Assembly: GCA_007376385.1 (NCBI GenBank) | Contig: VMGC01000005.1 | Coordinates: 1 to 64,000, forward strand | Origin: Parcubacteria group bacterium Gr01-1014_8 | Lineage (GTDB): Bacteria > Patescibacteriota > Minisyncoccia > Phycocordibacterales > UBA2100 | Direction: 5' to 3' | Length of the DNA: 64,000 nt | Shown: positions 1-64,000 of the stretch, piece by piece | Layout: each line of letters opens with the position of its first letter | How positions within the stretch are numbered: position 1 is the stretch's first letter | Notes under the pieces: model-generated | Databases searched by the model: none | Told to the model about the DNA's origin: nothing | The model's input: only the letters and a program-made list of their open reading frames with translations | Position numbers and translations under genes: made by a program

Positions 1-185
1 GCAGAACGTCCGCATGAGTCGCTCTCGCTGCGATCTCCGCTTCAATGTATCATTGCTGCATTACCGGCACGAGAGTGCCAAATGTACTGGACCCGTACAC
101 TTGCTTGACAATAATTGCGTTAGGGTGCATAAAGCCACATAAGGGAAACCAGCGCAATTACACTATAATAAATAATTGCCTGGAC

Positions 186-1565
186 ATGAAAGTTATGCAG
201 AATGTGTGCCTTGCAGCGGGTGCGAGCGTGATATTGCTCGCAGCTGTTTTTCTTGTATCGGTAACATTGCCGCTTGCAGTTTCGTATCATGATGGAGTCT
301 TTGCATTTAATTCTACACAAATAGCGGGAGCGAGTGGAGACGGCTCAGGAGATGGAAGCGGTGATGGTTCGGGTGACGGCAGTGGAGACGGCTCGGGAGA
401 CGGTTCCGGCGATTCAAGCGGCGACAGTGGTGGGGATTCAGGAGGAGACAGCGCAGGTGATTCTGGTGGGGATAGCGGTGGGGATAGCGGTGGGTGTTGC
501 GGTGATTCCGGGGGTGATTCAGGATGTTGTGGCGATTCCAGCGGCGACAGTTCAGGTGATTCAACCGGAGATTCTACAGGTGACAGTACAGGCGGCTGTT
601 GCGACGGGGGCGGCTACGAACAGGCTTCTTACTACGGACAGGCACAATACTATTCACAGCCGCACTACTACTCACAAGGAGACTACTATTCCGAGGCCGG
701 ATATTACTCACAAGGCGACTATTATTCTGAAAGTCACTACTACTCACAAGGAGACTACTATTCCGAATCGAGCTATTACGCCGAACCTTCGTACTACTCG
801 CAAGGTCACTACTACTCACAGGGGTCGTACTGCGACGATGACAGCAGTGGGGATTCTTCAGGTGGAGATGGAGGAGACGGATGCTACTCGCAATCAAGCT
901 ACTACACCCAGCCTGGATATTATGATCAGGGAAGCTATTACAATCAGGGCAACTATTACAACCAGGGTAGCTACCACTCGCAGTCCTACTATCAGAGCTA
1001 CTATGACCGTGACGAACCGACGTGTTGGATAGAAATTGATTCAGACAACTATTGGTACGATAACTACAACTACGATTACTATTACGACCAGAATTATGGA
1101 AATCAGTCAGCGTCGCTTCGCTGGGGCTCATCCTACGCGACGTCTGCGGATCTGACAGACGTAGGCTCAGTCCCAACGAGTGGATCTCGAACAGTGTATC
1201 CAAACGGACCACGAACATACACGCTGACCGTATATGGCTCAGGAGGTTCGGACACGTGCAGCGCGTATTTCACGCCGCATCACGCTTCTCCGCCAGTAGT
1301 TCACAACGCACCGTATGTTGCTCTCACACAGATCCCATACACTGGATTTGGACTCGGACCAGTAGGGGATACATTCGCTTGGTTCTCCTTGGTGAGCGCA
1401 GCGTTCGCAGGTGCGGTCGCAGTGATGCATCTTAAAGGGCCCGGCATGGCGTTCGCCATAGGCTCGCTTATTCCGCAGATCCCTTCATTTAAACTTCCGA
1501 GTTTCGGGGCAAAAACTAAGCCTAGAAAGCGTCTCGTGTTGCCTGGGCAGAGGGAGGAGGAATAG
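186..1565 (+). CDS. Secreted/cell-surface low-complexity repeat protein. Signal peptide MKVMQNVCLAAGASVILLAAVFLVSV, (SGDG)n repeats, CC-pairs, YYSQ-type Tyr-rich decapeptide repeats, a ~90-aa conserved Cys-containing domain, then IPYTG + hydrophobic segment + basic tail (sortase-like sorting signal).
   Basis: ORF 45..1565. Internal ATG at 186 precedes a signal-peptide-like segment. Repeats read directly from the translation. C-terminal domain shared with the ORF at 1739..2437. Confidence 0.6.
   Translation: MKVMQNVCLAAGASVILLAAVFLVSVTLPLAVSYHDGVFAFNSTQIAGASGDGSGDGSGDGSGDGSGDGSGDGSGDSSGDSGGDSGGDSAGDSGGDSGGDSGGCCGDSGGDSGCCGDSSGDSSGDSTGDSTGDSTGGCCDGGGYEQASYYGQAQYYSQPHYYSQGDYYSEAGYYSQGDYYSESHYYSQGDYYSESSYYAEPSYYSQGHYYSQGSYCDDDSSGDSSGGDGGDGCYSQSSYYTQPGYYDQGSYYNQGNYYNQGSYHSQSYYQSYYDRDEPTCWIEIDSDNYWYDNYNYDYYYDQNYGNQSASLRWGSSYATSADLTDVGSVPTSGSRTVYPNGPRTYTLTVYGSGGSDTCSAYFTPHHASPPVVHNAPYVALTQIPYTGFGLGPVGDTFAWFSLVSAAFAGAVAVMHLKGPGMAFAIGSLIPQIPSFKLPSFGAKTKPRKRLVLPGQREEE
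337..600 (+). repeat. Tandem 12-nt coding repeats (ggagacggctca-like) encoding (SGDG)n / (GGDS)n
   Basis: Direct reading of nucleotide and protein sequence. Likely length-variable. Confidence 0.7.
630..840 (+). repeat. Tandem ~30-nt coding repeats encoding YYSQ-x-x-YYSE decapeptides
   Basis: QAQYYSQPHYYSQGDYYSEAGYYSQGDYYSESHYYSQGDYYSESSYY... in translation. Confidence 0.6.
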
Positions 1566-1738
1566 AGGCCCTGGAACCGGCCTTTGCCTGCTTTTCTGAG
1601 CAAAAAGGGGCTAACCTCGTCAGCACTTGCATTTTTCTAGAATCGTTGTACTGTGCTCGGAGATGTTCAAATATGTGCCACCCCTATGGTGCTATTATTA
1701 AAAGTATTACTCGCTTGGAGGGAAACCAGCGAACACGT

Positions 1739-2437
1739 ATGAATAAAGAAAAACTAGTCTTGAGAGTACGGAATCGCTCGATAGAGGCGATGATGGCCGT
1801 CGCGCTTTTTTGCGCAGTGTTTGCCGTTACTCCTTTCGCATCTGCGAGCGGCTCCGATTATTATTACGACAATAATTACTATCAGGGCTCGTACAACGAT
1901 AATTACTACAATTACGGTAATTACAATTACAACAAGCCTACGTGCTCGATGACACTCACGTATGGTACTCCACGTACGTCGCAGAATTACAATTCGATCT
2001 ACGACGAACCTGCAACCTTGAGTTGGACCACGTCGTATGCGAATTCAGCATACATTTCTCCAGACGTTGGGTCTGTGGGAATCAGCGGTTCACGCATCGT
2101 ATATCCGCGAGGAAACCAAACCTACACGATGCGCGTGAACGGCTCATGGGGCGAAGGAAATTGTCAGGTAACTGCGGTTCATCCGTACGCGTCTGTCTAC
2201 AACAGCTTCTACCATTCGCAGCCCTACGTTCAGCCGTACAATTACGGATACACGTATCCTGCAGTGCCAGCGGTATCGTATGTAGCGCTCAAACAGATGC
2301 CATACACTGGCGTCGGCTTCGGACCTATGGGTACAGCGATGTTGTGGCTCTCAATCATTCTTCTTGGCGCAGTAGGCGCAGGAGCGATCGCAACACGAAA
2401 CGAAACCCTTCGAAAGCTCGTTTTCTTGCGCGGCTAA
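1739..2437 (+). CDS. Paralog of the upstream surface protein: signal peptide (…AVTPFASA), Tyr/Asn-rich region, the same conserved Cys domain (KPTC…SWTTSYANSA…DVGSV…SGSR.VYP.G.TYT), MPYTG + TM + basic tail.
   Basis: ORF 1646..2437. Start moved to ATG 1739, which has GGAGG 8 nt upstream. Domain alignment to gene 1 done by eye. Confidence 0.6.
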   Translation: MNKEKLVLRVRNRSIEAMMAVALFCAVFAVTPFASASGSDYYYDNNYYQGSYNDNYYNYGNYNYNKPTCSMTLTYGTPRTSQNYNSIYDEPATLSWTTSYANSAYISPDVGSVGISGSRIVYPRGNQTYTMRVNGSWGEGNCQVTAVHPYASVYNSFYHSQPYVQPYNYGYTYPAVPAVSYVALKQMPYTGVGFGPMGTAMLWLSIILLGAVGAGAIATRNETLRKLVFLRG

Positions 2438-3681
2438 ACGCTTCCACGCGAGCGAATTTCTTCCCTGATGCGTGATAGGAACTCCTCGCACTTTTGTGCG
2501 GGGAGTTTTCCTTTATCGCGGCTCTCCACGGTGATTGTCTGTGAATTCACTTCTTCGTCGCCAACGACGACAAGGTAGGGAATTTTCTCGACTTTTCCGG
2601 CACGAATGCGTTTGCCCAGAGTTTCTGCGGAATCGTCCATTTCGGCGCGGATCCTTTCATTCTTCAACATCGAGACTATTTCTTTTCCGTATGCAGCTTG
2701 TTTTTCTGAAACCGGAAGGACTCTAACCTGGATTGGAGAGAGCCAGAGAGGGAACGCTCCAGCATATTTCTCTATGAGGAATGCCATGATGCGCTCGATG
2801 GCGCCGATGGATGAGCGATGCACGACGAATGCGCGCTTCTTCGAACCGTCTGAGGCGACGTAGGTCAGGTCAAATCTGTCGGGCATGCAGAAGTCATATT
2901 GAACAGTGAACGCGGTATCTTCTTTGCCGTTGGCGTTCTTCATCTGCACGTCTATCTTTGGCCCATAGAATGCGGCCTCGTCCTTGGCTTCGATGTATTT
3001 TCCATCTCTTTTTTCCAATACCTCGCGCAGGAGTTTCTCGCTTTTTTCCCACGCAGCGTCGTTCTTGTAGTACTTTACTGTATTCGAAACGTCGCCCAAA
3101 GAAAGACGATAGCGATAGTCTTTTCCGTACGAAAGCCCGAAGACGCCCGCAATGTATTCGATGAGATTGAGGGCCTGACTCACTTCTTCTGCAGCCTGTT
3201 CTTCGCTGGCGCATACGATGTGAGCGTCAGCCAAGCAGAACGTGCGAACTCTCTGCAGTCCCATCAACTCGCCGGATTGTTCGTAACGGTACAATTGCGC
3301 AAGTTCGGCAATGCGCATCGGGAGTTCTCGATAACTTCGAGGTTTCGAGAGATAGAGTTCAAAGTGGTGCGGGCAGGTCATCGGGCGGAGCATGAATTCG
3401 TCGTCGTCAGTGACTATTGGGGGGTACATTGAGTCTTTGTAGTGAGGGTAGTGCCCAGACTTTTTGTAGAGGTCTAGTTTTGCGATATCAGGGGTTTTCA
3501 CGTGCATATAGCCGCGCTTTATTTCCTCATCAATGACGAATCTCTCGAGTTCGCGGTAGATTGCCGCTCCCTTTTCGGTGAAGAGGGGAAGTCCTTTCCC
3601 TACCGTGTCCGAAAATGTGAAAAGGTCCAGCTCGCGTCCAAGCTTTTTGTGATCTCTCTCGCTCATCTCGTTGTCTGCCAT
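2434..3681 (-). CDS. thrS: Threonyl-tRNA synthetase, short form (class II catalytic core + anticodon-binding domain; no N-terminal TGS/editing domain)
   Basis: Class II aaRS motifs and ThrRS-like core (…FMLRPMTCPHH…, …HRSSIGAIERIMAFLIE…). Start taken at MADNEMSER (ATG 3681). Confidence 0.8.
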   Translation of the reverse strand: MADNEMSERDHKKLGRELDLFTFSDTVGKGLPLFTEKGAAIYRELERFVIDEEIKRGYMHVKTPDIAKLDLYKKSGHYPHYKDSMYPPIVTDDDEFMLRPMTCPHHFELYLSKPRSYRELPMRIAELAQLYRYEQSGELMGLQRVRTFCLADAHIVCASEEQAAEEVSQALNLIEYIAGVFGLSYGKDYRYRLSLGDVSNTVKYYKNDAAWEKSEKLLREVLEKRDGKYIEAKDEAAFYGPKIDVQMKNANGKEDTAFTVQYDFCMPDRFDLTYVASDGSKKRAFVVHRSSIGAIERIMAFLIEKYAGAFPLWLSPIQVRVLPVSEKQAAYGKEIVSMLKNERIRAEMDDSAETLGKRIRAGKVEKIPYLVVVGDEEVNSQTITVESRDKGKLPAQKCEEFLSRIREEIRSRGSV

Positions 3682-3689
3682 ATATAAAA

Positions 3690-3905
3690 TGTATGTAACT
3701 AAAAATGCCCAAGCGAACGTACGATTTTTATCTCGTACACTCGCTAGGGCGATCTCGGACCGCGGTTCCACCTAGCTTTCCGCCGTTTGGCGGACACTTC
3801 TTCAACGGTCAGATTAGGCTTTCGCTCGCGCTCTCGCGCATTCCCGGTTGGTAGCCGAGACAATCTCTAACTCCACCATCGTAACGCGGCTTATCTTTGC
3901 GGTCA
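3690..3905 (-). promoter_or_regulatory. Putative T-box riboswitch leader (Thr specifier ACC) upstream of thrS
   Basis: Minus-strand AGGTGGAACCGCGG at 3759..3772 matches the T-box core (A)GGGUGGNACCGCGG. Upstream AGAGA (S-turn-like) and a candidate specifier ...GGCUACCAACCGG... Stem-loops follow. Confidence 0.45.
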
Positions 3906-3907
3906 AC

Positions 3908-3932
3908 ATGACCGACATCGTATGTCGGTCAT
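3908..3932. repeat. REP palindrome ATGACCGACATCGTATGTCGGTCAT
   Basis: Perfect hairpin-forming palindrome immediately 3' of the RAYT gene. Confidence 0.7.
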
Positions 3933-4582
3933 TCCAACGTGAAAGGGCGAACCTCTGCAATCTCTATATCTTTCAAGTATCGAGCAGTGTCGTTCTTGAT
4001 AGCGCCAGGTTTTTCCTGAAAAAAATCTGTCGTCAGAACAGATGGAAAATTCTTTTCCCCGGAATAATCCAAGTAACTACTCCAGCGGTATGTATCCAAA
4101 TGTTTCAGTGCGGCTGTCGTGCTACCTATGTTGCGGTTTCGCCAGTCTCGAGCAGTTTGCAGATAATCCAGTGGATTGAGATGGACATAGTGCAGAATGT
4201 GAAGGTAATGCGCATCAGATGTAATTCGAATTTTCTTAGTTCTTCCCTGAAACAAGTAACCGTTCCGTTTATAGCGTTGATTGAAGTATTTCGCGTAGCC
4301 TACATTAAGTTTTCGAACAAAAAGCGATAATCCTTTCTCGATCTGTTCTGTAAGCAGAAGGTGATAGTGATTCTTCATCAGGCACCAGCCGTGAATATCA
4401 ACAATTCGCTTTCTCGATGACGGACCTACGAAGTCTGCCGTTTCTTTGCGTCGCCTTGTATTTTCTGCTGGTTTCGTATCGTTAAATTCGTACATGTCAT
4501 GAACGAATCTGGCATAATCGAGTGTATCCAAAAAGATATTCTTTTTCTCAACCCCTCGATTAAGTACGTGATACAGCTCCAT
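3929..4582 (-). CDS. REP-associated tyrosine transposase (RAYT; IS200-like Y1 HUH family, COG1943-like)
   Basis: N-terminal YHVLNRG...IF.D..D...F, HUH motif GWCLMKNHYHLLL, Tyr motif YAKYFNQRYKRNGYLFQGRTK. Flanked by REP palindromes. Confidence 0.8.
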   Translation of the reverse strand: MELYHVLNRGVEKKNIFLDTLDYARFVHDMYEFNDTKPAENTRRRKETADFVGPSSRKRIVDIHGWCLMKNHYHLLLTEQIEKGLSLFVRKLNVGYAKYFNQRYKRNGYLFQGRTKKIRITSDAHYLHILHYVHLNPLDYLQTARDWRNRNIGSTTAALKHLDTYRWSSYLDYSGEKNFPSVLTTDFFQEKPGAIKNDTARYLKDIEIAEVRPFTLE

Positions 4583-4590
4583 GCTGCAAG

Positions 4591-4712
4591 TATGACCGAC
4601 ATACGATGTCGGTCATAGAGGGTTATCCACTCGGGGTTACTGCTCCCAATGATTCGACTTACAATGTTCGACTTACGATGTCGGTCACTAGATGTCGGTC
4701 ACTACTACATTT
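4591..4712. repeat. REP cluster: one full REP (TATGACCGACATACGATGTCGGTCATA, 4591..4617) plus degenerate REP units (…CGACTTACGATGTCGGTCACTAGATGTCGGTCAC…)
   Basis: Direct sequence comparison with the REP at 3908. Confidence 0.7.
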
Positions 4713-5232
4713 CTAAAACCCGCATGAGCGCGTCAATACGTGTAATGTATTGTGTCTGCAAATTGATGTCTTTGAAGACGTCCGGTGTGACAAGCTCACC
4801 ACGCTGCAGCTTTTGTAAATCGTTTTGCGCTTTTGTAAGCGTCGCGATTGTCTTTTCCTTGAGTTTAGAAAAGACAGCTTCTGACATAAGTGGTCGAGCC
4901 ATGTATGTGTCAAAAGCGTGAAGTATATTATCCCCCGCTATGTCCTCATTTCCTTTCCATTTCAACAATTCTTCAATGCCTGTTTCCACAACCTTTCTTG
5001 CCAAATCTCTATCGGTGCCATGCGTGTTCTCGTCGAGCAACATCTTTTTTGCTTTTTCAGTAAGGACAAGGAGTGTTTCGCCGCCTGGGTAATCTCCGCC
5101 ATAGGAGTCTCTCGCTTTTATCATTTGTTGTGCGAGTCGCTGTGCTCTTTCGTCCCGGAATCCTTCCCAGTCGTTGCTTCCGCGTCTCTCTATCTCCTGC
5201 ATGTCGCCATTATAACGCTTTGGCGCGGTCAA
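4705..5232 (-). CDS. Hypothetical protein (175 aa). Alternative start at MQEIERRG (5202), which is preceded by TATAAT.
   Basis: ORF only; no recognisable domain. Confidence 0.35.
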   Translation of the reverse strand: MTAPKRYNGDMQEIERRGSNDWEGFRDERAQRLAQQMIKARDSYGGDYPGGETLLVLTEKAKKMLLDENTHGTDRDLARKVVETGIEELLKWKGNEDIAGDNILHAFDTYMARPLMSEAVFSKLKEKTIATLTKAQNDLQKLQRGELVTPDVFKDINLQTQYITRIDALMRVLEM

Positions 5233-8200
5233 CCACGAAACTCGTCTCGCCGTTGCGGTTTGAGAATTTGCCTTTCAGCATGACGCAGGAGCCGGGGGTA
5301 AAGAGCGAGCTGTTTTCTTGGAGCGTGCGCGGAAATGCCACTATCTCAACGCCGCCGGAAAAATCGGCAAGTTTTGCGAACACCATCTTTTCGCCGTTCT
5401 TTGTGAGGATGGACTGCACAGTCTCGAAGAATCCCGCGATGACCGTTTCGACGCCGTGGGGCATCTTTTCCCGCGCTTCTTTAAGGTTCATCTTTTGCCT
5501 CGCAAGCTTCTCCTTGTGTTTATCCAAGGGGTGGCCGGACACATAAAAACCGAGGAGTTCCTTTTCCCATGCCAATTTTTCTTCAATGCTTGCCGCCTCC
5601 TTTGAAACGAGAGGAAGTTCCCGCGAAATCGTCGCCGACTCCGCGCCGAAGAGCGAGCCCTGGTCAACGGGCGCGCTCAGGCTTTCTCGATGATACAAAA
5701 GAAGCATGTCAATATTTCCAAGGAGCGTATTCCTCTCGCCGAACTCGTCCAGTGCTCCCGACATGATGAGCGATTCAAGTGATTTCTTATTCAAATTCCT
5801 GTCGGTTATGCGAATGAGAAAATCGCCGATGGAGACATAGCGGCCATTTTTCTCGCGTTCTGAAATAATGGAATCAGAGACACCCGTGCCGAAGTTTTTT
5901 ATGGAGTAGAGGCCAAAACGTATGGTCGAATGGTCCGTTACGGTAAATGTACCTCGACTTTCATTTACCGACGGCGGCTGTACCGCGAGCCCCATGCGGG
6001 AACATTCGACAACAACTTCGGCTATCTTTTCAACATCCCCAGCGTCCGCAGTGAGTACTGCTGCCATGTAATCGACCGGGTAGTTTGCTTTCATGTAGGC
6101 TGTCTTGTACGCAAGATTTCCGTACGAAGCGGCGTGTGCTCGTCCGAATCCATACGCCGCAAACGTCTCGATCTGTTCCCACAATTTTTGTGCGGCAGTC
6201 GGGGACATGCCATTTTTTATAGCTCCCTTTGTAAGGGTTTCTTTTTGCGCCGCCATTTCTTTGGGAATCTTCTTCCCCATCGCCTTTCGTAATTTGTCGG
6301 CCTCGAGCCACGTGTAGCCCGCAAGTTTTATGGCGATCTCGAGTACATCGTCCTGGTAGACGATAACGCCGTAACCGTTTTTGAGAATTGGCTCCATTCG
6401 TGGGTCGAGATATTTGACGAGCGTTGGATTGTGCTTTCGTTCAATGTACGCGGGAATGAAGGCCATCGGACCGGGGCGGTAGAGGGCGACCATCGCGTTT
6501 ATGTCGTGTATGGTCGAGGGTTTTAGCTCCATTAAATAGTTTGTCATACCACCGCCGGCGAGTTGGAATACGCCGAGTGTTTCACCACGCGAGAGCATTG
6601 AATAGGTTGCAGGGTCATCGAGGGGAATTCTATCGAGGTTGAGGAGTGTGCCGAAACGCTCCTTGACGCGCTGTACCGAGTCGGCAAGGACAGATAGGTT
6701 TGTGAGCCCGAGAAAGTCGAATTTTAAGAGGCCTGCGTCTTCGACGGCATACATGTCGTACTGAGTGATGGTTTTGCCTCCTTTTGGGTCAAGCTGGACT
6801 GGGACGAAATCAGTGACTTTACCGGGCGCAATAACAACGCCCGCCGCATGGACGCCAACGTGCCGCGCGTTGCCCTCGACTCTCTTTGCAAGATCGATGA
6901 TCTCGCGTGCATCCGCGTCTTTTTTGTATGCCTCTTTTAGTTCGGGGATGCTCCCTAGCGAACTGTCGATGGTAACGGGGAAGCCCTGCTTCCCGAAGGG
7001 TATCATCTTTGCGATCCTGTCCCCCGTTCCGTACGAATGGCCAAGCGCTCGCGCAACATCCCGCACTGCAGCGCGGGCGAGCATTGTGCCGAATGTTCCT
7101 ATCTGTGCGACGTGGTCCTCTCCGTATTTGTTGCGCACGTAGTCGATGAGTTCATCGCGTCTGTTATCCGCGAGGTCCATATCAATATCGGGAGCAGAAG
7201 GCCGTTCCGGATTCAAAAATCTCTCGAAGGGGAGTTGATACTCGATAGGATTTACCGTTGTTATGCCGCACAGGAAGGAGACCAATGAGCCCGCTGCCGA
7301 CCCCCTCGTGTTCGTATATATACCGACGTCGCGCGCGTGACGGAGGAGATCTGCAACAACGAGGAAATACGGCGAGTATCCCTTGCTGGCTATGACGGAA
7401 AGCTCATAGTCAACTCGTTCGACAAGTGCAGAGGTTTGCGCGATCCCTCGTTCGGTGAAACCCGCATATGCGAGGGCGCGAAGCTCCGTGTCGTGCGATG
7501 AATGAGGGGGGATGGGAAAATCGGGAAATACCCATCGGCCGAGCTCGAGTTCAACATTGCATGCATCAGCGATCTTTTTGGAATTTTCCAGCGCCTCAGG
7601 GATATCAGCGAATAGTTTTTGTGCGCGTGCTTTGGTGATGAACGAGAAATCATGTGCGTTCTCTTCGAACTCGCGGTTCAGCGTACGGCCAGTGCGGATG
7701 TTGTTCACGAGTTCGCGTGCTAAGGCGTCGTCTTTCTTGAGGTAGTAGCACTCATGGGCAGCAACTGGCGCGATACCAGCCACACGGACGAGCTCGAGAA
7801 TGGATTTCATCGCCGCGTCATGCCCCTCTATTTCCGGGTGCCTGGTTATCTCGGCAAAGCAATCTGAACCGAATATCCCGCGATACCAAGCGCACGTTTG
7901 CTTCGCCTTGTCTTTAGCCCCGTCTTTCATTGCGCGGGCGTGCTCGCCCGAGTACGCGGGGAGTATCGCGATGAGCCCCCCTTTGTAGGTTTGGAGCAGT
8001 TCGTGATCTATCCGCGGACGATAGTAAAAGCCCTCAAGATGGGCGAGCGAGACCAGCTGAATAAGGCTTTTGTAGCCGGCGGGGTCCTTCGCGAGAAGAA
8101 CAAGCCGTGAATGTCTGTCATCCACGCGATGTTCTTTGTCATGTCTCGTTCTCGGAGCGACAAAAAAATCCACGCCAATAATGGGCTTGATTCCCTGTTC

Positions 8201-8386
8201 CTTGCATTCTTTATAGAAGTCGATAGCTGCATATAAGTTGCCGTTGTCGGTGAGCGCGAGTGCTTCTTGGCCATCCGCTTTGGCTGCCCCTACAAGCTCT
8301 GGGATCTTCGGAAGGGCCTCCAAGAGCGAGTAGTGACTATGGGTATGGAGGTGTACGAAATCTGCTGTCTCTGCACGCGTAGACAT
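5210..8386 (-). CDS. dnaE: DNA polymerase III alpha subunit (PHP domain + polymerase core)
   Basis: N-terminal PHP motif HLHTHSHYSLLEA; length 1058 aa; typical DnaE architecture. Confidence 0.9.
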   Translation of the reverse strand: MSTRAETADFVHLHTHSHYSLLEALPKIPELVGAAKADGQEALALTDNGNLYAAIDFYKECKEQGIKPIIGVDFFVAPRTRHDKEHRVDDRHSRLVLLAKDPAGYKSLIQLVSLAHLEGFYYRPRIDHELLQTYKGGLIAILPAYSGEHARAMKDGAKDKAKQTCAWYRGIFGSDCFAEITRHPEIEGHDAAMKSILELVRVAGIAPVAAHECYYLKKDDALARELVNNIRTGRTLNREFEENAHDFSFITKARAQKLFADIPEALENSKKIADACNVELELGRWVFPDFPIPPHSSHDTELRALAYAGFTERGIAQTSALVERVDYELSVIASKGYSPYFLVVADLLRHARDVGIYTNTRGSAAGSLVSFLCGITTVNPIEYQLPFERFLNPERPSAPDIDMDLADNRRDELIDYVRNKYGEDHVAQIGTFGTMLARAAVRDVARALGHSYGTGDRIAKMIPFGKQGFPVTIDSSLGSIPELKEAYKKDADAREIIDLAKRVEGNARHVGVHAAGVVIAPGKVTDFVPVQLDPKGGKTITQYDMYAVEDAGLLKFDFLGLTNLSVLADSVQRVKERFGTLLNLDRIPLDDPATYSMLSRGETLGVFQLAGGGMTNYLMELKPSTIHDINAMVALYRPGPMAFIPAYIERKHNPTLVKYLDPRMEPILKNGYGVIVYQDDVLEIAIKLAGYTWLEADKLRKAMGKKIPKEMAAQKETLTKGAIKNGMSPTAAQKLWEQIETFAAYGFGRAHAASYGNLAYKTAYMKANYPVDYMAAVLTADAGDVEKIAEVVVECSRMGLAVQPPSVNESRGTFTVTDHSTIRFGLYSIKNFGTGVSDSIISEREKNGRYVSIGDFLIRITDRNLNKKSLESLIMSGALDEFGERNTLLGNIDMLLLYHRESLSAPVDQGSLFGAESATISRELPLVSKEAASIEEKLAWEKELLGFYVSGHPLDKHKEKLARQKMNLKEAREKMPHGVETVIAGFFETVQSILTKNGEKMVFAKLADFSGGVEIVAFPRTLQENSSLFTPGSCVMLKGKFSNRNGETSFVVDRAKAL

Positions 8387-8394
8387 AGGAGCAG

Positions 8395-8498
8395 TATACC
8401 CCGTGAGATAAAATTAAATTTCGTTTATTCGTGAATTATTCGCCATGTATTCAGCCTAGATATGCATAAACCTGCCGAGTTTTATCTCATGGGGTATA
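8395..8498. repeat. IR element copy A: TATACCCCGTGAGATAAAA …69 nt… TTTTATCTCATGGGGTATA
   Basis: 17–19-bp inverted arms with a single G/T (G·U-compatible) mismatch. Sits between divergent dnaE and rnhB starts; the right arm contains an ATG. Confidence 0.6.
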
Positions 8499-9136
8499 TC
8501 GCACGCTATAATCAGAGCGTGGGAATTCGGTATGTCGTAGGGATCGATGAAGCTGGGCGCGGTGCACTCGCGGGTCCCGTATGCGTGGGAGCAGTGCTGT
8601 ATCCGCTCGATTTCGACTGGCGAGAGGCATTTGCTCTTGTTACGAAGAAAGGAAAGCCGAAGCTGCGTGATTCAAAACAACTTTCCGCACAACAACGAGA
8701 CGTTTTGTATGAATATATTGCCGCTCATGGCCGCTTGAAACATGCAGCAGCTTTTGTCAGCGCAGAGATCATAGACGCAATAGGCATTGTGAATGCAGCG
8801 CACGAAGCTGCTGCAGTTGCGATGTCAAAACTCGGTGTTGAGCCGGGGCGCGTTGCAGTGTTGCTTGATTCCGGGCTTCGCGTGCCTCGGATCTGGGAGC
8901 AGGAATCATTTATTCGAGGCGACGAGACGATACCTGCCATATCATGTGCGTCCATTGTTGCGAAAGTCACGCGGGATAGGCATATGGAAGAAATGTCGGA
9001 ACGATACCGAGCGTACGGATTCGAGAGGCATAAAGGATATGGCACTCAGGAGCACCTAAAGAAGATACGATCTGACGGGCTTTCGTCATTTCACAGGGTA
9101 ACGTTCTGCACAAATTTTTCTTCAGTCCCAGACTGA
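8489..9136 (+). CDS. rnhB: Ribonuclease HII
   Basis: GIDEAGRGALAGPV motif. ORF begins at 8462, but the RNase HII core begins near MGYIARY (ATG 8489, inside the IR arm); start uncertain. Confidence 0.8.
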   Translation: MGYIARYNQSVGIRYVVGIDEAGRGALAGPVCVGAVLYPLDFDWREAFALVTKKGKPKLRDSKQLSAQQRDVLYEYIAAHGRLKHAAAFVSAEIIDAIGIVNAAHEAAAVAMSKLGVEPGRVAVLLDSGLRVPRIWEQESFIRGDETIPAISCASIVAKVTRDRHMEEMSERYRAYGFERHKGYGTQEHLKKIRSDGLSSFHRVTFCTNFSSVPD

Positions 9137-9173
9137 TCGAGAAAACCATCCGATTGCGAGAATGTAATACGGC

Positions 9174-9202
9174 TTGAATTTTAGCGCTTCCCGAGCTATA
9201 TT
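9174..9202 (+). promoter_or_regulatory. Sigma70-type promoter TTGAAT-N17-TATATT, giving a leaderless or near-leaderless rpmF transcript
   Basis: Hexamers at 9174..9179 and 9197..9202; ATG at 9210. Confidence 0.4.
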
Positions 9203-9209
9203 GCCCTCC

Positions 9210-9491
9210 ATGGTTGTACGAATGCGGGTAAACCGCTCCAAGACAGGTAAGCGCCGAAGTCATCATGCGCTTGCTGCTGCTCGTCCCGTCACATGCGATT
9301 GCGGCGCAGAGCGGCTTAGCCACCGGGCATGCCCGTCGTGCGGCAAATATAACGGCAAGGTCATCATTGATGTCGTGGCTCGCGCAAAGAGACAGTCCAG
9401 GCGCGACAAGAAACGACAGAAAGAATTGCGCGCAGCGGGCCAGGAGAAGGACACTACTAATAAAGAAACTAAGCAAGAAGTAACCACGTAA
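9210..9491 (+). CDS. rpmF: 50S ribosomal protein L32 with Lys/Glu-rich C-terminal extension
   Basis: MRVNRSKTGKRRSHHAL…C.CG…CPSCG zinc-ribbon signature. Start is 9210 (leaderless) or 9222. Confidence 0.75.
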   Translation: MVVRMRVNRSKTGKRRSHHALAAARPVTCDCGAERLSHRACPSCGKYNGKVIIDVVARAKRQSRRDKKRQKELRAAGQEKDTTNKETKQEVTT

Positions 9492-9574
9492 TATTCATTT
9501 TGTTCCGGTATTGTTGCTCTTTTGTATGAACCGCTCTTTCTTCCGCCCAAGGATACGAGGCTAGATGGTTCTCT

Positions 9575-10480
9575 ATGGCTAACCGACATCTTGCCCGCTC
9601 AGTTGTTCTCCAGGTACTTTTTGAAAAGGACCAATCTGGCAGTGCAATGACGGAAGCGGATATAGAAGCGCGCCTTGCGGACTATGGAAAGGAATTTGGT
9701 GCCCGAGAAAACGACATTCCGTTCATGCTCCAACTCCTTCGAACTGCGCTCGCAAAGCAGAAAGAAGTCGACGAGGTCATAGTGAGCGCGGCGCCAGAGT
9801 GGCCGCTTGAGAAAATAGCTGCTATAGATAGAAATATACTTCGCCTTGGACTTACGGAGCTTTTGTATTCGGACAGGGCGCAAGTTCCGGCAAAAGTTGC
9901 AATAAACGAAGCGATAGAGCTTGCAAAGACATTTGGCAGTGCTTCATCGGGCCGTTTTGTGAACGGCGTTCTCGGCGCAGTGTATGTCGAACTTGGCGAA
10001 CCTGGCAAAGAGGAAGGAGGACACAGAAAGAAAGAAGCCGACCCAAAAAAAATGCCCATGCAGCAGCTTGCCGGGGCAGTTGTCTACGCGAAGCATGAGG
10101 GCGATACGTATCTTGCGTTCGTTCACGATATTTTCGGCCATTGGACCATCTCGAAGGGAAAAATAGAAGAGGGAGAGAATGTGGAACAAGGCGCTATACG
10201 CGAAATACGAGAGGAACTTGGTGTTGATGTGGAGATAAAAGAAGAGCTCGGCGTGAATGAATACATCGCGAATGATCCAGAGGTTAAGGGTGGGAAAAAG
10301 CGCAAGCGTGTCACCTATTTTCTTGCCGAGACCGCTTTCACAGAGCTACGTCTCGGTACCTCGGGAGGTCTCGACGATGCACAATGGTTCCCGCTCTCAC
10401 AGGTGGGAAGTCTCAACTTTTACGATGACACGTTGAAAATAATCATACCGGCCATCAATTTGCTTGCGCAGAGAAAATAA
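9575..10480 (+). CDS. nusB: NusB (transcription antitermination) fused to a C-terminal NUDIX hydrolase domain
   Basis: N-terminal ~145 aa NusB-like; linker; Nudix box GHWTISKGKIEEGENVEQGAIREIREELG. Confidence 0.7.
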   Translation: MANRHLARSVVLQVLFEKDQSGSAMTEADIEARLADYGKEFGARENDIPFMLQLLRTALAKQKEVDEVIVSAAPEWPLEKIAAIDRNILRLGLTELLYSDRAQVPAKVAINEAIELAKTFGSASSGRFVNGVLGAVYVELGEPGKEEGGHRKKEADPKKMPMQQLAGAVVYAKHEGDTYLAFVHDIFGHWTISKGKIEEGENVEQGAIREIREELGVDVEIKEELGVNEYIANDPEVKGGKKRKRVTYFLAETAFTELRLGTSGGLDDAQWFPLSQVGSLNFYDDTLKIIIPAINLLAQRK

Positions 10481-10484
10481 CACC

Positions 10485-11171
10485 ATGGATTTCTCTCCTT
10501 TTGAAAAGAAAATAGGCTACACCTTCAAGAATCCCGCGTTTCTTGAGACTGCTTTTACGCACCGTTCTTTTTTGAACGAGAACAGAGCTGTCGGAAAAGA
10601 ACACAATGAGCGTCTTGAATTCTTAGGAGATGCAGTGCTTGAACTCGTCGTCACAGAATTTCTTTTTGCGAAATATCCCGATAAGCCTGAGGGGGAGTTG
10701 ACAGCGTTCCGTGCTGCCTTGGTGAATACGCAAAGCATATCGGACGCCGCCACAAAACTCGGCATGAATGAATTCCTTCTTCTTTCTCGAGGAGAGGCAA
10801 AAGACACGGGACGAGCACGTCAGATAATTCTCGCGAATGCGTTCGAAGCTCTTATCGGGGCTCTCCATCTCGATCGAGGTTACGATGTCGCCAAAGAATT
10901 CATTGCTTCGCAGCTATTTCACAAAACCGATGAGGTTGTTGAGAAACGTTTGTGGCAAGATGCAAAGAGCAAGTTCCAAGAGATCGCACAGGATGTCGCG
11001 GGTGTTACTCCGCGATATGAAGTCGTAAGTCAGTCTGGACCGGATCATGACAAAATGTTCGTGACAGGCGTATATTTGGCCTCTGACAGAGTTGCAACAG
11101 GTGAAGGTCGTTCAAAACAAGAAGCGGAGCAGGCAGCCGCCGAGAACGCGCTGAAAACCAAGGGTTGGTAA
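10485..11171 (+). CDS. rnc: Ribonuclease III
   Basis: ERLEFLGDAVL signature; dsRBD at C-terminus. Start taken at MDFSPFEKK. Confidence 0.85.
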   Translation: MDFSPFEKKIGYTFKNPAFLETAFTHRSFLNENRAVGKEHNERLEFLGDAVLELVVTEFLFAKYPDKPEGELTAFRAALVNTQSISDAATKLGMNEFLLLSRGEAKDTGRARQIILANAFEALIGALHLDRGYDVAKEFIASQLFHKTDEVVEKRLWQDAKSKFQEIAQDVAGVTPRYEVVSQSGPDHDKMFVTGVYLASDRVATGEGRSKQEAEQAAAENALKTKGW

Positions 11172-11196
11172 GCGTTTTGGTGTAAAATGAACGTCA

Positions 11197-13404
11197 ATGT
11201 ATTACCTGAAGTCAATCGAATTGACGGGATTTAAGTCGTTTGGCAAGAAAACCACGTTTGAATTCAACGCCGCAATTTCCGCCATCGTAGGTCCCAATGG
11301 TTCCGGAAAATCGAATGTTGCAGAGGCATTTCGATTCGTTCTGGGGGAACAATCGATGAAATCGCTGCGCTCAAAGCGGGGCGAGGACCTGATTTGGGGA
11401 GGTTCTCCTGCGCTGCCGCGCATGAACCGCGCAGGGGCGAAAGTAGTGTTTGACAATTCAAAGCGCCTTCTCGATATTGATTTTCCAGAGGTTTCTGTCG
11501 AGCGGGTTGTCTATCGCGACGGGCAGAATGAATATCTATTGAACGGGAGCATCGTCCGGCTTAAGGATGTCGTCCGGCTGCTTGCGGGTGCGAATATCGG
11601 CGGGTCAGGTTACCAAATAATCTCTCAAGGAGAGGCGGATCGCATACTCAACGCCTCGCCAAAAGAAAGGCGGGAGATGGTGGAAGATTCGCTTGGGCTC
11701 AAGCTCTATCAGCACAAAAAAGCAGAGAGCGAGAGAAAGCTTGAGGAAACGGGCGCGAATATCGAGAAGACAAAGTCGCTTCGGAGAGAGATAGCGCCGC
11801 ATCTGAAATTCTTGCAAACCCAGGTGGAAAAAATAGAAAAAGCACGTGAAATAAAAGAGGATTTGAAAGTGATTCTTGTGGATTATCTTGCGCGCGAGCA
11901 TGCGTGGCTTACCGCAGAACACACGCAACTCTTTGAGGAAGCAAAGGTGCTTGAAACAACGGTGCGTTCTCTGGAAGCAGAAATTAAGTCCGCGCGGAGC
12001 TTCGATACGAGTGGGAACGCTGGCGAGGGCGCGAAGCTTGAGCAGATGCTCCGTGAGACGGAAAAGATACTGACTGACACACGAAAGCAAAGAGAAGCGC
12101 TGGCGAGAGAACTTGGACGCGCGGAAGGCGCGGCGGAGGCCGCGCGAAGCGCGACTGAACACGCAATACCCGCAGCAAACGTTCGGCAATTCGCACGGGA
12201 AATAAGTGATTCCATTGATTCTGTCGCGAGTGTGAGCGAGGTAGAAGAAATGCGTTCCCTCCTCTCGCGTATTAAAGAGAGAATACATTCGTTCGTTGAA
12301 GGCCTCTCGGGAGCTGCGCCAGCATCAAAAAATGAAGCGAAGGAACATGTCTCGGTTCTTTCTGAGGAGTTGAAAAAGAAAGAGAGCGAAGAGGAGAAAT
12401 TGCGTGCACATGCGGAGGAGGTTAGAAAAAAGATGTCTGAAGCGCGCGAAGAACGATTCGTTGCAGAGAGAAAGACAGTAGAAATGGAGGGTTCCATACG
12501 AGAAGCGCAGGGAAAGCTCTCGACAGCTCGCGTGGGTCTTGATTCGATGAAGACTCTGCGCCAGCGTTTTGAAGAAGAGGTGCGGGAGGGCGTGGCTCTC
12601 ATCGGGGCTGATATTCGAGGATGGGAAAGCGCTGGAATACCTGATGGTGCACTGTCAGAAGATAGGAGTGAACAGGATAAGCGCCGCCGCTCGATCGAAC
12701 GTTTAAAGATAAAGATAGAAGAAGCGGGGATAGGAGAGGGAGAAGCAGTCGTCAAGGAATTCACTCAGACAAAAGAGCGAGATGAATTTCTTGCGCGAGA
12801 ACTTATCGACTTGGAAAAATCGGCCGCTTCGTTGAAGAATATTATTGCAGAACTCGAAAGGACCATCGACGTGCAATTTAACGAAGGCTTGAAGCACATC
12901 AATAAAGCGCTCGGCAATTTCTTCTCGAAATTATTCGGAGGAGGGATGGCGAAGCTGGAAGTTGAAGAGCCTCGCCGCACAAAGGCGAAAAAGGGCGAGG
13001 ATGGCGATGATGAGGACGAGATGGATATTCCGGAAGAAGAGGAGCTCTATGCAGGACTCTCGATTGACGTGCAGCTTCCCCGTAAGAAAGTCAGAGGTTT
13101 GGAAGTGCTCTCTGGCGGCGAGCGAGCCCTTACGTCAATCGCGCTCATTTTCTCGATGTCGCAAGTTAACCCCCCTCCATTCCTTATTCTTGATGAGACA
13201 GATGCCGCGCTCGACGAAGCGAATAGCAAGCGGTACGCGGACATGGTCGTGGAATTAGCTGATAAGAGCCAGCTCATCGTCATTACGCATAACCGTGCGT
13301 CTATGGCCGCAGCAGGAGAATTGTATGGAGTGACGATGGATTCGAGCGGGGTATCGAAAGTGTTGTCTGTGAAATTGGAAGAGGCGGCGAAAGTGGCCAA
13401 GTAG
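11197..13404 (+). CDS. SMC-like chromosome partition ATPase, short (735 aa; Walker A GPNGSGKSN, coiled coil, signature LSGGERALTSIAL, Walker B LILDETDAALD); no obvious hinge
   Basis: Motifs read from the translation. Confidence 0.7.
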   Translation: MYYLKSIELTGFKSFGKKTTFEFNAAISAIVGPNGSGKSNVAEAFRFVLGEQSMKSLRSKRGEDLIWGGSPALPRMNRAGAKVVFDNSKRLLDIDFPEVSVERVVYRDGQNEYLLNGSIVRLKDVVRLLAGANIGGSGYQIISQGEADRILNASPKERREMVEDSLGLKLYQHKKAESERKLEETGANIEKTKSLRREIAPHLKFLQTQVEKIEKAREIKEDLKVILVDYLAREHAWLTAEHTQLFEEAKVLETTVRSLEAEIKSARSFDTSGNAGEGAKLEQMLRETEKILTDTRKQREALARELGRAEGAAEAARSATEHAIPAANVRQFAREISDSIDSVASVSEVEEMRSLLSRIKERIHSFVEGLSGAAPASKNEAKEHVSVLSEELKKKESEEEKLRAHAEEVRKKMSEAREERFVAERKTVEMEGSIREAQGKLSTARVGLDSMKTLRQRFEEEVREGVALIGADIRGWESAGIPDGALSEDRSEQDKRRRSIERLKIKIEEAGIGEGEAVVKEFTQTKERDEFLARELIDLEKSAASLKNIIAELERTIDVQFNEGLKHINKALGNFFSKLFGGGMAKLEVEEPRRTKAKKGEDGDDEDEMDIPEEEELYAGLSIDVQLPRKKVRGLEVLSGGERALTSIALIFSMSQVNPPPFLILDETDAALDEANSKRYADMVVELADKSQLIVITHNRASMAAAGELYGVTMDSSGVSKVLSVKLEEAAKVAK

Positions 13405-13453
13405 TCGTTGTATACTTGAGTTTGGGGAATATTACCTTTTAACAAAGTTACTT

Positions 13454-13798
13454 ATGGGCAATCCAATGGGTGGTCTGGGAAATCAGTTACCGAATCAGCG
13501 AAAATCGGCGTTAGACAAGGGATCGTGGGATAAGGGACCGAAAGACATGAGCATTCAAGACATGCCAAGCATACTGTCGGAGTTGGTACCTAAGGGTGTA
13601 CAAGGAGGTACTTTTTTGGAAAAACTAAATCGGGATTTTGGCACCGATGAGAGAGGCAAAGCTCTTTATTGCCGAGAGCAACTGAGCAGGATTCCCGAAC
13701 TTGATTGGCTCAAGCTCGACGCAGGAGAGCAAGCAGAACTAGAAAAAATAAAAGGCGAATTGATTTCTCAAGGAACAATTCTTGGTTCGTTGCTATAA
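13454..13798 (+). CDS. Hypothetical protein (114 aa)
   Basis: ORF only. Confidence 0.3.
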   Translation: MGNPMGGLGNQLPNQRKSALDKGSWDKGPKDMSIQDMPSILSELVPKGVQGGTFLEKLNRDFGTDERGKALYCREQLSRIPELDWLKLDAGEQAELEKIKGELISQGTILGSLL

Positions 13799-13860
13799 GC
13801 GATTTTTGTGAATTCACGCTTGTTTGACCACATAATTATTTCCTGGTAGAGTGCCGCGAC

Positions 13861-14250
13861 ATGTTAAAGATCCGATTCCAGAGAACTGGCCGCACGAACG
13901 ACGCGTCGTTCAGGCTTATTGTTGTTGAGCACACAGAACCTGCTAAAACCGGGGATTTTTTGGAGCGAGTTGGTACATACGACCCAAAAAGCAAAGTAAA
14001 GAATTTGGATGCCGACCGCATCAAATACTGGCTCTCAAAGGGCGCAAAAGCATCCCCGACGGTCCACAACCTGCTCATCTCTGCGGGGATAATTTCTGGG
14101 AAAAAGATAAACGTTTTACCGAAGAAAAACCCTCCGAAGAAGGAGGAAGTAGCTGCAGCAGAAGGGGCAGCTCCCTCGAGTGAAGCTGCAGAGGCTTCGG
14201 CTGTGGCCGCGGCGGCAGAAACGGCAAATGGCGAAGCCATTGTTGCCTAG
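13861..14250 (+). CDS. rpsP: 30S ribosomal protein S16 with Ala/Glu-rich C-terminal extension
   Basis: MLKIRFQRTGRTNDASFRLIVVE…ERVGTYDP matches the S16 N-terminus. Confidence 0.85.
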   Translation: MLKIRFQRTGRTNDASFRLIVVEHTEPAKTGDFLERVGTYDPKSKVKNLDADRIKYWLSKGAKASPTVHNLLISAGIISGKKINVLPKKNPPKKEEVAAAEGAAPSSEAAEASAVAAAAETANGEAIVA

Positions 14251-14325
14251 CGTTGACTCCCGCTCGACTTCCTTGTACTCTTCAAAAAGCGGGATTTTCC
14301 GCATGCGCTTACCAGAAAAGATAGA

Positions 14326-14655
14326 TTGATTATGGAACAGGATCAGATATTCCTCGAATATGTAGTTAAAGCGCTCGTCGACAATCCGAACGACGTTAAG
14401 ATAAAACGAACAGTCGATGAGATGGGCGTGCTTCTTACGCTTTCCGTGCATAAGGACGACATGGGCAAAATAATCGGCCGCTCTGGCGCGACGGCAAAGG
14501 CTATCCGCACCATACTTCGCGTGGTCGGCATGAAGAACGAAGCGCGCGTTAATTTGAAGATAGAAGAACCGGAAGGCTCCGACAGAGGGTTCGCTCCGCG
14601 GGAACAGAACAAGGATAAATCTGTTGATGATGTTATCGCAGGTCTCGACGCGTAA
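14326..14655 (+). CDS. KH-domain RNA-binding protein (YlqC/UPF0109-like)
   Basis: GKIIGRSGATAKAIRTIL KH core; conserved position next to rpsP. Confidence 0.7.
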   Translation: MIMEQDQIFLEYVVKALVDNPNDVKIKRTVDEMGVLLTLSVHKDDMGKIIGRSGATAKAIRTILRVVGMKNEARVNLKIEEPEGSDRGFAPREQNKDKSVDDVIAGLDA

Positions 14656-14779
14656 AAGTGGCGCTCGGCGAGCGTGCTTCTTTCAGGTACGCATTTTTTC
14701 TGCTGAAAAAAAGCTCGGGCTTCGCGTCGTCACGCTGCAGAGCCCTTCCAGAAGCACGTTCGACCTCGCTTAAGAATGT

Positions 14780-15418
14780 ATGGTTCACTTTCATATAATT
14801 ACCCTGTTTCCAGAGTCAATTGATCCGTATCTTCGTAGCTCTATTTTGGGTCGTGCACGCGAAAAGAAACTCGTCAAAGTTTCCTACTATGATCCGAAAA
14901 AGTTTGCAGTTGGCAAGCATAAGCGCGTAGACCAGAGGCCATATGGAGGGGGTCCCGGAATGGTACTCGAACCGACGGCGATGCTGCGAGCGTCCGCAAA
15001 GGCAATAGGAAAAAGAAAGGGAGTAGAAAAAATATTCTTCGCAACGGACGGAGAGCAATTCGATGAGGCAATGGCGAAGAAACTTTCAAAGAAGAAAGAC
15101 ATTTTGCTCATCAGCGGGCGTTACGAAGGTGTTGACGCGCGTGTTCCAAAGATACTCAAAGCAAAACCAGTAACAGTAGGCCCGTATGTTCTGACCGGAG
15201 GGGAATTACCAGCCGCAGCGCTGGTTGATGCCGTCGCGCGATTTGTGCCAGGAGTTCTCGGCAAAATAGGATCGTTGGAACGCTCGCGGGTTTCGAGTCC
15301 GGAGGTCTATACGAGACCGGAAACATTGGCTTGGAAAAAGAAGAAATACAAGGTTCCAGAAGTGCTTCGTTCTGGCCATCACGCCAAGATAAACGAGTGG
15401 AAGACAAAAAAGAGCTAA
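14780..15418 (+). CDS. trmD: tRNA (guanine37-N1)-methyltransferase
   Basis: MVHFHIITLFPE N-terminus and TrmD-like length; rimM absent between the KH protein and trmD. Confidence 0.85.
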   Translation: MVHFHIITLFPESIDPYLRSSILGRAREKKLVKVSYYDPKKFAVGKHKRVDQRPYGGGPGMVLEPTAMLRASAKAIGKRKGVEKIFFATDGEQFDEAMAKKLSKKKDILLISGRYEGVDARVPKILKAKPVTVGPYVLTGGELPAAALVDAVARFVPGVLGKIGSLERSRVSSPEVYTRPETLAWKKKKYKVPEVLRSGHHAKINEWKTKKS

Positions 15419-16122
15419 CGTCTCAACCTCCGTTCGCTCTGTATTGTCGTCACATTGCTCATGGCGCGGAAGAACGCGAGTGAAGCCGCACGAGCCTGGA
15501 TGTCTGTCTTGCTCGCTTCTTGCAGCATCTCCGCGATACCCTCAAGTATTGAGAGGGAGTTCCTTTGAAGTTTTTCAATGGAGCCGGAAAATTGACGCGC
15601 AGTTGTCTTGAAAATAGCGAGTCTGCCGCATTTTCGAGGATCTCTCTGTGCGTCAGATATCATTGTGCTCATATATGCCATCAGAGCTTTATCGTCGGCA
15701 TATGTCTTTTTCGTGGGATCTGCGTATGCCCGCACTTCATCAAATAATCCGCGTGCCTGCACCGGCCAAGTTTCTGGAGGTTTTTTGGAAAGATACGTCC
15801 ATACCATTGCGATATCTTTTATAGAATCGTTCACCCATTCTGCGCTCGCGTTACAGAGTTCCGTAGCTTTGGTTGCATTACTCAATAGTGAGACGTCAGT
15901 CTTGTGCTTTGAGTGCTTTTCGCGCCCTTGTGTTATCTGAAATTTGAATTCAGCAAAGTTTGCGCTGATATCATTCCGGCATGCATCGGCTTGAATAGTC
16001 GAGCATGAAGCGAGAGGTTTCCCAAGCTCCTTGAGCCGTGCGGCTTCTTGTGCCTGCGCGGAGCCGGCGAGTAGAAGCGACGTTGCAAGACCGAGATTCC
16101 GGAAAAGCCCTTTTAGCTCCAT
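15415..16122 (-). CDS. Hypothetical exported protein (signal peptide MELKGLFRNLGLATSLLLAGSAQA)
   Basis: ORF 15415..16167; start moved to the signal-peptide Met. Confidence 0.4.
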   Translation of the reverse strand: MELKGLFRNLGLATSLLLAGSAQAQEAARLKELGKPLASCSTIQADACRNDISANFAEFKFQITQGREKHSKHKTDVSLLSNATKATELCNASAEWVNDSIKDIAMVWTYLSKKPPETWPVQARGLFDEVRAYADPTKKTYADDKALMAYMSTMISDAQRDPRKCGRLAIFKTTARQFSGSIEKLQRNSLSILEGIAEMLQEASKTDIQARAASLAFFRAMSNVTTIQSERRLRR

Positions 16123-16201
16123 CGCTGATTCGTTTGCCTGCTCTGTCATCCTCATGGCCATGCCCATAGCATATCAAAATAGTGACGGGGGCGAGAGGGT
16201 C

Positions 16202-16229
16202 TTGACATATAAATCGGCCCTGATACACT
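16202..16229 (+). promoter_or_regulatory. Candidate rpoB promoter TTGACA-N16-TACACT
   Basis: Hexamers at 16202..16207 and 16224..16229. Confidence 0.35.
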
Positions 16230-16432
16230 CCTCGGACATTTGCTGATTCTCTGGATGCGTTGCGGTTGGTTCTTGAATAAGCAAAAAAGAAGCCTGTAGT
16301 CAGGTACTTTTTATTGCCGAGGATAGTGAGAGAAATGAAAGTTGAGACTTTCATTTCCGAACGCCGCAGGCAACAAAAGCAACGCTTTTATACAACCGCT
16401 AACTAGTCCGCCTTTGGCGGACAGGAATACGC
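16230..16432 (+). promoter_or_regulatory. Long rpoB 5' leader with two hairpins: GAAATGAAAG-ttgagac-CTTTCATTTC (16331..16356) and TCCGCC-ttt-GGCGGA (16407..16421), the latter just before the RBS
   Basis: Perfect inverted repeats read from sequence. Confidence 0.35.
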
Positions 16433-19400
16433 ATGGCTAAAGCTAAGCACGTCAGGCCGCAAAAGTATTTCTCGCGCTTCAAGAAACCTCTCGTTGAATT
16501 GCCGAATCTTGTTGAGTCACAACTCGAATCGTTTCGCCAGTTCGTTGAAGGGGGAGCAGAGAAAGTGTTCAGGGAGTTCTCGCCGATCAGCGACCACTCT
16601 CAAAAGAAGTTCGAACTTAAACTGACGAAGTTCACTTTCGGCGCGGTTCGTTGGGACGAACACTATGCAAAGCGCACGATGCGCACGTATGAGGCGCCGC
16701 TCTCGATGGTTGCGAAGTTGAAGAACAAAACGACCGGGGAGGAACGAGAGCAGGAAATATTTCTCGCTGACTTTCCGTGGATGACCGTGCACGGCACGTT
16801 CATCATCAACGGCGTCGAACGTATCGTCGTTCCTCAGCTTGCGCGTTCGTACGGTGTCTTTTTTGAAAGCGTTCCCTACAAAGGAAAGAACTATTTTGCC
16901 GCGAAGATAATCCCTGCCCGCGGTGTATGGATAGAAATTGAATCAGACGCTGACGGCGGCATGTACGTAAAAATAGATAGAAAGCGCCGATTTCCCGTCA
17001 CCTCGCTTCTGCGAGTTCTTGGTCTTGCGTCCGACAAAGAGATGCTTGCACGATTCGACAGATCGCCGTCTGCAAAAGAAGCGGTAACGAACACGCTTGT
17101 ACACGACACCGCCAAGACCGTTGAGGAAGCGTGCGTCGAGATATATCGCAGACTTCGCGACGGTGATATCGCGACTCCAGATTCTGCACGGGAGCATGTC
17201 GCATCCATTCTCTCTCCAGAGCGATACGACCTTTCTCGCGTCGGCCGCTTTCATTTCAACCGCAGATTCGACCTTCCCGTTACTGAAAAGCATCTTGCAG
17301 AATCAGCGCTCACGCAGGACGACATTGTCCGTATTGTGTCGAACATCGCAGAGTTGAACGTTAATCCCGTCGCGCAGCCTGACGACATTGACCATCTCGG
17401 TTTCCGCCGAGTGCGCTTTGTTGGCGAGCTCCTTGAACAGCGCATGCGCATCGGCCTTTCTCGAATGAAGCGAAACATTCAGGACCGCATGGCCATGGTG
17501 GACGCTGAAACGGTTCTTCCGGTCCAATTTGTGAACCCGCGGCCGTTCCAAGCATCCATTAGAGAATTCTTCACGACCGACCAGCTCTCACAGCTGATGC
17601 AGCAATACAACACGCTTGATGAGATAGAACACCTTAGAACGCTTTCGACGCTTGGTCGCGGTGGTCTCACGTCCGAGCGCGCAGGCCTTGAAGTGCGTGA
17701 CGTTCACGCGTCGCATTATGGCCGCGTCTGTCCTATTCACACGCCTGAAGGCAAGAACATCGGGCTCGTTCTCCACATGTCGCTCTTCGCAAGACCGAAC
17801 GAGTTCGGCATCATCGAGACGCCGTATGCAAAAGTTGAGAAAGGAAAGGTCACCAAGGAGATCGTATACATCAACGCGATCGAAGAAGAGCGTTACGCTA
17901 TCGCGCACGCAGCAACGAAGCGCGATGAAGACGGGAAGATACTTGAAAAGCACGTCGAGGTTAGAAAGGGAGGCGAGCCGCTTCTTGTTGAGCGTACCGA
18001 TGTTGATTTCATGGAAGTTGCAACAAACCAGCCGTTTTCAGTTGCGACCTCGCTCATTCCGTTCGTCGAGAACGACGATGCGAACCGAGCGCTTATGGGC
18101 TCGAACATGCAGAAGCAGGCTGTGCCATTGGTAGTGCCCGAGGCTCCAGTCGTTGCAACGGGCATCGAAGCAGAAGCTGCGCGAGATTCCGGACGGTTGA
18201 CTCTTGCAGAAGATGCAGGCGAGGTTATCTACGCGGACGCTCGCCTTATCAAGGTCAAAAATTCCGACGGCAAAACAAAAGATTACGAGCTTGTGAATTT
18301 CTCGCGAACGAACGGTTTTACGACGTTCCACCAGCGTCCGGCAGTACACGTCGGCGATCCAGTGAAGCGCGGCGCTGTTCTTGCTGATGCCTCGACTTCT
18401 GTCGGCGGCCAGCTCGCGATCGGCCAAAATGTTCGTGTTGCATTCTTGCCATGGTTCGGGGCGAACTACGAAGACGCCATCGTCATTTCAGAAAGACTTG
18501 CAAAAGATGCGCGCTTTACCTCGATCCACATGGAGGAATTTATCTGCGTTGTTCGCGATACGAAACTCGGTCCAGAGGTTACGACGCACGACATTCCGAA
18601 CGTAAGCGAATTCAAACTCCGTAACTTGGACGAGGAAGGCATCATTCGCATTGGTGCAGAAGTCCGCCCCGGCGACATTTTGGTAGGAAAAGTGACACCG
18701 AAAGGCGAGACCCAGCTCACGCCGGAGGAAAGACTCTTGCATGCGATCTTCGGCGAGAAAGCTAAGGACGTGAAAGACACATCGCTTCGCATGGACGGCG
18801 GGAAACGCGGTCGTGTCGTCGGCGTGAAAGTATTTTCCCGCGAGACCGGCGACCAGCTCGAGAGCGGCGTCATCAAGCGTGTGCACGTAGAAGTTGCTCA
18901 GCTTCGAACAGTATCAGTCGGCGACAAGCTCGCAGGACGACACGGAAACAAAGGTGTTATTTCGCGCGTGCTTCCAGAGGAAGATATGCCGTACGACACG
19001 GATGGCAATCCAGTGGACATCATATTGACTCCGCTCGGTGTTCCATCTCGTATGAACTTGGGACAAATATTGGAACTTCACCTCGGACTCGCAGCGAACA
19101 CGCTTGGCTACCAGGCCATCGTGCCATCGTTCGCAGGCGCAACTGAAGAAGAAATCCGAGAGGAACTCAAAAAGGCAGGTTTCGACGAAACAGGAAAATT
19201 CACTCTTTTTGATGGACGCACGGGCGAAGCATTTGCGCAGCCTGTTTCCGTCGGCGTCATGTATATGCTGAAGCTGCACCACATGGTTGAAGACAAGATA
19301 CACATGCGTTCCATCGGTCCGTACTCGCTTACAACGCAGCAGCCGCTCGGCGGCAAAGCCCAGAACGGAGGGCAGCGGGTCGGAGAAATGGAAGTGTGGG

Positions 19401-19615
19401 CGTTCCTCGGATACGGTGCTGCGCACTCGCTCCGCGAAATTCTCACCATCAAATCAGACGACATCCTGGGAAGAAGCGCGGCATTCGATGCTATCGTCTC
19501 GGGAGAGCGAATATTGGAGACGAACACGCCAGCTACATTCAATGTTTTGGTCAGACATTTGCGGGGCCTCGGCATCGATATCGAATTCAGAGATGGCGAC
19601 AGCGTTGCCAGGTAA
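16433..19615 (+). CDS. rpoB: DNA-directed RNA polymerase subunit beta (short, 1060 aa)
   Basis: Conserved RpoB blocks throughout. Confidence 0.95.
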   Translation: MAKAKHVRPQKYFSRFKKPLVELPNLVESQLESFRQFVEGGAEKVFREFSPISDHSQKKFELKLTKFTFGAVRWDEHYAKRTMRTYEAPLSMVAKLKNKTTGEEREQEIFLADFPWMTVHGTFIINGVERIVVPQLARSYGVFFESVPYKGKNYFAAKIIPARGVWIEIESDADGGMYVKIDRKRRFPVTSLLRVLGLASDKEMLARFDRSPSAKEAVTNTLVHDTAKTVEEACVEIYRRLRDGDIATPDSAREHVASILSPERYDLSRVGRFHFNRRFDLPVTEKHLAESALTQDDIVRIVSNIAELNVNPVAQPDDIDHLGFRRVRFVGELLEQRMRIGLSRMKRNIQDRMAMVDAETVLPVQFVNPRPFQASIREFFTTDQLSQLMQQYNTLDEIEHLRTLSTLGRGGLTSERAGLEVRDVHASHYGRVCPIHTPEGKNIGLVLHMSLFARPNEFGIIETPYAKVEKGKVTKEIVYINAIEEERYAIAHAATKRDEDGKILEKHVEVRKGGEPLLVERTDVDFMEVATNQPFSVATSLIPFVENDDANRALMGSNMQKQAVPLVVPEAPVVATGIEAEAARDSGRLTLAEDAGEVIYADARLIKVKNSDGKTKDYELVNFSRTNGFTTFHQRPAVHVGDPVKRGAVLADASTSVGGQLAIGQNVRVAFLPWFGANYEDAIVISERLAKDARFTSIHMEEFICVVRDTKLGPEVTTHDIPNVSEFKLRNLDEEGIIRIGAEVRPGDILVGKVTPKGETQLTPEERLLHAIFGEKAKDVKDTSLRMDGGKRGRVVGVKVFSRETGDQLESGVIKRVHVEVAQLRTVSVGDKLAGRHGNKGVISRVLPEEDMPYDTDGNPVDIILTPLGVPSRMNLGQILELHLGLAANTLGYQAIVPSFAGATEEEIREELKKAGFDETGKFTLFDGRTGEAFAQPVSVGVMYMLKLHHMVEDKIHMRSIGPYSLTTQQPLGGKAQNGGQRVGEMEVWAFLGYGAAHSLREILTIKSDDILGRSAAFDAIVSGERILETNTPATFNVLVRHLRGLGIDIEFRDGDSVAR

Positions 19616-19639
19616 TTTACTCACGATACATAAAACACT

Positions 19640-22600
19640 ATGCAAAAGAAAAAAGACATGATCCCGCAGAACTTCGATTCCGTTGCGATGCGGCTCGCTT
19701 CGCCGGATAGGATGCTCGACTGGTCATATGGTGAGATAACGAAACCGGAGACCATCAACTACCGAACACAGCGTCCGGAAAAGAACGGACTCTTTGACGA
19801 AAGGGTATTCGGTCCGGAAAAAGACTACGAATGTTACTGCGGCAAGTATCGCGGCATCAGATTCCGCGGCATCGTGTGCGAAAAGTGCGGCGTCGAGATA
19901 ACTCGTGCTATCGTCCGCCGGGAACGGATGGGCCACATCGATCTTGCAACACCCATAGCACACATTTGGTTCCTTCGCGGTATTCCCTCGCGCATCGCGC
20001 TTATGCTCGGTCTCTCTGCCGCCGATGTCGAGAAAGTTGTCTATTTTGCCGGATACATAGTTACGCAAGTAGAAGAACAAGAACGCGCACGGCTCCTCAA
20101 GGACCTCGAACAAGAGTTCAAGGCAAAGACGGCATCCGCGAACGCGGAAGAGAAGACCCGTTTGAAGGACCTCGTTCTCAAGGCAAAGAAAGAGATCGAG
20201 TCCATCCAGCACGGCGTTGTCTTGGACGAGGCTGCGTACCACTTATATGCAGTTAAGTACGGCGCGATGTTCCGCGCTCAAATAGGCGCGGAAGCATTGT
20301 ACAATATTTTAAAAAAGATAGAGCTCTCGAAACTCATCAAAGAATTAAAAGGCCTCTATGAGAACTCTCCGGCAGCAGAACGAGACAAGCTCCGCAAGCG
20401 CCTTGCGCTTGCGGAAGCATTGGAGCGGGCGAATGTCCGGCCGGAGTGGATGTTCATGACGAGGCTTCCTGTAGTGCCTCCGGCGCTCCGACCCATGGTC
20501 GCGCTCGAAGGCGGCCGCCACGCGTCATCTGACCTCAACGACCTCTACAGACGCGTCATCAACAGAAACAACCGCTTGAAAAGACTCCAGGCGATCCACG
20601 CGCCGGAAGTCATCCTCCGCAACGAAAAGCGAATTCTGCAGGAAGCGGTGGACGCGCTCCTCGACAACTCCATGCGACGAGGCGCAGGCGTACTTGGTAT
20701 TCTTGGCGGCCGAAGGCGCGCGCTCAAATCTCTCGCAGATTACTTGAAGGGAAAGCATGGGTACCTCCGTCAGAACCTTCTCGGTAAACGCGTAGACTAC
20801 TCCGGCCGTTCCGTCATCGTGGTGGGCCCTGACTTGGCGCTCGATGAATGCGGCCTCCCCAAACACATGGTGCTCGAGTTGTTCCGTCCGTTTGTTATTG
20901 CCGGACTCCTCGCGCGCGAGCACGCATACAACATCCGCGGCGCGGGCCGTCTCATTGAAGACGAAGCGCCAGAAGTGTGGCCAATCCTCGAAGACGCTAT
21001 CAAAGGCAAGTACGTTCTCTTGAACCGAGCACCGACGCTTCATCGACAATCCATCCAAGCATTCAAGCCGGTTCTTATCGAAGGCAATGCTATTCAGGTC
21101 CATCCGCTCGTCTGTCCCGCGTACAACGCAGACTTCGACGGAGACGCGATGGCTGTCCACGTGCCGCTTTCTGAAGAGGCGCAGATGGAAGCTGCGCAGA
21201 TAATGTCGGCGAACAAGAACGTCTTGAAGCCGGGCTCTGGCGATGTTGTCGTTGCGTCAAAACTTCTCGACATCGTTCTCGGATGTTACTGGATGACGCG
21301 CGCAGTACCGAAGGCGAAGGGCGAGGGGAGTGCATTCCCTTCTACGAACGCCGCAATTACTGCATATGACTTCAAGGCAATTGACCTCCGCGCGCTTATC
21401 AAAGTTCTTCCATCCGACAGCAAGAAATATACGCAGTTCGGCAGAAAAGTATTCGAGACAACCGTCGGCCGGCTTCTCTTCAACTCGGTGCTTCCAAGCG
21501 ATTTTCCGTATATGAACGAAGAGATAACTAACAAGCGAATGTCGGCTCTCGTTCACAACCTCGTGAATCATTACTCGCTCGACGGTATTCCCGCTATTCT
21601 CGACAAAATAAAAGCATTCGGCTTCCGCTACGCGACCCACGCAGGTATCACGTGGTCGATCTCCGATGTGACAATTCCTGAAGCAAAAGAGCAGCTCGTC
21701 AAAGACGGCCTTGCGGCGGTCACAAAGGAGCGCGAGAACTATGAGAACGGACTCCTCACCGATGATGAGCGAAAGCGAATGACCATCGAGATATGGGGCA
21801 AGGTATCAACCGACCTGCGAAAGCACGTCTTGGAAACTCTTGACCCGCAAGGTCCGGTGCACAACATGATAACTTCCGGTGCCCGTGGTTCCGCGGTCCA
21901 GCTTCACCAGATGGTCGGTATGAAAGGGCTCATTACGAACCCGAGAGGAGAGATCATCGAGTTCCCTATCACTTCGTCTCTGAAAGAAGGGCTCACACCT
22001 ATCGAATACTTCATCTCAACACACGGCGCCAGAAAAGGTCTTGCCGACACCGCGCTCAACACTGCGCGAGCCGGGTATCTGACCCGCCGACTCTTCGATG
22101 TCGCTCATGACGTTGTTACTCTTGAAGACGACTGCGGCACCAAGGAAGGCGTGGTTATTCGACGACCAGGCAAGGAGAATATCGGCGGCTCGTTCGCAGA
22201 AAGGCTTACAGGACGCGTCCTTGCTGAAGAGATCTCTGCAGGAAAGACGACATTAAAACGCGGGCATCTTTTAAATCTTGACGACGCACAAACGATCGAA
22301 GCAGGCGATGCGAAAGAGGCCAATGTCCGCTCTCCGATGACATGCAAGGTCTATCGAGGAGTGTGTCAGAAATGCTACGGAACAGACCTTACAACCGGAG
22401 AAATGGTTGACCTTGGCGAGGCAGTCGGTGTTATCGCAGCTCAAGCTATCGGAGAACCGGGTACTCAGCTCACGATGCGTACCTTCCACACGGGAGGTGT
22501 CGCAACGGCAGGCGGAGACATCACCATGGGACTTCCACGAGTTGAAGAGGTCTTTGAGAGCCGCATGCCGAAACTTCCAGCGACCATTGCGCGAGTTGCC

Positions 22601-23326
22601 GGCGTTGTTGGTGACATCATCCGCGATGGTTCTGAATATGTTGTAACGATTCTTCCTTCAGAAGTGTCCTCGAAATCAGGAAAAGCTGCAAAGAAGGAAA
22701 CGGAATACAGAATTCATCCTGCTCGAACACTCCTCGTAAAACAAGGCGCGGCAGTCGAGAAGGGAGACTTCCTCACGGACGGCTCAGCTGATATCGAAGA
22801 GTTGTTCTTGCTCGCAGGCAAGGAAACTACGCAGCAGTACATCATCAACGAAATTACGCGCATCTATGAATTGCAGGGTGTTTCCACGGCGCGAAAGCAC
22901 TTGGAGATCATCGTCAAGCAGATGTTCTCTCGAATGTCCGTCATTTCGACAGGCGACACGCGAGTGTCCGCAGGCGACATAATCGCAGACTTCGAATTCG
23001 ATCGCATGAACCGCGAGATGAAGGCGGCAGATAAGGAGCCGGCGAAGGGCAAGCAACTCCTTCTTGGTATTACGGAAGTATCTCTCACCCGTGCATCCTT
23101 CCTCTCGGCTATCTCATTCCAAAACACGCCGAGGAAGCTCGCAGAAGCCGCTGTTTCAGGTGCAGTGGACCGGCTTGTCGGCCTTAAGGAGAACGTCATC
23201 ATCGGCAGACTCATCCCTGCAGGCACCGGATTCAAAGGCAGCAAGAAACACGCGATGATAACCGACTTGCAGAACAAACTCGCATCGCAAATACCGGAAG
23301 AGGGCGTACCGGAGGCGAAGGCATAA
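19640..23326 (+). CDS. rpoC: DNA-directed RNA polymerase subunit beta'
   Basis: Zn-finger CGKYRGIRFRGIVCEKCGVE; NADFDGD catalytic motif. Confidence 0.95.
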   Translation: MQKKKDMIPQNFDSVAMRLASPDRMLDWSYGEITKPETINYRTQRPEKNGLFDERVFGPEKDYECYCGKYRGIRFRGIVCEKCGVEITRAIVRRERMGHIDLATPIAHIWFLRGIPSRIALMLGLSAADVEKVVYFAGYIVTQVEEQERARLLKDLEQEFKAKTASANAEEKTRLKDLVLKAKKEIESIQHGVVLDEAAYHLYAVKYGAMFRAQIGAEALYNILKKIELSKLIKELKGLYENSPAAERDKLRKRLALAEALERANVRPEWMFMTRLPVVPPALRPMVALEGGRHASSDLNDLYRRVINRNNRLKRLQAIHAPEVILRNEKRILQEAVDALLDNSMRRGAGVLGILGGRRRALKSLADYLKGKHGYLRQNLLGKRVDYSGRSVIVVGPDLALDECGLPKHMVLELFRPFVIAGLLAREHAYNIRGAGRLIEDEAPEVWPILEDAIKGKYVLLNRAPTLHRQSIQAFKPVLIEGNAIQVHPLVCPAYNADFDGDAMAVHVPLSEEAQMEAAQIMSANKNVLKPGSGDVVVASKLLDIVLGCYWMTRAVPKAKGEGSAFPSTNAAITAYDFKAIDLRALIKVLPSDSKKYTQFGRKVFETTVGRLLFNSVLPSDFPYMNEEITNKRMSALVHNLVNHYSLDGIPAILDKIKAFGFRYATHAGITWSISDVTIPEAKEQLVKDGLAAVTKERENYENGLLTDDERKRMTIEIWGKVSTDLRKHVLETLDPQGPVHNMITSGARGSAVQLHQMVGMKGLITNPRGEIIEFPITSSLKEGLTPIEYFISTHGARKGLADTALNTARAGYLTRRLFDVAHDVVTLEDDCGTKEGVVIRRPGKENIGGSFAERLTGRVLAEEISAGKTTLKRGHLLNLDDAQTIEAGDAKEANVRSPMTCKVYRGVCQKCYGTDLTTGEMVDLGEAVGVIAAQAIGEPGTQLTMRTFHTGGVATAGGDITMGLPRVEEVFESRMPKLPATIARVAGVVGDIIRDGSEYVVTILPSEVSSKSGKAAKKETEYRIHPARTLLVKQGAAVEKGDFLTDGSADIEELFLLAGKETTQQYIINEITRIYELQGVSTARKHLEIIVKQMFSRMSVISTGDTRVSAGDIIADFEFDRMNREMKAADKEPAKGKQLLLGITEVSLTRASFLSAISFQNTPRKLAEAAVSGAVDRLVGLKENVIIGRLIPAGTGFKGSKKHAMITDLQNKLASQIPEEGVPEAKA

Positions 23327-23329
23327 CGA

Positions 23330-23373
23330 AAATAAACTACCGCTCGGCAAGCTGGCGCGGTAGTTTATTTTTG
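23330..23373 (+). terminator. Rho-independent terminator after rpoC (14-bp stem AAATAAACTACCGC/GCGGTAGTTTATTT + T-run)
   Basis: Perfect stem followed by TTTATTTTT. Confidence 0.65.
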
Positions 23374-23557
23374 AGAACCGTCGGTTCTCAACGCTCGCTA
23401 GGGCTCGCTGCTCTCCTCCACGGGGAACCGGGCGCGGTTCCCCGACCCCCTCCACGCTTTGCGCATTCATCCCCGCAGCAAGCTGGCGGGGAATTCTGCG
23501 CAAAGATTAAAAAGGAATAGATTGGGATGTGTAATCATCTTCGCGTATGATTACGGC

Positions 23558-25264
23558 ATGGCTGATACGGTACAACAGATCAAGGATAGGCTTTCAATAC
23601 AAGATGTAGTTTCTGGATATGTGAAGCTTGAGCGTGCAGGTTCGTCAATGCGCGCGCGATGCCCCTTTCATGCCGAGCGCACGCCGTCATTTCATGTGTC
23701 GCCGGAGCGGGGGACGTACCATTGTTTTGGATGCGGCGTCGGCGGGGACATTTTCTCATTTGTTCAGGCTATCGAAGGTGTTGATTTCAAAGGCGCGCTG
23801 AGAATTCTCGCAGAACGCGCTGGCGTGAAAATAGAATATCGGGGGGGCAGGAAGGAAGACAGAGATGACAAAGACAGATTATTTGAAGTGTTAGATGCGG
23901 CGACTATTTTTTACCAGTCACAGTTGAATGATACGGCTCGCGAGTATCTGAAGAAGCGGGGCGTCAATGATGAGACCATAAGATCATTCAGGCTCGGCTG
24001 GGCGGGAGATGCGTGGAGCGACGCATCTGACTTTTTAAAACAGAAGAAATTTACCGAGCGGGAGATCCTGGATGCGGGACTTGCGAAGAAAAATGAGAAG
24101 GGAAATCTGACCGACAAATTCCGGAATCGTATCGTGTTTCCTATCGCAGACAGCGCGGGGCGCATCATTGGATTCTCCGGACGGACATTCGGCGAGAAAG
24201 CGTCGCCGGAAGCGCCGAAGTATTTGAATTCGCCAGAGACGCCGCTCTTTCAGAAATCGAAGGTTCTCTATGGATTCGACCGAGCAAAGCAGTCTATCCG
24301 AAAGCACAATTTTGCTGTGCTTGTGGAAGGGCAGATGGACCTGCTTTTAAGCCATCAAGCGGGATGGGGGAATACGGTGGCTGTATCCGGCACCGCATTC
24401 ACGTCGCAGCACGCAACGCTTGTTCACCGCATGGCTGAGAACCTCGTTATTGCACTCGATTCTGACCAGGCAGGCATTAAGGCGGCGGGAAAGGCGGCGC
24501 GGGCGGCGCTCGCGGCGGGTCTCAACGTGAAAGTAGCTGCGCTTCCGTCGGATACCGACCCTGCGGACCTTATCCTCAAGGAAGGGGCCGAAGCGTGGAA
24601 AACCGCAATTCGTGAAGCGAAAGATATCATCACGTTCCTGCTTGATGTGCTGCAAAAACACGCGCCAATGCGGGATAAATTCAGACGCGCGGTTGAGACG
24701 ATAGTCTTGCCGTTTCTCTCTGATGTGCAAAGTCCAATCGCTCGCGAACAATATCTACGCGAGATAGCACAGCGGCTCGGAGTGTCCGAGTCGGCAGTGT
24801 CAGAAGCGCTTGCGAAAGTGCCAGTCTCACCGGAGTTTTCACCAGGCGGGGCGAATATAGAAACGCAGCCGAAAAAGAATGCGAACATTTCCGACAGAGC
24901 GCGAAATGCGTTCGCTCTCTTGTTGTGGCAGGCATCTCTCCCAAAGCCTGTTTTAGATGTTGATGCATACGAGAATGAGTTGATACATTCGATAGGAAAA
25001 GAAGAATTAAAGAAATTACAGACGCTCTCGACGGAAGAACAGGAATCTCTGCGTTTTCTTGCGGGAGAGCGATTCGGTAAAAGTCTGAGCGTGAAGCGCG
25101 AAGCAAAAACACTGCTGGACGTGTTGTTGAAAGAACGGCTCTCCAATGAGCTTCGCGAAGTGACGGAAGCATTGAAGGAGGCGGAAGCAGCAGGCAACGA
25201 GGAAGCGATGGAAGATTTTATAGAACGTTGCAGAATATTGACGTCAGAAATTGCAAAGCTCTAG
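23558..25264 (+). CDS. dnaG: DNA primase
   Basis: CHC2 zinc finger CPFHAERTPSFHV…CFGCG; TOPRIM region. Start at MADTVQQ. Confidence 0.85.
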   Translation: MADTVQQIKDRLSIQDVVSGYVKLERAGSSMRARCPFHAERTPSFHVSPERGTYHCFGCGVGGDIFSFVQAIEGVDFKGALRILAERAGVKIEYRGGRKEDRDDKDRLFEVLDAATIFYQSQLNDTAREYLKKRGVNDETIRSFRLGWAGDAWSDASDFLKQKKFTEREILDAGLAKKNEKGNLTDKFRNRIVFPIADSAGRIIGFSGRTFGEKASPEAPKYLNSPETPLFQKSKVLYGFDRAKQSIRKHNFAVLVEGQMDLLLSHQAGWGNTVAVSGTAFTSQHATLVHRMAENLVIALDSDQAGIKAAGKAARAALAAGLNVKVAALPSDTDPADLILKEGAEAWKTAIREAKDIITFLLDVLQKHAPMRDKFRRAVETIVLPFLSDVQSPIAREQYLREIAQRLGVSESAVSEALAKVPVSPEFSPGGANIETQPKKNANISDRARNAFALLLWQASLPKPVLDVDAYENELIHSIGKEELKKLQTLSTEEQESLRFLAGERFGKSLSVKREAKTLLDVLLKERLSNELREVTEALKEAEAAGNEEAMEDFIERCRILTSEIAKL

Positions 25265-25441
25265 GAAAGAGGAGTTGATGAGGCGCGACTTGTGCACATT
25301 TTATCCTCACGATATCCCCGAAAACCGTTCACAGAAAAATTTGCCAACATCTTCGACTCGGTGTAAAGTGCCTAGTTCGCTCCGCTTTAGGGCGGAGTTT
25401 GTGCTGTCGTCTCGATTTTTCATACAAAATACATACAAAAT

Positions 25442-26665
25442 ATGGCAAAATATAGCAAAAAAAAGAAGAGTCCGCCGAAGCGCAAAAAGGCGCAAAAGGC
25501 TAGACATAAGAAAGTGGCCCCTCCAAAACTCCCGGCAAAGAGGATAAAGACTCCTCCGCACAATCTGAGAAACATGAAGAAAGTGGCGGGCAAGCACGGC
25601 AACAAAGTCGAAGCGCTTATCGTGCTTGGGCGTGAACGCGGTTACATTACATTTGACGAGATCCTACGCGAATTTCCGACAATAGAGGACAACGTTGTTC
25701 TTCTTGAAGAGATGTACGAGCGATTCGGCACAGCCGGCATTGATGTCTTGGAAAGCGGCAATATGCTCGAAGAGGGGCAGGGCGAAGATGTGTTGGAGAA
25801 GAAAAAACTTCAGCACCGCCGCTCGGACAGTTCGTACGATTCTGTGCAGATGTACCTTCGCGAAATCGGCCAGTACCCGCTGTTGAATGCTCTCCAGGAA
25901 AGAGAGCTGGCGAAACGCATCATCGCGGAAGACGATGAAGCGCGAAGCATTCTCGCTCGCTCGAACCTCCGGCTTGTCGTTTCTATCGCAAAGAAGTACG
26001 TGAACCGCTCTCCGGACCTGACGCTTCTCGACTTGATCCAAGAAGGAAACCTCGGTCTCTTTAAGGCCGTGGACAAATTCGATCACACAAAAGGATACAA
26101 ATTCTCGACGTATGCGACTTGGTGGATTCGCCAAGCTATCACTCGAGCCCTCGCCGACCAGAGCCGCACTATCCGTATTCCAGTGCACATGGTGGAAACT
26201 ATCGCGAAGTACAAGCAAAAAGTGCGCGAACTCTCCCAGCACCTCGGCCGCGACCCGCTTCCGGAAGAAATCGCCGCAGAAATGGGTACAGAAGTAGATA
26301 AGATCTATACAATACAGAAAATCTCGCAGGACACGGTCTCTCTTGAGAGCCCAGTTGGTGAGGACGACGACGAGCGTTCCACGCTTGGCAGTTTTATCGC
26401 AGACGAAACAATCGCAACGCCAGACCAAGACTCTTCGCGACGTATCCTTTCTGAACAAATGGGAGCGATTTTGGAAGAACTTTCACCCAAGGAGAGAAAA
26501 ATCCTTGAGATGCGCAATGGACTTGTTGAAGACGGCGTGTGCTACACACTCGAGGAAGTCGGAAGGGAATTCGGCGTTACTCGTGAGCGTATTCGACAAA
26601 TTGAGGCAAAAGCATTAGAGCGCATTCGTCTCCACGAACGTGCCAAGCAACTCCGTAGTTATTAG
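25442..26665 (+). CDS. rpoD: RNA polymerase primary sigma factor (sigma-70) with Lys-rich N-terminal extension
   Basis: Regions 1.2, 2 ([18 protein letters not shown]), 3 and 4 ([20 protein letters not shown]). Confidence 0.9.
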
Positions 26666-26684
26666 CGCCTCCGGCGGGAGAGAT

Positions 26685-26803
26685 ATTAGGCGTGCCGAGG
26701 GATTGCCTTTTTCGGGTCGCTGTCTGCGCGTGCTCGCGCAGCGCTCACTCTCGCGCCGTCGCGCTGCGAGAGACCCTCACAAGGCAATCCCTCTCGGCCT
26801 AAT
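26685..26803. terminator. Long imperfect inverted repeat (ATTAGGCGTGCCGAGGGATTGCCTT … AAGGCAATCCCTCTCGGCCTAAT) enclosing a GC-rich, internally palindromic 70 nt between convergent rpoD and a membrane-protein gene. Putative bidirectional terminator or structured element.
   Basis: Read from sequence. Confidence 0.4.
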
Positions 26804-26828
26804 GGGAAAGAGAGAAAAATAAAAGTAG

Positions 26829-27572
26829 TTATATAAGTTCTAGCTGCGCTAGAGAGAGAAGAAGAATAATCAACGTCAAGGCATACGTGATGGAGTAATT
26901 ACGAAGTGCAATCCAGTTTTCTGCCGGAGATACTACAAGTTTTTGTTTAAGTAGGTTGTCGGGCATGGGGCCACCGTAATGCGTTGGGTCGGCAATTCTC
27001 TCGAATAGGAATGTCGGGATGTACTCTCCAGAAAAATTAAACATTATGGTCTTTTCTTCATGCATTTTTTGGTGACTCAGCTCTATGTCCCCTGCTCCTG
27101 GTTCACCTCCAAGGAAGCAACCTTCGTCAATGGGAATTTCAATAGAATTAAAAAAGACGACGCTAAACTTTGAATAATATTCTCTGAATTCTTGCTCGGA
27201 GTTTCTGTCGTTCTGTAAGGGGATAATTCGTACTGAGAGGACAATTTTTCTTCCGGCAATGAAACCACCTCTTGCTGTAGGTCCAATTCGAAGTGGAATA
27301 CCGGGTTGTCGATTACCAGTAATGCTCACAACCCAACTTTGTTGAACGCGAGGCACAAAAAAACCGGTCATCGCGAGCAATGCCCAAAAAATCAGCAGAA
27401 AAACTATATAAATGCCCGTATCGATTCCAAGGGAATCTTGAGAATTAGCATAAATGAGCAACCCAGCTGATGCTGCAAAGATGAATTCGAAACCAGCAGT
27501 ACGCGACAAGTCATATCTGAAAAAAGTCTTTATCTGACGTGATAGGTTATCTTTGATTTCCCAACCGGTCAT
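26829..27572 (-). CDS. Hypothetical membrane protein (247 aa)
   Basis: Two or more predicted TM segments; no recognisable domain. Confidence 0.4.
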   Translation of the reverse strand: MTGWEIKDNLSRQIKTFFRYDLSRTAGFEFIFAASAGLLIYANSQDSLGIDTGIYIVFLLIFWALLAMTGFFVPRVQQSWVVSITGNRQPGIPLRIGPTARGGFIAGRKIVLSVRIIPLQNDRNSEQEFREYYSKFSVVFFNSIEIPIDEGCFLGGEPGAGDIELSHQKMHEEKTIMFNFSGEYIPTFLFERIADPTHYGGPMPDNLLKQKLVVSPAENWIALRNYSITYALTLIILLLSLAQLELI

Positions 27573-27597
27573 ATGCGCAGCAATCCTACACTTCGAA

Positions 27598-27611
27598 CAA
27601 GGGGAGTCAAC
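27598..27611 (-). promoter_or_regulatory. GTTGACTCCCCTTG motif copy 1 (-35 TTGACT, 16 nt, TAGGAT; ATG ~7 nt after the -10, so leaderless)
   Basis: Plus strand reads CAAGGGGAGTCAAC. Confidence 0.45.
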
Positions 27612-27628
27612 TTGCGATAAATACCGCT

Positions 27629-28564
27629 CTAATTAACCACATTCGCGGGAGACCCTTCCAAAAAACTCATCATATTGCCGACAAACATTCCTTGTTTCTT
27701 TTTTCTGGCCTCTTTCGAAATATATGCCATCGGCGGGTAGATGATGCAGTTTTCGTACGGGGAAAGTTTTGCTAGGTTTTCTTTTGTCATTTCATCGGAA
27801 TGATCAAGAATAAATGTAACATCATCCTGTTTTAACCTCTCCGTCAGCGCATCAATATCAATGAGTTCCATTGGTGCTGTATTAACCACAACTGATTCCT
27901 TTTTAAGTTTTTGTAGCCTTTCTGTGCCAAAGAAACCTTCTGTCTCTGGGGTCTGCGCCAGGTTGATAGATAGGAAGTCGGCTTCGTTGATGAGCGTGTC
28001 AATGTCTTGATACTCAAAGGCCGTATCTTTCTTTTCCCGTGACCAATATTTGACCTTTGCCCCAAAGCCGCTTGCTAGCTCTGCAACTCTGCTTCCGATG
28101 CTTCCGAAACCTATGACGCCGAAAATCGAGCCTCTAATCTCTCGTGCGGCTAGACCTGCTTCAGAATAGTTGCCGGTTCTTCCTCGTTGTTTGCCTGTTT
28201 CGAGATTGCGGATATGTTCCAGAATAACGGCGATTATAAACTCTGCCACAGATTCCGTGCTATATCCGGCAAGATTGGAAACAGGAATGCCTCTCTCTTT
28301 CGCATGTGCGATGTCAACTTTTCCGTATGCTGTCGCAAGTACGCCGATGTATTTCAAGTTTGGCGCGGCGTCCATCATTTCTTTTGTTATTGAAATGCCA
28401 AAATTCACGAGAAGACAATCGGCATCAGAGAGTTCTTTTAAGATGTCAGAACTGTCTTTGGGGAGGCTGATTTTTCGTTCAGTAAGCTCATCGAGCTGTT
28501 TCCAATACAAAGAGTCCAATGCGGATTCAGAGATATTGACGAGAAGCGTTTTCTGAAACTTCAT
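27629..28564 (-). CDS. D-isomer-specific 2-hydroxyacid dehydrogenase family (NAD-binding GVIGFGSIGSRVA)
   Basis: Rossmann GxGxxG and the catalytic-domain layout of D-2-hydroxyacid dehydrogenases. Confidence 0.75.
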   Translation of the reverse strand: MKFQKTLLVNISESALDSLYWKQLDELTERKISLPKDSSDILKELSDADCLLVNFGISITKEMMDAAPNLKYIGVLATAYGKVDIAHAKERGIPVSNLAGYSTESVAEFIIAVILEHIRNLETGKQRGRTGNYSEAGLAAREIRGSIFGVIGFGSIGSRVAELASGFGAKVKYWSREKKDTAFEYQDIDTLINEADFLSINLAQTPETEGFFGTERLQKLKKESVVVNTAPMELIDIDALTERLKQDDVTFILDHSDEMTKENLAKLSPYENCIIYPPMAYISKEARKKKQGMFVGNMMSFLEGSPANVVN

Positions 28565-28579
28565 GCGTAAATGTCATGC

Positions 28580-28623
28580 TATACCCCGCGAGATAAACGG
28601 TCTAGCCGTATCTCACGGGCATA
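28580..28623. repeat. IR element copy D (short hairpin form): TATACCCCGCGAGATAAACGG-tctag-CCGTATCTCACGGGCATA
   Basis: Same arm sequence as copies A/B/C/E but with a 5-nt loop instead of the ~70-nt interior; 15 nt upstream of the dehydrogenase ATG. Confidence 0.5.
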
Positions 28624-28630
28624 CCCCCGC

Positions 28631-28644
28631 CAAGGGGAGTCAAC
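28631..28644 (-). promoter_or_regulatory. GTTGACTCCCCTTG motif copy 2
   Basis: Plus strand CAAGGGGAGTCAAC; between divergent genes. Confidence 0.4.
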
Positions 28645-28672
28645 AGCGAGCTTGTAGGCTACACTTAAGCTC

Positions 28673-29665
28673 ATGGTTGAACAGTCGCGGCCAACGGGTG
28701 AGATCATAAAGGATCCCGGTAACGTCATTGAGGCGCCGGACAAAGTCATTCCGAACATAACCAATAGGTTGATTCTCGAGGAGCACGACGATCCGGTCAC
28801 GGAGCAGCAAATTGGTGACGATGTGCTCTCGTTCTCTGCGGAGAGCATAAGTCCTCTGTATTCAGATGCCCCGCGTTCGTCGATGGTTGTCATGGTGGAT
28901 CGGGGGCAGAGAAAAATCCATGAACATATGAATCGTCATGGAACGTCTCTTTATTTCGCGGACATGCATATGAGTCCGGAAACTCGCGCATTTGAACAGC
29001 GGCGAATGTTCTTGAAGATATTTTTAGGCGGAGGCAGCTCGATTGCCGCGATGAGTTCATCGTCGTTGACAAAAACTGCTCGTTATGCGGCAGGCGTGGC
29101 GATGTTCTGGTTGATGGGTCCGCGGGTGGCGCGTAATGTGATGGCATATACGTCCAGCGGCAAGCATAATGATTTTAGGACTCTGCGCGGGAAAGCGTGG
29201 AAGGCGGTCAGTAATACGCAAGAGGCACTAAATCCGGATGAGCACCGATTTACCGTGGGGCTTAGAAATTCTCTGATTTCGTATAAACATCGGGCCGCAA
29301 CTCGGCTTGCATTGGAGCGTGCCGGGAGTGACACGGCTTCGCGAAACGCTGTGCTTTCGGTTGGAGATGGCCACAATCAGATAAGCGGCATGCTGCACAC
29401 GAAAACAGACGAAGAGCTACTCGAGACGATTCGAAGGGAGTTGCAGCGACTGGTTAAGGTTGATCCGAATGACGATGAAATGTGGGCCAGTATCTCAAAT
29501 ATCCCTGAAGTCTGGTTTACCGACGGTAAAGACCCAAGAGCCCAAGCGACAATCCCGTTGATGGGAGAGCTGAAAGTGGCCGGCGGCAAAGATTTTCTTT
29601 GTTCGAAAATTCATGAGGATTCGCGGCTCTCGGCGCTGGTTCGAGAGGTCAGAAACAAGCAATAA
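28673..29665 (+). CDS. Hypothetical protein (330 aa)
   Basis: ORF only. Confidence 0.4.
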   Translation: MVEQSRPTGEIIKDPGNVIEAPDKVIPNITNRLILEEHDDPVTEQQIGDDVLSFSAESISPLYSDAPRSSMVVMVDRGQRKIHEHMNRHGTSLYFADMHMSPETRAFEQRRMFLKIFLGGGSSIAAMSSSSLTKTARYAAGVAMFWLMGPRVARNVMAYTSSGKHNDFRTLRGKAWKAVSNTQEALNPDEHRFTVGLRNSLISYKHRAATRLALERAGSDTASRNAVLSVGDGHNQISGMLHTKTDEELLETIRRELQRLVKVDPNDDEMWASISNIPEVWFTDGKDPRAQATIPLMGELKVAGGKDFLCSKIHEDSRLSALVREVRNKQ

Positions 29666-29731
29666 AAGACCACACGATAAACGCTCAAGGCGCATATAAC
29701 GGACCAGTTTTGAATTGCTATAGTTAAGCCT

Positions 29732-30058
29732 ATGGAACAGGGAAAAGGTAATCCAGACAATAAACCGAGCGATTCACAGCGGCGAACTGAACGAATTCGA
29801 GAAGCTGCTTTGGAATACAACGGCGAGAGATTTACGGGGCACACGCACACAAATGCGATAGTTGAATTAATGAAGGCCTATCCGGATATCTTTAAAGATG
29901 CGTCTGGAGATGAGGTCGCGTATGGATTTGTCACGACAAATAATAGATTTGTAAGTAGCGACGAGGCGGTGGAAATTGCTCGCGAAAATGACCAGCTTCT
30001 GCCAAATGCGGAAGGCGAGACCTCTTTACGCTCTGAGCATCTAAAAGGAGGCGAGTAA
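29732..30058 (+). CDS. Hypothetical protein (108 aa)
   Basis: ORF only. Confidence 0.3.
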   Translation: MEQGKGNPDNKPSDSQRRTERIREAALEYNGERFTGHTHTNAIVELMKAYPDIFKDASGDEVAYGFVTTNNRFVSSDEAVEIARENDQLLPNAEGETSLRSEHLKGGE

Positions 30059-30084
30059 CACTCAAGTTGCGTCTTTTTTGTCTG

Positions 30085-30098
30085 CACGGGGAGTCAAC
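30085..30098 (-). promoter_or_regulatory. GTTGACTCCCCGTG motif copy 3, overlapping the stop codon of the 306-aa gene, with no obvious downstream gene
   Basis: Plus strand CACGGGGAGTCAAC. Confidence 0.3.
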
Positions 30099-31014
30099 TC
30101 TCGCGGGTTTCAGTTCGTGCCGTATCAAACTTGAGGAATTCTTGCTGGGCGCGGATTAAGAGTCTGCCCTCGCGGTTTATTAGATCATGTTGGCGGTATT
30201 CTGGATATAGAGCTGGGCACCCGCCATGTCGGGAGTGCCTGTTGCTTTTTGTCGGCGGGATTTCACGTGTGACAAAATAGATGAACATCGGATCTATGGG
30301 TCGTTCGGTGTCGTGCGGACGAATAATTGTGCGACCGAGGTACGTTTCAGGTGGTCGAGTTCGTACATCGGCCCAAAAACTGAATGGCGCTAGAGCAAAT
30401 AGTTCGAGGTAGGTGTATCCATGAGGATTAACTTTGTAAACCTTATCATCACCGATTGTCACCTCATCATTTGGACATACTTGTAAGAGTCGCTCGAAGA
30501 GTGCCATATATTCTTGTGGCGTATGCGCAGAGCGCGACACCAGCGATACTACGTCGAGAATTGTCTGGACATTGTCGAGCGTTACGCCCCGTGGCGAACG
30601 CATGTCCAAAGAAGTATTCGCGTATTTGTCGGGGTCATACGGAAGGTCTGACATAACATCTCCCAGAACCTTTTTTAACAGAGTGGAAGAACCAAGCACG
30701 AACCGCTGTAAGTTCGGCGCTACATTAAGGGTTAAATCGAGTACGGGAAGGTAACTTAGGCGCGCACGTGGAAATTGTTCCTGAAAGGCCCGCAATTGCG
30801 GGAAAAGTTGTTCCGTCGTCGTAGGGCCGAAGCTCGGGACAGCTTGTGCTATTGTGAAATTGTGCGACTCTCTGTCTCGTTCATCAAATGCGTGCCTCCA
30901 ATCGTTTTCATTAAGCTTTTCTGACCGTGCGTACACAGTGTCGGTAAAACTTGCCAATCCGCCACCTTCATCGCTCATGACGTGAGCCCAATCTTCGGCA
31001 GATTTTCTTATCAC
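30094..31014 (-). CDS. Hypothetical protein (306 aa; GTG start at 31014 or ATG at 30978)
   Basis: ORF only. Confidence 0.4.
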   Translation of the reverse strand: MIRKSAEDWAHVMSDEGGGLASFTDTVYARSEKLNENDWRHAFDERDRESHNFTIAQAVPSFGPTTTEQLFPQLRAFQEQFPRARLSYLPVLDLTLNVAPNLQRFVLGSSTLLKKVLGDVMSDLPYDPDKYANTSLDMRSPRGVTLDNVQTILDVVSLVSRSAHTPQEYMALFERLLQVCPNDEVTIGDDKVYKVNPHGYTYLELFALAPFSFWADVRTRPPETYLGRTIIRPHDTERPIDPMFIYFVTREIPPTKSNRHSRHGGCPALYPEYRQHDLINREGRLLIRAQQEFLKFDTARTETRES

Positions 31015-31033
31015 AGATTCAGTATACCTCGGG

Positions 31034-31047
31034 CAAGGGGAGTCAAA
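31034..31047 (-). promoter_or_regulatory. TTTGACTCCCCTTG motif copy 4 (-35 TTGACT, -10 TATACT, start codon immediately downstream)
   Basis: Plus strand CAAGGGGAGTCAAA. Confidence 0.45.
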
Positions 31048-31052
31048 TGGAT

Positions 31053-31340
31053 TTAGAGTCCGTGCTCCGCGTGGCTCATGGCAACGACTGCTTTCAGTTC
31101 CTCCGGCGTCATTATGTTATCGAGGATCATCTGTCTGGTCGCAGAATCGAGCGCCTTGTCCGCATCGTCGTCTTCGTCAGTCGTATCTGCCGCGAGAAGA
31201 TCATTCCAGATGGGCATTGCTAACTGGGAGCGTGATATGTCTACTCCTACCCAGTCTTGCAAGCATTCTCTCAGCTTGAGCGAAACGGATACGCGCACAT
31301 CAGGCGTTAACTTCTTTTGCGGAGTTTCGATAGACTCCAT
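31053..31340 (-). CDS. Hypothetical acidic protein (95 aa)
   Basis: ORF only. Confidence 0.3.
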   Translation of the reverse strand: MESIETPQKKLTPDVRVSVSLKLRECLQDWVGVDISRSQLAMPIWNDLLAADTTDEDDDADKALDSATRQMILDNIMTPEELKAVVAMSHAEHGL

Positions 31341-31364
31341 ACGGATACAATGTTACCGCTCGAC

Positions 31365-31378
31365 CAAGGGGAGTCAAC
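31365..31378 (-). promoter_or_regulatory. GTTGACTCCCCTTG motif copy 5
   Basis: Plus strand CAAGGGGAGTCAAC; 25 nt upstream of the 95-aa gene start. Confidence 0.4.
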
Positions 31379-31799
31379 CGCTTTGCGATTTTTTGTAAAT
31401 TGCGAAGCCAATCAGTAATATGGCAGCACCAAAGACATTCGAGAACACATCGGAAGCGGCTTCGACAAGGGACGGAGAGTAGAGTTTCAGATAAAGCGCG
31501 TAATTGGGGAAAAGAGTAAAGAAGATATATTCGAATAGTTCCCATGCTGTTGCTGCAATAAGAACAAAATGCAGAGTCGTTATAGCAGTGAATGTTTGCG
31601 ACAACATAGTGTTCTTTTTACCGAGCCACCGAAGCAATCCGAGAGCGAGCGTTGCGCCCACGAGCGCGTGGAGCACGTTATCGAACCACACGAAGCCATT
31701 CTGAATCTGCGTGTCGTAGATGCCGAGTGCATTATCGCCGAAATGCAGTGCGGCAATGGCGAGAAGAAAACCAACGATATGATATGCAGAAATTTTCAT
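31374..31799 (-). CDS. Hypothetical membrane protein (141 aa, 4 TM)
   Basis: Hydrophobicity pattern. Confidence 0.4.
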   Translation of the reverse strand: MKISAYHIVGFLLAIAALHFGDNALGIYDTQIQNGFVWFDNVLHALVGATLALGLLRWLGKKNTMLSQTFTAITTLHFVLIAATAWELFEYIFFTLFPNYALYLKLYSPSLVEAASDVFSNVFGAAILLIGFAIYKKSQSG

Positions 31800-31801
31800 A
31801 T

Positions 31802-32092
31802 TTACACGATTTTACACTCGACCTTGACGAGGTCGCCATCATCAATGCCCTCTTTTTTCCGAACCTCTGCTTTAATAGCCAAAAGGTATGGACCTTCCTT
31901 TGATGGGAACAGGGAAGTGTTCCACATTGTTTTTCCTATCTTTGCGCGGACCTTTATTGAATTAAAACCTGCCTTTTTGGGACGGGGCATTGCTTTCAAG
32001 GCTTTTGACTCTTTATCGGGCACATACACAAAATGCCACCCCCCATCTCCCGGATATTTCCAGAGTTTTCCTCTGAATATGCATCTTTTCAT
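31802..32092 (-). CDS. DUF1905-family protein
   Basis: GGWHFVYVP…TSLFPSKEGPYLLAIKAEVRKKEGI..GD.V.V matches the DUF1905 consensus. Confidence 0.6.
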   Translation of the reverse strand: MKRCIFRGKLWKYPGDGGWHFVYVPDKESKALKAMPRPKKAGFNSIKVRAKIGKTMWNTSLFPSKEGPYLLAIKAEVRKKEGIDDGDLVKVECKIV

Positions 32093-32388
32093 CAGTCGAG
32101 TACTCGGACAAGTCTGGATCGCATAACGTTGTAATATGTATTGTCCGGGTACCGTTTATCTCTCGCCTTGACGAGTTCAGGTTTGAAGTCACGTATATCC
32201 TCTTCGGACATGGTCTTGGGGCCTACCCAAGCTGTTTCGGTGTTGCCAACTTTATCGAGCTTTAAAACACGGAGTACAGTACCAGCGCGAATATTCCCAC
32301 TGAAGAATCGAGCATGAGATGCATACTTAAGCATCGCAAAACATTCTTCCTCTATGGGTAAAGAAAGCCCTTCGTGCTGTTCTCCCAT
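32092..32388 (-). CDS. Hypothetical protein (99 aa). The ORF-track N-terminal extension to 32826 is rejected.
   Basis: The Arg/Ser/Cys-rich N-terminal 146 aa overlap the structured element and the nuoB-like gene; start taken at MGEQHEG. Confidence 0.4.
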   Translation of the reverse strand: MGEQHEGLSLPIEEECFAMLKYASHARFFSGNIRAGTVLRVLKLDKVGNTETAWVGPKTMSEEDIRDFKPELVKARDKRYPDNTYYNVMRSRLVRVLD

Positions 32389-32416
32389 GTAAGGCGCATT
32401 GTACCGTTTGTCTAGC

Positions 32417-32563
32417 TTATTTGCGAGCGTTGCGAGTAAAATGCAAAAGAGCACTTTTGCATTCCCGAGCCGAGGAGCAAACACAGGTTCAATACCTCGG
32501 AGCAAGCTCCGAGGAACCTTTATTTGTGAAGCGGGCAAATTCTCCCTGGACTTGAGACAGGGA
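32417..32563 (+). ncRNA. Structured RNA element, copy 1: TTATTTGCGAGCGTTGCGAGTAAAATG + hairpin 1 (AATGCAAAAG/TTTTGCATT) + CCGAGCCGAGGAGC + hairpin 2 (CTCGGAG-caag-CTCCGAG) + hairpin 3 (CCCTG…CAGGG). Directly upstream of the Ehr-like operon.
   Basis: Paralogous to 47594..47759 with compensatory substitutions in all three stems. Strand assignment is tentative. Confidence 0.5.
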
Positions 32564-32594
32564 CAGGAGTAGAGTTGTCCGCATTTAGACTCGT

Positions 32595-33110
32595 ATGTTA
32601 CGCCTTTTGACGCAGATGATCCGGACTGGCAAGAAGACCGAACCGGCTCCAATACTGGAGCCAATTGACGAGGTCGGGGAGAACCTCCGCAATGCCATTC
32701 ATACGCTCTACGGAGGGCGTATGCTCCGTATCCGCCACGTGGATGCCGGCTCGACAAACGGAGAGGAATTCGAGATGACGGCGCTTGGCAACGCCTACTA
32801 CGACATGGAGCGATTCGGACTTTCATTTGTTGCCTCTCCCCGGCACGCTGACATTTTGACCGTATCCGGGCCAGTAACGCGCAATATGGAACACGCGCTC
32901 AAGACTGCGTATGAAATGACGCCGAAGCCTCGCATTGTCATCGCAGTCGGAGACGGCGCAATTGACGGAGGAATCTGGAAAGATTCGTACGCAATTGTGG
33001 GAGGGGTGAAGGATGTTATTCCGGTTGACGCCGAAATTCCCGGAGATCCACCGTCTCCGCTTGATCTGCTAAAAGGATTTCTAAATGTGTTGCAAGGCGC
33101 AAGAAAATAG
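32595..33110 (+). CDS. NuoB/HycG-family subunit (complex I 20-kDa / hydrogenase small-subunit fold) lacking all four [4Fe-4S] cluster cysteines
   Basis: Aligns well to NuoB (ERFGLSFVASPRHADILTVSGPVTRNMEHAL…IVIAVGDGAIDGG…IPVDAEIPGDPP). CCxxE becomes ST/EE, GxCA becomes GDGA, PGCPP becomes PGDPP. Confidence 0.75.
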   Translation: MLRLLTQMIRTGKKTEPAPILEPIDEVGENLRNAIHTLYGGRMLRIRHVDAGSTNGEEFEMTALGNAYYDMERFGLSFVASPRHADILTVSGPVTRNMEHALKTAYEMTPKPRIVIAVGDGAIDGGIWKDSYAIVGGVKDVIPVDAEIPGDPPSPLDLLKGFLNVLQGARK

Positions 33111-33115
33111 TTTTT

Positions 33116-35080
33116 ATGGTTGCGTCTTTTTTTGTTGCCTCGCTGATTTTGCCGCTTGTAGCAGGAGTTGCTGCGCTTCTTCTCCTGCGTACAAAAGCGG
33201 GTCACATGCTCACGCAATTGGTTTTTGCTCTCGGCGGCCTAAGCGGTGTCGTTGGCGCAACGTTGTTCTATGCGAGCGATGGAGCGAGCACCGTCGTTTT
33301 TCATACGGCACTCTTTAGTCTTGTTGTCGGGACGCTTTCAGTATTCTTTTTGGGAATTATATCCGTCGGTGTTCTTCTCACATCGTTGTATGCGCTTGAG
33401 GGTCTGCGCAGATACAAAAGCGTCTATTCACTCCCGTGGCTTGCCGTTGCGTCTGCTTTTTTCATATTCGGCATGCAGGCAACGGTCATGGCCTCCTCTG
33501 TTGCGGGTTTTCTCGTTGCGTGGGAGTTGATGTCCGTCGCCGCATATTTCCTCGTTATAGCGGATGGCACTGAAGAATCACTGCATGCAGGCTTCTCGTT
33601 TTTTATCATGGCGCACATCGGGTTCGCGAGTCTTGTCGCAGGATTTCTACTTCTTTCTGCGGGCAATCCCTTTGCAGAGTGGCCGGAAGTAGCGCTCGCC
33701 GCAAAAACCATGACGCCGGCGACGCTCTCCGTCGCGTTCTCGCTTTTATTCATCGGCTTCGGCTCAAAAGCGGGTCTTGCCCCGCTCCATCAGTGGCTGC
33801 CCATGGCGCATCCGCAAGCGCCGAGCCACGCTTCGGCGTTGCTATCCGGCGTCATGTTGAAAGTCGCGCTTTTTGGGTTCATTCAATCGCTGTTCTTGTT
33901 TCCATCGGTTCCCCTATCATGGGGCGTTGTTGTCCTTGTGGTAGGACTCGTGTCGGCTTTCTTCGGCGTTCTGCACGCAGTCGTCGAGAGCGACATGAAA
34001 CGAGTACTCGCATGGAGCAGCATCGAGAACATGGGCCTTATTTTCTCTGGCGTAGGCGCAGCAATGATATTGCGCACGTTGCCGTACGAGGCAGGACCCG
34101 TACTCGCATCATCTATCGCCATTTTCGTTGCGCTCCATATCATCAATCACTTTCTCTTCAAGAGCGGGCTCTTCATGGCTGCGGGCGTTATCGTATCGGA
34201 AGTGCATTCTCGTGACATGGATATCATGGGGGGTTTAGCGCAAAAGTGGCCCATCTTCTCCGGCGTTTTTCTAGCTCTCGCGCTCGCAGCGGCAGCGTTG
34301 CCTCCGTTCGGTACATTCTTTGGCGAGTGGATGTATCTGCAATCTCTCGCACTTGCGCTTGTCGGTCTGCCTTTGCCGCTTTCCGTCGTTGCGGGACTCG
34401 TCCTCGCAGCCGTCGCATTGGTGAGCGGCCTTGCTATCGTTGCGTTCGTAAAAATGTTCTCAAGCGTCTTTTTAGGGAGAGCTCGAAATGAACATGCGGA
34501 ACATGTGGGGATGATGCCAATGTCTCTTATGTGGCCGCCAATGGTGTGCGCGATTCTTTCGATTGTTGCCGGGGTGCTTGCATTTCCTTTTTTTTCATCG
34601 CATTTTATGGATGGCGCGAGCATCATGCAAGATGTCGTTATCGTACAAGGCGCCTCCATGAACGCTTGGATCCTGTGGGCGCTTATCGCGGGTCTTGCGA
34701 TCATAGCGCTTCTTCTCGCGCGTTTTCTTCGCGTGCCGGTTCGCATTACGGATACGTGGGATTGCGGGCAGCCGCTCACGTCGCGAATGGAATATACGGC
34801 AACTGGATTCTCGGCACCGTTCCGCTTTTTCTTCCGTGCGTTCTTAGTATCGCGAAAAGAAATGATCGTTACGCCTATCTCTTCAGAGAATCCGTGGATA
34901 GCGAACCGGCGTCTCGAGTGGAGCATTACCTCAACATGGGAGCGGCTCTTTTATCGCCCCGTCGGGCAGGCATTGCTTCGTTTTGCTGAATACGCGCGCA
35001 AGTTCCAAAGCGGCGTCGTCCAGATGTACCTTTTGTTTGTTGTTATCGCTCTTGTCGGAGCATTCATTTTTGCGCTATGA
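33116..35080 (+). CDS. NuoL/HyfB/MnhA-like antiporter-type membrane subunit (654 aa)
   Basis: Multi-TM proton-pumping-subunit signature (…WLPMAHPQAPSHASALLSGVMLK…). Confidence 0.8.
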   Translation: MVASFFVASLILPLVAGVAALLLLRTKAGHMLTQLVFALGGLSGVVGATLFYASDGASTVVFHTALFSLVVGTLSVFFLGIISVGVLLTSLYALEGLRRYKSVYSLPWLAVASAFFIFGMQATVMASSVAGFLVAWELMSVAAYFLVIADGTEESLHAGFSFFIMAHIGFASLVAGFLLLSAGNPFAEWPEVALAAKTMTPATLSVAFSLLFIGFGSKAGLAPLHQWLPMAHPQAPSHASALLSGVMLKVALFGFIQSLFLFPSVPLSWGVVVLVVGLVSAFFGVLHAVVESDMKRVLAWSSIENMGLIFSGVGAAMILRTLPYEAGPVLASSIAIFVALHIINHFLFKSGLFMAAGVIVSEVHSRDMDIMGGLAQKWPIFSGVFLALALAAAALPPFGTFFGEWMYLQSLALALVGLPLPLSVVAGLVLAAVALVSGLAIVAFVKMFSSVFLGRARNEHAEHVGMMPMSLMWPPMVCAILSIVAGVLAFPFFSSHFMDGASIMQDVVIVQGASMNAWILWALIAGLAIIALLLARFLRVPVRITDTWDCGQPLTSRMEYTATGFSAPFRFFFRAFLVSRKEMIVTPISSENPWIANRRLEWSITSTWERLFYRPVGQALLRFAEYARKFQSGVVQMYLLFVVIALVGAFIFAL

Positions 35081-35180
35081 CCCCATGAGAGAAACGATCT
35101 AAATTCTTATGAATCACACCAATTGTAACGAGATGCAGTGCTTCGCTCAGGATCATATCTATTTTTCTCACGGGGTATGA
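35078..35180. repeat. IR element copy E: TGACCCCATGAGAGAAA …69 nt… TTTCTCACGGGGTATGA. Spans the stop codon of the upstream gene and the ATG of the downstream gene.
   Basis: Same arm consensus and ~70-nt spacing as copies A–C. Confidence 0.5.
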
Positions 35181-36124
35181 CCGTCACGATACTCATTTTG
35201 CAGTTCTTCTTAGTGCTCGCGGCAGCGCCCGCGACGGTGGGGATCGTGCGTAAAATAAAAGCGCGCTTTCAGAACAGGCGCGGCGCACGCATCACGCTTC
35301 CATACTGGTCGCTCCTTTCGTTGCTTCGAAAAGAAATGACCATCACGCGGCACAGTTCGTGGGTGTTTCGCATCGTTCCGTTCGTGGTCTTTGGAAGCGC
35401 ACTCGCGCTAGCAGCGCTTATTCCTTCTTTTGCTGTAGGAATTCTGGCCGCGAGCATGAGCAACATTTTTCTTGTCGGCGCCGTCGCCGCGCTCGGCTCC
35501 GCGTTCCTTGTTTTTGGCGGCATGGATACCGGAAGCACGTTCGGCAACATGGGCTCCAGCCGCGAGATGACGATAGCCTCATTGATAGAGCCTGCCGTAT
35601 ACGTATCGCTCGCTTCTCTTGCAACGCTCTCCGGTTCGTGGAGTTTGGATGGCATCGCACTATTTTTTGCCGCAAGTAAATGGGTGGAGATAATACTTCC
35701 GGCCTCACTTACGTTAGTGGCCCTCGTCTTTGTGCTGCTCGCAGAAAATGCGCGCTATCCGGTGGATAATCCTGCAACGCACCTTGAGCTCACAATGGTG
35801 CATGAGGCGATGGTCTTAGAATATTCCGGCCCATACCTCGCAATGCTCGAATACGCGTCGTGGATAAAATTGACTGCGATGCTGATGCTCGTGATGAATC
35901 TCGTAGCGCCGTGGGGTATTCTGACTTCTCCATTTGCTCTTGGGGCCACTCTCATCGCGCTCGTTGCATTTGCCATTAAGCTCGGCGTCGGTGCATTCGT
36001 CATTGCGTTCATCGAATCAACGATCGTAAAAATGCGCTTCTATCGAATGCAGGAATACATGTCTCTTGCGCTCATCGTTGCGCTCGGCGGTCTTGCTATT
36101 TCGCTTGTCTCAATTGCCGTATGA
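35177..36124 (+). CDS. NuoH/HycD-like membrane subunit
   Basis: 8-TM NuoH-like pattern. Start at MTVTILIL (the ORF begins at 35138). Confidence 0.7.
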   Translation: MTVTILILQFFLVLAAAPATVGIVRKIKARFQNRRGARITLPYWSLLSLLRKEMTITRHSSWVFRIVPFVVFGSALALAALIPSFAVGILAASMSNIFLVGAVAALGSAFLVFGGMDTGSTFGNMGSSREMTIASLIEPAVYVSLASLATLSGSWSLDGIALFFAASKWVEIILPASLTLVALVFVLLAENARYPVDNPATHLELTMVHEAMVLEYSGPYLAMLEYASWIKLTAMLMLVMNLVAPWGILTSPFALGATLIALVAFAIKLGVGAFVIAFIESTIVKMRFYRMQEYMSLALIVALGGLAISLVSIAV

Positions 36125-36774
36125 GTGCGCAGCTTACATTCGACCTCCCGACATTATTTGCATGCGGCATGCTGCTTCTATCGTTGATAATGGTAAGCCG
36201 CATGCGTCTTTCGTCGCTTGTCGGTATTTTCCGTTACCAGAGCGCGCTTCTTGCCATCTATGCGGTCATCCTTGCGATCTCTCATGATGAACCAGAATTG
36301 CTCGCGGTCGCCCTTTTTATTGCACTTGTGAAAGTGGTCCTCATACCAGCGTTTCTCATTCGCGTCGCAAAGCAAAATGGCGTGTCAGAGAGGCTTGATT
36401 CGTATTTGCGTCCGACGACGTCCACATCAGTAGGTTTGGTTGCCATCCTTCTCGCGTTTGCCGGAGCAGAGGCGACATTTGCTACGAGCGCGGGGCTCAT
36501 CATAGTTGCGTGCGTTTTTGCTCTCATTCTGACGGGGCTTATTCTTCTCATTACGCGCAAAGACATGTTCGGGCAGGGAATCGGATTTCTCGTGATGGAG
36601 AACGGCATCTATGCATTCGGGCTCGCTCTTGCTGGCGGAATGCCCATCTTTGTCGAGCTTGCAGTTCTGTTTAACCTTCTTGCGCTCACCGTTCTGATGG
36701 TTCTGTTGTTCCGAGTCGCGCAAAAGGTCCACTCTTCTGTTTCAACCGAGCATTTTAAGCGACTCATCGATTGA
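36121..36774 (+). CDS. HyfE-like small membrane subunit (NuoK-like C-terminal part)
   Basis: Hydrophobic 217 aa with GFLVMENGIYAFGLAL motif. Confidence 0.6.
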   Translation: MSAQLTFDLPTLFACGMLLLSLIMVSRMRLSSLVGIFRYQSALLAIYAVILAISHDEPELLAVALFIALVKVVLIPAFLIRVAKQNGVSERLDSYLRPTTSTSVGLVAILLAFAGAEATFATSAGLIIVACVFALILTGLILLITRKDMFGQGIGFLVMENGIYAFGLALAGGMPIFVELAVLFNLLALTVLMVLLFRVAQKVHSSVSTEHFKRLID

Positions 36775-36775
36775 T

Positions 36776-38227
36776 ATGACTGTATCTCTGCTCCTCATGG
36801 TTATTCTTGTCGCTGCTGCGATGCCGTATCTCTGTGCCACAACGAAACAGGTGCGTTCGCTCGCGATGATAGGAAGTACGAGTATTTTCCTGCTTTCTCT
36901 CTTTGTCGGGATTCCGGCGCTGTTTGCTCCAGCCGCTGTTACCGGCGCGGGTTTGTGGTACATCGATGCTCTGGGCGGGTTCTTTGTTCTCTTGATCGGA
37001 TTCGTTCAGTGGACAGGGACGCTCGTAAGCATGACGTACATGAAGGAAGAAGAGGCGCACGGGACGGTAACCGCGGCTAAGGTCAAACGATACTTCGTAC
37101 TCTTGCATCTTTTCGTCCTCGCGATGATGCTTGCTGTCGTCTCGAATAACACAGGCATCGTGTGGGTTGCGCTCGAGGGCACGACGCTGGTGACGACACT
37201 CTTGGTCGGTTTTTACGAACGAAAAGAATCTCTTGAGGCTGCCTGGAAATATCTCATTCTGTGCTCATCGGGCATTGCGTTCGGATTCTTGGGAATTCTT
37301 GTCATGTTCTATGCGGCTTCGACGACGGGGGCGGAAGGCGTTATCGGCATGACGTGGTCAGGGTCGGCACTTCTTGAAGCGGCGCTTCCCGTAAGCGTCG
37401 TAAAGATAGCGTTTGTGCTCTTGCTGATAGGGTTTGGCACCAAGGTTGGTCTTGTCCCGATGCACGCCTGGCTCCCGGACGCCCATTCAAGCGCGCCATC
37501 GCCAATTTCTGGCATGCTCTCGGGGGTGCTTCTCAACGCCGCGTTATTGCCGATACTTCGTTTCAAAAATATTGTTGACGGCGTTGCCGCGCCTGGTTGG
37601 ACCGATCAGCTTCTCATCGTATTCGGGGTTCTCTCTATCGCGCTTCCTGCAGCGTTCGTACTTGTTCAGCGCGATTACAAAAGGTTGCTCGCATATTCGA
37701 GCATTGAACACATGGGGCTCATTACGCTGTCGGCAGGACTCGGCGCGATTGGTTCCGTCGCCGCGACAATTCACATTGCGGGTCACGCTCTCGCGAAATC
37801 TGCGCTCTTCTTTGCGGCGGGAAACATCCTCTTGAAATATCACAGCACTAAATTCGAGAATGTCTCGGGGGTTACACGCATATTGCCTTACACAGGAGGG
37901 CTCTTTCTCGTTGCATTTTTGGCGCTTCTCGGCGTTCCGCCTTCACCCTTGTTTGCGAGCGAATACTTTATGGCGGCTGCTGCGATAGGCACGCATCCCT
38001 ACGCCACCGGCGCCGTCTTTCTCGCCCTCACTATCGTATTTGCCGGATTTGTGCGGCTCTTGATGCCGATGTTGTTTGGGGAGAGTCCTGACAGAGGTGG
38101 GCGGGAGAGATGGAACATATCGCACACCGCTATCACGTTGAATATCGTTTTACTTATCGGACTTGGTATTGCTCTCTGGATTGCTCCTGGAGAGGCGATC
38201 ATCCAACGCATTGCAGAAATTATTTAG
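36776..38227 (+). CDS. NuoN/NuoM/HyfF-like antiporter-type membrane subunit
   Basis: …MHAWLPDAHSSAPSPISGMLSGVLLNAA… signature. Confidence 0.75.
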   Translation: MTVSLLLMVILVAAAMPYLCATTKQVRSLAMIGSTSIFLLSLFVGIPALFAPAAVTGAGLWYIDALGGFFVLLIGFVQWTGTLVSMTYMKEEEAHGTVTAAKVKRYFVLLHLFVLAMMLAVVSNNTGIVWVALEGTTLVTTLLVGFYERKESLEAAWKYLILCSSGIAFGFLGILVMFYAASTTGAEGVIGMTWSGSALLEAALPVSVVKIAFVLLLIGFGTKVGLVPMHAWLPDAHSSAPSPISGMLSGVLLNAALLPILRFKNIVDGVAAPGWTDQLLIVFGVLSIALPAAFVLVQRDYKRLLAYSSIEHMGLITLSAGLGAIGSVAATIHIAGHALAKSALFFAAGNILLKYHSTKFENVSGVTRILPYTGGLFLVAFLALLGVPPSPLFASEYFMAAAAIGTHPYATGAVFLALTIVFAGFVRLLMPMLFGESPDRGGRERWNISHTAITLNIVLLIGLGIALWIAPGEAIIQRIAEII

Positions 38228-38231
38228 AAAT

Positions 38232-39752
38232 ATGACCATTCAATCACTCACACAAAGGATCGGGATCGCGGGAAAAGACTTCGTACTAGTTCCTCGTGAT
38301 GACCTGCACCGGCATGCAGAAGTTTGCGTTGAGGCAGGCGCTCCTCTCATGTTCATGTACGCAACAGAAGAGGCGAACGGATTTGTGGTACATGTAGTAT
38401 TTTCCGCAGAAGACGGCTTTCTGACATTGAAGGCGGAGCTGCCGCGCGATGATCCGACGTATCCGTCGCTCACTCGCAGTATCATGGCAGCGCATTGGTA
38501 TGAGCGATTGATGCATGACCAGTTCGGCATAGTTGCAGAGGGGCACCCCGACTGGCGACGACTCATACACCACGAGAATATCCCTGAAGGCACGCATCCG
38601 CTCCGTAAAGATTTTGCGTGGAATACGAAGCTTCCGCATGCGAATGTTCCGTACCCGATGCACGCAGTCACTGGAAAGGGAATTTATGAAGTTCCGGTCG
38701 GGCCGATACACGCAGGAATAATTGAGCCGGGCCACTTTCGTTTCAACGTTCGCGGAGAGAGAATTCTGACGCTCGAAGGAAAACTGTTCTTCAAGCATAA
38801 GGGCGTCGAGAAATTGGTTGAGGGAAAGACACCGGAGGAGGCTTTTCCCTTCATCGAAAGAATTTCTGGCGACATGGTCGCCGGGCATGCACTCGCGTTT
38901 GCGGAAGCTGTTGAAGCTGCATCTGGAGTCGCCATATCAGCGCGTGCGAAACATCTGCGTGTCCTGTGGAGCGAATTGGAGCGAGCAACGGCGCATGTTT
39001 TTGATATGGGGAATATGGGAGGCAACGGCACAGGATTTACATTCATGGCGGCACAAGGCTTTCGCATGGTCGAAGATATGCGTCGTTTGTATCAATCGCT
39101 CGTAGGGCACCGATTCTTGCGAGGCGCTATTGTGCTTGGCGGCGCGCATGATATTTCTGAGGGTGATGTTGAGAAGATCCGTGCCGTGATAGATGATATT
39201 GAGCGAGACATGAAAAAAGTTCTCGCAATTGCGTATGGAAGCGACGGGCTTATGGAGCGGTTTGAAACGACGGGAATTCTTTCACTTGAGGCCGCGAAAG
39301 CATACGGGGCGCGGGGAACGCCAGCGCGGGCGTCAGGGGTTACTCTCGATATACGAACGGGTCATCCCTATGCCGCGTACAAAGAGTTAGGAGTGAGCGT
39401 GGTGACTGAAAAAGGCGGCGATGTCGCGGCACGCTTCAAGGTCCGCGACAGGGAACTCACGGAGTCGTTCCGTCTTATCCGCGAAGTATTGAGAACTCTT
39501 CCGAAAGGCGAGGCGAAAACGAATTCCAATTTCAAACAGGGGAGTGCGCTCGGCGCAGTTGAATCATGGCGCGGCGCTATCATTGACTGGGTGAGGCTTG
39601 ATGCGGAAGGAAGAATTGACCGCTGTGCAATTTCAGACCCATCGTTCTGTAACTGGTCTCTTTTTGGCGAACTTGCGCCTGGCAACATTGTCCCGGACTT
39701 TCCTTTGTGTAATAAGAGTTTGAACCTTTCGTATTCAGGGACGGACCTCTAA
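38232..39752 (+). CDS. Fused NuoC-NuoD / HycE-like large-subunit homologue lacking the NiFe-binding cysteine motifs
   Basis: NuoC-like N-terminal region plus NuoD/HycE-like core. RxCGxC position reads RISGDM; C-terminal DPCxxC reads DPSFCN. Confidence 0.75.
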   Translation: MTIQSLTQRIGIAGKDFVLVPRDDLHRHAEVCVEAGAPLMFMYATEEANGFVVHVVFSAEDGFLTLKAELPRDDPTYPSLTRSIMAAHWYERLMHDQFGIVAEGHPDWRRLIHHENIPEGTHPLRKDFAWNTKLPHANVPYPMHAVTGKGIYEVPVGPIHAGIIEPGHFRFNVRGERILTLEGKLFFKHKGVEKLVEGKTPEEAFPFIERISGDMVAGHALAFAEAVEAASGVAISARAKHLRVLWSELERATAHVFDMGNMGGNGTGFTFMAAQGFRMVEDMRRLYQSLVGHRFLRGAIVLGGAHDISEGDVEKIRAVIDDIERDMKKVLAIAYGSDGLMERFETTGILSLEAAKAYGARGTPARASGVTLDIRTGHPYAAYKELGVSVVTEKGGDVAARFKVRDRELTESFRLIREVLRTLPKGEAKTNSNFKQGSALGAVESWRGAIIDWVRLDAEGRIDRCAISDPSFCNWSLFGELAPGNIVPDFPLCNKSLNLSYSGTDL

Positions 39753-39803
39753 CGATGCAACATATAGCGCACACCAAATCTTCAAAGTGTTACACTCTTT
39801 GTC

Positions 39804-40721
39804 ATGTATTGGGGAGAAGACCTGGATGAGCGCCTGTATGAGGGGATAGAGGAGACGCAGATAGAGGGTGTCGAGCCAATTCGAGCGGGACTACCCATAA
39901 CTCACTGGAGTTATTCGTCTCTCATGTGTTTTCTTAGGAATCCGCTGGCCTGGTATAAACGTTATGTCGAGAAGGTGTATGACACACCCTCGTCCCCCGC
40001 AGGTATTATCGGGCGCGCCGCGCACGTTGCGTTGCAGCATTTTTATGGTCTGCCTGTGCGTGACCGCACGCAGACAGGCGGCATCGCGAAAGGGGGAGCA
40101 ATAGATCTAGGTCTGGAATATTTGAGGAATGTGCCGGATTTTGAGGTGAATTTTGGGAAAGCGAAGACAAAAAGGGAAAAAAAGGAGAAACGAGCCAGCA
40201 TGGAGCGCGAATATCTGCAGGCGATCGGTTTTTATCTTGAAAAGCCGCCGAAGTATAATGTTGTTGCGATAGAGGAAAAATCAACGATAAAGGTAGATGG
40301 CCTCAAACTTCCCATACGCGCTATCTCTGACCTTGTGGTTCGTTCCGCCGTCGATAAAAAAGCACTCGACATCGTGGACCATAAATTCGTCGATTCGTTC
40401 AGTTCTCTTGGGGGACAAAAAACACTCTTTATCATACAAGCGATATTCAACTACTACACAGTCCAGAATACACACGGGAAGCCTGTGCGGCGTTTTATTT
40501 TGCAAGAGTGCAGAAAAAGAAGGAACGCGGATGGTAAAAGCCAGATGCGACGCTACATCATCGAATATGCCAAGTGCAAAGAAGAGTTCGCCATCTTTCA
40601 CCGTCTTATACGCGATGCGACTGCCGAAATAGCTAGAGAGCGGCTGTATCTTCCAAATCCATCCGACATGTTCGAAGGCGAGAATTCCTTCGACATCTAT
40701 AAACTTGGACTTGCTGGTTAA
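39804..40721 (+). CDS. PD-(D/E)XK nuclease-family protein (RecB/Cas4-like fold, 305 aa)
   Basis: ISDLVVRSAVDKKALDIVDHKFVD core motif. Weak assignment. Confidence 0.45.
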   Translation: MYWGEDLDERLYEGIEETQIEGVEPIRAGLPITHWSYSSLMCFLRNPLAWYKRYVEKVYDTPSSPAGIIGRAAHVALQHFYGLPVRDRTQTGGIAKGGAIDLGLEYLRNVPDFEVNFGKAKTKREKKEKRASMEREYLQAIGFYLEKPPKYNVVAIEEKSTIKVDGLKLPIRAISDLVVRSAVDKKALDIVDHKFVDSFSSLGGQKTLFIIQAIFNYYTVQNTHGKPVRRFILQECRKRRNADGKSQMRRYIIEYAKCKEEFAIFHRLIRDATAEIARERLYLPNPSDMFEGENSFDIYKLGLAG

Positions 40722-41491
40722 TTGAGAAGGGTATCAATGAGCCCTTTGACGACATTGTACGGTTGCGCTCCTTCGACTGGCGTTTGTTCGCCGTCAGAGA
40801 TGAGGATCGAGTGAGGTGTACCTGCGCCGCCTGCCGCCGCTACTTCATCGTAATCTTTCTTAATGCGTGGGGCATTTTTTCCGCTGATAAGACAGTTTTC
40901 AAAGGCGGCCACATCGAGTCCGAGTCCTTTGGCTATATCGCTAAGTTGGCCCGCATCGGTGTTTGAGCGAGGCGGCTTTTGCGTATAGTACGGCTGTCCA
41001 TCCGGCCCGACAGGCGCGTCTTTTGGAGAGTTGTGGATGCCTATGTCCAGCGAGTTGTTGGAGGTCGTTGTTTCGTACACCTTGTCGGTGAATTTCCAGA
41101 ACATTTCATTTCCCCCCTGCTCCGCAGCGCATTCAAGCGCCTCCGCTTCCTTTTGAGCCTTAGGATGAAGCTGTTCTATAGGGAAGTGCCGATATACCCA
41201 CGCGACTTTGCCGCTTGAGCCGTATTCGGTCACGATTTGATGCATCGTTTCGTGGAATTGCTTGCAGAACGGGCATTCAGGGTCGGAAAATTCGACGATA
41301 ACTACTTCTGCATCCGGGTTCCCGAGAATATGGTCATCTGCTTGGACCTCTCGTATTTCAGTCAGAACTTGTCCCTGACCTTGCTGGGCTGGGCCTGCGG
41401 GCCGGCTATTAACAAAAAATAGTGCGCCTGCGATGAGGGCACCAGCGATGACAATTGATATCGGAATTGCTAATTTCTGAACTGTTTCCAT
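40718..41491 (-). CDS. Membrane-anchored DsbA-like thiol:disulfide oxidoreductase (CPFC active site)
   Basis: N-terminal TM anchor + thioredoxin fold with CPFC. Confidence 0.7.
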   Translation of the reverse strand: METVQKLAIPISIVIAGALIAGALFFVNSRPAGPAQQGQGQVLTEIREVQADDHILGNPDAEVVIVEFSDPECPFCKQFHETMHQIVTEYGSSGKVAWVYRHFPIEQLHPKAQKEAEALECAAEQGGNEMFWKFTDKVYETTTSNNSLDIGIHNSPKDAPVGPDGQPYYTQKPPRSNTDAGQLSDIAKGLGLDVAAFENCLISGKNAPRIKKDYDEVAAAGGAGTPHSILISDGEQTPVEGAQPYNVVKGLIDTLLN

Positions 41492-41553
41492 AGGAATGGT
41501 TATAAGAGTAACTGGAGGAGTATACCACGCACACCGGGGAGGAACTCAGCAAA

Positions 41554-42126
41554 CTAGAAACCGAGGGTCTGTGTCAAGGCCCTCCCTTCCCCTAGAAGCC
41601 ATTTTGTGGTGTCGAGCTTCACATCCTTGACCCTGCCCAGTTCTTTATATTTTAATGAGTTGTTTTTGAGGGCGTAATCGAAGATCTTCTTCGTTATTTC
41701 TACATCTTTCAGGCAGTATTCGCGAAGTTTCTTGATGTTGCCCTCGCGCCACCAGCGCATGGCATCGAGCCCGCTTCCGCTTTTTTTCGTGCCCAGCGTG
41801 CCCGCTGCGATAGAATCAAGCTTTACGCGTCGGCCAAGCGACGCCGAGACCTCGCTGAGGAGGTCAATCGAGCGCATCTTCGTAAGGTCGCCGGGGTAGT
41901 ATTTGTTCAAGACGGGAATATCGAAATGGTCTGAATTAAAGCCGACGAGGACATCGGTGCGCTCGAGAAGTTTCCAAAGGCGCGGCAGGTCATCCTTTAG
42001 GAATGAATCGTATTCATCGGTCGCAGAATCATGCGTGCAGCAGATCGTCATCTCAAGATCGCTTATGTTCCATACGCCGCGGGTGAATCCGCCGATGGTT
42101 TCGATATCGAATGTAACGATTCGCAT
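41554..42126 (-). CDS. DEDD-family 3'-5' exonuclease (RNase H-like fold)
   Basis: MRIVTFDIETIG exo motif I. Start moved to that Met. Confidence 0.55.
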   Translation of the reverse strand: MRIVTFDIETIGGFTRGVWNISDLEMTICCTHDSATDEYDSFLKDDLPRLWKLLERTDVLVGFNSDHFDIPVLNKYYPGDLTKMRSIDLLSEVSASLGRRVKLDSIAAGTLGTKKSGSGLDAMRWWREGNIKKLREYCLKDVEITKKIFDYALKNNSLKYKELGRVKDVKLDTTKWLLGEGRALTQTLGF

Positions 42127-42176
42127 CGGTAACGAGTATACCAAACGACAGCAGCTTCTCACTAACCTAGACTTGC

Positions 42177-43319
42177 TTAACTGCTCATTCCGCCTGCTAT
42201 TCCGTCTAGCTCTTTCTTGAGTGAGATAACGTTCGCTCTAATTTTTCTATATTCTCTCTCCGTGTTGTCGTCCCACGAGCTTTTTGTAGCGGCGTCTTGT
42301 AAATCTAGGAGCGCATTATCCTGCTGCACAATACGGTTTTCCAAATCATTAATTGCAGTCGGCGCTTCGCCTAGTTGCGCCCATTCGCGACTTCTTATTG
42401 TTGGAAAGCGCTCAAGCATCTCCTCGATATCGTCAGCGAGCGCTTTCATGAGGTCTTGAGGAGTTTTTTCCACTCTCCATTCTTTGGGTCTATCCGATTC
42501 AGCCGCTTCCGGTTCCGGTGCAGAAGCCGGTATCGCTATAACTGGTTTTTCGGCCGGCGGAGTTGGCACAATAACTTCGGGTTCGACTGCAGCCACAAAT
42601 TCCCTCGGTTCCTGATGCTCAACTACGGCTAGACCGTCCCAAGCAGGTTCTCCGGGAGTGTCTGCGTCTCCAGCGGCAGTGGGATATTTCAGGGGAGGTT
42701 CTGAATCCGGCTCGTCTGGCGGAGAGGGGGGATTCGGGACATCGGGAGGAGGAGCGGCTTTAAGCTTTGCGGCCTTCACCTCATCATATGCGGTATCGTA
42801 CGCATTTCGCTGACGAATTGTTTCCGGAAGTCGGGATGAAAATCGAAGACGCTGATAGAGTGAGTGGCCCAATTTCGCACCACCCTCTTGCTCATTACCG
42901 ATATGCTGGCAGACCGCACTCAATGTTGGTTCTATGTTATCACCCGCAAGTGCAAAAACTGCGGCGCGTATCGTTTTCTCCGTTACTGAATTAAGTCTCT
43001 CGGTGCCTTCCCTTTTTCGTCGAGAACCTTCCGTCATGGCCATAGCAGCAGATTGTTTTAAGCTTCTAGCTGGCGTATTGATGGCATTCGGGGCTACTTC
43101 CAGAAGAATTCTCATCTCATCAGCTGTCAGACCGTGTCTTGTTTTCAGATCATTCAAAAAAGATTGCTCCGTTTGCCTTTCAGGATTCTTAATAATTTGT
43201 ATTAACTGGCGAACTTCTGCGGGAGAAAGTCTCTGCTCGCCTAGAGCTTGAGAGATCTCCTGTTGCATTTGCTTTTGTTCTGATTGGGGGGCGCTGTCTT
43301 CGTTGCCGAAATCAGTCAT
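42177..43319 (-). CDS. Hypothetical Pro-rich protein (380 aa)
   Basis: ORF only; PPPDVPNPPSPPDEP low-complexity segment. Confidence 0.35.
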   Translation of the reverse strand: MTDFGNEDSAPQSEQKQMQQEISQALGEQRLSPAEVRQLIQIIKNPERQTEQSFLNDLKTRHGLTADEMRILLEVAPNAINTPARSLKQSAAMAMTEGSRRKREGTERLNSVTEKTIRAAVFALAGDNIEPTLSAVCQHIGNEQEGGAKLGHSLYQRLRFSSRLPETIRQRNAYDTAYDEVKAAKLKAAPPPDVPNPPSPPDEPDSEPPLKYPTAAGDADTPGEPAWDGLAVVEHQEPREFVAAVEPEVIVPTPPAEKPVIAIPASAPEPEAAESDRPKEWRVEKTPQDLMKALADDIEEMLERFPTIRSREWAQLGEAPTAINDLENRIVQQDNALLDLQDAATKSSWDDNTEREYRKIRANVISLKKELDGIAGGMSS

Positions 43320-43322
43320 AGG

Positions 43323-44585
43323 TTATCCCAATGAACTGAAGAGGTGTTCGGCAATTCTATCTGCTTGGAGCGTCATTTCGCTACCGTTTGCAAGGTTTTT
43401 AATCGTGTATTTACCGGAGTCGCGTTCTTTTTCGCCAACTGCGATAACGAATGGAACTTTCATTTTATCCGCCTGCCTCACTTGGTCGCCGATACGTTTG
43501 CCTGAGAAATTCACTGCGACCGTGACATCTTCTCGCCTGAGATCCTGAGCGAGTTTGTTGGCGTGTACCAATGCAGATGGTTCGACGACGCAGAGCATGA
43601 GCTCTGTAGCCGGAGCATATTTTGGGAGAAGATTGTGCGTTTCAAGAAAGTCGCGTGCGGTTACGTCTCCCATGGCAAAGCCAACTGCAGGAACCGATTC
43701 GCCTCCAAAAAGCGAAAGCAGATCGTCGTAGCGGCCGCCTCCGAACATGGAGCGTTTGTTCTCGCCTGATGTATCAAAGACCTCGAAAACCATGCCCGTG
43801 TAATAGTCGAATCCGCGGGTTACTGAGGTATCAACGACAGCATTGTTCACGCCGAGAGATTTGAGGGAAGCCATCAATTGCTCTAAATATGCCGTAGACG
43901 TCGTGCGAGCCAAGTGGTCTATCAGCTTCCCGCTGCGCTCTTTGCCCACTAGTTTTTGCAGCAGTTCTTTGAAATCGTCAATTTTGTCGCGGCGATCCAA
44001 GAGGCGGGTAGCCGCAGGACGGAGGTCTTTCTCGATACCGCACTCATTGAACGCGGCGTCGAGGAATCGCCGGTCTGATACGCGTATCTCAAAGTTGCGT
44101 TCGTCCGTTCCGAATGAGCGCATGATGGCATGCGCAAGGGCAATGACCTCCGCATCGGCTTCAATTCCCGCAGCTCCTACGATGTCTGCGTTGAGCTGCC
44201 AGTGTTCTCGGAGGCGTCCTTTTTGCGGACGTTCATATCGAAAGACGTTGGGGACCGAATACCACCTTGCGGGGAGGGAAAGCTCGCGCTTTTTTGCTGC
44301 AACCATGCGTGCGAACGTGGGAGTCATTTCGGGCCGCAAGGTAACTTCTCTATCGCCTCGGTCGGTGAATGTGTATGTCTGCTCATTCACAATTTCTTCC
44401 GATGTTTTGTTCCGGTAGAGCTCCGCCGGCTCTAGAACGGAGGCGTTGTACTCTTCATAGCCGAAAAGTTCGCACATGCGCTCCCAATGCTCAAAAATGT
44501 AGCGCTGGATGAACATGTCCTCGGGGTAGAAATCCCTGACCCCCTTATATGATTCCGTTGAAAGTTTCTTTTTGTCGTCGGCCAT
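43323..44585 (-). CDS. hisS: Histidyl-tRNA synthetase
   Basis: Class II motifs and the HisRS-specific pattern (…YERPQKGRLREHWQ…, GGGRYD). Confidence 0.9.
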   Translation of the reverse strand: MADDKKKLSTESYKGVRDFYPEDMFIQRYIFEHWERMCELFGYEEYNASVLEPAELYRNKTSEEIVNEQTYTFTDRGDREVTLRPEMTPTFARMVAAKKRELSLPARWYSVPNVFRYERPQKGRLREHWQLNADIVGAAGIEADAEVIALAHAIMRSFGTDERNFEIRVSDRRFLDAAFNECGIEKDLRPAATRLLDRRDKIDDFKELLQKLVGKERSGKLIDHLARTTSTAYLEQLMASLKSLGVNNAVVDTSVTRGFDYYTGMVFEVFDTSGENKRSMFGGGRYDDLLSLFGGESVPAVGFAMGDVTARDFLETHNLLPKYAPATELMLCVVEPSALVHANKLAQDLRREDVTVAVNFSGKRIGDQVRQADKMKVPFVIAVGEKERDSGKYTIKNLANGSEMTLQADRIAEHLFSSLG

Positions 44586-44600
44586 ACGGGCTACTCTATC

Positions 44601-45824
44601 CTATGCAGCAGGAAGTTCAACGAAGAATTGGGCCCCCTTTCCATACCCTTCCGACGTAGCGCCAATCTTTCCGTCGTGGGCTTCAACTATCGATTTTGCC
44701 ACATAAAGACCATAACCCGTACTTTCAGGGTTCACTGATGATGAGTTTTTGCCTTTGCCGCCCTCGGTGAAAAGGATTTTCATGTCTTCTGGCGTGATAC
44801 CGACTCCCGTGTCTCTGACGGAAAAAACGATATTCGAACTGGTGTGAGTCAATAGGACGCGAATTGTGCCGCGTGCTGTGTAGTGGATCGCGTTATCGAT
44901 GAGATTGCGAAATACATGCCGGCGCAGTTTTGCCTCGTCGCCACTGCATGCGTACGAACCGCCCGCGATATCAACTTCGAATTTCAAACCTTTTTTTTCT
45001 GCAGAAGGGCGGATCTCGCTCGCTATCTCCTCGACTGACTTTCGCACGTCGAACGATTTTTTTTCAAGCTGCATCGTTCCTGTTTTGAAATTCGATGCAT
45101 CAAGAATGTCAGTGACCGTATCAACTCCCCTGCGGGTTTCCGATAGGGCAGAGTCTGCCATATTCTTGACTTTTGCCGGTACGGCGCCCAGGTCTCCTTC
45201 TGAAATAGTAGCGAGCGCTGCTTCGTTTTTCGTGAGATAGCTTTTTACCTCGTGCGTGATGACATGCAAGAGACTTTCTTGTTTCTTGTTTGTTATCTCG
45301 AGTTCTTCGGTGCGGCCGAGCTGTCTCAATATCGCATTTCGCGCTTTCTCAGGATTCGGAATTCCCTCGGCTTTTGCGTATTCGTCGGTGGGGCCCGCTG
45401 TCTGTATTTCGATGGAGCCGTAGCCGAAGAAGTGTTGGACAATGTTCTCGGTTTTTACCGTTATCTCTTGCACCTTGTCCAACCCCCACGTCGCTATCTG
45501 CCGATTGAAGAGCCCGACTTGGTCGATGTTCACGATGCGCTTATTCGTTACTATCCAAAGGTCGAGGTAGTAATCCGTCCATAAGACGAACAGAGCCATC
45601 CACACGATGAGAAACCACAACGCGCTCCCAAAACTTGCTATCGAGCCGTATCCGATGGTATCCAGATACATCGAAGGAATGGTGGCGAGGATAAGCGGGA
45701 CAACAATGACCGGGAGAAGCCCGAGGACGAGGGTGCCGGCAGTATCTCGAAGCAGGATCATCCAGTGCTTGCGAAGTTTAATGACGATGTTCTCTCCGGG
45801 CTCTATTTTGATGTTCGGGATCAT
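44601..45824 (-). CDS. Sensor histidine kinase (2 TM + HATPase_c)
   Basis: NLIDNAIHYT, DTGVGI, G-box GYGLYVAKSIVEAHDGKI. Confidence 0.75.
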   Translation of the reverse strand: MIPNIKIEPGENIVIKLRKHWMILLRDTAGTLVLGLLPVIVVPLILATIPSMYLDTIGYGSIASFGSALWFLIVWMALFVLWTDYYLDLWIVTNKRIVNIDQVGLFNRQIATWGLDKVQEITVKTENIVQHFFGYGSIEIQTAGPTDEYAKAEGIPNPEKARNAILRQLGRTEELEITNKKQESLLHVITHEVKSYLTKNEAALATISEGDLGAVPAKVKNMADSALSETRRGVDTVTDILDASNFKTGTMQLEKKSFDVRKSVEEIASEIRPSAEKKGLKFEVDIAGGSYACSGDEAKLRRHVFRNLIDNAIHYTARGTIRVLLTHTSSNIVFSVRDTGVGITPEDMKILFTEGGKGKNSSSVNPESTGYGLYVAKSIVEAHDGKIGATSEGYGKGAQFFVELPAA

Positions 45825-45827
45825 GAA

Positions 45828-46049
45828 CTAGGAGAGGGCGATTATCGCGGCGAACATGGTCGAAAGAAAAAGAAAACAGCCTCCTGCGTATATCACCACA
45901 GCAAAGGTCGCTACGAAGGCATTCATCGAAAAGCGCACCCAGTGGTAGGAAAGGATGATGCCTAAGATGATTGAGAGCGCTGCGGTTGCAACAAACATGA
46001 CCCACATCAGCGTTGTGACGAACTGGCCGGAGAGTACTCCTTCAGGCAT
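45828..46049 (-). CDS. Small hypothetical membrane protein (start at MPEGVLSG)
   Basis: Two TM helices. Confidence 0.3.
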   Translation of the reverse strand: MPEGVLSGQFVTTLMWVMFVATAALSIILGIILSYHWVRFSMNAFVATFAVVIYAGGCFLFLSTMFAAIIALS

Positions 46050-46112
46050 GCCGGTATTATGCCATTTTGGAGGACTGTGCGGACCTCCTCGACGTGAATA
46101 GCGAGGGGGTGG

Positions 46113-46215
46113 TATACCCCGTGAGATAACTGTTTTCGAGCTACACAAGATGTTAGGACACAGTAAAATATTTAATTCGTCAACAAGCTATACACGTCTT
46201 ATCTCATGGGGTATA
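46113..46215. repeat. IR element copy B: TATACCCCGTGAGATAA …68 nt… CTTATCTCATGGGGTATA
   Basis: Arms identical to copy A, including the G/T mismatch. Confidence 0.6.
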
Positions 46216-46227
46216 GTCTCTCCCTCT

Positions 46228-46656
46228 ATGCGTGCGCAAATACTGCAGACGCGGTTTGCTATTCGACGCTCCAAGCCGGGCCTGGGCTATGGGTTATTTG
46301 CCACGAACGCGATACCTGCAGGAGAGTTCGTGCTCGAATACAAAGGGCGTCACGTACCGACGGAAACGGCGGACAAGCTCAAAACTAAGTACCTTTTTGA
46401 GATAGACAGCTCATGGACCATCGACGGTTCAACAAGGGCGAATACTGCGCGATACGTGAATCACTCCTGCGCCCCGAATTGCGAGGCAGACGTACGAGAT
46501 GGGAAAGTGCTTATTTTTGCCAACCGGGAGATCGAGGCGGGGGAGGAGCTGACAATCGATTACGGAGAAGAATATTTCAAAGAGTTCATTGAGCCGCACG
46601 GCTGCAAGTGCGACCGCTGCAAGCACCCTCGGCTCGCATTCTGGCGCCGCTCGTGA
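46228..46656 (+). CDS. SET-domain protein (lysine methyltransferase-like)
   Basis: NHSCAPNCEA and ELTIDYG motifs. Start at MRAQ just after the IR arm. Confidence 0.7.
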   Translation: MRAQILQTRFAIRRSKPGLGYGLFATNAIPAGEFVLEYKGRHVPTETADKLKTKYLFEIDSSWTIDGSTRANTARYVNHSCAPNCEADVRDGKVLIFANREIEAGEELTIDYGEEYFKEFIEPHGCKCDRCKHPRLAFWRRS

Positions 46657-46669
46657 TAGGATTTTTGCC

Positions 46670-47044
46670 ATGAATAAAACAACAATGTTCTGGGCTATCG
46701 TTGTGCTGCTCATCATCGGCGGTCTCGGCGCATCGTGGTATATGAAAACCCTGCCGGGCCAGTACGACGCGCTCGCACAGTGTTTAAAGGACAAGGGCGC
46801 TCTTTTTTACGGCGCGTTCTGGTGCCCTCACTGCCAAGAACAAAAAAAGATGTTCGGCAATTCTGCTAAGCTTTTGCCGTACGTCGAGTGTTCGCTCGCT
46901 GACCAAAAAACACAAACTCCTATCTGTATTGAGAAAGAGATAAAGTCATATCCGACCTGGATATTTGCCGATGGAAGCAAATTGACCGGCGAACAGCAGC
47001 CGAAAGTATTGGCGGAGAAGACCGGTTGTTCAATGCCGGAATAA
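46670..47044 (+). CDS. Membrane-anchored thioredoxin-like protein (WCPHC)
   Basis: TM anchor + CxxC thioredoxin motif. Start at MNKTTMFW. Confidence 0.6.
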   Translation: MNKTTMFWAIVVLLIIGGLGASWYMKTLPGQYDALAQCLKDKGALFYGAFWCPHCQEQKKMFGNSAKLLPYVECSLADQKTQTPICIEKEIKSYPTWIFADGSKLTGEQQPKVLAEKTGCSMPE

Positions 47045-47045
47045 C

Positions 47046-47582
47046 ATGTCGGTGGGAGATCTTAATTCACTTCTCGCCCTTGGCACGCTCGCCATTCAGA
47101 TAGCCAGTGCGGTTTTGTTGGCGGTGTATTTTTTACCGAATCTTATTCCCGGTGCGTATGAAATACGTGCGTATGTGGGAAAGTGGGGAATTGCATTGGG
47201 ACTCGTTCTCATTCTGACAACAGCAGCGGCGAATCTTTACTACGAATCGTTTGGATTTGAGCCATGCTATTGGTGTTATTGGCAGAGGATTTTTCTGTAC
47301 CCGCAAGCTGTTTTGTTCGGAGTTGCTCTTTGGAAACGTGACATGCAAATTGCCGATCATTCTATTGCGTTATCGATTTTTGGAGCGGGCGTTGCTCTCT
47401 ATCACCACGCACTTCAAATGCTTCCCGGTAGCGGTCTTCCATGCCCGTCTGTAGGTGTCTCCTGCGCCACGCGCATCCTGTTCGAATTCGGCTACATTAC
47501 GTACCCTCTGATGGCGTTTTCGCTGTTTGCGTTTCTTATCGTGTTGATGTTGTTCGTGCGGTCTTCCTATCAGGCAAAATAA
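47046..47582 (+). CDS. DsbB/BdbC-family disulfide bond formation protein
   Basis: PCYWCYWQRIF (CxxC-xx-QR) and a second Cys pair LPCPSVGVSC in a 4-TM protein. Confidence 0.65.
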   Translation: MSVGDLNSLLALGTLAIQIASAVLLAVYFLPNLIPGAYEIRAYVGKWGIALGLVLILTTAAANLYYESFGFEPCYWCYWQRIFLYPQAVLFGVALWKRDMQIADHSIALSIFGAGVALYHHALQMLPGSGLPCPSVGVSCATRILFEFGYITYPLMAFSLFAFLIVLMLFVRSSYQAK

Positions 47583-47593
47583 TCTCTGCGAAA

Positions 47594-47759
47594 TTATTGG
47601 CGAGCGTTGCGAGTGAAATGAACGTGTACTCATGTTCATTTCCGAGCCGAGGAGCCAAAATACGGTTAATACCGCGCAGCAAGCTGCGCACGTGTGCGAG
47701 CGAAGCGAGCTCATCAGCAGGTCCAGGGCTTTGCCCTGGGGTTTAATACCGTTTATTTT
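47594..47759 (+). ncRNA. Structured RNA element, copy 2: the same three hairpins with covarying stems, ending in a hairpin + T-rich tract (terminator-like), in a convergent intergenic region
   Basis: See copy 1; here followed by GGTTTAATACCGTTTATTTT. Confidence 0.5.
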
Positions 47760-48241
47760 CAGCAACCGATCATGAGGCTGCCTCCCGTTTGAATGCGTAT
47801 CATGCCGGGATCTTGTCGTATTGGGGGGCCGGCCTCCAGATACGCACACACTTTCCAGTTGTGGCTTGTTGCGGGGTATACGTTGCCCGTTTCTGTGAAT
47901 ACTGTGTATTCGCACGGGGCAGATGACGATGAAGTGCAGATTGCCGTCGGTCTCGTGGGGTCTTTGTATGCGCTAAGGTCGGGTCCGCTTCCAGCACATG
48001 TATAGGCTGCGTCGCCGGCCGCTGTGCAGCCTGTGAACACTATTGGGCGGCTGTTATCTTCTCTGAGAGCTACGGCATTCGCTATCTGGCGAAGGTCCTG
48101 GATCCGGCGTGAATCGCGACTCTTGATGCGAGCAGAACTCAATGCGACAAACGCGATAGATGCGAGGATCGCAATGATACTCACAACGACAAGAAGTTCG
48201 ATGAGACTGAAGCCGGATTCTTTGGGAGAAGTTCCTCTCAT
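47759..48241 (-). CDS. Type IV pilin (prepilin N-terminal methylation domain GFSLIELLVVVSIIAILA; Cys-rich C-terminus)
   Basis: Class III signal peptide read from the translation. Confidence 0.8.
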   Translation of the reverse strand: MRGTSPKESGFSLIELLVVVSIIAILASIAFVALSSARIKSRDSRRIQDLRQIANAVALREDNSRPIVFTGCTAAGDAAYTCAGSGPDLSAYKDPTRPTAICTSSSSAPCEYTVFTETGNVYPATSHNWKVCAYLEAGPPIRQDPGMIRIQTGGSLMIGC

Positions 48242-48300
48242 GATGCATTGAGTACGATTATTGTAGCCTTGTTTAGGTTCGGTACGGCCTGTTTTGTGGA

Positions 48301-48855
48301 CTAGTGCGATTGGTTTTGCGATGCGAATTCCATGAACGTTGCCAGGAATTTCTTCAGCGACGCGATTGTTCTCTCGTCTGTAAGTTCCAAGTTCTCATCG
48401 AATTTCTCCTTTGCTGCCCCAAGATAGAATTCCGGCTGGCCCATGACCTTTGCGTCGAAATAGCCAAGGACGCGGCGTACATCGTATTGCGCAAACGATG
48501 CTCCACGAGGACCAGAGGAAGCACCGAGTATGCCGACGGGTTTTTTATCCCACGACAGCGGGTCGCTCTCCGGCCTCGAACTCCAGTCGAGGAAGTTTTT
48601 TATAGGGCCCGATGGTGTGCGATTAAATTCTGGTACGGCAAGCAAAACTCCATCTGCGGCCTTTATTTTTTCACGAAGCTCAGCAGCCAAAACAGGGAAA
48701 TTCGAGGCTTCAAGGTCTTGATCAAAGACAGGGAGTCCATCAATAGAAACAATTTCAATGTTCACGCCTTCGGGAGCGAGTTTTTTTGCTGCTCGTAGAA
48801 GTGCCGAGTTGTACGAGGCTTTTCGAAGACTGCCGGAAAATGCGACGATGTTCAT
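48301..48855 (-). CDS. NAD(P)H-dependent FMN reductase family oxidoreductase
   Basis: MNIVAFSGSLRKASYNSALL flavodoxin-like N-terminus. Confidence 0.7.
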   Translation of the reverse strand: MNIVAFSGSLRKASYNSALLRAAKKLAPEGVNIEIVSIDGLPVFDQDLEASNFPVLAAELREKIKAADGVLLAVPEFNRTPSGPIKNFLDWSSRPESDPLSWDKKPVGILGASSGPRGASFAQYDVRRVLGYFDAKVMGQPEFYLGAAKEKFDENLELTDERTIASLKKFLATFMEFASQNQSH

Positions 48856-48982
48856 ACTAGTGGGAGTATACACGTATCGTGGGCAGTCTGCTCAATGTTC
48901 CTGAAATATGAACATACCATCTTGTAGCCGGTCGGCACCATTAAGGTATGCTGAGTCTTTCGAAAAGTCGTGATACGAAAGG

Positions 48983-50635
48983 TTAAACACTCGTTTTCAC
49001 CATGTATTTTTCAATATCTGCTACGGTGCCTACGACTTTCTTACCGGGATTGAAAACGTTGTGAGGATCGAAGATGTGTTTCGTCTGCGAAAAGAGCTCG
49101 AGCATCTTTGGAGAGAACATTTCACTCAAAAAGGGCGTACGGATGATGCCGTCGTTATGTTCACCCGTCGTCGAGCCGTGATATTTTTTCACCAGTTCAT
49201 ACACCTTTGGGGCGAGTTCCAGGATCGTTCCGTGTACGTCTGGTTTTGAGAGATCCACGAGCGGGAATATATGAAAATTACCGTTGCCGATGTGTCCCGT
49301 GACGGCGTATATAAATTTCTCTTTATCAAGGAGGGCAAATAGTTGCGGAAGAAATTCAGGGTATGTTTGCGGAGGCACCACGAAATCATCAATAAACGCA
49401 GCAGCCGTAAGTCCGGGGAGTTTTTTTCTCAGGATAGCGAATGCTTCTCGTCTAACGACCCAGTATTTCTCCGCGGCTTTTTTATTTCTGGCGATGCGCG
49501 CTTCAACAGCGAGTCCCTCGAGGGCTCTCTCGGCTGCGAGCGCTCTGTGGAGCGCTTTTACCTGCGTATCTTCAGAAAATTCTGCCATCAATACAAGTTT
49601 TGGTATGCCGCCGCGCAATACGAGACCTACTTCCGGCAGGAAAGAGAAACCGAGGCGTATTGCTCTTGAGAGTCCCATTTGTGCTAAGAGTTGCGGAAGC
49701 AACCTTATCGCAAGTTTGAACGTATGGTCATCATAGGATTCGAATGATTCCGGATCGTTTTCAAGGATACGACGAACAACTTCCGGCAGTATCGCGAGGT
49801 CAGACAAAAATATGACAAGCATAGAACGATGCCGTCTTAACGTCACAAGTCCCAGCTTCATACGCGTCACGAGTCCCAGCGTTCCCTGCGAGCCAGTGAT
49901 GAGTTTCGTGAGGTCGAACACGTCGCTTTCCCGATCGTACACATTCCAAAGCGCATACCCAGCGGAGTTTTTTGATACGCGAGGCGTTGCAGCTCTTATT
50001 TCCTGCCAATTATTTTGGATGAGCTCATGCATGCGGCGGTAGACTTCACCCTCGAAATTCTGCTCCTCTTTTTTTGATTCGAGGTCATTTCGGGAGAGCG
50101 GGCGGATGGTTGCTTTTGAACCGTCGGAGAGAATAACGTCCAGCTCGCGAACATAGCGGTCCGTTTTGCCATAGCGAAGAGTGAGTTCGCCTGCAGAGTT
50201 ATTGGAGACAATGCCGCCGAGCGCGCATAACTCGCGCGAGGCTGGGTACGAGGGGAGCAGCATGCCCGTTTTTTCCAGTGTTTGTTTCTCGAAATCACGG
50301 TAGTACATGCCGGGCTCTGCGACGGCATAGTCCGAACCGACGTCAAACATACGGTTCATGTATTTAGTGAACGAAACGACTATCGAGTCCGTGAGAGGTC
50401 CGCCAGACATGTCGGTTCCCGCACAGCGGCCAGTTACCGAGATATGTTGGCCTTTCTTCTTCTCTTGCGCGACAAATTTCACCACGGCAGCGACATCGTC
50501 GGCGTTTTTGGGGTACACGACGAGCGAAGGCTTCCGTTCAAAAATACTGGTATCGCGGCTGAAATCGTGCAGAGTTTTTATGTCGTCAGCGACGTCTCCT
50601 TTTATGAGAGCGGCGACCTTCTCGCGAAGCATCAT
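48983..50635 (-). CDS. FAD-linked oxidase (GlcD/D-lactate dehydrogenase family)
   Basis: FAD-binding PCMH-type domain + C-terminal oxidase domain. Confidence 0.75.
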   Translation of the reverse strand: MMLREKVAALIKGDVADDIKTLHDFSRDTSIFERKPSLVVYPKNADDVAAVVKFVAQEKKKGQHISVTGRCAGTDMSGGPLTDSIVVSFTKYMNRMFDVGSDYAVAEPGMYYRDFEKQTLEKTGMLLPSYPASRELCALGGIVSNNSAGELTLRYGKTDRYVRELDVILSDGSKATIRPLSRNDLESKKEEQNFEGEVYRRMHELIQNNWQEIRAATPRVSKNSAGYALWNVYDRESDVFDLTKLITGSQGTLGLVTRMKLGLVTLRRHRSMLVIFLSDLAILPEVVRRILENDPESFESYDDHTFKLAIRLLPQLLAQMGLSRAIRLGFSFLPEVGLVLRGGIPKLVLMAEFSEDTQVKALHRALAAERALEGLAVEARIARNKKAAEKYWVVRREAFAILRKKLPGLTAAAFIDDFVVPPQTYPEFLPQLFALLDKEKFIYAVTGHIGNGNFHIFPLVDLSKPDVHGTILELAPKVYELVKKYHGSTTGEHNDGIIRTPFLSEMFSPKMLELFSQTKHIFDPHNVFNPGKKVVGTVADIEKYMVKTSV

Positions 50636-50737
50636 CGGAAAATTATAGCCCGACGAAGCGAGTGAAGCGAGAGCTTTGTTCTCGTTTCCGAGTAAGCGCA
50701 GATCAAACGAAAACGGCGACTATCTTATGGAGAGTCT

Positions 50738-52096
50738 CTATTTTTTCTTCTCCAGGGTTTCGAGGAGTTTATCAATCAGTAATTCCGTCTCAGCAGGGTT
50801 TTGTACTTGTCGGGTATCCACGCCAGCTTCCATTACGGTATAATCGTTGCCGCCCGGGTAGATGGCGTCTCCGATAAAAAGCATTTCTTTCGGCTGCACA
50901 CCTAAATTTTTTGCTAGCCAGAGAGCGCCGTAGGCTTTATTGATGCCTTTTGGAGTGATATCGATGGTCGTTGTTCCGCCGATGCCAAGTTCAAATTCCG
51001 GCAATCGTTTGTGAAGTGCCTCTTTCAGTTTTTTGCGTTTCGTCATATCGGGGTCCCATGCTCTTTTTTCTGCTTGGGTCGCTTCGAGTCCGCATGCCGT
51101 GAATACTATCTTCGAATCTCTCTCGAGTATCTCGGGTCGATATTTCGGGTTTTCATCAATTATTTTTACCTCACCGAGCGCTTCCTTGACGGCAGCTACC
51201 ACTTTTGTCCGCTCCTCTCCGGTAAATTTCATATGGTATTGGCTTTTCCACGAGCCATCTTCGAGCATGTGTGCTTCCGCAGAGGCGTTTGAGAATACAT
51301 AGAGCCTTTTCGCATGAGGATGTTTCTCAAGGGCTGGGAGAAACGCTTTTTCAATACGGGTGAACCCCGCCGATGAAAGGATGGCGACGGGAACGTGTTC
51401 AAGAAGGCGAGAAAGTTTGTCCACCATGTCAGGCGTTGGCGGTTGCCAGCTCTCGGCGAGCGTGTCGTCTAGGTCAAAGAGCACTGCCCGCGGAGATTTG
51501 AGATGGCTGTATCGATGTTTCCAAAACTCTCGCGCTAGGGGAAGGGTAGTGACGAAAATAATAGCGAGGACGACAAATTCGATATAATCGGCGGTTTGCG
51601 GTAGTACTTCTCCGAGCGTGTAGCCGAGGTACGATATACCGCTGGCCCAGAGCGCGCCTCCAAGCATGTTGTAGAACATGAATGTGCGATAATCCATGTT
51701 CGCAACGCCTGCGAGAATGGGTGCGAACGTGCGGACAATGGGGACAAAACGTGCGAAAAAAATTGTACGCGTGCCATATTTCGCATAGAAACGTTTGGTG
51801 CGCTCCAGGTATTCTTGCTTAAAAAAACGTGAATTAGGTTTCTCGAAAAAACGAACTCCGACTTTTGCTCCGAACCAGTATCCAACGTTGTCTCCAAGTA
51901 TTGCGGCGATGGCGACCAAGGGCACGATGATACGGATATCAAGAAATCCCTGGGACGCCAAAAAGCCCGCGGTAAAGAGGAGGCTCGCACCGGGAAGAAA
52001 GAAACCTATGATAAGACCGGATTCGGCGAAAATGATGGCGAACAGGCCTGGATAGCCGATGAGCTGTATCAGCTGGCCCAAATCATAAGGGAGCAT
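50738..52096 (-). CDS. DedA/SNARE-associated membrane domain fused to a HAD-superfamily hydrolase domain
   Basis: N-terminal DedA TM region; C-terminal DxDxT (VLFDLDDTL) and GDAIYPGGNDY HAD motifs. Confidence 0.7.
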   Translation of the reverse strand: MLPYDLGQLIQLIGYPGLFAIIFAESGLIIGFFLPGASLLFTAGFLASQGFLDIRIIVPLVAIAAILGDNVGYWFGAKVGVRFFEKPNSRFFKQEYLERTKRFYAKYGTRTIFFARFVPIVRTFAPILAGVANMDYRTFMFYNMLGGALWASGISYLGYTLGEVLPQTADYIEFVVLAIIFVTTLPLAREFWKHRYSHLKSPRAVLFDLDDTLAESWQPPTPDMVDKLSRLLEHVPVAILSSAGFTRIEKAFLPALEKHPHAKRLYVFSNASAEAHMLEDGSWKSQYHMKFTGEERTKVVAAVKEALGEVKIIDENPKYRPEILERDSKIVFTACGLEATQAEKRAWDPDMTKRKKLKEALHKRLPEFELGIGGTTTIDITPKGINKAYGALWLAKNLGVQPKEMLFIGDAIYPGGNDYTVMEAGVDTRQVQNPAETELLIDKLLETLEKKK

Positions 52097-52105
52097 GGGC
52101 TGATA

Positions 52106-53380
52106 CTACACGAAAGAGTCAGGAATGGGGAATTTCTTGCACATCTTTCGGATGTCTTCGCGTACCCGTCTGTGGATTTTTTTATCACTTTTGTTTTCAA
52201 GTGTCTCTATCATGAGTTCCGCCACTTTTGCGCACTCTTTTTCTTTGAAGCCGCGCGTCGTGATGGCGGGCGTGCCAAAGCGGATACCTGACGGGTCCAT
52301 GGGGCCGCGCGTGTCGTCTGCGATCGAATTCTTGTTGAGCGTGATGCCGACTTCGTCGAGAAGCGTCTCTGCTTCTTTTCCGGGGATGCCAAGCGAACCG
52401 TAGACGTCGGCGAGAATGAGGTGGCTGTCCGTACCGCCCGTTATCATTCGAATATTACTTATCTTGAACACCTTTTCCATCGCCTTTGCGTTTTTTAAGA
52501 TTTGTTTGGCATACGTGCGGTACGCAGGTTTCAATGCTTCGCCGAAACAAACTGCCTTTGCAGCGATGGTATTCATCAGGGGTCCTCCCTGAAGTCCGGG
52601 AAAGATGGATTTATCTATCTTCTTCGCGATTGTTTCGTCTTCACGTGTGAGGATCATACCGCCGCGAGGCCCCCGCAGCGTCTTGTGCGTCGTTGTGGTC
52701 ATGATGTCGAAGCCATCGTCAAACGGATTTCTCATCGCTTTGCCCGCGATAAGTCCTGCGATGTGTGCGATGTCCATAACAGCGAGAGCGCCGACTTCCC
52801 GTGCGATCTCGACAAATTTTTTGTAGTTGAGTTCGCGCGGATATGCAGAGTAGCCGGCAAGGACTATTTTTGGCTTCTCGCGCTTTGCGACGTGCAGCAT
52901 CTCGTCGTAGTCTATCTCACCCGTATCGACATTTTTCATTTTGTAACGTACGAATTTGTATATCTTTGTGAGATATGTGACGGGGTGTCCATGCGTAAGG
53001 TGACCGCCATGCGAGAGGTCCATGCCGAGGATAGTGTCTCCCGGTTCGAGGAGCGCAAAATACATACCAACGTTTGCCGGTGCCCCGGCATGCGGCTGGA
53101 CGTTGACGAATGTGCAGTTGAAGAGTTTCTTGGCTCGGTCCCGTGCAATGTCCTCGACAATGTCGGTGTATTTCTGACCGCCATAATAGCGCCTGCCGGG
53201 GTAGCCTTCTGAATATTTATTCGTGAGGTTCGAGCTGTTTGCTTCGCGAACTGCCTGAGAGACGTAGTTTTCGGAGGGAATCAATTCGAGGCCTTCTGCT
53301 TGTCGCTCTTCCTCGCCCATAAGCGCTTTGTATACGATCGGGTCTTGTTTTTTGACGTGTGGATATAATTTCTTGTTCAT
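52106..53380 (-). CDS. glyA: Serine hydroxymethyltransferase
   Basis: ELIPSENYVS, TTTHKTLRGPRGG (PLP Lys). Start at MNKKLYP. Confidence 0.9.
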   Translation of the reverse strand: MNKKLYPHVKKQDPIVYKALMGEEERQAEGLELIPSENYVSQAVREANSSNLTNKYSEGYPGRRYYGGQKYTDIVEDIARDRAKKLFNCTFVNVQPHAGAPANVGMYFALLEPGDTILGMDLSHGGHLTHGHPVTYLTKIYKFVRYKMKNVDTGEIDYDEMLHVAKREKPKIVLAGYSAYPRELNYKKFVEIAREVGALAVMDIAHIAGLIAGKAMRNPFDDGFDIMTTTTHKTLRGPRGGMILTREDETIAKKIDKSIFPGLQGGPLMNTIAAKAVCFGEALKPAYRTYAKQILKNAKAMEKVFKISNIRMITGGTDSHLILADVYGSLGIPGKEAETLLDEVGITLNKNSIADDTRGPMDPSGIRFGTPAITTRGFKEKECAKVAELMIETLENKSDKKIHRRVREDIRKMCKKFPIPDSFV

Positions 53381-53421
53381 AAGAAAATGTTGGCGGCTAA
53401 AAGTTATGTAAGGCACCTAAA

Positions 53422-54447
53422 TCATATGCGAATTATATTTTCTTTTTTCTGTTCCTCAAAACCTCCGATCGTCGCGATATCAGCCTTGAGGGATGGATGT
53501 GATCTGTAGTTCTCGAGTGTAATGTCGGCTTGGGTAAATGTATCAATATCCTTCACGCCGGGATTCAGGCGAACCGTTGGGAAAGGGTATGGGTCGCGCT
53601 CCACTTGTTCTTTCATTTGGTCGAAGTGGTTCGAGTAGATATGTACATCGCCGAATGTATGTACAAACTCTCCCGGCGGGATGTTCGTCACTTGAGATAC
53701 TAAGAGAAGCAGCAACGAGTAGCTTGCGATATTGAACGGGACACCAAGAAAAAGATCTGCGGAGCGCTGGTACAAGCCCAAATTGAGCTTGCCGTTTGCG
53801 ACCTGGAACTGGAACATCGTGTGGCAGAACGGCGGAACATGCGATTTTTGTCCTTCCGAGGCCATTTCGTAAATGAAATCGGGATTCCAAGCGCTTACGA
53901 CGTACGATTTGCGGTCCGGCTTTGACTTCAGCCCGGAAATAACCCAACTTAATTGATCTATCTCACGCCCATCTTTTGCAGGCCAGCGGCGCCACATGCG
54001 GCCGTAAATTGTAATAAGGTCTGCCCATTTTACGACGAATGGGTCGCTCGCGGGCGTCTCTGTAAGCTTCGCAATGAATTCCTGCTGGGTCGCGTACTTC
54101 TGTTTCTCCGTATTCCACATCTGATAGTGCTTCCATGCCCACTCATCCCAGATATGAATATTCTGGTCGAGGAGCGGCTTGATGTTCGAGTTTCCTGAAA
54201 GGAACCACAGTAGTTCGACGACGATGCCGCGCCAGAACGTCTTTTTTGTCGTCAGGAGGGGAAAGTCTTTGCTGACATCGAAACGAATTTGCCGTCCAAA
54301 AACGGACCTGATGAACGGCGGCTTTTCACCCTTCTGTGTGTATCCTTCCAGAACGACGTTATTAAAGAAAAGTTCTTTGTCCGCGCCGTTCTTTAGTATA
54401 TCCCGGCAAAGATCTAGGTATTGAAATTCTGGATGGCGCACGCTCAT
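53422..54447 (-). CDS. thyA: Thymidylate synthase (ThyA type, long form)
   Basis: PPFCHTMFQFQV…LYQRSADLFLGVPFNIASYSLL active-site region. Confidence 0.85.
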   Translation of the reverse strand: MSVRHPEFQYLDLCRDILKNGADKELFFNNVVLEGYTQKGEKPPFIRSVFGRQIRFDVSKDFPLLTTKKTFWRGIVVELLWFLSGNSNIKPLLDQNIHIWDEWAWKHYQMWNTEKQKYATQQEFIAKLTETPASDPFVVKWADLITIYGRMWRRWPAKDGREIDQLSWVISGLKSKPDRKSYVVSAWNPDFIYEMASEGQKSHVPPFCHTMFQFQVANGKLNLGLYQRSADLFLGVPFNIASYSLLLLLVSQVTNIPPGEFVHTFGDVHIYSNHFDQMKEQVERDPYPFPTVRLNPGVKDIDTFTQADITLENYRSHPSLKADIATIGGFEEQKKENIIRI

Positions 54448-54459
54448 GTTTGGAGGATA

Positions 54460-55023
54460 TCACAATTTCTTCCGCCTGTTTTTACGTTTAGCGGGGGCAA
54501 AATGCTTCCAGTTGTCCTTGGCGAAACGACCAACCTCCTTATAGCTTTGTTCTGGCGGAGAGGTGAGTTCGGAAAAGGTCAGCTGTGCAATGTCCATGCC
54601 GGGGCGCAAGATGATGGGTACCGTGTTTTGATTAGTGAGCTCAAGGGTGATGTTGAGGAAGTGACCGGGATTTATGATGCCGGCGGTGTTGTGAACCATA
54701 AGACCGATGCGTGCAAGAGATGATTTACCGCTGAGTTGGATGAGGTAATCATTCGAACCAAAGAACTCTTTCGACGCTGCGAGCACCGATATTCCGGGGC
54801 GGAGGATGAATTCATGACCGTCTTTCACTTTAACTTCGCGGGTTTTTCCATACATTCGTTTTTGAGGGTCGATGAAGTCCGTCGCGTAGATGTCACTCAG
54901 CTGGAAAGCATTTCCAAGGCGGATGTCGTAGGTTGCTGGCTGAAGTCTTTTGCGGTCAAATGGCTTGATAGTGATCGTGCCTGCTTTCACGGCTTTCTCG
55001 ATATCGGTGTCGGAGAGATACAT
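54460..55023 (-). CDS. dcd: dCTP deaminase
   Basis: MYLSDTDIEK…LQPATYDIRLG. The ORF-track N-terminal 92-aa extension is rejected. Confidence 0.8.
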   Translation of the reverse strand: MYLSDTDIEKAVKAGTITIKPFDRKRLQPATYDIRLGNAFQLSDIYATDFIDPQKRMYGKTREVKVKDGHEFILRPGISVLAASKEFFGSNDYLIQLSGKSSLARIGLMVHNTAGIINPGHFLNITLELTNQNTVPIILRPGMDIAQLTFSELTSPPEQSYKEVGRFAKDNWKHFAPAKRKNRRKKL

Positions 55024-55034
55024 AGTCGGATGGG

Positions 55035-55709
55035 CTATTCTATAACAAAAATCTTTTCCGTGCCGTAGTATTCCGGCCAATGTTGATTGTAATAGGCGAA
55101 CATGCGGGCGAGGCGGTCTTGTTTTAATTCGTCGACATGTAGTTCCTGCATGAGGTTTCGTATCTCTCCCTCGACCTGTTTTGTCTCTGTGCCGGTGTCG
55201 ACGACACGTTCGAATTCGGCCAGCCATCCATATCCAGCATTTTTGTCGAGCGTAACGTTCGTCCCCTTGCATACATACTCTTCGCGCTCTCGTGACCACT
55301 TAGCTTCGTATTCAAAACCCGACGATATGACAAGTTTATCGAGCTCATTCAGCGTGAGCGGCACCTTCTCCTCAAACTCCTGGCGAGAAATACCGTTTGC
55401 GCTCGTTGTATCGTCCACTGATGCTTTTACAACCAAGAGTACAGTTCCGTCCTTATCGCGGGTACGTACAGAAAATTCCTTTGCGTGCTCAGCTAGGTCG
55501 TTTAGCCGCGTTTGCGCATCTTTTGATAGGAAGGGTGCTGCAGCTTCGCTGAGCTTAGCTAAGGTCCCACTCTTGAAATAGTGGTTGAGTTGTTTATTTC
55601 TTGATCGCAGTTTAACGCTTGAGTCTGCCGCCCTCATCGCTGCGCGCACCTCGTTTGCTCTCTCAGATGACCCGAGAAGCGATTTTATCTCAACTTCGAT
55701 GGAATGCAT
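55035..55709 (-). CDS. CYTH-domain protein (class IV adenylyl cyclase / triphosphate tunnel metalloenzyme-like)
   Basis: N-terminal ExExK (IEVEIK) and overall CYTH-like size and charge pattern. Confidence 0.5.
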   Translation of the reverse strand: MHSIEVEIKSLLGSSERANEVRAAMRAADSSVKLRSRNKQLNHYFKSGTLAKLSEAAAPFLSKDAQTRLNDLAEHAKEFSVRTRDKDGTVLLVVKASVDDTTSANGISRQEFEEKVPLTLNELDKLVISSGFEYEAKWSREREEYVCKGTNVTLDKNAGYGWLAEFERVVDTGTETKQVEGEIRNLMQELHVDELKQDRLARMFAYYNQHWPEYYGTEKIFVIE

Positions 55710-55721
55710 TGTCAGAGTATA

Positions 55722-56252
55722 TCAATTCGAGACCTTATACCGAAGAAGAAGGGTCCCGCTTTTGTTCAGCTTTTTGAAACCGATGAATCGCAGCTGTATT
55801 TGTTTGAATGTGCCGTCGAGTATTGGAAGTCCTGCGCCAAATGCCTTCGGCTCAACGGTAACGTGGATCTCTGAGACGAGCTTAGCCTTAAGGAACGCCG
55901 CGTTCAGCCGCGGACCTCCTGCAAGCACTGCCTGTCGGTATCCTGCTTTTTCGAGCGCAGCGATCAGGCGGACAGGCGAGAGCGAAGTGAATTCGAGTTG
56001 TCCCTTAACCTCATCTTTTTTAAGTTTCCAGGGTTGACTGGTCATCACGAGCCGGCGAATTTTTGATACAAGTTTCAATTGCCTGCGGTGCGCAAGGTAT
56101 GTATTGCGCCCAATGATAACAACGCCAAGTTTTCGGATGAGACTCCGAAAATATTTCTGGTCCTCTGCGGATGCCCAGACATGGGGCTGTTCTCCGCGCG
56201 GACCCGTGATCCTTCCATCTGCGGACGCGACGACAGCGAGGATAGTTTTCAT
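55722..56252 (-). CDS. RibD C-terminal domain / dihydrofolate-reductase-like reductase
   Basis: DHFR-like fold signature …VVIIGRNTY…LAGGPRL…. Confidence 0.6.
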   Translation of the reverse strand: MKTILAVVASADGRITGPRGEQPHVWASAEDQKYFRSLIRKLGVVIIGRNTYLAHRRQLKLVSKIRRLVMTSQPWKLKKDEVKGQLEFTSLSPVRLIAALEKAGYRQAVLAGGPRLNAAFLKAKLVSEIHVTVEPKAFGAGLPILDGTFKQIQLRFIGFKKLNKSGTLLLRYKVSN

Positions 56253-56258
56253 GGGTTT

Positions 56259-56900
56259 TTAGGCAGGATCACGCTTGAGCCAGTGAACGCCTGCGTACAC
56301 AAGCGGTGTTACAAGTGCGGACATGACGTTTTTCAACATCCAATACGGAAGGATGATGCTCCAAAGAAACGCGGCATTATCACCGAACGATGTACCGAAC
56401 GAATAGAACGCGAGAACAATGAATACGACCGTGTCGACGAATTGCGCCAGAATATTCGAGACATTGTTGCGGAGCCACAATTTTGAAGCTCCGAGCGCTT
56501 GCCGTATACGCGAGAACAGATAGACGTCGAAGAATTGCGAAATGGCGAACGCTGCAAGCGAGGCGAGGGACATGCGGATAGAGAACGTGAAGATGGTGTC
56601 ATACGCGGCTTCTGATGAAGCGAATCGTGTGGAAGGCGGAAGCGCGGTAACTAAGAGCGCATAGAGGAGAAGGAGCACTATGGCAAAAAGACCGGAGCGA
56701 ACGACGCTGCGGGCGCGTGCGGGCCCGAATACTTCCGTGATGATGTCGTTGATGGAAAATATGAGCGGGACCGTGAAAATCGCAACTGATGCGTTAAGTC
56801 GGAACGGCCACTCCAAAAGCGGAAACGTTTTCGCGCCCATTAACTCGGCTGCGGCAACGCAGAAAATGTAGACAGCGATGAGCAGGTCCATCCTTCTCAT
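56259..56900 (-). CDS. YhhQ/VUT-family membrane transporter (queuosine-precursor transporter-like)
   Basis: LIAVYIFCVAAAELMGAKTFPLL…PLIFSINDIITEVFG matches the YhhQ family. Start at MRRMDLL. Confidence 0.6.
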   Translation of the reverse strand: MRRMDLLIAVYIFCVAAAELMGAKTFPLLEWPFRLNASVAIFTVPLIFSINDIITEVFGPARARSVVRSGLFAIVLLLLYALLVTALPPSTRFASSEAAYDTIFTFSIRMSLASLAAFAISQFFDVYLFSRIRQALGASKLWLRNNVSNILAQFVDTVVFIVLAFYSFGTSFGDNAAFLWSIILPYWMLKNVMSALVTPLVYAGVHWLKRDPA

Positions 56901-56957
56901 CCCAAAGAACGTCGCTGAGGGACCTTGCACGCTTTGTGCGGGAGGCATGGCGGGCAG

Positions 56958-57060
56958 TATACCCCATGAGATAGGCACGTTCTACCATCTCGAGTGGCGG
57001 AATGTTGCGACGCCTGTTCAGATCTTCAAATAGAGAACTCATTTATCTCACGGGGTATAA
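56958..57060. repeat. IR element copy C (inverted orientation): GTATACCCCATGAGATA …68 nt… TTATCTCACGGGGTATAA
   Basis: Reverse complement matches copies A/B, including the G/T position. Confidence 0.6.
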
Positions 57061-57069
57061 CGTGCAAAT

Positions 57070-57699
57070 GTGCGACTGCAACAAGCGGGTATACTGAGAT
57101 GCATGGAGAAGGCGGAACGTTGTGCAATTCATAATCAGCGTCAGCCTTGTGGAATATGCCGGGTGCTGCGGAATCAAAGGATTGGCCCTGAAAAGGGCAC
57201 AGGAATAGTTTCCGCTATCGCGGCAATCGGAAAGAATAGAGAACTTGGAAAAGGAAATGAATTGTTGTGGCGCATACCTGATGATATGAAGCGGTTCAAG
57301 AAGCTCTCGATGGGGCATCCAATAATTCTCGGGCGAAAAACATTTGGATCCATCGTCAGGGCTATCGGGAAACCACTGCCTGGACGCACAAATATCGTGG
57401 TGACGCGTGATGCGAAGTGGTCGTACGACGAAGTAATTGTTGCAAAATCTCTTGAAGAAGCGCTAGAAAAGGCCAAAGGTGCACCTGGTTCGGAAGAGAT
57501 CATTATCGGCGGGGGCGCGCAGATATACAAACAAGCACTTCCGTACACAACCAGGCTCTATTTGACATTGATAGATGATGAGGGCGAGGCGGATTCTTTT
57601 TTTCCGGAGTATGAGGATGAGTTTACGATCAAGCTCAACGAGGAAAGGCACGAGTGGAACGGCTTGAAATACGTGTGGGTCGACCTCGAGAGAACTTGA
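57070..57699 (+). CDS. folA: Dihydrofolate reductase (true start probably near 57170; non-ATG start possible)
   Basis: IVSAIAAIGKNRELGKGNELLWRIPDDMKRFKKLSMGHPIILGRKTF DHFR core. Confidence 0.75.
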   Translation: MRLQQAGILRCMEKAERCAIHNQRQPCGICRVLRNQRIGPEKGTGIVSAIAAIGKNRELGKGNELLWRIPDDMKRFKKLSMGHPIILGRKTFGSIVRAIGKPLPGRTNIVVTRDAKWSYDEVIVAKSLEEALEKAKGAPGSEEIIIGGGAQIYKQALPYTTRLYLTLIDDEGEADSFFPEYEDEFTIKLNEERHEWNGLKYVWVDLERT

Positions 57700-57729
57700 A
57701 AACGAGGGGAAAATGGTGTACTCTCTGGC

Positions 57730-60729
57730 ATGATAACGCGGGTTACGGTACGGGCGAAGAGAGAAGATGCTCGGGCCGATGGATACCTGCGAACTCTCAA
57801 AAATAGGTTTCCCAAGGTCAAACTGAAGGGCGTGGCTGTAACGGAGGCCTATACCATTGATGCCAAACTTTTGCCGAAGGAACTTGAAAAAATCGCGAAG
57901 GGTCTCGCAAATCCGATAATAGAAGAATATGCTACAAAGGGCGTATTAGCCCCCGAAACTTTTTCTGTAGCAGTAGAGATAGGATTCTTGCCGGGTGTTA
58001 CTGATAATGTCGGACACACGGTGAGGGAAATGATAGAGGATACGACAGGACGCAAATTTAAAGACGCCGCCGCCGTCTATACTTCGAGATTTTTGTTTCT
58101 TACGGGTTCGACAGCGACTGATGAAGCCGCAAGAATGGCGCGGGAATTTTATAACCCGCTTATCCAGCGCGCGTCGGTGCTTTCGTATTCTGAGTTTAAG
58201 AAAGGTGTACCGATCATAGTACCCAAGGTTGAACTGCACAGCACAGTAAAAACGGATGAGGTGAATTTAGAAGTCGATGACGATGAGTTGATGAGAATAG
58301 GCAAGGAGGGAATTGTGAACAAGGACAACACAAGACAAGGACCGCTCGCCCTCTCTCTTCGCGCGATGCACATCATTCGCGATTATTTTCGTACGATTGG
58401 CAGGGATCCAACTGACGTTGAACTCGAGGCACTCGCGCAGACATGGTCCGAACACTGCAAACACACGATCTTCGCCGACCCCCTGGATGAGATAGAGGAG
58501 GGAATTTACCGGCGATATATCAAAGGTGCAACGCAAAAGATACGGAAAGACAAGGGTAAGAAAGATTTCTGCGTGTCGGTATTCACCGATAACTCTGGCG
58601 GGATCGCTTTCGACGATAAATATCTCGTCACACACAAAGTCGAGACGCATAATTCGCCATCAGCTCTGGATCCATTCGGCGGCGCGATAACGGATATCGT
58701 TGGTGTGAATCGCGATTGTCTTGGGTTCGGATTAGGTGCAAAACCAATTGCAAACGTGTACGGATTTTGCGTTGCTGATCCGACTGACGAGACGCCTTAT
58801 TTTCGCGACAAAGAAAAAACACAACCGCTTCTCTCCAACCGACGAATTCTTGAAGGGATCGTTCAGGGCATCAATGCAGGTGGAAACCAGAGTGGTATTC
58901 CCACTCCTCTTGGTTTTGTTGCTGTTGACCCAAGCTTTCGCTCAAAACCTCTGGTGTATGGCGGAACGGTCGGACTTATTCCAAGAAAATCTCACGGGCG
59001 AAAGCTTCACGAAAAAGAAGCGCGCGCTGGCGATTACGTAGTGATGATAGGCGGGAAGGTTGGTCTCGACGGCATACACGGTGCCACATTTTCCTCGGAG
59101 GCCTTGGCGAAGGGTTCGCCTGCGACGGCCGTGCAGATAGGCGACCCCATTACGCAAAAGAAATTCTCCGACGCTATCGTACGAGAAGCGCGGGATGCAG
59201 GTCTTTTCAACAGCATTACCGATAACGGCGCAGGCGGACTCTCGTCGTCGGTGGGTGAGATGGCGAAAGACTCCGGTGGGTTTGTCGTCGACTTGGAAAA
59301 AGTCCCACTCAAATACCCAGGACTCTCTCCGTGGCAGATATGGATATCAGAATCGCAAGAGCGCATGACGCTCTCGGTACCGAAGTCGAAATGGAATGCG
59401 CTGAAGAAAATATTTGATAGGCACGGAGTGGACGCGTGGCGAATAGGCGAGTTCACAAAATCAGGTAAAGCAATTGTGAGGTGGAGGGGGACGAAGGTGA
59501 TGGATATGGATATGAAATTCCTTCATGACGGCCGTCCCATCGAGGAGCAGAAAAGCCAGCCAGTCTTGAGGACATTCGCGGAGCCGCTTCCTGAGGAGCG
59601 GCCGAAAGATCTAGGAAAGACGCTTGTCGAAATGCTCGCTCGGCCGTCTATTGGCAGTATCTCGTTTATCTCACAACAGTACGACCACGAAGTTCTCGCG
59701 ATGGCTGTTACAAAACCATTGCAAGGACGGGGGAGAGTGAATGCGGATTCGGGAGTAATCCAGCCGTTGCCTCACTCCAATCGCGGCGTGGTGCTCGCGC
59801 ATGGATATGCACCGTGGTATTCGAACATTGATACATATGCGATGGCAGCAGCTTCCATTGATGCGGCGATTCGAAATGCGGTTGCTGCAGGCGCATCGCT
59901 CGACCATTTGGCGATACTCGACAACTTTTGCTGGTCGAGTTCGAACGAGCCGGGGCGCTTATACGAATTGAAACGTGCAGCCGAGGCTTGCTACGACATT
60001 GCGGTTGCCTACGGCACGCCATATATATCAGGCAAGGATTCAATGTTCAATGATTTTCGAGGATATACGGAGAGTGACGTGCAGATCCACATCGCGGCGC
60101 TCCCGACGCTTCTTATTTCCGCTATCGGCGTGATTCCCGACGTCCGTAAGGCCGTCACGCTCGACGCAAAACAGCCGGGCGACCTTGTCTATCTTATCGG
60201 CGATACTAATGACGAACTCGGTGCATCCGAATATTTCACAATGCTCTCTGAACGTACATCGACCTACGAAGTCGATAGGGATGACCGACATACGATGTCG
60301 AACATTGGAAGCAATGTCCCGCGCGTGGACACGACGAAAAATATGAAAACATATAAAGCTCTTGAAAAAGCGATACAGAAAGGCCTTGTCGCATCAGCAA
60401 TCTCTGTTGGGCGCGGAGGACTTGCCGTCGCGCTCGCGAAAACTGCAATAGCAGGGAAGTTGGGAATAAACGCGGACCTGACGAAGTTGCTTGGCACTGC
60501 AGGAACGGATGACTCAAGACTGTTCTCGGAAAGCCAAGGGCGTGTTCTCGTGAGCGTAAACTCAAAGCTGAAGCGGGAATTCGAGAAATCATGTCAAGGT
60601 TCAACCTTGACATTAGTGGGCGAGGTGATGAAAAGGAATTCGCTCGAAGTAGACCTTTCGGAGAAGCGGCTGAATATTCCGCTCAAAATGCTCTCGGCAG
60701 CATATCAGAAGCCGTTCAAAAATTGGTGA
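57730..60729 (+). CDS. purL: Phosphoribosylformylglycinamidine synthase subunit PurL with fused N-terminal PurS-like region
   Basis: 999 aa. AIR-synthase-related domains ×2. A separate purQ lies downstream. Confidence 0.9.
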   Translation: MITRVTVRAKREDARADGYLRTLKNRFPKVKLKGVAVTEAYTIDAKLLPKELEKIAKGLANPIIEEYATKGVLAPETFSVAVEIGFLPGVTDNVGHTVREMIEDTTGRKFKDAAAVYTSRFLFLTGSTATDEAARMAREFYNPLIQRASVLSYSEFKKGVPIIVPKVELHSTVKTDEVNLEVDDDELMRIGKEGIVNKDNTRQGPLALSLRAMHIIRDYFRTIGRDPTDVELEALAQTWSEHCKHTIFADPLDEIEEGIYRRYIKGATQKIRKDKGKKDFCVSVFTDNSGGIAFDDKYLVTHKVETHNSPSALDPFGGAITDIVGVNRDCLGFGLGAKPIANVYGFCVADPTDETPYFRDKEKTQPLLSNRRILEGIVQGINAGGNQSGIPTPLGFVAVDPSFRSKPLVYGGTVGLIPRKSHGRKLHEKEARAGDYVVMIGGKVGLDGIHGATFSSEALAKGSPATAVQIGDPITQKKFSDAIVREARDAGLFNSITDNGAGGLSSSVGEMAKDSGGFVVDLEKVPLKYPGLSPWQIWISESQERMTLSVPKSKWNALKKIFDRHGVDAWRIGEFTKSGKAIVRWRGTKVMDMDMKFLHDGRPIEEQKSQPVLRTFAEPLPEERPKDLGKTLVEMLARPSIGSISFISQQYDHEVLAMAVTKPLQGRGRVNADSGVIQPLPHSNRGVVLAHGYAPWYSNIDTYAMAAASIDAAIRNAVAAGASLDHLAILDNFCWSSSNEPGRLYELKRAAEACYDIAVAYGTPYISGKDSMFNDFRGYTESDVQIHIAALPTLLISAIGVIPDVRKAVTLDAKQPGDLVYLIGDTNDELGASEYFTMLSERTSTYEVDRDDRHTMSNIGSNVPRVDTTKNMKTYKALEKAIQKGLVASAISVGRGGLAVALAKTAIAGKLGINADLTKLLGTAGTDDSRLFSESQGRVLVSVNSKLKREFEKSCQGSTLTLVGEVMKRNSLEVDLSEKRLNIPLKMLSAAYQKPFKNW
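60281..60300. repeat. REP-derived sequence ATGACCGACATACGATGTCG embedded in-frame in purL (encodes …DRDDRHTMS…)
   Basis: 19/23 identity to the REPs flanking the RAYT gene; lies in a segment that looks like an insertion relative to the PurL core. Confidence 0.5.
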
Positions 60730-60730
60730 T

Positions 60731-61039
60731 ATGACTGACCATCAACGCACACCTCAGGATATCGGAAAATCAATTCGCAAGGCCCGCGAGGAACTAGAAC
60801 AGGTCTTGCAAAAGGAGGGAAATGCGCACGGAGGCCTTTTCATTGACCAGAAGGTTACAAAATGGCTAGAGAATATGAGGACAAAGCACGCAAACTTTGA
60901 GAAGGTAAAAGCGTACCACATCATGGACCGTAGAGGACCACCTCCGGACGCACTAATTGATGATTTTTCCGGCGAAGATTCGGTACTTAAGTTTTTTGAC
61001 AAAATTCTGGAAGATGATCGTTCCAGCAGAAAACCATGA
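60731..61039 (+). CDS. Hypothetical protein (102 aa) between purL and purQ
   Basis: ORF only; not PurS-like. Confidence 0.35.
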   Translation: MTDHQRTPQDIGKSIRKAREELEQVLQKEGNAHGGLFIDQKVTKWLENMRTKHANFEKVKAYHIMDRRGPPPDALIDDFSGEDSVLKFFDKILEDDRSSRKP

Positions 61040-61040
61040 T

Positions 61041-61811
61041 ATGAAAAAACCTAACGTACTTGTATTTTCAGGATATGGGCTCAATTGCGAGGAGGAGACG
61101 AAAGTTGCTTTTGAGATGGCGGGGGCAAAGGCTGACATTGTTCACATCAACGACCTCATCGCGAAGCCGTCAATTCTAAAGAATTATCAGATTGCGTCGA
61201 TTCCGGGCGGATTTGCATATGGTGATGATACGGGTGCAGGGAAAGCGTACGGAAACAGAGTAAAACAGCATTTGAGCAAAGAGCTTGAGGCCTTTCTTTC
61301 CCGCGACACGTTGATGATAGCAATTTGCAACGGGTTTCAAGTTGCAACCAGTGCAGGTATTTTGCCAGGAGCTCTGATCGCGAATGATTCTGCGCGGTAT
61401 ATCTGCCGGTGGGTTGATTTAGAGGTCAAAAGTAGTAGTCCATGGCTAAAAGGGATCTCACGACTCTCCGTTCCGATCGCGCATGGGGAAGGGAAATACT
61501 TTGCAGACAAGAAAACACTTGAAAGTTTGAAGAAAAACGGCGCGCTTGCGCTTCGATATACAAAAGGAGAAATATCGAAGCATTTTGATTTGCCGGCGAA
61601 TCCAAATGGTGCACTCATGGATATAGCCGGAGTAACGGCGCGCGATGGGCGAGTTCTCGGCCTCATGCCGCATCCAGAGCGAGGAGTTAGATTTACGCAA
61701 CTTCCGCACTGGACGTACCTAAAAGAGCAATATGTTCGCGCTGGTAAGAAATTGCCCGCAGATGGTCCAGGGATTCAGATATTCAAGAATGCCGTGAAAT
61801 ATTTTAGATAA
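61041..61811 (+). CDS. purQ: Phosphoribosylformylglycinamidine synthase glutaminase subunit
   Basis: Class I GATase: IAICNGFQV (Cys) and GLMPHPER (His). Confidence 0.85.
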   Translation: MKKPNVLVFSGYGLNCEEETKVAFEMAGAKADIVHINDLIAKPSILKNYQIASIPGGFAYGDDTGAGKAYGNRVKQHLSKELEAFLSRDTLMIAICNGFQVATSAGILPGALIANDSARYICRWVDLEVKSSSPWLKGISRLSVPIAHGEGKYFADKKTLESLKKNGALALRYTKGEISKHFDLPANPNGALMDIAGVTARDGRVLGLMPHPERGVRFTQLPHWTYLKEQYVRAGKKLPADGPGIQIFKNAVKYFR

Positions 61812-61828
61812 GTTATGATGCTATCCAT

Positions 61829-62179
61829 ATGACGGACGGTAAACAAACACCTAACGCCGATCGTCGCAGTCTATCGCAACGACTCACTTTCGGGTTCTCG
61901 GATCTAAAGTTCTCAAGAACAATGTCTCATGAAAAAATGTGTGATCTCATCCGCTCGGAGTCGGAGAAAATACATGATGAACGAGCGAAATATCTGTACA
62001 TTGTTCGTTCTCTATTTGAGATCGGAGATGAACGGGGCAGAACGTTAAGCAATGAAGAACTTGCAATACTTGATAAAAGTATTAGAGGGGAACGCTTTAC
62101 AAAAGAAGAGGAAGACGTATTGTCTAAAAATGAGGCGGAATATATGAGCGATGCATTCGCAAGAACTAATACAATATGA
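61829..62179 (+). CDS. Hypothetical protein (116 aa)
   Basis: ORF only. N-terminus MTDGKQTP resembles the 102-aa ORF (MTDHQRTP). Confidence 0.3.
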   Translation: MTDGKQTPNADRRSLSQRLTFGFSDLKFSRTMSHEKMCDLIRSESEKIHDERAKYLYIVRSLFEIGDERGRTLSNEELAILDKSIRGERFTKEEEDVLSKNEAEYMSDAFARTNTI

Positions 62180-62709
62180 CTAAAATGTTTGTCGGTATTC
62201 TCATGGGTTCGGATTCGGATCTGCCGGTCATGAAAGATGCGGCGGAGGTGCTGGAACAGCTGGGTGTTGCGTCTGAAGTGCACACGCTTTCGGCCCATCG
62301 AACACCAGAATCGGTTGTTGAATATGTTCAAAAGAGCGAAGCGGCAGGGTACAAAGTATTTATATGCGGCGCCGGAGGCGCCGCTCACCTTGCCGGCGTG
62401 GTTGCGGCTCACACCGCTTTGCCGGTCATCGGTGTTCCACTTATGAGTGCAAAAATGGGCGCGGCCGGCCTCGACGCGCTGTTCGCGACCGTTCAGATGC
62501 CTCCCGGAATTCCAGTAGCCACCGTAGGCATAAATGGGGCAAAAAATGCAGGTATCCTTGCGGCGCAGATAATCGGCGCGGGGGATGAGACCATTCGAAA
62601 GAATGTCATCGCGTATAAAGAAAAAATGGCGAAGGATATTGTCGCAAAGGACGAGAAACTTCAAGAGATGGGGTTCAAAAAATATCTTGAAGATGCCGGT
62701 CTCATATGA
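62176..62709 (+). CDS. purE: N5-carboxyaminoimidazole ribonucleotide mutase
   Basis: VGILMGSDSDLPVM…GAGGAAHLAGVVAA…PVIGVP. Confidence 0.9.
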   Translation: MTKMFVGILMGSDSDLPVMKDAAEVLEQLGVASEVHTLSAHRTPESVVEYVQKSEAAGYKVFICGAGGAAHLAGVVAAHTALPVIGVPLMSAKMGAAGLDALFATVQMPPGIPVATVGINGAKNAGILAAQIIGAGDETIRKNVIAYKEKMAKDIVAKDEKLQEMGFKKYLEDAGLI

Positions 62710-63749
62710 GTGATCCAAGGTCATCATACTTAAGCGCGGGCGTAAACAGAGACACAGAGAATGAGACAAAAGAGGAGATGGCTTCCGCGCTCGAGACCAG
62801 CGACAAACGAGTGCTCAATAAGATAGGCGCATTCGCGAGTCTTTACGACGGGTCGTTTCCTGAATACAAACATCCAGTTTTGGTGCTGAAAACTGAAGAA
62901 CCCGGCACGAAACAGCTGCTCGCATTCAAGCATGGCAGCGTTGAATCTATCTGTCACGATCTGGTTAATCATCTCGTCAACGATTGCATCGTGATGGGCG
63001 CAAAGCCGCTCTCAATTCAAGATTGCATAGTGTGCGGCAAGGTTGAGAAACCCATCGTTCTACGCATGGTGAACGCGTTCGCAGAAGCCGCGAAAAACAA
63101 TGAATGTACATTAACGGGAGGTGAGACATCGTGGCAGCCAAAGGTGATCCCAGAAGGCACATACATTCTGACGGCGAGCATTGTTGGCGTTGTCGAGAAA
63201 GAACGCATCATCGATGGCTCAAAAATACAAGAGGGCGATACAGTATTAGCGCTCGCATCAAGCGGAGTGCATACCAATGGAATTTCGCTTGTGCGAAAAA
63301 TTCTGGAAGATTCGCCGGATATTTTGAACGAACAAGTTAACGGCAAGCCTTTCATCGATGCGGTGCTTACTCCTCATCGAGCCTACTACACGGCTCTTAA
63401 GGGTCTATTCCCGCGAGATGAACTCGTCGGATTGGCGCACATTACGGGCGGCGGGATTCAAGAGAATTTGAACAGGATACTTCCCGATGGGCTCAGTGCT
63501 CAAATTGAGCTTCCCAACATCCGTATTCTTCCAATATTTAAGACGTTGAAGAAATTTGGCACGCTCGAAGAGAGCGATATGCTTCGCACATTCAATATGG
63601 GAGTTGGCGTTACGGCAGTAGTAAGACCGGAGTTCGTATCCGACGCAATCGCACATTTGAAACGATCAGGAATCAGCGCCTACGAGATAGGCACGATAAA
63701 GGCGGGAAATGGGCATGTCGAATTTACAGGTGCTCTCAATTGGAGTTGA
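62706..63749 (+). CDS. purM: Phosphoribosylformylglycinamidine cyclo-ligase (AIR synthetase)
   Basis: PurM N- and C-domains (…GIGGFASL…, …HITGGG…). Confidence 0.9.
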   Translation: MSDPRSSYLSAGVNRDTENETKEEMASALETSDKRVLNKIGAFASLYDGSFPEYKHPVLVLKTEEPGTKQLLAFKHGSVESICHDLVNHLVNDCIVMGAKPLSIQDCIVCGKVEKPIVLRMVNAFAEAAKNNECTLTGGETSWQPKVIPEGTYILTASIVGVVEKERIIDGSKIQEGDTVLALASSGVHTNGISLVRKILEDSPDILNEQVNGKPFIDAVLTPHRAYYTALKGLFPRDELVGLAHITGGGIQENLNRILPDGLSAQIELPNIRILPIFKTLKKFGTLEESDMLRTFNMGVGVTAVVRPEFVSDAIAHLKRSGISAYEIGTIKAGNGHVEFTGALNWS

Positions 63750-63750
63750 T

Positions 63751-64000
63751 ATGGCCGACGTGCTCAAAGAGACAAATTTTACATGGCTTGGAAAGAAAAA
63801 GGCCGGAAAGGTGCGCGATATTTATGACCAAGGAGACAAACTTATTTTAATAACGACGGACAGGCATTCATCCTTTGACCGCATCATCGCGCACATACCG
63901 TGGAAGGGACAGGTATTGAATCAGATAAGTGCGTGGTGGTTCGAGAAAACGAAAGACATCATATCGAACCACGTCATCAGCATTCCAGACCCGAATGTGA
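63751..64000 (+). CDS. purC: SAICAR synthetase, 5' fragment (runs off the window end)
   Basis: GKVRDIY…LILITTDRHSSFD matches the PurC N-terminus. Confidence 0.8.
   Translation, partial: MADVLKETNFTWLGKKKAGKVRDIYDQGDKLILITTDRHSSFDRIIAHIPWKGQVLNQISAWWFEKTKDIISNHVISIPDPNV

What the first reader, a model, noticed from the sequence alone, without database searches (positions are those of the whole stretch)
45..2437. Tandem paralogous tyrosine-rich repeat surface proteins with a non-canonical [IM]PYTG sorting signal and shared upstream 12-mer
Both proteins have a signal peptide, long low-complexity regions (perfect (SGDG)n and YYSQ decapeptide arrays in gene 1; YYDNNYY-type in gene 2) and a shared ~90-aa Cys-containing domain (PTC…SW..SYA.SA…DVGSV..SGSR.VYP.G.TYT). 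Both end in (T/K)Q(I/M)PYTG followed by a hydrophobic helix and a basic tail, the architecture of sortase substrates but with PYTG instead of LPxTG. The DNA-level tandem repeats (12-nt and 30-nt) are probably length-hypervariable. The exact 12-mer GGGAAACCAGCG precedes both genes, at the promoter -35 region of gene 1 and the RBS region of gene 2, indicating duplication with its 5' region or a shared regulatory site.
Basis: seen in the sequence. Interest (0 to 1): 0.55.

Follow-up and report, generated by a model that had tools for sequence, protein, structure and literature searches.

The report
Likely sortase-anchored tyrosine-rich surface proteins
Two neighbouring genes of an uncultured Parcubacteria (Kaiserbacteria-like) bacterium encode tyrosine-rich surface proteins whose tail carries an undescribed, lineage-wide [I/V/M]PYTG membrane module that in related genomes sits a few kilobases downstream of a sortase gene, making them the best current candidates for what sortases attach to the cell surface in this group.

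Summary
Window 186-1565 and 1739-2437 are tandem paralogues (BLASTP 3e-23). Each has a signal-peptide-like N-terminus, Tyr/Ser/Gly/Asn-rich low-complexity repeats, a two-Cys Ig/PKD-like beta-sandwich, and a Q[IM]PYTG + TM + basic tail. The exact 12-mer precedes both genes.

Corrections: the Tyr repeat is a hexapeptide (18 nt), not a decapeptide (30 nt). The DNA repeats are only 72-79% alike, so hypervariability is not supported.

The tail belongs to an undescribed module, PYVxLxQ[IVM]PYTG-FDFGPxGNAxYW-TM. It occurs in 636 protein clusters (141 at E<=1e-10), almost all from Kaiserbacteria-like Parcubacteria. No Pfam or NCBIfam model covers it.

In 34 of 40 related loci with at least 7 kb of upstream sequence, a Pfam-confirmed sortase lies upstream on the same strand. 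It keeps the catalytic His/Cys/Arg but reaches no NCBIfam class cutoff. All three sortase-seeded loci carry PYTG genes downstream. Sortase anchoring is therefore the best explanation (about 0.6).

Caveats: I found no sortase in 79 kb of this contig. Most family members also have about 100 residues after TG, ending in a conserved PRIVIxR motif, which is unlike classical sorting signals.

The 12-mer is a conserved upstream (promoter or leader) motif of these genes in 8 genomes.

Verdict: new variant of a known kind.

The parts
143..154 (+). 12-mer GGGAAACCAGCG, copy 1, 31 nt upstream of the gene 1 ATG. A conserved upstream (promoter or leader) motif.
   Evidence: only two copies in the window; the same motif (<=1 mismatch to GGGAAACC[AG]GCG) lies 12-29 nt upstream of gene-1-type PYTG genes in L053, L062 and L082. 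It lies outside the IS element, which ends at window 86.
186..1565 (+). Gene 1, 459 aa. Order of parts: signal-peptide-like N-terminus, (SGDx) repeats with CC doublets, YYSxxx hexapeptide repeats, one two-Cys Ig-like domain, TQIPYTG, TM, 72-aa tail.
   Evidence: Orthologues with the same N-terminus and repeats: L003 3-980, L082 17639-20017 (793 aa), L053, L062.
330..587 (+). SGDG/SGDS/GGDS tetrapeptide repeats (12/24-nt period). CC doublets at nt 495-500 and 525-530; a third at 597-602 lies just downstream of this span.
   Evidence: TRF 333-494, 72-100% matches.
630..971 (+). YYSxxx hexapeptide arrays (630-827 and 900-971). Period is 18 nt with 36/72-nt higher order.
1017..1262 (+). Two-Cys Ig/PKD-like domain of gene 1 (PTC ... 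DTC), paralogous to that of gene 2.
1326..1433 (+). Sorting-type module of gene 1: TQIPYTG (1326-1346), FGLGPVGDTFAW, TM (aa 396-416).
   Evidence: Gene 1's module supplied row 1 of the query profile A2; the rest of the family matches that profile.
1720..1731 (+). 12-mer GGGAAACCAGCG, copy 2, 7 nt upstream of the gene 2 ATG.
   Evidence: An exact copy lies 10 nt upstream of the L003 orthologue. Near-exact copies lie 6-7 nt upstream in L004 and L060.
1739..2437 (+). Gene 2, 232 aa (= P0001, G01um10148_877). Order of parts: signal peptide, Y/N-rich stretch, Ig-like domain, Y/P-rich linker, KQMPYTG, TM, basic tail.
1937..2173 (+). Two-Cys beta-sandwich (aa 67-145) with invariant Cys69 and Cys142.
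   Evidence: AlphaFold2 predicts 7 strands with pLDDT about 85-89. Best Foldseek PDB hits are PKD/Ig domains: 1l0q, E 0.014, prob 1.00.
2291..2437 (+). Short-tail sorting-type module of gene 2: KQMPYTG (2291-2311), VGFGPMGT, TM (aa 196-220), then RNETLRKLVFLRG.
   Evidence: (87.7 bits, E 3.4e-20).

Best explanation
Gene 1 and gene 2 are Sec-exported cell-surface proteins of a Kaiserbacteria-like Parcubacterium.

Proposed pathway:
1. The proteins are exported by the Sec system.
2. The Ig/PKD-like domain is probably stabilised by a disulfide between its first and last strands. DsbA-like and DsbB genes are in the window.
3. The C-terminal TM helix holds the precursor in the membrane.
4. A lineage-specific sortase recognises [I/V/M]PYTG, cleaves between Thr and Gly, and transfers the protein to the cell wall (or another amine acceptor).
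5. The Tyr/Ser/Gly/Asn-rich low-complexity region is left exposed as a coat or adhesin.

Shown here:
- The protein architecture and the paralogy.
- The family-wide conservation of the module.
- The conserved same-strand sortase neighbourhood in relatives.
- The conservation of the sortase catalytic residues.

Inferred:
- Export.
- The disulfide.
- Cleavage and the acceptor.
- Adhesive function.
- Presence of the sortase in this particular genome.

The two genes, and their orthologues elsewhere, also share an upstream (promoter or leader) motif, AAGGGAAACC[A/G]GCG. It most likely makes them co-regulated.
For: - Motif fit: P, T and G are invariant and Y nearly so. Among the 150 best family members the pentapeptide is IPYTG 132 times, VPYTG 11 and MPYTG 5. 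This is the [LIVM]PxTG pattern followed by a hydrophobic helix.
- Modularity: the module is attached to different cores. Examples are 1-10 Ig-like domains, a SpaA-like domain, and various repeat types.
- Sortase neighbourhood: a sortase ORF lies 2-8 kb upstream on the same strand in 42 of 76 loci. The figure is 34 of 40 for loci with >=7 kb of upstream sequence.
- Sortase identity: PF04203 scores 66-82 bits against a cutoff of 26.6. His, TxxTC and Arg are >=95% conserved in 39 sequences.
- Reciprocal test: 3 of 3 loci seeded from the sortase carry PYTG genes within 10 kb downstream. One of them is a 793-aa orthologue of gene 1.
- No competing substrate: in about 1.16 Mb of related loci, the only xPxT[GASN] + TM + basic C-termini are [ILMVT]PYTG.
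- No competing enzyme: the genes between the sortase and the PYTG genes have no Pfam family, apart from a single HTTM hit.
- Classical shape of gene 2: 41 residues after TG, consisting of a 7-aa spacer, about 21 hydrophobic residues, and a tail with 3 Arg and 1 Lys.
- Related genome: the assembly that shares the three-gene cluster next to ThrRS (L003) has the sortase plus a long-tail PYTG gene on another contig (L017).
- Published background: more than half of CPR genomes encode a sortase family (PMC6744442).
Against: - No sortase in the window, in the 5.4 kb to the contig end, or in 10 kb beyond the window.
- This genome's sortase could not be identified among 877 homologues.
- The curated LPXTG-anchor models do not match.
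- The residues after the presumed cleavage site (FDFGPxGNAxYW) are as conserved as the motif itself.
- 109 of 150 members carry more than 60 residues after TG. Of these, 84 end in P[RK][IL][VTI][ILV]x[RK]. This is unexpected for a segment that would be discarded.
- The sortase-PYTG linkage lies inside a block of conserved housekeeping synteny (GyrB ... ThrRS-DnaE). Proximity could therefore partly reflect inherited gene order. The loci are not phylogenetically independent.
Confidence: 0.6

Rival explanations
1. The proteins are permanently membrane-anchored type I surface proteins. The PYVxLxQIPYTGFDFGPxGN stretch is a structural or interaction motif next to the membrane and is not cleaved. 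The TM helix and conserved cytoplasmic tail connect the extracellular part to a cytoplasmic partner. The nearby sortase is a coincidence of conserved gene order.
For: - The median distance from TG to the C-terminus is 104 aa.
- 84 of 109 long tails end in the conserved PRIVIxR motif. Short tails share a conserved R..F.EK....LR stub.
- Conservation is strong immediately after TG.
- No LPXTG-anchor HMM matches.
- No sortase was found in 79 kb around the window genes.
- The sortase and the PYTG genes are separated by 2-8 kb of variable genes, within a housekeeping synteny block.
Against: - The invariant P-x-T-G directly before a TM helix is exactly the sortase recognition pattern.
- The sortase is on the same strand in all 42 loci, and in 85% of loci with enough upstream sequence.
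- The reciprocal test gave 3 of 3.
- The variable intervening genes show that linkage has survived local turnover.
- No other candidate sortase substrates were found in these loci.
Confidence: 0.28
2. The tandem PYTG proteins are subunits of a sortase-polymerised pilus or fibre, with the neighbouring sortase acting as a class C-like polymerase.
For: - Ig-like domains, with a weak SpaA-fold hit in gene-1-type orthologues.
- Up to 4 tandem paralogues per locus.
- A sortase in the same locus.
- I/V at motif position 1, as in known pilin signals (own knowledge).
Against: - No conserved Lys or pilin-motif column is present. Mature gene 2 has only two Lys and neither is conserved.
- Hundreds of residues of low-complexity sequence are unlike pilins.
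- Only one sortase is found per locus.
- The sortase scores 31-36 bits against the class C model, whose cutoff is 160, and scores slightly better against class E.
Confidence: 0.07
3. The C-terminal module is the signal for a different sorting enzyme (exosortase, archaeosortase, rhombosortase-like, or a new protease) rather than for sortase.
For: - The layout is tripartite (motif, TM, basic cluster), as in PEP-CTERM, PGF-CTERM and GlyGly-CTERM signals (own knowledge).
- Several uncharacterised polytopic membrane proteins lie between the sortase and the PYTG genes.
Against: - No NCBIfam CTERM sorting-domain model matches.
- No exosortase or rhomboid Pfam hits appear among the neighbours on record.
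- The intervening membrane proteins are not conserved across loci.
- The motif itself is of the sortase type.
Confidence: 0.05

Closest known systems
LPXTG cell-wall sorting signal proteins of Gram-positive bacteria (MSCRAMM-type adhesins such as Clf/Sdr with Ser-Asp repeats) and their housekeeping sortases
   Same: - N-terminal signal peptide.
- Low-complexity repeat stalk; the (SGDx)n repeats gave a faint ClfB SD-repeat hit.
- Ig-like domains.
- An [LIVM]PxTG pentapeptide followed by a hydrophobic helix and basic residues.
- A sortase with the His/Cys/Arg triad encoded in the locus in relatives.
   Different: - Position 1 is I/V/M, never L, among the 150 best family members (a few LPYTG cases occur in related loci). 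Position 3 is an invariant Tyr.
- The flanks L-x-Q before the motif and FDFGPxGNAxYW after it are conserved.
- Most members have a 60-130-aa cytoplasmic tail with a conserved terminal PRIVIxR.
- TIGR01167/PF00746-type models do not match.
- The sortase falls below the cutoff of every NCBIfam class; the best is class E at 40-54 bits against a cutoff of 160.
- The host is a CPR bacterium with an uncharacterised envelope.
Class C sortase pilin signals (for example IPQTG, VPDTG and YPRTG in streptococcal or corynebacterial pilins; from my own knowledge, not tested here)
   Same: - A non-Leu hydrophobic residue at motif position 1.
- Tandem paralogous Ig-fold substrates next to a sortase gene.
   Different: - No pilin motif or conserved Lys.
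- Large low-complexity regions.
- The class C model is not matched at its cutoff.
Other tripartite C-terminal sorting signals (PEP-CTERM/exosortase, PGF-CTERM/archaeosortase, GlyGly-CTERM/rhombosortase)
   Same: - A short signature motif, then a TM helix, then basic residues.
- A lineage-specific signal shared by many otherwise unrelated surface proteins.
   Different: - The motif is of the sortase type.
- No such enzyme or model was detected.
- The long-tail form is not at the extreme C-terminus.
Pam pili of Saccharimonadia and Microgenomatia (bioRxiv 10.64898/2026.03.03.709456)
   Same: A CPR-restricted surface system built from Ig-like folds.
   Different: Pam pilins assemble by donor-strand exchange with chaperone-usher-like factors. 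No sortase, PYTG motif or TM tail is described for them. The lineages differ (Kaiserbacteria-like Parcubacteria here).

Membership tests
Sortase substrate (cell-wall sorting signal protein) | N-terminal Sec signal peptide | tested here: inconclusive
   Both proteins have a basic N-region followed by a hydrophobic stretch. Gene 2 has ASA|SG. Gene 1's hydrophobic stretch is long (aa 3-35) and could be an uncleaved anchor. No dedicated predictor was available.
Sortase substrate (cell-wall sorting signal protein) | LPXTG-type pentapeptide near the C-terminus | tested here: met
   IPYTG at nt 1332-1346 and MPYTG at nt 2297-2311. P, T and G are invariant across the family. This is the [IVM]PYTG variant, not LPXTG proper.
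Sortase substrate (cell-wall sorting signal protein) | Hydrophobic segment, then a short positively charged tail at the extreme C-terminus | tested here: inconclusive
   Gene 2 meets this, with 41 aa after TG ending RNETLRKLVFLRG. Gene 1 has 72 aa after TG, includes KTKPRKR, and ends REEE. In the family, 109 of 150 members have more than 60 aa after TG.
Sortase substrate (cell-wall sorting signal protein) | Match to curated anchor models (TIGR01167 / PF00746) | tested here: not met
   No hit at E<=1 for either protein. Among 40 family members there was one weak LPXTG_double hit.
Sortase substrate (cell-wall sorting signal protein) | Cognate sortase encoded in the same genome | not testable with these tools
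   I found none in the 79 kb of this contig that was inspected. In relatives, a sortase is present in 34 of 40 loci with >=7 kb upstream, and the reciprocal test gave 3 of 3.
Sortase substrate (cell-wall sorting signal protein) | Cleavage between T and G and covalent linkage to peptidoglycan | not testable with these tools
   Needs biochemistry or proteomics.
Kaiserbacteria-type PYTG module family (defined here) | Profile match to PYVxLxQ[IVM]PYTG-x-D/G-F-G-x-x-G-...-W + TM | tested here: met
   Gene 2 scores 87.7 bits, E 3.4e-20, against 1.84 billion representatives. Gene 1 was part of the query profile and aligns with all invariant columns: L, P, Y, T, G, W.
Kaiserbacteria-type PYTG module family (defined here) | Position in the conserved locus immediately upstream of, and convergent with, ThrRS-DnaE | tested here: met
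   Window genes 2434-3771 (ThrRS, minus strand) and 5210-8386 (DnaE, minus strand). ThrRS and DnaE clusters are each present in 67 of the loci analysed (window and L001-L004 included).
Kaiserbacteria-type PYTG module family (defined here) | Long cytoplasmic tail ending in PRIVIxR (majority form) | tested here: not met
   Gene 2 belongs to the short-tail class (0 of 41 short tails carry the end motif). Gene 1 has a third tail type ending LVLPGQ.EE, shared with L003 3-980.
Sortase-assembled pilin | Conserved pilin-motif Lys (YPKN-like) and E-box | tested here: not met
   No conserved Lys column is present in the alignment of gene 2 homologues.

The most novel reading that the evidence does not exclude
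The [IVM]PYTG-FDFGPxGN-TM-tail unit may be a Kaiserbacteria-specific two-part device. An unclassified CPR sortase with a new specificity (invariant Tyr at position 3, Leu absent from position 1 among the 150 best members) would release the ectodomain to the wall. The strongly conserved TM and cytoplasmic remnant, ending in PRIVIxR, would then have a function of its own, such as reporting surface-protein processing or docking to a cytoplasmic partner. Alternatively, the unit is not cleaved at all and defines a new class of CPR transmembrane surface receptors. In either case the Tyr-rich low-complexity ectodomains could be the adhesive coat that mediates attachment of these ultrasmall cells.
Probability: 0.2. 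Interest if true: 0.7.

Novelty: new variant of a known kind. Interest (0 to 1): 0.52.

Why it matters
- Published comparative genomics reports a sortase family in more than half of CPR/Patescibacteria genomes (PMC6744442). I found no paper in the searchable library that names its substrates or recognition motif, and none mentions IPYTG in this context.
- This finding gives a concrete, testable pairing. On one side is an unclassified sortase clade. On the other is a family of more than 600 protein clusters with an invariant PYTG module, confined to Kaiserbacteria-like Parcubacteria.
- It points to the likely major surface coat or adhesin proteins of organisms thought to live attached to other cells.
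- It supplies a profile that could annotate hundreds of 'hypothetical proteins'.
- It raises a mechanistic question: why is the part after the presumed cleavage site so conserved?

Tried and rejected
- **Pfam and NCBIfam on both proteins:** nothing found.
- **Rfam and tRNA scans of the window:** nothing found.
- **Word-indexed homology search with the C-terminal profile:** it was swamped by low-complexity TM words and returned 3 hits, missing known members. The exhaustive representative search replaced it.
- **Looking for this genome's own sortase:**
  - A motif scan for TLxTC found nothing in a real ORF.
  - Pfam on 40 window ORFs found no sortase.
  - A clade-specific sortase HMM run with --max against all ORFs of the window and L001-L004 found nothing.
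  - Extending 10 kb beyond the window found nothing.
  - A homologue search with the closest relative's sortase listed only the top 120 of 877 hits, and none was named Gr01-1014_8.
  - A cluster-member look-up of 10 unnamed NCBI hits was uninformative.
- **The idea that the 12-mer is part of the upstream IS element:** rejected. The IS terminal inverted repeat ends at window 86.
- **The 12-mer as a Shine-Dalgarno sequence:** judged unlikely. It lies 6-31 nt from the ATG, and most genes here lack an SD and appear leaderless.
- **The 12-mer as an ECF-type -35 element:** considered, but the spacing does not fit gene 2.
- **Short proteins with PYTG near the N-terminus (for example P0008):** taken to be truncated gene calls on short contigs, not a separate architecture.
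- **P0009 and P0015:** unrelated repeat proteins.
Full report
**Origin and gene models.**
- Gene 2 is identical to hypothetical protein G01um10148_877 of 'Parcubacteria group bacterium Gr01-1014_8'. The window lies on a 189,832-bp contig.
- Public gene calls give gene 1 as 186-1565 (459 aa) and gene 2 as 1739-2437 (232 aa).
- The longer ORF starting at 45 is read-through from an IS481-like element. Its 14-nt perfect terminal inverted repeat ends at window 86.

**Checking the observation.**
- The two proteins are paralogues (39% identity over 155 aa, E=3e-23).
- Both begin with a basic, then hydrophobic, N-terminus. Gene 2 has an ASA|SG site.
- Gene 1 contains a perfect (SGDG)6 that degenerates into SGDS/GGDS units with three CC doublets.
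- Gene 1 then has two arrays of YYSxxx hexapeptides. Tandem Repeats Finder reports periods of 12/24 and 18/36/72 nt with 66-83% matches. There is no 30-nt period, and the only perfect tract is 2.5 copies at 465-494.
- The 'decapeptide/30-nt' description is therefore wrong, and the DNA is too degenerate to predict slippage-driven hypervariability.
- Orthologues do differ greatly in repeat number. One example is the 793-aa L082 protein.
- Two independent assemblies of this population are identical over 11.7 kb. The Logan contig breaks inside the repeats.
- The shared domain (gene 2 aa 67-145) has invariant Cys at both ends. AlphaFold2 predicts a 7-strand beta-sandwich with pLDDT about 85-89.
- Foldseek finds only generic PKD/Ig folds. 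The best is the PKD domain of an archaeal S-layer protein, E 0.014.
- No Pfam or NCBIfam family matches either protein.

**The C-terminal signal is a family-wide module.**
- Syntenic loci in two related genomes (L003, L004) carry three tandem genes upstream of ThrRS. All three end in LxQ[IV]PYTG-(x)FGPxG-TM-basic, although their cores differ: three Ig-like domains, a SpaA-like domain, or one Ig-like domain.
- I searched a 56-position profile of the module against 1.84 billion representative proteins. It found 636 clusters at E<=1e-3 and 141 at E<=1e-10.
- The consensus is PYV[AS]L[ST]Q[IVM]PYTG-FDFGPxGNAxYW followed by a TM helix.
- P, T and G are invariant. The pentapeptide is IPYTG 132 times, VPYTG 11 and MPYTG 5.
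- No Pfam or NCBIfam model covers the module in any of 40 members tested.
- No paper in the library mentions IPYTG in this context, or sortase substrates of CPR bacteria.
- A scan of one genome per GTDB species found 210 confirmed sites. Most named records are Candidatus Kaiserbacteria or Paceibacterota; many others carry only generic or automatic labels.

**Departure from the classical sorting signal.**
- Only 41 of the 150 best members have <=60 residues after TG. The median is 104.
- Of the 109 long tails, 84 end in a conserved ...T.D.M....G.APRIVIxR motif.
- Short tails are a constant 41-42 aa with a conserved R..F.EK....LR stub. Gene 2 belongs to this class.
- Gene 1 has a third tail type (...KG.GM.AFA.G..IP.IP...LVLPGQ.EE), shared with its L003 orthologue.

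**Sortase linkage.**
- In the 76 related loci, an ORF resembling sortase lies upstream of the PYTG gene(s) on the same strand in 42 loci. The figure is 34 of 40 for loci with >=7 kb of upstream sequence. The median gap is about 3.4 kb.
- Pfam confirms these ORFs as sortase (PF04203, 66-82 bits against a cutoff of 26.6).
- They have an N-terminal TM anchor. His (FGHSS), T..TC and Arg are >=95% conserved.
- The sortases reach no NCBIfam class cutoff. The best is class E at 40-54 bits against a cutoff of 160.
- The locus order is GyrB> <CARDB membrane protein, sortase>, variable genes>, PYTG gene(s)>, <ThrRS <DnaE, >RNase HII >L32 >NusB.
- The window's two genes occupy the same position next to ThrRS.
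- I ran the reverse test from three sortase proteins on long contigs. All three loci carried PYTG genes within 10 kb downstream. L082 includes a clear orthologue of gene 1 followed by a gene-2-like gene.
- Across about 1.16 Mb of these loci, the only C-termini of the form xPxT[GASN] + TM + basic are [ILMVT]PYTG.

**The gap for this genome.**
- Upstream of gene 1 lie an IS element, SecG, a solute-binding protein and RNase J. The contig then ends.
- I found no sortase in the window, in those 5.4 kb, or in 10 kb beyond the far end.
- I could not identify this genome's sortase among 877 homologues.
- In the related assembly CAYJVW01, the ThrRS-adjacent cluster (L003) and the sortase with a long-tail PYTG gene (L017) are on different contigs. 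A separated arrangement is therefore plausible here, but it is unproven.

**The 12-mer.**
- GGGAAACCAGCG occurs only at 143 and 1720. The flanking sequences are unrelated, so it is not simple duplication residue.
- Allowing <=1 mismatch to GGGAAACC[AG]GCG gives 23 occurrences in the related loci. Nine of them lie 6-31 nt upstream of the ATG of a PYTG gene, in 8 genomes. The other 14 have no PYTG ORF downstream: 13 have no ORF of >=80 aa within 60 nt, and one precedes a 92-aa ORF without the motif.
- By my own calculation, about 0.02 such hits would be expected by chance in those upstream windows.
- The motif marks gene-1-type and gene-2-type genes but not the canonical long-tail genes.
- Most genes in this genome lack a Shine-Dalgarno sequence and have a -10 box just before the ATG, so they appear leaderless.
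It could alternatively sit at the 5' end of a transcript from an upstream TTGACA-N18 promoter.
- In gene-2-type genes it lies about 20 nt downstream of a TGnTAnnAT box, which would place it in the leader.
- Its role (protein or RNA binding site) is unknown. Shared regulation is the simplest reading.

**Verdict.**
- The most likely explanation (about 0.6) is that these are sortase-dependent surface proteins using a Kaiserbacteria-specific [IVM]PYTG signal.
- The main rival (about 0.28) is a non-cleaved type I membrane anchor with a functional cytoplasmic tail.
- Pilus assembly (about 0.07) and a different sorting enzyme (about 0.05) are minor alternatives.
- This is a new variant of a known kind. 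It is moderately interesting because it offers the first concrete candidate for a sortase-substrate pair in a CPR lineage.

Noticed in passing
window 1-108 (L001 4472-5520): An IS481-like element of about 1049 bp carries an HTH_32 + rve + rve_3 transposase and 14-nt perfect terminal inverted repeats (TACATTTGGCACTC). It ends about 100 nt upstream of gene 1. It explains the spurious 5' extension of ORF 45-1565 and may have disturbed the native upstream region and synteny.
   Followed up: partly
window 33116-39752: A cluster resembling a membrane-bound group-4 [NiFe]-hydrogenase, Mrp or complex-I module: two Proton_antipo_M subunits, a NuoH-like subunit, and a fused 30-kDa/49-kDa (NiFeSe_Hases) subunit. 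This is noteworthy in a CPR genome.
   Followed up: no
window 40718-41491 (-), 47046-47582 (+), 47759-48241 (-): A DsbA-like thioredoxin, a DsbB, and a type IV pilin (N_methyl) gene. The Dsb pair fits disulfide formation in the two-Cys surface domains.
   Followed up: no
window-wide gene starts (e.g. 4705-5202, 5210-8386, 9210-9491, 55035-55709, 57103-57699): Most genes lack a Shine-Dalgarno sequence and have a TATAAT/TATACT-like box 6-10 nt before the ATG. This suggests mainly leaderless mRNAs in this organism.
   Followed up: partly
window 53422-63749 and L084 11010-14699: A long run of de novo purine and thymidylate genes: FGAR-AT, AIRS, AIRC, SAICAR synthase, adenylosuccinate lyase, ThyA, DHFR, SHMT, dCTP deaminase. 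CPR bacteria are usually described as lacking nucleotide synthesis (PMC6744442).
   Followed up: no
window 495-500, 525-530, 597-602: Cys-Cys doublets are embedded in the SGD repeats of gene 1 (GGCCGDS). They recur near the N-terminal repeats of unrelated family members (P0021 FGCCGG, P0095 GGCCGS, P0108 SACCGAG). Possible metal binding or vicinal disulfides.
   Followed up: no
L006-L083, immediately upstream of the sortase gene (e.g. L007 3796-4797, minus strand): A TM-anchored CARDB-domain protein with a Tyr-rich C-terminus is divergently adjacent to the sortase in 32 loci. An L,D-transpeptidase (YkuD) lies between the sortase and the PYTG genes in 7 loci.
   Followed up: partly
L006 2975-3847, L007 5566-6210, L024 5061-5657: Secreted proteins made almost entirely of xVGH/xIGY-type tetra- or hexapeptide repeats are encoded directly downstream of the sortase in several genomes. 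They have no C-terminal anchor.
   Followed up: no
L003, L010, L014, L016, L017 and other TPA_asm records: Many genomes labelled 'uncultured Candidatus Saccharibacteria bacterium' share the Kaiserbacteria-type locus and synteny. These automatic labels are probably generic or wrong.
   Followed up: no
L004 4109-8566 and 12408-end: DnaE (1485 aa) and SMC in this relative carry intein (Intein_splicing + LAGLIDADG) insertions.
   Followed up: no

What the first reader, a model, noticed from the sequence alone, without database searches (positions are those of the whole stretch)
3908..4712. RAYT (IS200-like HUH tyrosine transposase) with flanking REP palindromes inserted between thrS leader and dnaE neighbourhood
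The 217-aa protein has the COG1943/RAYT signature (YHV.NRG, HYHLLL HUH, Y-motif). The perfect palindrome TGACCGACAT(C/A)GTATGTCGGTCA lies 3' of the gene (3908..3932). A second lies 5' (4591..4617), followed by two or three degenerate copies up to 4712. This is a classic REP/RAYT arrangement, but REP/RAYT systems are best known from Proteobacteria. Finding one here, if the host is CPR-like, is worth noting. It also provides the source for the REP found in purL.
Basis: partly seen in the sequence, partly recalled or inferred. Interest (0 to 1): 0.5.

Follow-up and report, generated by a model that had tools for sequence, protein, structure and literature searches.

The report
RAYT-like nuclease with its own hairpins
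A candidate-phyla-radiation (CPR) bacterium carries a domesticated single-strand-DNA nuclease gene bracketed by two perfect copies of a short DNA hairpin, one example of a large, apparently undescribed family whose hairpins also sit in frame inside essential genes.

Summary
ORF 3929-4582 (-) encodes an intact 217-aa HUH/Tyr (Y1) nuclease. Perfect hairpins ATGACCGACAT-ACG/CGT-ATGTCGGTCAT lie 10 nt before its ATG and across its TGA stop.

The host is Parcubacteria group bacterium Gr01-1014_8, so it is CPR. The predicted fold is closest to the E. coli REP-associated tyrosine transposase. There is no tnpB, no second copy in the window, and a relative shares the gene order dnaE-Y1-thrS.

It is not a classic REP/RAYT unit:
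- The NCBIfam RAYT model is below cut-off.
- The hairpin has no GTAG guide.
- The protein motifs match TnpAY1 subclass 2.1, which was reported to lack REPs, but the HTH tail is missing.

In 84 related Patescibacteria genes, 79 have a 5' hairpin, 76 a 3' hairpin, and 73 a third copy in frame at aa 45-66. Stems are gene-specific and the ACG loop is invariant. The internal copy has decayed in this window.

Solitary hairpins outnumber gene-linked ones in a metagenome sample. About two thirds lie in frame inside genes such as purL, dnaE, uvrA and aaRS genes. The window's purL carries such an insertion, absent from orthologues.

Best reading: a vertically inherited RAYT-like enzyme that acts on and spreads its cognate hairpin. 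This is a new variant of a known kind.

The parts
3929..4582 (-). Gene for a 217-aa Y1 HUH single-strand-DNA nuclease (RAYT-like). HUH motif is H72-Y73-H74. Catalytic Tyr is Y132 in HYVHLNP. Also has LFQGR and WSSY motifs.
   Evidence: ORF. Pfam PF01797 29.8 bits against cut-off 23. Invariant residues in 56 homologues. AlphaFold model pLDDT 72.6. Foldseek top hit 4er8_A, then ISDra2 and IS608 TnpA.
3908..3932 (.). 3' cognate hairpin ATGACCGACAT-CGT-ATGTCGGTCAT (loop reads ACG on the coding strand). It holds the TGA stop codon.
   Evidence: ssDNA fold -11.1 and -11.4 kcal/mol, z -5.8 and -5.1. The same position relative to the stop (loop centre +9) occurs in 19 related genes.
4591..4617 (.). 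5' cognate hairpin TATGACCGACAT-ACG-ATGTCGGTCATA (loop reads CGT on the coding strand); it ends 8 nt upstream of the ATG (10 nt from the 23-nt core).
   Evidence: ssDNA fold -11.8 kcal/mol, z -7.4. 79 of 84 related genes have a hairpin here, median loop centre -27.
4417..4441 (.). Decayed relic of the internal in-frame hairpin (ATGACGGACCT-ACG-AAGTCTGCCGT, 6 of 10 pairs). It encodes the linker peptide TADFVGPSS (aa 48-56).
   Evidence: Read. It does not fold better than shuffles. The syntenic relative L007 has ATGACCGACTT-CGT-AAGTCCGTCAT here, and 73 of 84 related genes have a hairpin at aa 45-66. The linker has pLDDT below 50.
4665..4687 (+). Degenerate hairpin copy TGTTCGACTT-ACG-ATGTCGGTCA (3 mismatches to the cognate).
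   Evidence: No stable fold.
4677..4704 (+). Tandem duplication of the 14-nt right arm (GATGTCGGTCACTA, twice).
60281..60305 (+). Dispersed cognate hairpin ATGACCGACAT-ACG-ATGTCGAACAT (2 mismatches), in frame inside purL (codon offset 1, encoding DDRHTMSNI).
   Evidence: It is part of a 10-16-aa insertion absent from T. thermophilus PurL and from 14 Kaiserbacteria-type PurL sequences.
60258..60276 (+). Second hairpin of another stem type (ATCGACCT-ACG-AAGTCGAT, 1 mismatch), in tandem with the previous one inside purL.
   Evidence: The stem resembles the cognate hairpins of other paralogues (L041, L050).

Best explanation
The locus is a REPtron-like unit. It consists of a single-copy, vertically inherited gene for a Y1 HUH single-strand-DNA endonuclease/strand-transferase of the RAYT kind (TnpAY1 class 2), bracketed by two inverted perfect copies of its own cognate hairpin (11-12 bp stem, 3-nt ACG/CGT loop).

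Shown:
- The protein has the HUH and Y...NP catalytic motifs and a Y1-transposase fold.
- The hairpins are real and form stable ssDNA structures.
- The same plan recurs in about 80 related Patescibacteria genes: a hairpin before the ATG, a hairpin at the stop, and usually a third in-frame hairpin in a disordered linker.
- Across these genes the loop and stem top are invariant, and the mid-stem is gene-specific and identical among the copies belonging to one gene.
- Hairpins of this family also occur alone, often in frame inside housekeeping genes. One such insertion is in this window's purL.

Inferred, by analogy with E. coli TnpA-REP and IS608/ISDra2 TnpA:
- The enzyme binds the hairpin when the DNA is single-stranded (at the replication fork or during repair).
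- It cleaves and rejoins through Tyr132 with the HUH-bound metal.
- It thereby copies or moves hairpin units and keeps the copies around its own gene homogeneous.
- The gene itself no longer transposes.

The cleavage site is unknown. No sequence outside the hairpin is conserved, so recognition, and possibly cleavage, must lie within the hairpin. The invariant part is the TTACGAA top plus the ATG/CAT foot.
For: Protein:
- PF01797 is above cut-off.
- H72, Y73, H74, Y132, N136 and P137 are invariant in 56 homologues.
- The best fold match is 4er8_A, the REP-associated tyrosine transposase bound to a REP hairpin, at E 1.4e-4 and probability 1.0.

Hairpins in the window:
- 0.00 matches expected by chance.
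- Fold z-scores of -5 to -7.

Family architecture:
- 250 ACG/CGT-loop hairpins in 1.26 Mb against about 7 in shuffles; 212 of them lie at the gene.
- 79, 73 and 76 of 84 genes have the 5', internal and 3' hairpin respectively.
- Arms within one gene differ by 0.2-0.6 of 9 nt, against 3.5 between genes; there are 42 distinct arms in 63 genes.
- 9 of 11 stem pairs show changes on both sides.

Dispersal:
- In a metagenome scan, 124 of 157 matches are perfect palindromes at the free NNN positions.
- 112 of the 157 are not next to a Y1 gene, and 60 of those are clearly interior to their locus.
- Nine checked hosts are purL, dnaE, pheT, an aaRS gene, thrC, purB, uvrA and two AMP-binding enzyme genes.
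- The purL insertion is absent from orthologues.

Domestication:
- No paralogue in the window.
- Paralogues in related genomes are 54-77% identical to the window protein, each with its own stem.
- The gene order rnhB-dnaE-Y1-thrS is shared with L007.
- There is no room for tnpB between the hairpins.

DNA-level rather than RNA-level role: the loop orientation of the internal copy is about 50:50 relative to the coding strand, 36 CGT against 30 ACG.
Against: - No biochemistry exists for any member; binding and cleavage are inferred.
- The NCBIfam RAYT model is far below its cut-off, and a PDB sequence-profile search finds no Y1 transposase.
- The hairpin lacks the GT[AG]G guide that defines canonical REPs.
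- The nearest described protein subclass (2.1) was reported to have no REPs.
- In about 69.5 kb of the source contig, only one dispersed site is seen besides the gene-linked copies.
- Proteins sharing a stem are only slightly more alike than those that do not, 0.69 against 0.63 identity. So it is not shown that the protein discriminates the variable stem positions.
- The hairpin sets were collected by a palindrome scan, so the 'percent paired' figure is partly circular.
Confidence: 0.7

Rival explanations
1. It is a minimal autonomous IS200-type insertion sequence. The Y1 gene is the transposase, and the two hairpins are its left and right ends, so the whole 720-bp unit moves.
For: The Y1 fold also matches the IS608 and ISDra2 transposases. 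Hairpins sit immediately at both gene ends. Related genes lie in different neighbourhoods, for example between a methyltransferase gene and gyrA in L003. In L080 dnaE and thrS are adjacent without the gene between them. Several copies occur per genome.
Against: There is no second copy in the window. Copies within one genome are only 54-77% identical to the window protein, and each has a different stem. Gene order is kept with L007 while DnaE has diverged to 83% identity. The Y motif is Y...NP, not the Y...Q of IS200. Both ends carry the same perfect hairpin, whereas IS200 ends are unlike and imperfect. Most hairpins in metagenomes are solitary, without a gene.
Confidence: 0.1
2. The hairpins are cis-regulatory or structural elements such as operators, RNA stability elements or terminators. 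The Y1 protein is a hairpin-binding regulator of its own gene, not an enzyme that spreads them.
For: The three hairpins keep fixed positions relative to the gene across the family: median -27 from the ATG, aa 45-66, and +9 at the stop. The 3' hairpin lies just before a promoter-like site for thrS.
Against: The catalytic HUH and Tyr residues are invariant. There is no T-run after the hairpins. Loop orientation relative to transcription is about 50:50 for the internal copy and mixed for the flanks, which an RNA element would not tolerate. Identical hairpins sit in frame inside unrelated housekeeping genes and are insertions relative to orthologues.
Confidence: 0.1
3. The hairpins spread and are homogenised by host processes alone, such as template switching at quasi-palindromes or gene conversion. 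Their association with the Y1 gene arises only because the gene is a preferred target.
For: Loop flips between ACG and CGT need three base changes, so they must arise by copying rather than point mutation. Same-stem proteins are barely more similar than other pairs.
Against: 212 of 250 hairpins in the gene-centred loci lie at the gene, at three fixed positions. Paralogues in one genome keep different stems. The nearest solved structure is a nuclease bound to exactly this kind of hairpin.
Confidence: 0.05

Closest known systems
E. coli TnpA-REP / RAYT with REP sequences (REPtron; TnpAY1 subclass 2.2, Bertels group 2; PDB 4er8)
   Same: Y1 HUH fold, best structural match. Y...NP tyrosine motif. 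Low-copy gene bracketed by inverted copies of a cognate hairpin. Hairpins also dispersed elsewhere. Several diverged paralogues per genome, each with its own hairpin. Signs of vertical inheritance.
   Different: 17% identity to 4er8. Below the NF047646 cut-off. No GT[AG]G guide and no conserved flank. 3-nt invariant ACG loop with a perfect 11-12-bp stem. Low copy number. Dispersed copies are mostly inside genes. A third in-frame copy lies inside the gene.
TnpAY1 subclass 2.1 (Quentin, Siguier, Chandler, Fichant 2018, PMC6006769) = RAYT group 1 (Bertels 2017, PMC5581495), probably the TIRYTs of Di Nocera 2013 (PMC3733652)
   Same: Key motifs NH[YF]H, FQ, Y[IV]HLNP and the C-terminal 'SS' (WSSY). 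30% identity over aa 3-205 to a Legionella member.
   Different: Lacks the C-terminal Bac_DnaA_C/HTH_23-like domain that the Legionella protein has. Has a ~25-aa insertion at the hairpin-coded linker and an 18-aa insertion at aa 148-165. Is flanked by hairpins, whereas subclass 2.1 was reported to have none.
TnpAY1 subclass 2.4 (Cyanobacteria/Bacteroidetes) with REPs inserted in frame in the tnpA-REP gene
   Same: A cognate hairpin inside the nuclease gene that keeps the reading frame. 'Double-foot' symmetry of the hairpin.
   Different: [quoted passage not shown] Here it lies before the HuH motif, at one fixed place in 73 of 84 genes, and its stem is identical to the flanking copies.
Rickettsia palindromic elements and other intragenic REPs (Di Nocera 2013)
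   Same: Short palindromic repeats carried in frame inside essential genes, including dnaE and aaRS genes, in a small, gene-dense genome.
   Different: Different sequence and size (25 nt, 8-9 codons). Here the elements are linked to a recognisable cognate nuclease gene.
IS200/IS605 TnpA (IS608, ISDra2)
   Same: Same fold and same HUH/Tyr chemistry acting on ssDNA hairpins.
   Different: Y...NP rather than Y...Q. No tnpB. No identical copies. Both ends carry the same hairpin. About 75 extra C-terminal residues.

Membership tests
RAYT / TnpA-REP with REPs (REPtron) | Y1 HUH catalytic core: HuH motif plus Tyr in Y...NP | tested here: met
   NHYHLLL (H72, H74) and HYVHLNP (Y132, N136, P137), invariant in 56 homologues. 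PF01797 29.8 bits against cut-off 23. Fold match to 4er8, 2xo6 and 2a6m.
RAYT / TnpA-REP with REPs (REPtron) | Reaches the curated RAYT model (NCBIfam NF047646, equivalog) | tested here: not met
   39.9 bits against a cut-off of 80.
RAYT / TnpA-REP with REPs (REPtron) | Gene bracketed by copies of a cognate palindrome, typically inverted | tested here: met
   3908-3932 and 4591-4617 are perfect and are reverse complements of each other. In the family, 79 of 84 genes have a 5' hairpin and 76 of 84 a 3' hairpin; CGT...ACG is the commonest orientation, 30 of 63.
RAYT / TnpA-REP with REPs (REPtron) | REP carries a 5' GT[AG]G guide tetranucleotide at the hairpin foot | tested here: not met
   Logos of 203 gene-linked and 97 solitary hairpins show no information outside the hairpin. 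The foot is ATG/CAT.
RAYT / TnpA-REP with REPs (REPtron) | The same palindrome is dispersed in many, mainly extragenic, copies in the genome | tested here: inconclusive
   Source genome: only one dispersed site (purL) in about 69.5 kb; the whole genome was not available. Family level: solitary copies outnumber gene-linked ones, 112 against 45 matches. However, 68% lie in open frames of at least 150 aa, against 85% for random positions.
RAYT / TnpA-REP with REPs (REPtron) | Single or low copy, diverged paralogues, vertical inheritance | tested here: met
   No paralogue in the window. Paralogues in other genomes are 54-77% identical to the window protein. Gene order is shared with L007.
RAYT / TnpA-REP with REPs (REPtron) | Protein binds and cleaves its REP as single-stranded DNA | not testable with these tools
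   Needs purified protein and oligonucleotides.
TnpAY1 subclass 2.1 / RAYT group 1 / TIRYT | Motifs NH[YF]H, FQ, Y[IV]HLNP and a C-terminal 'SS' | tested here: met
   NHYH, LFQGR, YVHLNP and WSSY against Table 1 of PMC6006769. 30% identity to a Legionella member.
TnpAY1 subclass 2.1 / RAYT group 1 / TIRYT | C-terminal helix-turn-helix domain (Bac_DnaA_C, HTH_23 or HTH_28-like) | tested here: not met
   No Pfam hit beyond Y1_Tnp, and the protein ends at aa 217. The Legionella homologue does show Bac_DnaA_C/HTH hits at aa 238-277.
TnpAY1 subclass 2.1 / RAYT group 1 / TIRYT | No REP-like hairpins next to the gene (or GGGGWSAS-type terminal inverted repeats) | tested here: not met
   Perfect hairpins lie at both ends. 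No GGGGWSAS motif was seen in the flanks read.
IS200/IS605 insertion sequence | Y...Q tyrosine motif, frequent tnpB partner, unlike left and right end hairpins, several near-identical copies | tested here: not met
   The Y motif is Y...NP. The neighbours are thrS, an unknown 175-aa ORF and dnaE. Both ends carry identical hairpins. No second copy in the window.
Intragenic palindromic repeats (RPE-like) | Repeat inserted in frame in a protein-coding gene, absent from orthologues | tested here: met
   purL 60258-60305 is a 10-16-aa insertion relative to 3viu and to 14 close PurL sequences. Other hosts were confirmed by Pfam.

The most novel reading that the evidence does not exclude
The third, in-frame hairpin would be a working part of the system rather than a tolerated insertion. 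The nuclease's disordered linker (aa ~48-58) is a literal translation of its own DNA target. One copying event that changes the hairpin stem would therefore also change the protein segment that reads it, giving self-encoded specificity. Alternatively, the enzyme could cut or bind inside its own gene to switch itself off.

Either version would explain two observations: the three copies of one gene stay identical while 42 different stems exist, and the rest of the protein hardly tracks the stem type.
Probability: 0.12. Interest if true: 0.85.

Novelty: new variant of a known kind. Interest (0 to 1): 0.6.

Why it matters
What RAYTs do for their hosts is still an open question, and almost all knowledge comes from Proteobacteria with GTAG-type REPs.

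This finding offers a compact, strongly conserved RAYT-like family in Patescibacteria. About 60% protein identity is kept across many lineages, and genomes carry up to four diverged paralogues. These are organisms with minimal, gene-dense genomes.

The target is a 25-nt hairpin with an invariant loop and a short variable 'address'. That gives a natural table of enzyme-target pairs for working out specificity.

The hairpins are carried in frame inside essential genes such as purL, dnaE, uvrA and aaRS genes. Small mobile palindromes therefore shape protein sequences in CPR bacteria, as RPEs do in Rickettsia. This also matters for annotation and for alignment of marker genes from these lineages.

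Tried and rejected
- A PDB sequence-profile search with the family alignment found no transposase. Only the fold comparison did.
- Rfam on 3400-5400 gave only a sub-threshold T-box (29.5 bits against 93) and a chance CRISPR-DR hit on the 5' hairpin. The hairpins are not a known RNA family.
- The promoter/terminator scan gave no terminator at the hairpins and no counts above shuffles.
- I tested whether proteins sharing a stem type are closer relatives. The effect is weak, 0.69 against 0.63 identity, so co-diversification of core protein and stem is not shown.
- I looked for conserved target or guide sequence next to gene-linked and solitary hairpins and found none.
- More distant CPR paralogues (35-39% identity; L007, L039, L085) have flanking hairpins with other loops (TTA, TAG, TCG) but no internal copy. 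The internal hairpin is therefore specific to the ACG-loop family.
- tblastn against plasmids and phages found only relatives at 34% identity or less. There is no sign of a plasmid- or phage-borne source.
- Five literature searches for RAYT, REP or IS200 together with Patescibacteria, Parcubacteria, Kaiserbacteria or CPR found nothing on this family. The single real hit only mentions KEGG K07491 in an archaeon.
- A genome-wide count in the source genome was not possible.
Full report
**Observation**

The window has an ORF at 3929..4582 on the - strand (217 aa, ATG start, TGA stop). A perfect palindrome, ATGACCGACAT-CGT-ATGTCGGTCAT, lies at 3908..3932 and contains the stop codon. A second, TATGACCGACAT-ACG-ATGTCGGTCATA, lies at 4591..4617 and ends 8 nt upstream of the ATG (10 nt from the 23-nt core). 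The two differ only in the 3-nt loop, so they are reverse complements of each other.

The 23-mer with up to three mismatches has six matches in 64 kb, against none in 100 shuffles. As single-stranded DNA the two perfect copies fold at -11 to -12 kcal/mol, z -5 to -7.

The 'degenerate copies' up to 4712 are one decayed hairpin (4665..4687) and a 14-nt tandem duplication of its right arm (4677..4704). Neither folds better than shuffled sequence. One more copy with 2 mismatches lies at 60281..60305 inside purL, preceded by a hairpin of another stem type at 60258..60276.

**The protein**

- Pfam Y1_Tnp (PF01797) is matched above its cut-off, 29.8 against 23 bits.
- The NCBIfam model for REP-associated tyrosine transposases is matched well below its cut-off, 39.9 against 80 bits.
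- In an alignment of 56 homologues, the HUH histidines (H72, H74), Y132, N136 and P137 (HYVHLNP), LFQGR and WSSY are invariant or nearly so.
- An AlphaFold model (pLDDT 72.6) has the strand-helix order of Y1 transposases, with a low-confidence linker at aa 44-54.
- Its best match among solved structures is 4er8, the E. coli REP-associated tyrosine transposase bound to a REP hairpin. The ISDra2 and IS608 transposases follow.
- A sequence-profile search of the PDB found none of these, so the family is remote in sequence.

**Organism and family**

The exact protein is on record as 'transposase' of Parcubacteria group bacterium Gr01-1014_8, near the end of a 189,832-bp contig, so the host is indeed CPR.

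The word-indexed search gave 2661 homologues; the best 120 are 58-78% identical. The full HMMER scan of 1.84 billion cluster representatives gave 151 clusters at E <= 1e-30 and 16,960 at E <= 1e-3. A scan of one genome per species returned 182 relatives. The best 80 are all from Patescibacteria (Kaiserbacteria, Adlerbacteria, Paceibacterota and similar), and several genomes carry two to four diverged copies. Plasmids and phages hold only relatives at 34% identity or less.

**Anatomy across the family**

I located the gene in 82 non-redundant loci (1.26 Mb) and scanned them for hairpins with a 3-nt ACG/CGT loop.
- 250 were found, against about 7 in shuffled sequence. 212 of them lie within 150 nt of, or inside, the Y1 gene.
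- Of 84 genes, 79 have a hairpin before the ATG (median loop centre -27) and 76 have one at or just after the stop. The most frequent position for the latter is +9, where the TGA sits in the hairpin foot, as in the window.
- 73 have a third hairpin inside the gene at aa 45-66, always in frame.
- The consensus is aATG-NN-gGAcTT-ACG-AAgTCc-NN-CATt. The loop and closing pairs are invariant and the mid-stem is variable. There is no information at all outside the hairpin, so no GTAG guide.
- Within one gene the 9-nt arms differ by 0.2-0.6 positions; between genes they differ by 3.5. There are 42 distinct arms among 63 genes.
- On an alignment of 55 distinct hairpins, 9 of 11 pairs show changes on both sides. 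The paired fraction there is partly circular, because the hairpins were found by a palindrome scan.
- On the coding strand the loop is mostly CGT upstream (50 against 23) and ACG downstream (49 against 22), but about even for the internal copy (36 against 30). An RNA element would be expected to keep one orientation, so this points to a DNA-level role.
- ACG and CGT differ at all three bases. Orientation changes must therefore come from copying, not point mutation.

In the window, the two flanking copies are perfect and the internal one has decayed. At 4417..4441, ATGACGGACCT-ACG-AAGTCTGCCGT encodes TADFVGPSS. The syntenic relative L007 still has ATGACCGACTT-CGT-AAGTCCGTCAT there.

**Dispersal**

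Within the gene-centred loci about 30 further family-like hairpins lie away from the genes. Many are inside long open frames. One in genome CAYJVW01 is the window-type hairpin near another paralogue (L069).

- Of 157 matches, 124 are perfect palindromes at the six free positions, against 1/64 expected by chance.
- 45 lie at a Y1 homologue and 112 do not. Of the 112, 60 are at least 900 nt from both locus ends.
- Of those 60, 68% lie in open frames of at least 150 aa, against 85% for random positions in the same loci.
- The codon offset is 1 (31 cases) or 0 (10 cases) and never 2, which would often create TGA.
- Most are singletons; among pairs, inverted ones prevail, 14 against 4.
- Nine host ORFs checked with Pfam are PurL, DnaE, PheT, a class I aaRS, threonine synthase, adenylosuccinate lyase, UvrA and two AMP-binding enzymes.

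**purL in the window**

The two hairpins encode part of ...SERTSTYEVDRDDRHTMSNIGS.... This stretch is a 15-aa gap in the alignment with Thermus thermophilus PurL (3viu). It is a 10-16-aa insertion relative to 14 PurL sequences that are 52-70% identical. Another CPR PurL (L091) carries a different hairpin of the family in the same loop.

**Inheritance**

- There is no second copy in the window, and no further hairpin in the 5.5 kb of contig beyond the window start.
- The order rnhB-dnaE-Y1-thrS is shared with L007. Its DnaE is 83% identical and its Y1 protein 77% identical, and it has the same hairpin stem.
- In L080 dnaE and thrS are adjacent with the Y1 gene elsewhere. The unit therefore entered this position in an ancestor of the window/L007 lineage and has since been inherited vertically.
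- The hairpins abut the gene, so the bounded unit holds no tnpB. The neighbours are thrS, a 175-aa ORF without Pfam match, and dnaE.

**Mechanism**

Shown:
- An intact Y1 HUH enzyme.
- Stable cognate hairpins at fixed positions.
- Gene-specific stems kept identical among the copies of one gene.
- Solitary copies that are insertions in other genes.

Inferred from the established chemistry of TnpA-REP and IS608/ISDra2 TnpA:
- The enzyme binds the hairpin on single-stranded DNA.
- It cuts and rejoins via Tyr132.
- It thereby spreads hairpins and homogenises those at its own gene.

Because nothing outside the hairpin is conserved, recognition, and perhaps cleavage, must use the invariant TTACGAA top and the ATG/CAT foot. 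The cleavage site is unknown. Proteins sharing a stem are only slightly more alike than others, 0.69 against 0.63 identity outside the linker. So it remains open whether the conserved core reads the variable stem positions at all.

**Comparison with known systems**

In the classification of Quentin et al. 2018 (PMC6006769), the motifs NHYH, FQ, Y[IV]HLNP and 'SS' are those of subclass 2.1 (Bertels group 1). That subclass is described as having a C-terminal HTH domain and no REPs.

A Legionella plasmid member (287 aa) aligns at 30% identity and does carry Bac_DnaA_C/HTH-like hits. Relative to it, the window protein differs in three ways:
- It lacks that tail.
- It has an 18-aa insertion at aa 148-165.
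- It has a ~25-aa insertion exactly at the hairpin-coded linker.

In-frame REPs inside the nuclease gene were reported only for subclass 2.4, at another place in the protein. Intragenic REPs and RPEs are known.

The system therefore works like a REP/RAYT unit but fails three defining features of the canonical family: the curated model, the GTAG guide, and extragenic abundance. It also fails two features of subclass 2.1. More distant CPR paralogues have flanking hairpins with other loops and no internal copy.

**Novelty and limits**

No paper in the searchable library describes RAYT/REP systems in Parcubacteria, Kaiserbacteria or Patescibacteria; that library is incomplete. I rate the finding a new variant of a known kind.

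Limits:
- No whole-genome count for the source organism.
- 'Solitary' depends on tblastn detection at E <= 1e-5 and on contig ends.
- Coding status was inferred from open frames and confirmed by Pfam for only nine cases.
- The structure model is of moderate confidence.
- There is no experiment on any member.

Noticed in passing
window 3742-3975 (-): Weak T-box leader match (29.5 bits, gathering score 93, E 3e-4) upstream of thrS. As aligned it runs over the 3' hairpin and the last codons of the Y1 gene. A promoter-like TTGACC-17-TACGAT lies at 3906-3878 (-), directly after the hairpin.
   Followed up: partly
window 4705-5232 (-): A 175-aa ORF between dnaE and the Y1 gene. It has no Pfam match and no counterpart in the syntenic relative L007, where dnaE and the Y1 gene are 63 nt apart. 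The decayed hairpin copies lie just downstream of it. The source annotation calls a 165-aa gene here.
   Followed up: partly
L091 3650-6604 (-), aa ~843: Another CPR PurL carries a different hairpin of the family (ATGAACGACTT type, peptide ERLTKSFM) in the same surface loop as the window's purL insertion. This is either a permissive loop or a hot spot.
   Followed up: partly
L202 7259-10549 (-), aa ~850: A CPR dnaE with two or three adjacent hairpins in frame (NDFVSRSSDERLTKSNI), just before the conserved FGLxSIKNFG segment.
   Followed up: partly
L007 2699-3343, L039 18690-19319, L085 11256-11882: A second, more distant Y1 subfamily in the same CPR genomes (35-39% identity). It is flanked by palindromes with other loops (TTA, TAG, TCG) and has no internal copy. 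L085 also has an array of half-sites upstream.
   Followed up: partly
L208 14475-15515 (source contig, about 0-1 kb beyond window position 1): An rve-type integrase gene (HTH_32, rve), meaning an ordinary DDE insertion sequence, lies just beyond the window start, 5' of window position 1, on the same contig.
   Followed up: no
window 45-1565 (+) and 1646-2437 (+): Two ORFs with long low-complexity runs (GDGS/GDSG repeats, then YYSQ-type repeats) and a hydrophobic C-terminal segment. They look like repetitive secreted or surface proteins.
   Followed up: no
L003 7129-10812 (-): In a related genome the Y1 gene lies next to a gyrA that carries an intein (Intein_splicing hit between two DNA_topoisoIV hits).
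   Followed up: no
L031 7039-7090, L045 227-274, L080 86-129: Upstream of some Y1 genes, two inverted hairpins abut to form one long (19-23 bp stem) REPIN-like palindrome.
   Followed up: no

What the first reader, a model, noticed from the sequence alone, without database searches (positions are those of the whole stretch)
8395..8498. Family of ~103-bp elements with conserved 17-bp inverted-repeat arms and unrelated ~70-nt interiors (5 copies in this window)
Copies at 8395..8498, 46113..46215, 56958..57060 (inverted), 35078..35180 and a short hairpin form at 28580..28623. Arm consensus is TATACCCCRYGAGAKAA paired with TTMTCTCAYGGGGTATA. Interiors are 68–70 nt in all four long copies and show no detectable similarity to each other. 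The same single position deviates from perfect complementarity in all long copies, G opposite T (a G·U wobble if transcribed). All copies sit immediately at gene starts: dnaE/rnhB, a small membrane gene/SET gene, yhhQ/folA, hyfB stop/hycD start, and the 2-hydroxyacid dehydrogenase start. Several arms contain the start codon. Conserved termini plus constant-length variable interiors are not typical of MITEs or REPs, which have conserved interiors, nor of integron attC sites, which have different core sites. Possibilities include a novel MITE-like or hairpin-forming mobile element, an RNase III-type processing or translation-control hairpin, or the recombination site of an unrecognised system.
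Basis: seen in the sequence. Interest (0 to 1): 0.7.

Follow-up and report, generated by a model that had tools for sequence, protein, structure and literature searches.

The report
Hairpin-ended insertion elements of Patescibacteria
The repeats are real: they are gene-less copies of a small, apparently undescribed kind of inserted DNA that is widespread in the ultra-small Patescibacteria, sits even inside ribosomal RNA and RNase P RNA genes, and whose gene-bearing relatives carry one tiny DNA-cutting enzyme.

Summary
The arm motif occurs 9 times against 0.48 expected: four ~95-bp cores plus one decayed mini-hairpin. A sixth copy lies 2 kb past the window end. The window is a Parcubacteria (Patescibacteria/CPR) contig. 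The same arms, enclosing unrelated, AT-rich, unstructured interiors (mostly 67-73 nt), occur in about 140 public loci. These include sites inside 16S, 23S and RNase P RNA genes. Two window copies are demonstrable insertions. Relatives have one TATGA (hyfB/hycD overlap) or one TATA (dnaE -10 box); the window has the element flanked by that sequence twice. Of 125 elements, 41 carry 4-5-bp flanking direct repeats (6.8 expected). Relatives of ~290 bp with the same arms encode an 85-95-aa Slx1/UPF0213-like GIY-YIG nuclease. Its last four codons (YLTG) are the right arm, and 12 of 14 such genes abut an arm. Best reading: ORF-less members of an old hairpin-ended insertion-element family tied to a GIY-YIG nuclease (MITE/REPIN-like). 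Unexplained: arms stay invariant in situ while interiors drift at fixed length. The nuclease's role and any RNA-level removal are untested. The literature mentions GIY-YIG-encoding and short uncharacterised inserts in CPR rRNA genes, but not this repeat family. Verdict: new variant of a known kind.

The parts
8395..8498 (-). ORF-less element, copy 1. The core is 8399-8494 (CCCCGTGAGATAA ... TTATCTCATGGGG) with a 70-nt interior. It is flanked by the direct repeat TATA at 8395-8398 and 8495-8498. It lies between the dnaE start (8386, minus strand) and the rnhB start (GTG ~8519). The strand given is the orientation matching the GIY-YIG-bearing relatives.
   Evidence: The relative L150 has an empty site with a single TATA.
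35076..35180 (+). ORF-less element, copy 4 (GAGAGAA arm subtype). The core is 35081-35175. It is flanked by the direct repeat TATGA at 35076-35080 (containing the hyfB stop TGA) and 35176-35180 (containing the hycD start ATG).
   Evidence: Relatives L143 and L144 have empty sites with one cTATGAcc overlap.
46113..46215 (-). ORF-less element, copy 2. The core is 46117-46211 with a 69-nt interior, flanked by TATA on both sides. It ends 13 nt upstream of the SET-domain gene start (46228).
56958..57059 (+). ORF-less element, copy 3. The core is 56962-57055, flanked by TATA on both sides. It lies in the divergent yhhQ(Vut_1)/folA intergenic region, 67 nt and 43 nt from the two starts.
28580..28623 (.). 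Decayed mini form. The left arm is TATACCCCGCGAGATAA, followed by a 12-nt loop and a degenerate right arm TATCTCACGGGCATA. It begins 15 nt upstream of the 2-hydroxyacid dehydrogenase start (28564, minus strand).
   Evidence: Comparable mini forms occur in other loci.

Best explanation
The five features are ORF-less members of an old family of small hairpin-ended insertion elements of Patescibacteria. I could not find this family described in the searchable literature.

Shown:
- Each long copy is a ~95-bp core bounded by the 13-nt inverted repeat CCCCGTGAGATAA / TTATCTCAYGGGG around an unconstrained, AT-rich interior of ~70 nt.
- The core was inserted into the chromosome with duplication of 4-5 bp of target: TATA of a -10 box, or TATGA of a stop/start overlap.
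- Elements with the same ends occur throughout Patescibacteria, including as helix extensions inside 16S, 23S and RNase P RNA genes.
- Relatives of ~280-295 bp with the same ends carry one gene, an 85-95-aa GIY-YIG nuclease with an Slx1/UPF0213-like fold. Its last four codons, TAT CTC ACG GGG, are the right arm, and its stop codon is the flank.

Inferred:
- The nuclease recognises the arms, probably as an extruded hairpin or branched DNA on one strand. It makes the cuts that mobilise or maintain both the gene-bearing and the gene-less forms in trans, as a RAYT does for REPINs or a transposase for MITEs.
- Insertions survive only where the target duplication regenerates the signal it split (-10 box, stop plus start codon), or where the self-pairing arms let the insert fold out of an RNA helix.
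- After insertion the copies persist for very long times. The arms are held by selection and the interior drifts.
For: - Non-random arms: 9 matches against 0.48 expected.
Core length is 87-109 nt with a mode of 95-96, within an allowed range of 81-111.
- Insertion shown twice. L143 and L144 have a single TATGA where the window has TATGA-core-TATGA. L150 has a single TATA where the window has TATA-core-TATA.
- Direct repeats of at least 4 bp abut 41 of 125 elements; shuffled partners give a mean of 6.8 and a maximum of 13. Non-palindromic repeats number 19 against 1.0 expected. Repeat lengths are only 4 or 5 bp.
- Long forms encode a GIY-YIG protein. In the fetched loci, 12 of 14 GIY-YIG genes have an arm within 60 nt, 11 of them within 6 nt, although only 4.3% of the sequence lies that close to an arm.
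- The YLTG codons are invariantly TAT CTC ACG GGN in Patescibacteria, Bacteroidota and Acidobacteriota copies.
- A 46-nt-spacing form in L145 retains the last 11 codons of the ORF, so it is a deletion derivative.
- The nuclease model (pLDDT 90.5) is closest to the Slx1 structure-specific nuclease and to UPF0213.
- Elements act as helix extensions in RNase P P3 and in a 16S helix. They have been inherited vertically there with diverged interiors.
- The arms co-vary: CCAC/GTGG, GGGA/TCCC, GAGAGAA/TTCTCTC.
- The element has an intrinsic polarity.
Against: - No two copies within one genome share an interior. The window plus 10 kb holds 6 copies, all different. Across ~130 elements only orthologous loci share interiors, so there is no sign of recent copying.
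- The arms are kept nearly invariant in situ and interior length is held at 67-73 nt while interior sequence drifts. Selfish mobility alone does not explain this.
- About half of the elements have no flanking direct repeat, and repeat length varies between 4 and 5 bp.
- No GIY-YIG gene lies in the 74 kb seen of this genome. Whether the genome has one is unknown.
- GIY-YIG nucleases hydrolyse DNA and are not known to carry out transposition. An 87-aa protein has no separate DNA-binding domain.
- The metagenome set was collected with an exact arm pattern, so arm invariance in that set is by construction. The unbiased evidence is the window copies and by-catch copies.
Confidence: 0.6

Rival explanations
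1. The element is primarily an RNA-level module. The arms form a 13-17-bp double-stranded RNA stem that is a processing site (RNase III or a dedicated enzyme). The insert is then cut out of pre-rRNA, RNase P RNA and mRNAs, like the intervening sequences of 23S rRNA. Selection for this processing is what keeps the arms. This reading is compatible with an origin by insertion.
For: - Relatives lie inside 16S, 23S and RNase P RNA genes as extensions of native helices.
- In all 5 asymmetric cases there, the G.U wobble, rather than an A.C mismatch, is on the RNA-sense strand.
- The arms co-vary.
- Inserts in CPR rRNA genes are reported to be absent from transcripts, and short ORF-less ones are guessed to be RNase III intervening sequences (PMC11270868).
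- In other phyla the gene-bearing form interrupts tyrosine-recombinase genes whose downstream part differs mostly at synonymous sites.
Against: - Arm sequence, not just pairing, is conserved across phyla, which double-strand-specific RNases do not require.
- In co-directional mRNA contexts the better-pairing strand is sense in 8 cases and antisense in 10.
- Interiors show no structure signal, with a median z of about 0.
- The window has no Rfam match.
- This reading does not explain the target duplications or the nuclease gene fused to the arm.
Confidence: 0.22
2. The element is a DNA-level regulatory module. The two arms are operators for a dimeric or tetrameric regulator, or an outward-facing promoter pair, placed at gene starts about 8 helical turns apart.
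For: - Several copies read outward as GGGGTATAnT-N6-8-ATG, the geometry of leaderless promoters in this genome.
- Spacing is constant, about 83 bp centre to centre.
Against: - The TATA is duplicated target DNA that is already present in relatives without the element.
- Copies occur inside rRNA and RNase P RNA genes and at an intra-operon stop/start overlap.
- Arms almost never occur singly.
- A sigma-70 consensus scan finds nothing at copy 1.
- Only 48 of 128 elements have a start within 40 nt.
Confidence: 0.04
3. The elements are integron attC-like folded recombination sites, or sites of another tyrosine-recombinase system.
For: - They are imperfect inverted repeats with a variable centre and a strand-specific deviation.
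- In Bacteroidota, Acidobacteriota and other MAGs the gene-bearing form lies inside integrase genes and near cassette-like arrays.
Against: - The arm sequence lacks the RYYYAAC/GTTRRRY core sites.
- Window copies are scattered over 50 kb among housekeeping genes, not in an array behind an integrase.
- Insertions duplicate 4-5 bp of target, which attC x attI recombination does not do.
Confidence: 0.03

Closest known systems
MITEs, in particular Correia elements (CREE/NEMIS) of Neisseria
   Same: Both are ~100-150 bp, ORF-less and bounded by terminal inverted repeats. Both show a short AT-rich target duplication and sit next to gene starts, where the TA-rich junction can form a -10 box. Both can fold as a hairpin in transcripts. 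(The properties of Correia elements are stated from general knowledge.)
   Different: Copies of a MITE family share their whole sequence; here only the 13-nt ends are shared. The arms are conserved across class- to phylum-level lineages. The gene-bearing relative encodes a GIY-YIG nuclease, not a DDE transposase. The duplication is 4 or 5 bp rather than a fixed length.
REP/REPIN elements with their RAYT (HUH Y1) gene
   Same: Both have two inverted short repeats separated by a less conserved spacer of ~70 nt. Both have a small nuclease gene that is itself flanked by the repeats. Both are dispersed intergenic copies that persist vertically for long periods, with a hairpin on one DNA strand as the likely substrate.
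   Different: The enzyme family differs (GIY-YIG, not HUH tyrosine). There is no GTAG-type REP motif. Target duplications are present here. Copies occur inside rRNA and RNase P RNA genes. The host range is Patescibacteria.
Intervening sequences of bacterial rRNA genes, and the 'insertion sequences' reported in CPR rRNA genes (Brown et al. 2015 as cited in, and Tsurumaki et al. 2024, PMC11270868)
   Same: Both are ~100-nt stem-loop inserts in variable rRNA helices. GIY-YIG ORFs are reported in CPR rRNA inserts that match no intron, and many short ORF-less inserts are left uncharacterised. Some of those are probably this family.
   Different: The paper describes no conserved inverted repeat. The family found here is mostly outside rRNA (intergenic regions, stop/start overlaps, RNase P RNA). 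It shows target duplications and empty sites.
GIY-YIG homing endonuclease genes (I-TevI, the Seg proteins of T4)
   Same: Both have the GIY-YIG catalytic domain. Both lodge in conserved genes (rRNA, and recombinase motifs in other phyla), and both have ORF-less derivatives.
   Different: There is no group I intron around it and no DNA-binding extension. Targets are many and unrelated rather than one homing site. The element has terminal inverted repeats. The fold is nearer to Slx1/UPF0213 than to I-TevI.
Slx1 / UPF0213 (YhbQ-like) stand-alone GIY-YIG nucleases
   Same: These are the best structural matches: Slx1 at TM 0.63-0.67 and 24-29% identity, and BH0048. Slx1 cuts branched and stem-loop DNA (general knowledge), which fits a hairpin substrate.
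   Different: Slx1 works with Slx4 and carries a RING domain. Neither Slx1 nor the UPF0213 proteins are known to be tied to a repeat family.

Membership tests
MITE (non-autonomous inverted-repeat transposable element) | Terminal inverted repeats | tested here: met
   A 13-nt core is repeated in inverted orientation in all four long window copies and in ~130 elements elsewhere.
MITE (non-autonomous inverted-repeat transposable element) | Target-site duplication and empty sites in relatives | tested here: met
   Relatives have a single TATGA or a single TATA where the window has the sequence twice. Of 125 elements, 41 have 4-5-bp direct repeats against 6.8 expected. About half have none.
MITE (non-autonomous inverted-repeat transposable element) | Copies of the family share sequence along their whole length (descent from one parent by copying) | tested here: not met
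   An all-against-all BLAST of interiors shows that only orthologous loci, one tandem duplicate and one 21-nt match share sequence. The window copies are mutually unrelated.
MITE (non-autonomous inverted-repeat transposable element) | An autonomous partner with the same ends that encodes the transposase | tested here: inconclusive
   The same ends flank a GIY-YIG gene. No transposition activity is known for this fold, and no such gene was seen in the 74 kb of this genome.
REP/REPIN-RAYT system | Associated HUH Y1 transposase-like RAYT gene flanked by the repeats | tested here: not met
   The flanked gene is GIY-YIG (PF01541), not Y1_Tnp.
REP/REPIN-RAYT system | Inverted doublet of short repeats with a less conserved spacer, dispersed in intergenic DNA | tested here: met
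rRNA intervening sequence removed by RNase III | Stem-loop insert in a variable rRNA helix | tested here: met
   Met for the relatives L023 and L055 (16S) and L030 and L054 (23S). None of the window copies is in an rRNA gene.
rRNA intervening sequence removed by RNase III | Excision from the transcript by RNase III | not testable with these tools
   No transcript data were available. The only support is the literature statement that CPR rRNA inserts are absent from transcripts.
Integron attC site | R''/L''-L'/R' boxes with RYYYAAC ... GTTRRRY cores, at cassette ends in an array next to intI | tested here: not met
   The arm sequence is CCCCGTGAGATAA, and copies are scattered among housekeeping genes.
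Homing endonuclease gene within a self-splicing intron | Group I or II intron ribozyme around the ORF, and one specific homing site | tested here: not met
   Among the 20 loci scanned with Rfam, the only intron-model match (group-II-D1D4-1 in L127, about 700 nt from that element) does not overlap an element, and the window has none. GIY-YIG inserts in CPR rRNA are 'not similar to either intron'. Targets are many and unrelated.
GIY-YIG nuclease superfamily (for the protein of the long forms) | GIY-YIG catalytic domain with conserved Tyr, Tyr, Arg, His and Glu | tested here: met
   PF01541 matches at E 1e-14 to 1e-15 over the full domain. Y6, Y8, Y19, G21, R29, H33 and E53 are invariant. The model has pLDDT 90.5 and is closest to Slx1.

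The most novel reading that the evidence does not exclude
This would be a new class of prokaryotic mobile element whose only gene is an ~87-aa Slx1-like GIY-YIG nuclease fused at its 3' end to the terminal inverted repeat. The nuclease would act on the hairpin formed by the 13-nt arms. The many gene-less copies would be either mobilised in trans or kept as nuclease or RNA-processing sites. That would explain how they live inside 16S, 23S, RNase P RNA and, in other phyla, recombinase genes without killing them, behaving in effect like protein-dependent introns or intervening sequences.
Probability: 0.35. Interest if true: 0.85.

Novelty: new variant of a known kind. Interest (0 to 1): 0.72.

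Why it matters
Patescibacteria make up a large share of bacterial diversity, yet their genome biology is poorly known. Their rRNA genes are known for unexplained inserts.

This family links three things: a fraction of those inserts, inserts in RNase P RNA, and about 80 copies per Mb of intergenic repeats in this genome. All share one element type with a defined 13-nt end and a candidate enzyme.

If the nuclease link holds, it adds a GIY-YIG-based system to the short list of enzymes that spread small repeats in bacteria (DDE transposases, HUH RAYTs). It also gives a compact protein-DNA pair that can be tested in vitro.

There are practical consequences too. Gene callers are misled: they start rnhB and yhhQ inside the element and fuse ORFs to arms. 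The arm motif is also a sensitive marker for this kind of insert in metagenomes.

Tried and rejected
- Rfam gave no family at gathering score in the window.
- Two scans of IMG/VR viral contigs, for the short and long forms, found no matches, so there is no phage link.
- A literature search for the arm sequence returned only chance primer matches. Searches for GIY-YIG with MITE, with integron and with UPF0213/YhbQ returned nothing relevant except PMC11270868.
- Intron-like interruption of protein genes in Patescibacteria: conceptual excision restores no real spanning ORF. The apparent long ORFs were junk upstream frames or fused neighbours.
- Short interiors as remnants of the nuclease ORF: an HMM search of six-frame translations found only the L145 46-nt form plus two marginal hits.
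- Structured interior: folding z-scores centre on 0 on both strands.
- Arm ATG as a start codon: the in-frame excess (14/73 against 13/154) follows from the TATAnT-N6-ATG spacing. rnhB homologues start downstream.
- G.U strand equals mRNA strand: 8 against 10, so no bias.
- Promoter consensus at copy 1: none found.
- CRISPR-like array idea: tandem sets have at most 2-4 units and no cas-like neighbours were seen, so I dropped it.
- A look-up to extend the contig beyond the window start failed because there was no exact product on record.
- The subtype with TATGA ends is not one orthologous locus. It sits at different gene junctions: murG/gltX, pilB-like/response regulator, and hyfB/hycD.

Full report
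**1. The observation**

The 17-nt arm consensus with up to 3 mismatches has 9 matches in the window. Dinucleotide shuffles give 0.48 expected and never more than 2.

The matches are four inverted pairs, at 8395-8498, 35076-35180, 46113-46215 and 56958-57059, plus the left arm of a short hairpin at 28580-28623. A relaxed scan finds no further convincing arms in the window.

Interiors are 69-71 nt and 34-48% G+C, and they have no mutual similarity. The G-opposite-T deviation is real in three copies. The fourth copy has it together with a second deviation.

**2. Source and genes**

The window is part of ENA contig ERZ27284378:k139_616945 (189,832 bp). Its proteins are named in NCBI as 'Parcubacteria group bacterium Gr01-1014_8'.

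A sixth full copy and a solo arm lie 2 kb beyond the window end (L152 13164-13259 and 13095-13111). That makes about 6 copies in 74 kb.

**3. Distribution**

An exact pattern scan of one genome per species returned 20 loci. Seventeen are named as Patescibacteria lineages (Saccharibacteria, Kaiserbacteria, Nomurabacteria, Parcubacteria, Paceibacterota) and three are unnamed 'bacterium' MAGs.

Core length (CCCC to GGGG) is 87-109 nt with a mode of 95-96, although 81-111 nt was allowed.

Neither the interior nor the flanks have conserved positions. Interiors are AT-rich (37.6% G+C against 47.7% in the flanks) and are not more structured than shuffles. No copy occurs in 2.9 million viral contigs.

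Because these sets were collected with an exact arm pattern, arm invariance in them is by construction. The unbiased evidence is the window itself and the by-catch copies. The by-catch copies show that positions 1-12 rarely change. When they do, both arms often change together: CCAC/GTGG, GGGA/TCCC, GAGAGAA/TTCTCTC.

**4. They are insertions**

*Copy 35076-35180.* In the relatives L143 and L144 (HycD 70% and 68% identical), hyfB and hycD overlap as a single cTATGAcc. The window has TATGA-core-TATGA, so both the stop and the start codon are regenerated.

*Copy 8395-8498.* The relative L150 (RNase HII 77% identical) aligns on both sides and has one TATA, the -10 box of dnaE. The window has TATA-core-TATA.

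*Across the family.* Among 125 elements with distinct flanks, 41 have a direct repeat of at least 4 bp abutting the core. Shuffled partners give a mean of 6.8 and a maximum of 13. Nineteen repeats are non-palindromic (TAGA, TCTA, CTGG, CCAG, TTGA, TTAG, TGAA, TATGA, TATAA) against 1.0 expected. Lengths are only 4 or 5 bp.

In this genome many first genes have TATAnT 6-7 nt before the ATG and no Shine-Dalgarno sequence. A preference for TA-rich targets would therefore place elements at gene starts.

**5. Copies inside RNA genes**

Rfam places elements inside 16S rRNA (L023, L055), 23S rRNA (L030, L054) and RNase P RNA (L082). L113 and L077 are also assigned to RNase P RNA, on the basis of the GAGGAAAGTCC motif.

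In L082 the arms are helix P3 itself. In L023 they replace a 16S helix whose native stem also begins CCCC/GGGG.

Orthologous pairs (L082/L113, L023/L055) keep the arms and arm-proximal bases while the middle of the interior has diverged. This indicates long vertical inheritance. L061, L100 and L110 show the same at an intergenic site.

In protein-coding regions of Patescibacteria the elements do not interrupt ORFs.

**6. The link to a nuclease**

Arms also occur at other spacings: about 20, 46-48, 58 and 268-281 nt start to start.

The long forms (L077, L092, L122, L126) encode an 81-93-aa protein matching Pfam GIY-YIG at E about 1e-14. The right arm encodes its last four residues, YLTG. The stop codon is the TAA/TGA just outside GGGG, which explains the frequent TTCA...TAAA flanks.

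In the fetched loci, 12 of 14 GIY-YIG genes have an arm within 60 nt and 11 within 6 nt, whereas 4.3% of the sequence is that close to an arm.

The protein family is large: 1,594 hits, all those inspected ending in YLTG. It is 64-80% identical even between Patescibacteria and MAGs named Bacteroidetes, Ignavibacteria, Melioribacteraceae and Acidobacteriota. In all copies inspected, YLTG is written TAT CTC ACG GGN, so the DNA sequence itself is constrained.

A 46-nt-spacing form in L145 still encodes ...KRYIKNRIKNYLTG and is therefore a deletion derivative. The ~70-nt interiors show no such remnant.

The AlphaFold model (pLDDT 90.5) is closest to the structure-specific nuclease Slx1 and to UPF0213 BH0048, and is far from I-TevI and UvrC. 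No curated NCBIfam model covers the protein.

**7. Polarity**

When elements are oriented like the gene-bearing form, the ends read TTCA-CCCC(G/A)TGAGATAA ... TTATCTCACGGGG-TAAA. The common one-sided G-to-A change is always in the 5' arm.

Counts of the states at this position are 55 G-C, 84 one-sided and 1 A-T.

One strand therefore always pairs, as G-C or G.T. That strand is the RNA strand in 5 of 5 rRNA and RNase P cases, but shows no bias (8 sense, 10 antisense) between co-directional protein genes. This fits a hairpin on one DNA strand, with orientation selected only where the insert must pair in a structural RNA.

**8. Other phyla**

In L145-L149 the gene-bearing element, sometimes with a short form beside it, lies inside tyrosine-recombinase or integron-integrase genes. 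The insertion points are the RHS|FATH and LLGH..|..TTMIYTHV motifs.

The downstream gene part differs between L148 and L149 mostly at synonymous sites. Whether these genes are spliced, excised or dead could not be decided.

**9. Interpretation**

The best-supported reading is that the window copies are ORF-less members of an old hairpin-ended insertion-element family associated with a small GIY-YIG nuclease. The closest known behaviour is that of MITEs (Correia-like) and REPIN/RAYT systems.

Shown: insertion, duplication, distribution, the shared ends with the nuclease gene, and tolerance in RNA helices.

Inferred: that the nuclease recognises the arms and mobilises or maintains the copies.

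Not explained:
- why the arms are invariant in situ;
- why interior length is fixed while interior sequence is free;
- why no sibling copies are seen within a genome;
- why half the copies lack a direct repeat.

An RNA-level processing role (intervening-sequence-like) is the main rival and is not exclusive with this reading.

**10. Prior knowledge**

Tsurumaki et al. 2024 (PMC11270868) report that in CPR rRNA genes all GIY-YIG proteins are encoded by inserts unlike either intron class. They also report that many short (<200 bp) ORF-less inserts are uncharacterised and possibly RNase III intervening sequences. They describe no inverted repeat.

No paper in the library contains the arm sequence in this context.

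I therefore rate this as a new variant of a known kind. There is a substantial chance (about 0.35) that it is a new class of nuclease-driven element.

Noticed in passing
L145 700-1400; L146 9900-10300; L147 140-520; L148 and L149 9960-10340: In MAGs named Bacteroidetes and Acidobacteriota, and in two others, the arm-bounded GIY-YIG element lies inside tyrosine-recombinase or integron-integrase genes. In L145 and L146 a short form lies beside it. The insertion points are the conserved RHS|FATH and LLGH..|..TTMIYTHV motifs. The downstream gene part differs between L148 and L149 mostly at synonymous sites. L148 looks like a cassette array.
   Followed up: partly
L142 9872-10000 and 10946-11081: A Kaiserbacteria relative carries a different, GC-rich palindromic insert of ~125 nt at the hyfB/hycD junction and at the next stop/start junction. 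Both end in ...caccTATGA. Stop/start overlaps therefore seem to be a shared safe landing site for several hairpin element families.
   Followed up: partly
L150 3871-3960; L151 about 3406-3500: Another hairpin insert of ~95 nt (ggtgcaccccRgtaccacagcgct...ctggctacggggcaggc) sits inside the first codons of dnaE (MSSRAQTADF | insert | ..FVHLHTH). The gene caller then picks a new start after it. L150 has a weak Y1_Tnp (IS200/RAYT-like) gene next to dnaE.
   Followed up: partly
window 8372-8394 (dnaE), 8508-8521 (rnhB), 57087-57105 (folA); L152 and L001 gene starts: Many first genes of this genome have TATAnT 6-7 nt before the start codon and no Shine-Dalgarno sequence, which is the geometry of leaderless mRNAs. 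Gene callers place the rnhB start inside the element, and the mechanical ORF list does the same for yhhQ.
   Followed up: partly
L152 13095-13111 (about 2 kb beyond the window end): A solo arm, GTATACCCCTGAGATAA (one base deleted), provides GGGGTATACT-N6-ATG for the gene on the minus strand. A complete sixth element follows 52 nt later (13164-13259, flanks TTAG/TAAA).
   Followed up: yes
L113 1655-2100: This RNase P RNA gene carries the element in P3 and two further inserts. One is a mini arm hairpin capped by a GCAA loop (CCCCGTGAGATGCC-GCAA-GGCCTATCTCACTGGGG), at the place where L082 has an ordinary helix.
   Followed up: no
L003 2712-3290; L083 624-818; L088 7680-7874; L062 10196-12433: Elements occur in tandem or nested clusters separated by only 4-5 nt (GGGG-nnnn-CCCC). 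Abutting arms then form a perfect 13-bp hairpin with a tetraloop. The two units in L083 are 98.5% identical, the only clear local duplication seen.
   Followed up: partly
window 26697-26793: A GC-rich imperfect palindrome of ~97 nt (34-nt arms, 79% complementary) lies between convergent genes. It is unrelated to the arm family.
   Followed up: no
window 4593-4687: Two copies of a hairpin, TGACCGACAT(ac)GATGTCGGTCA, lie 47 nt apart in an intergenic region.
   Followed up: no
L151 1-3405 and 7247-8615: In the Kaiserbacteria relative, DnaE and SMC carry inteins (Pfam Intein_splicing plus LAGLIDADG_3). The window's orthologues, at 1058 aa and 735 aa, do not.
   Followed up: no
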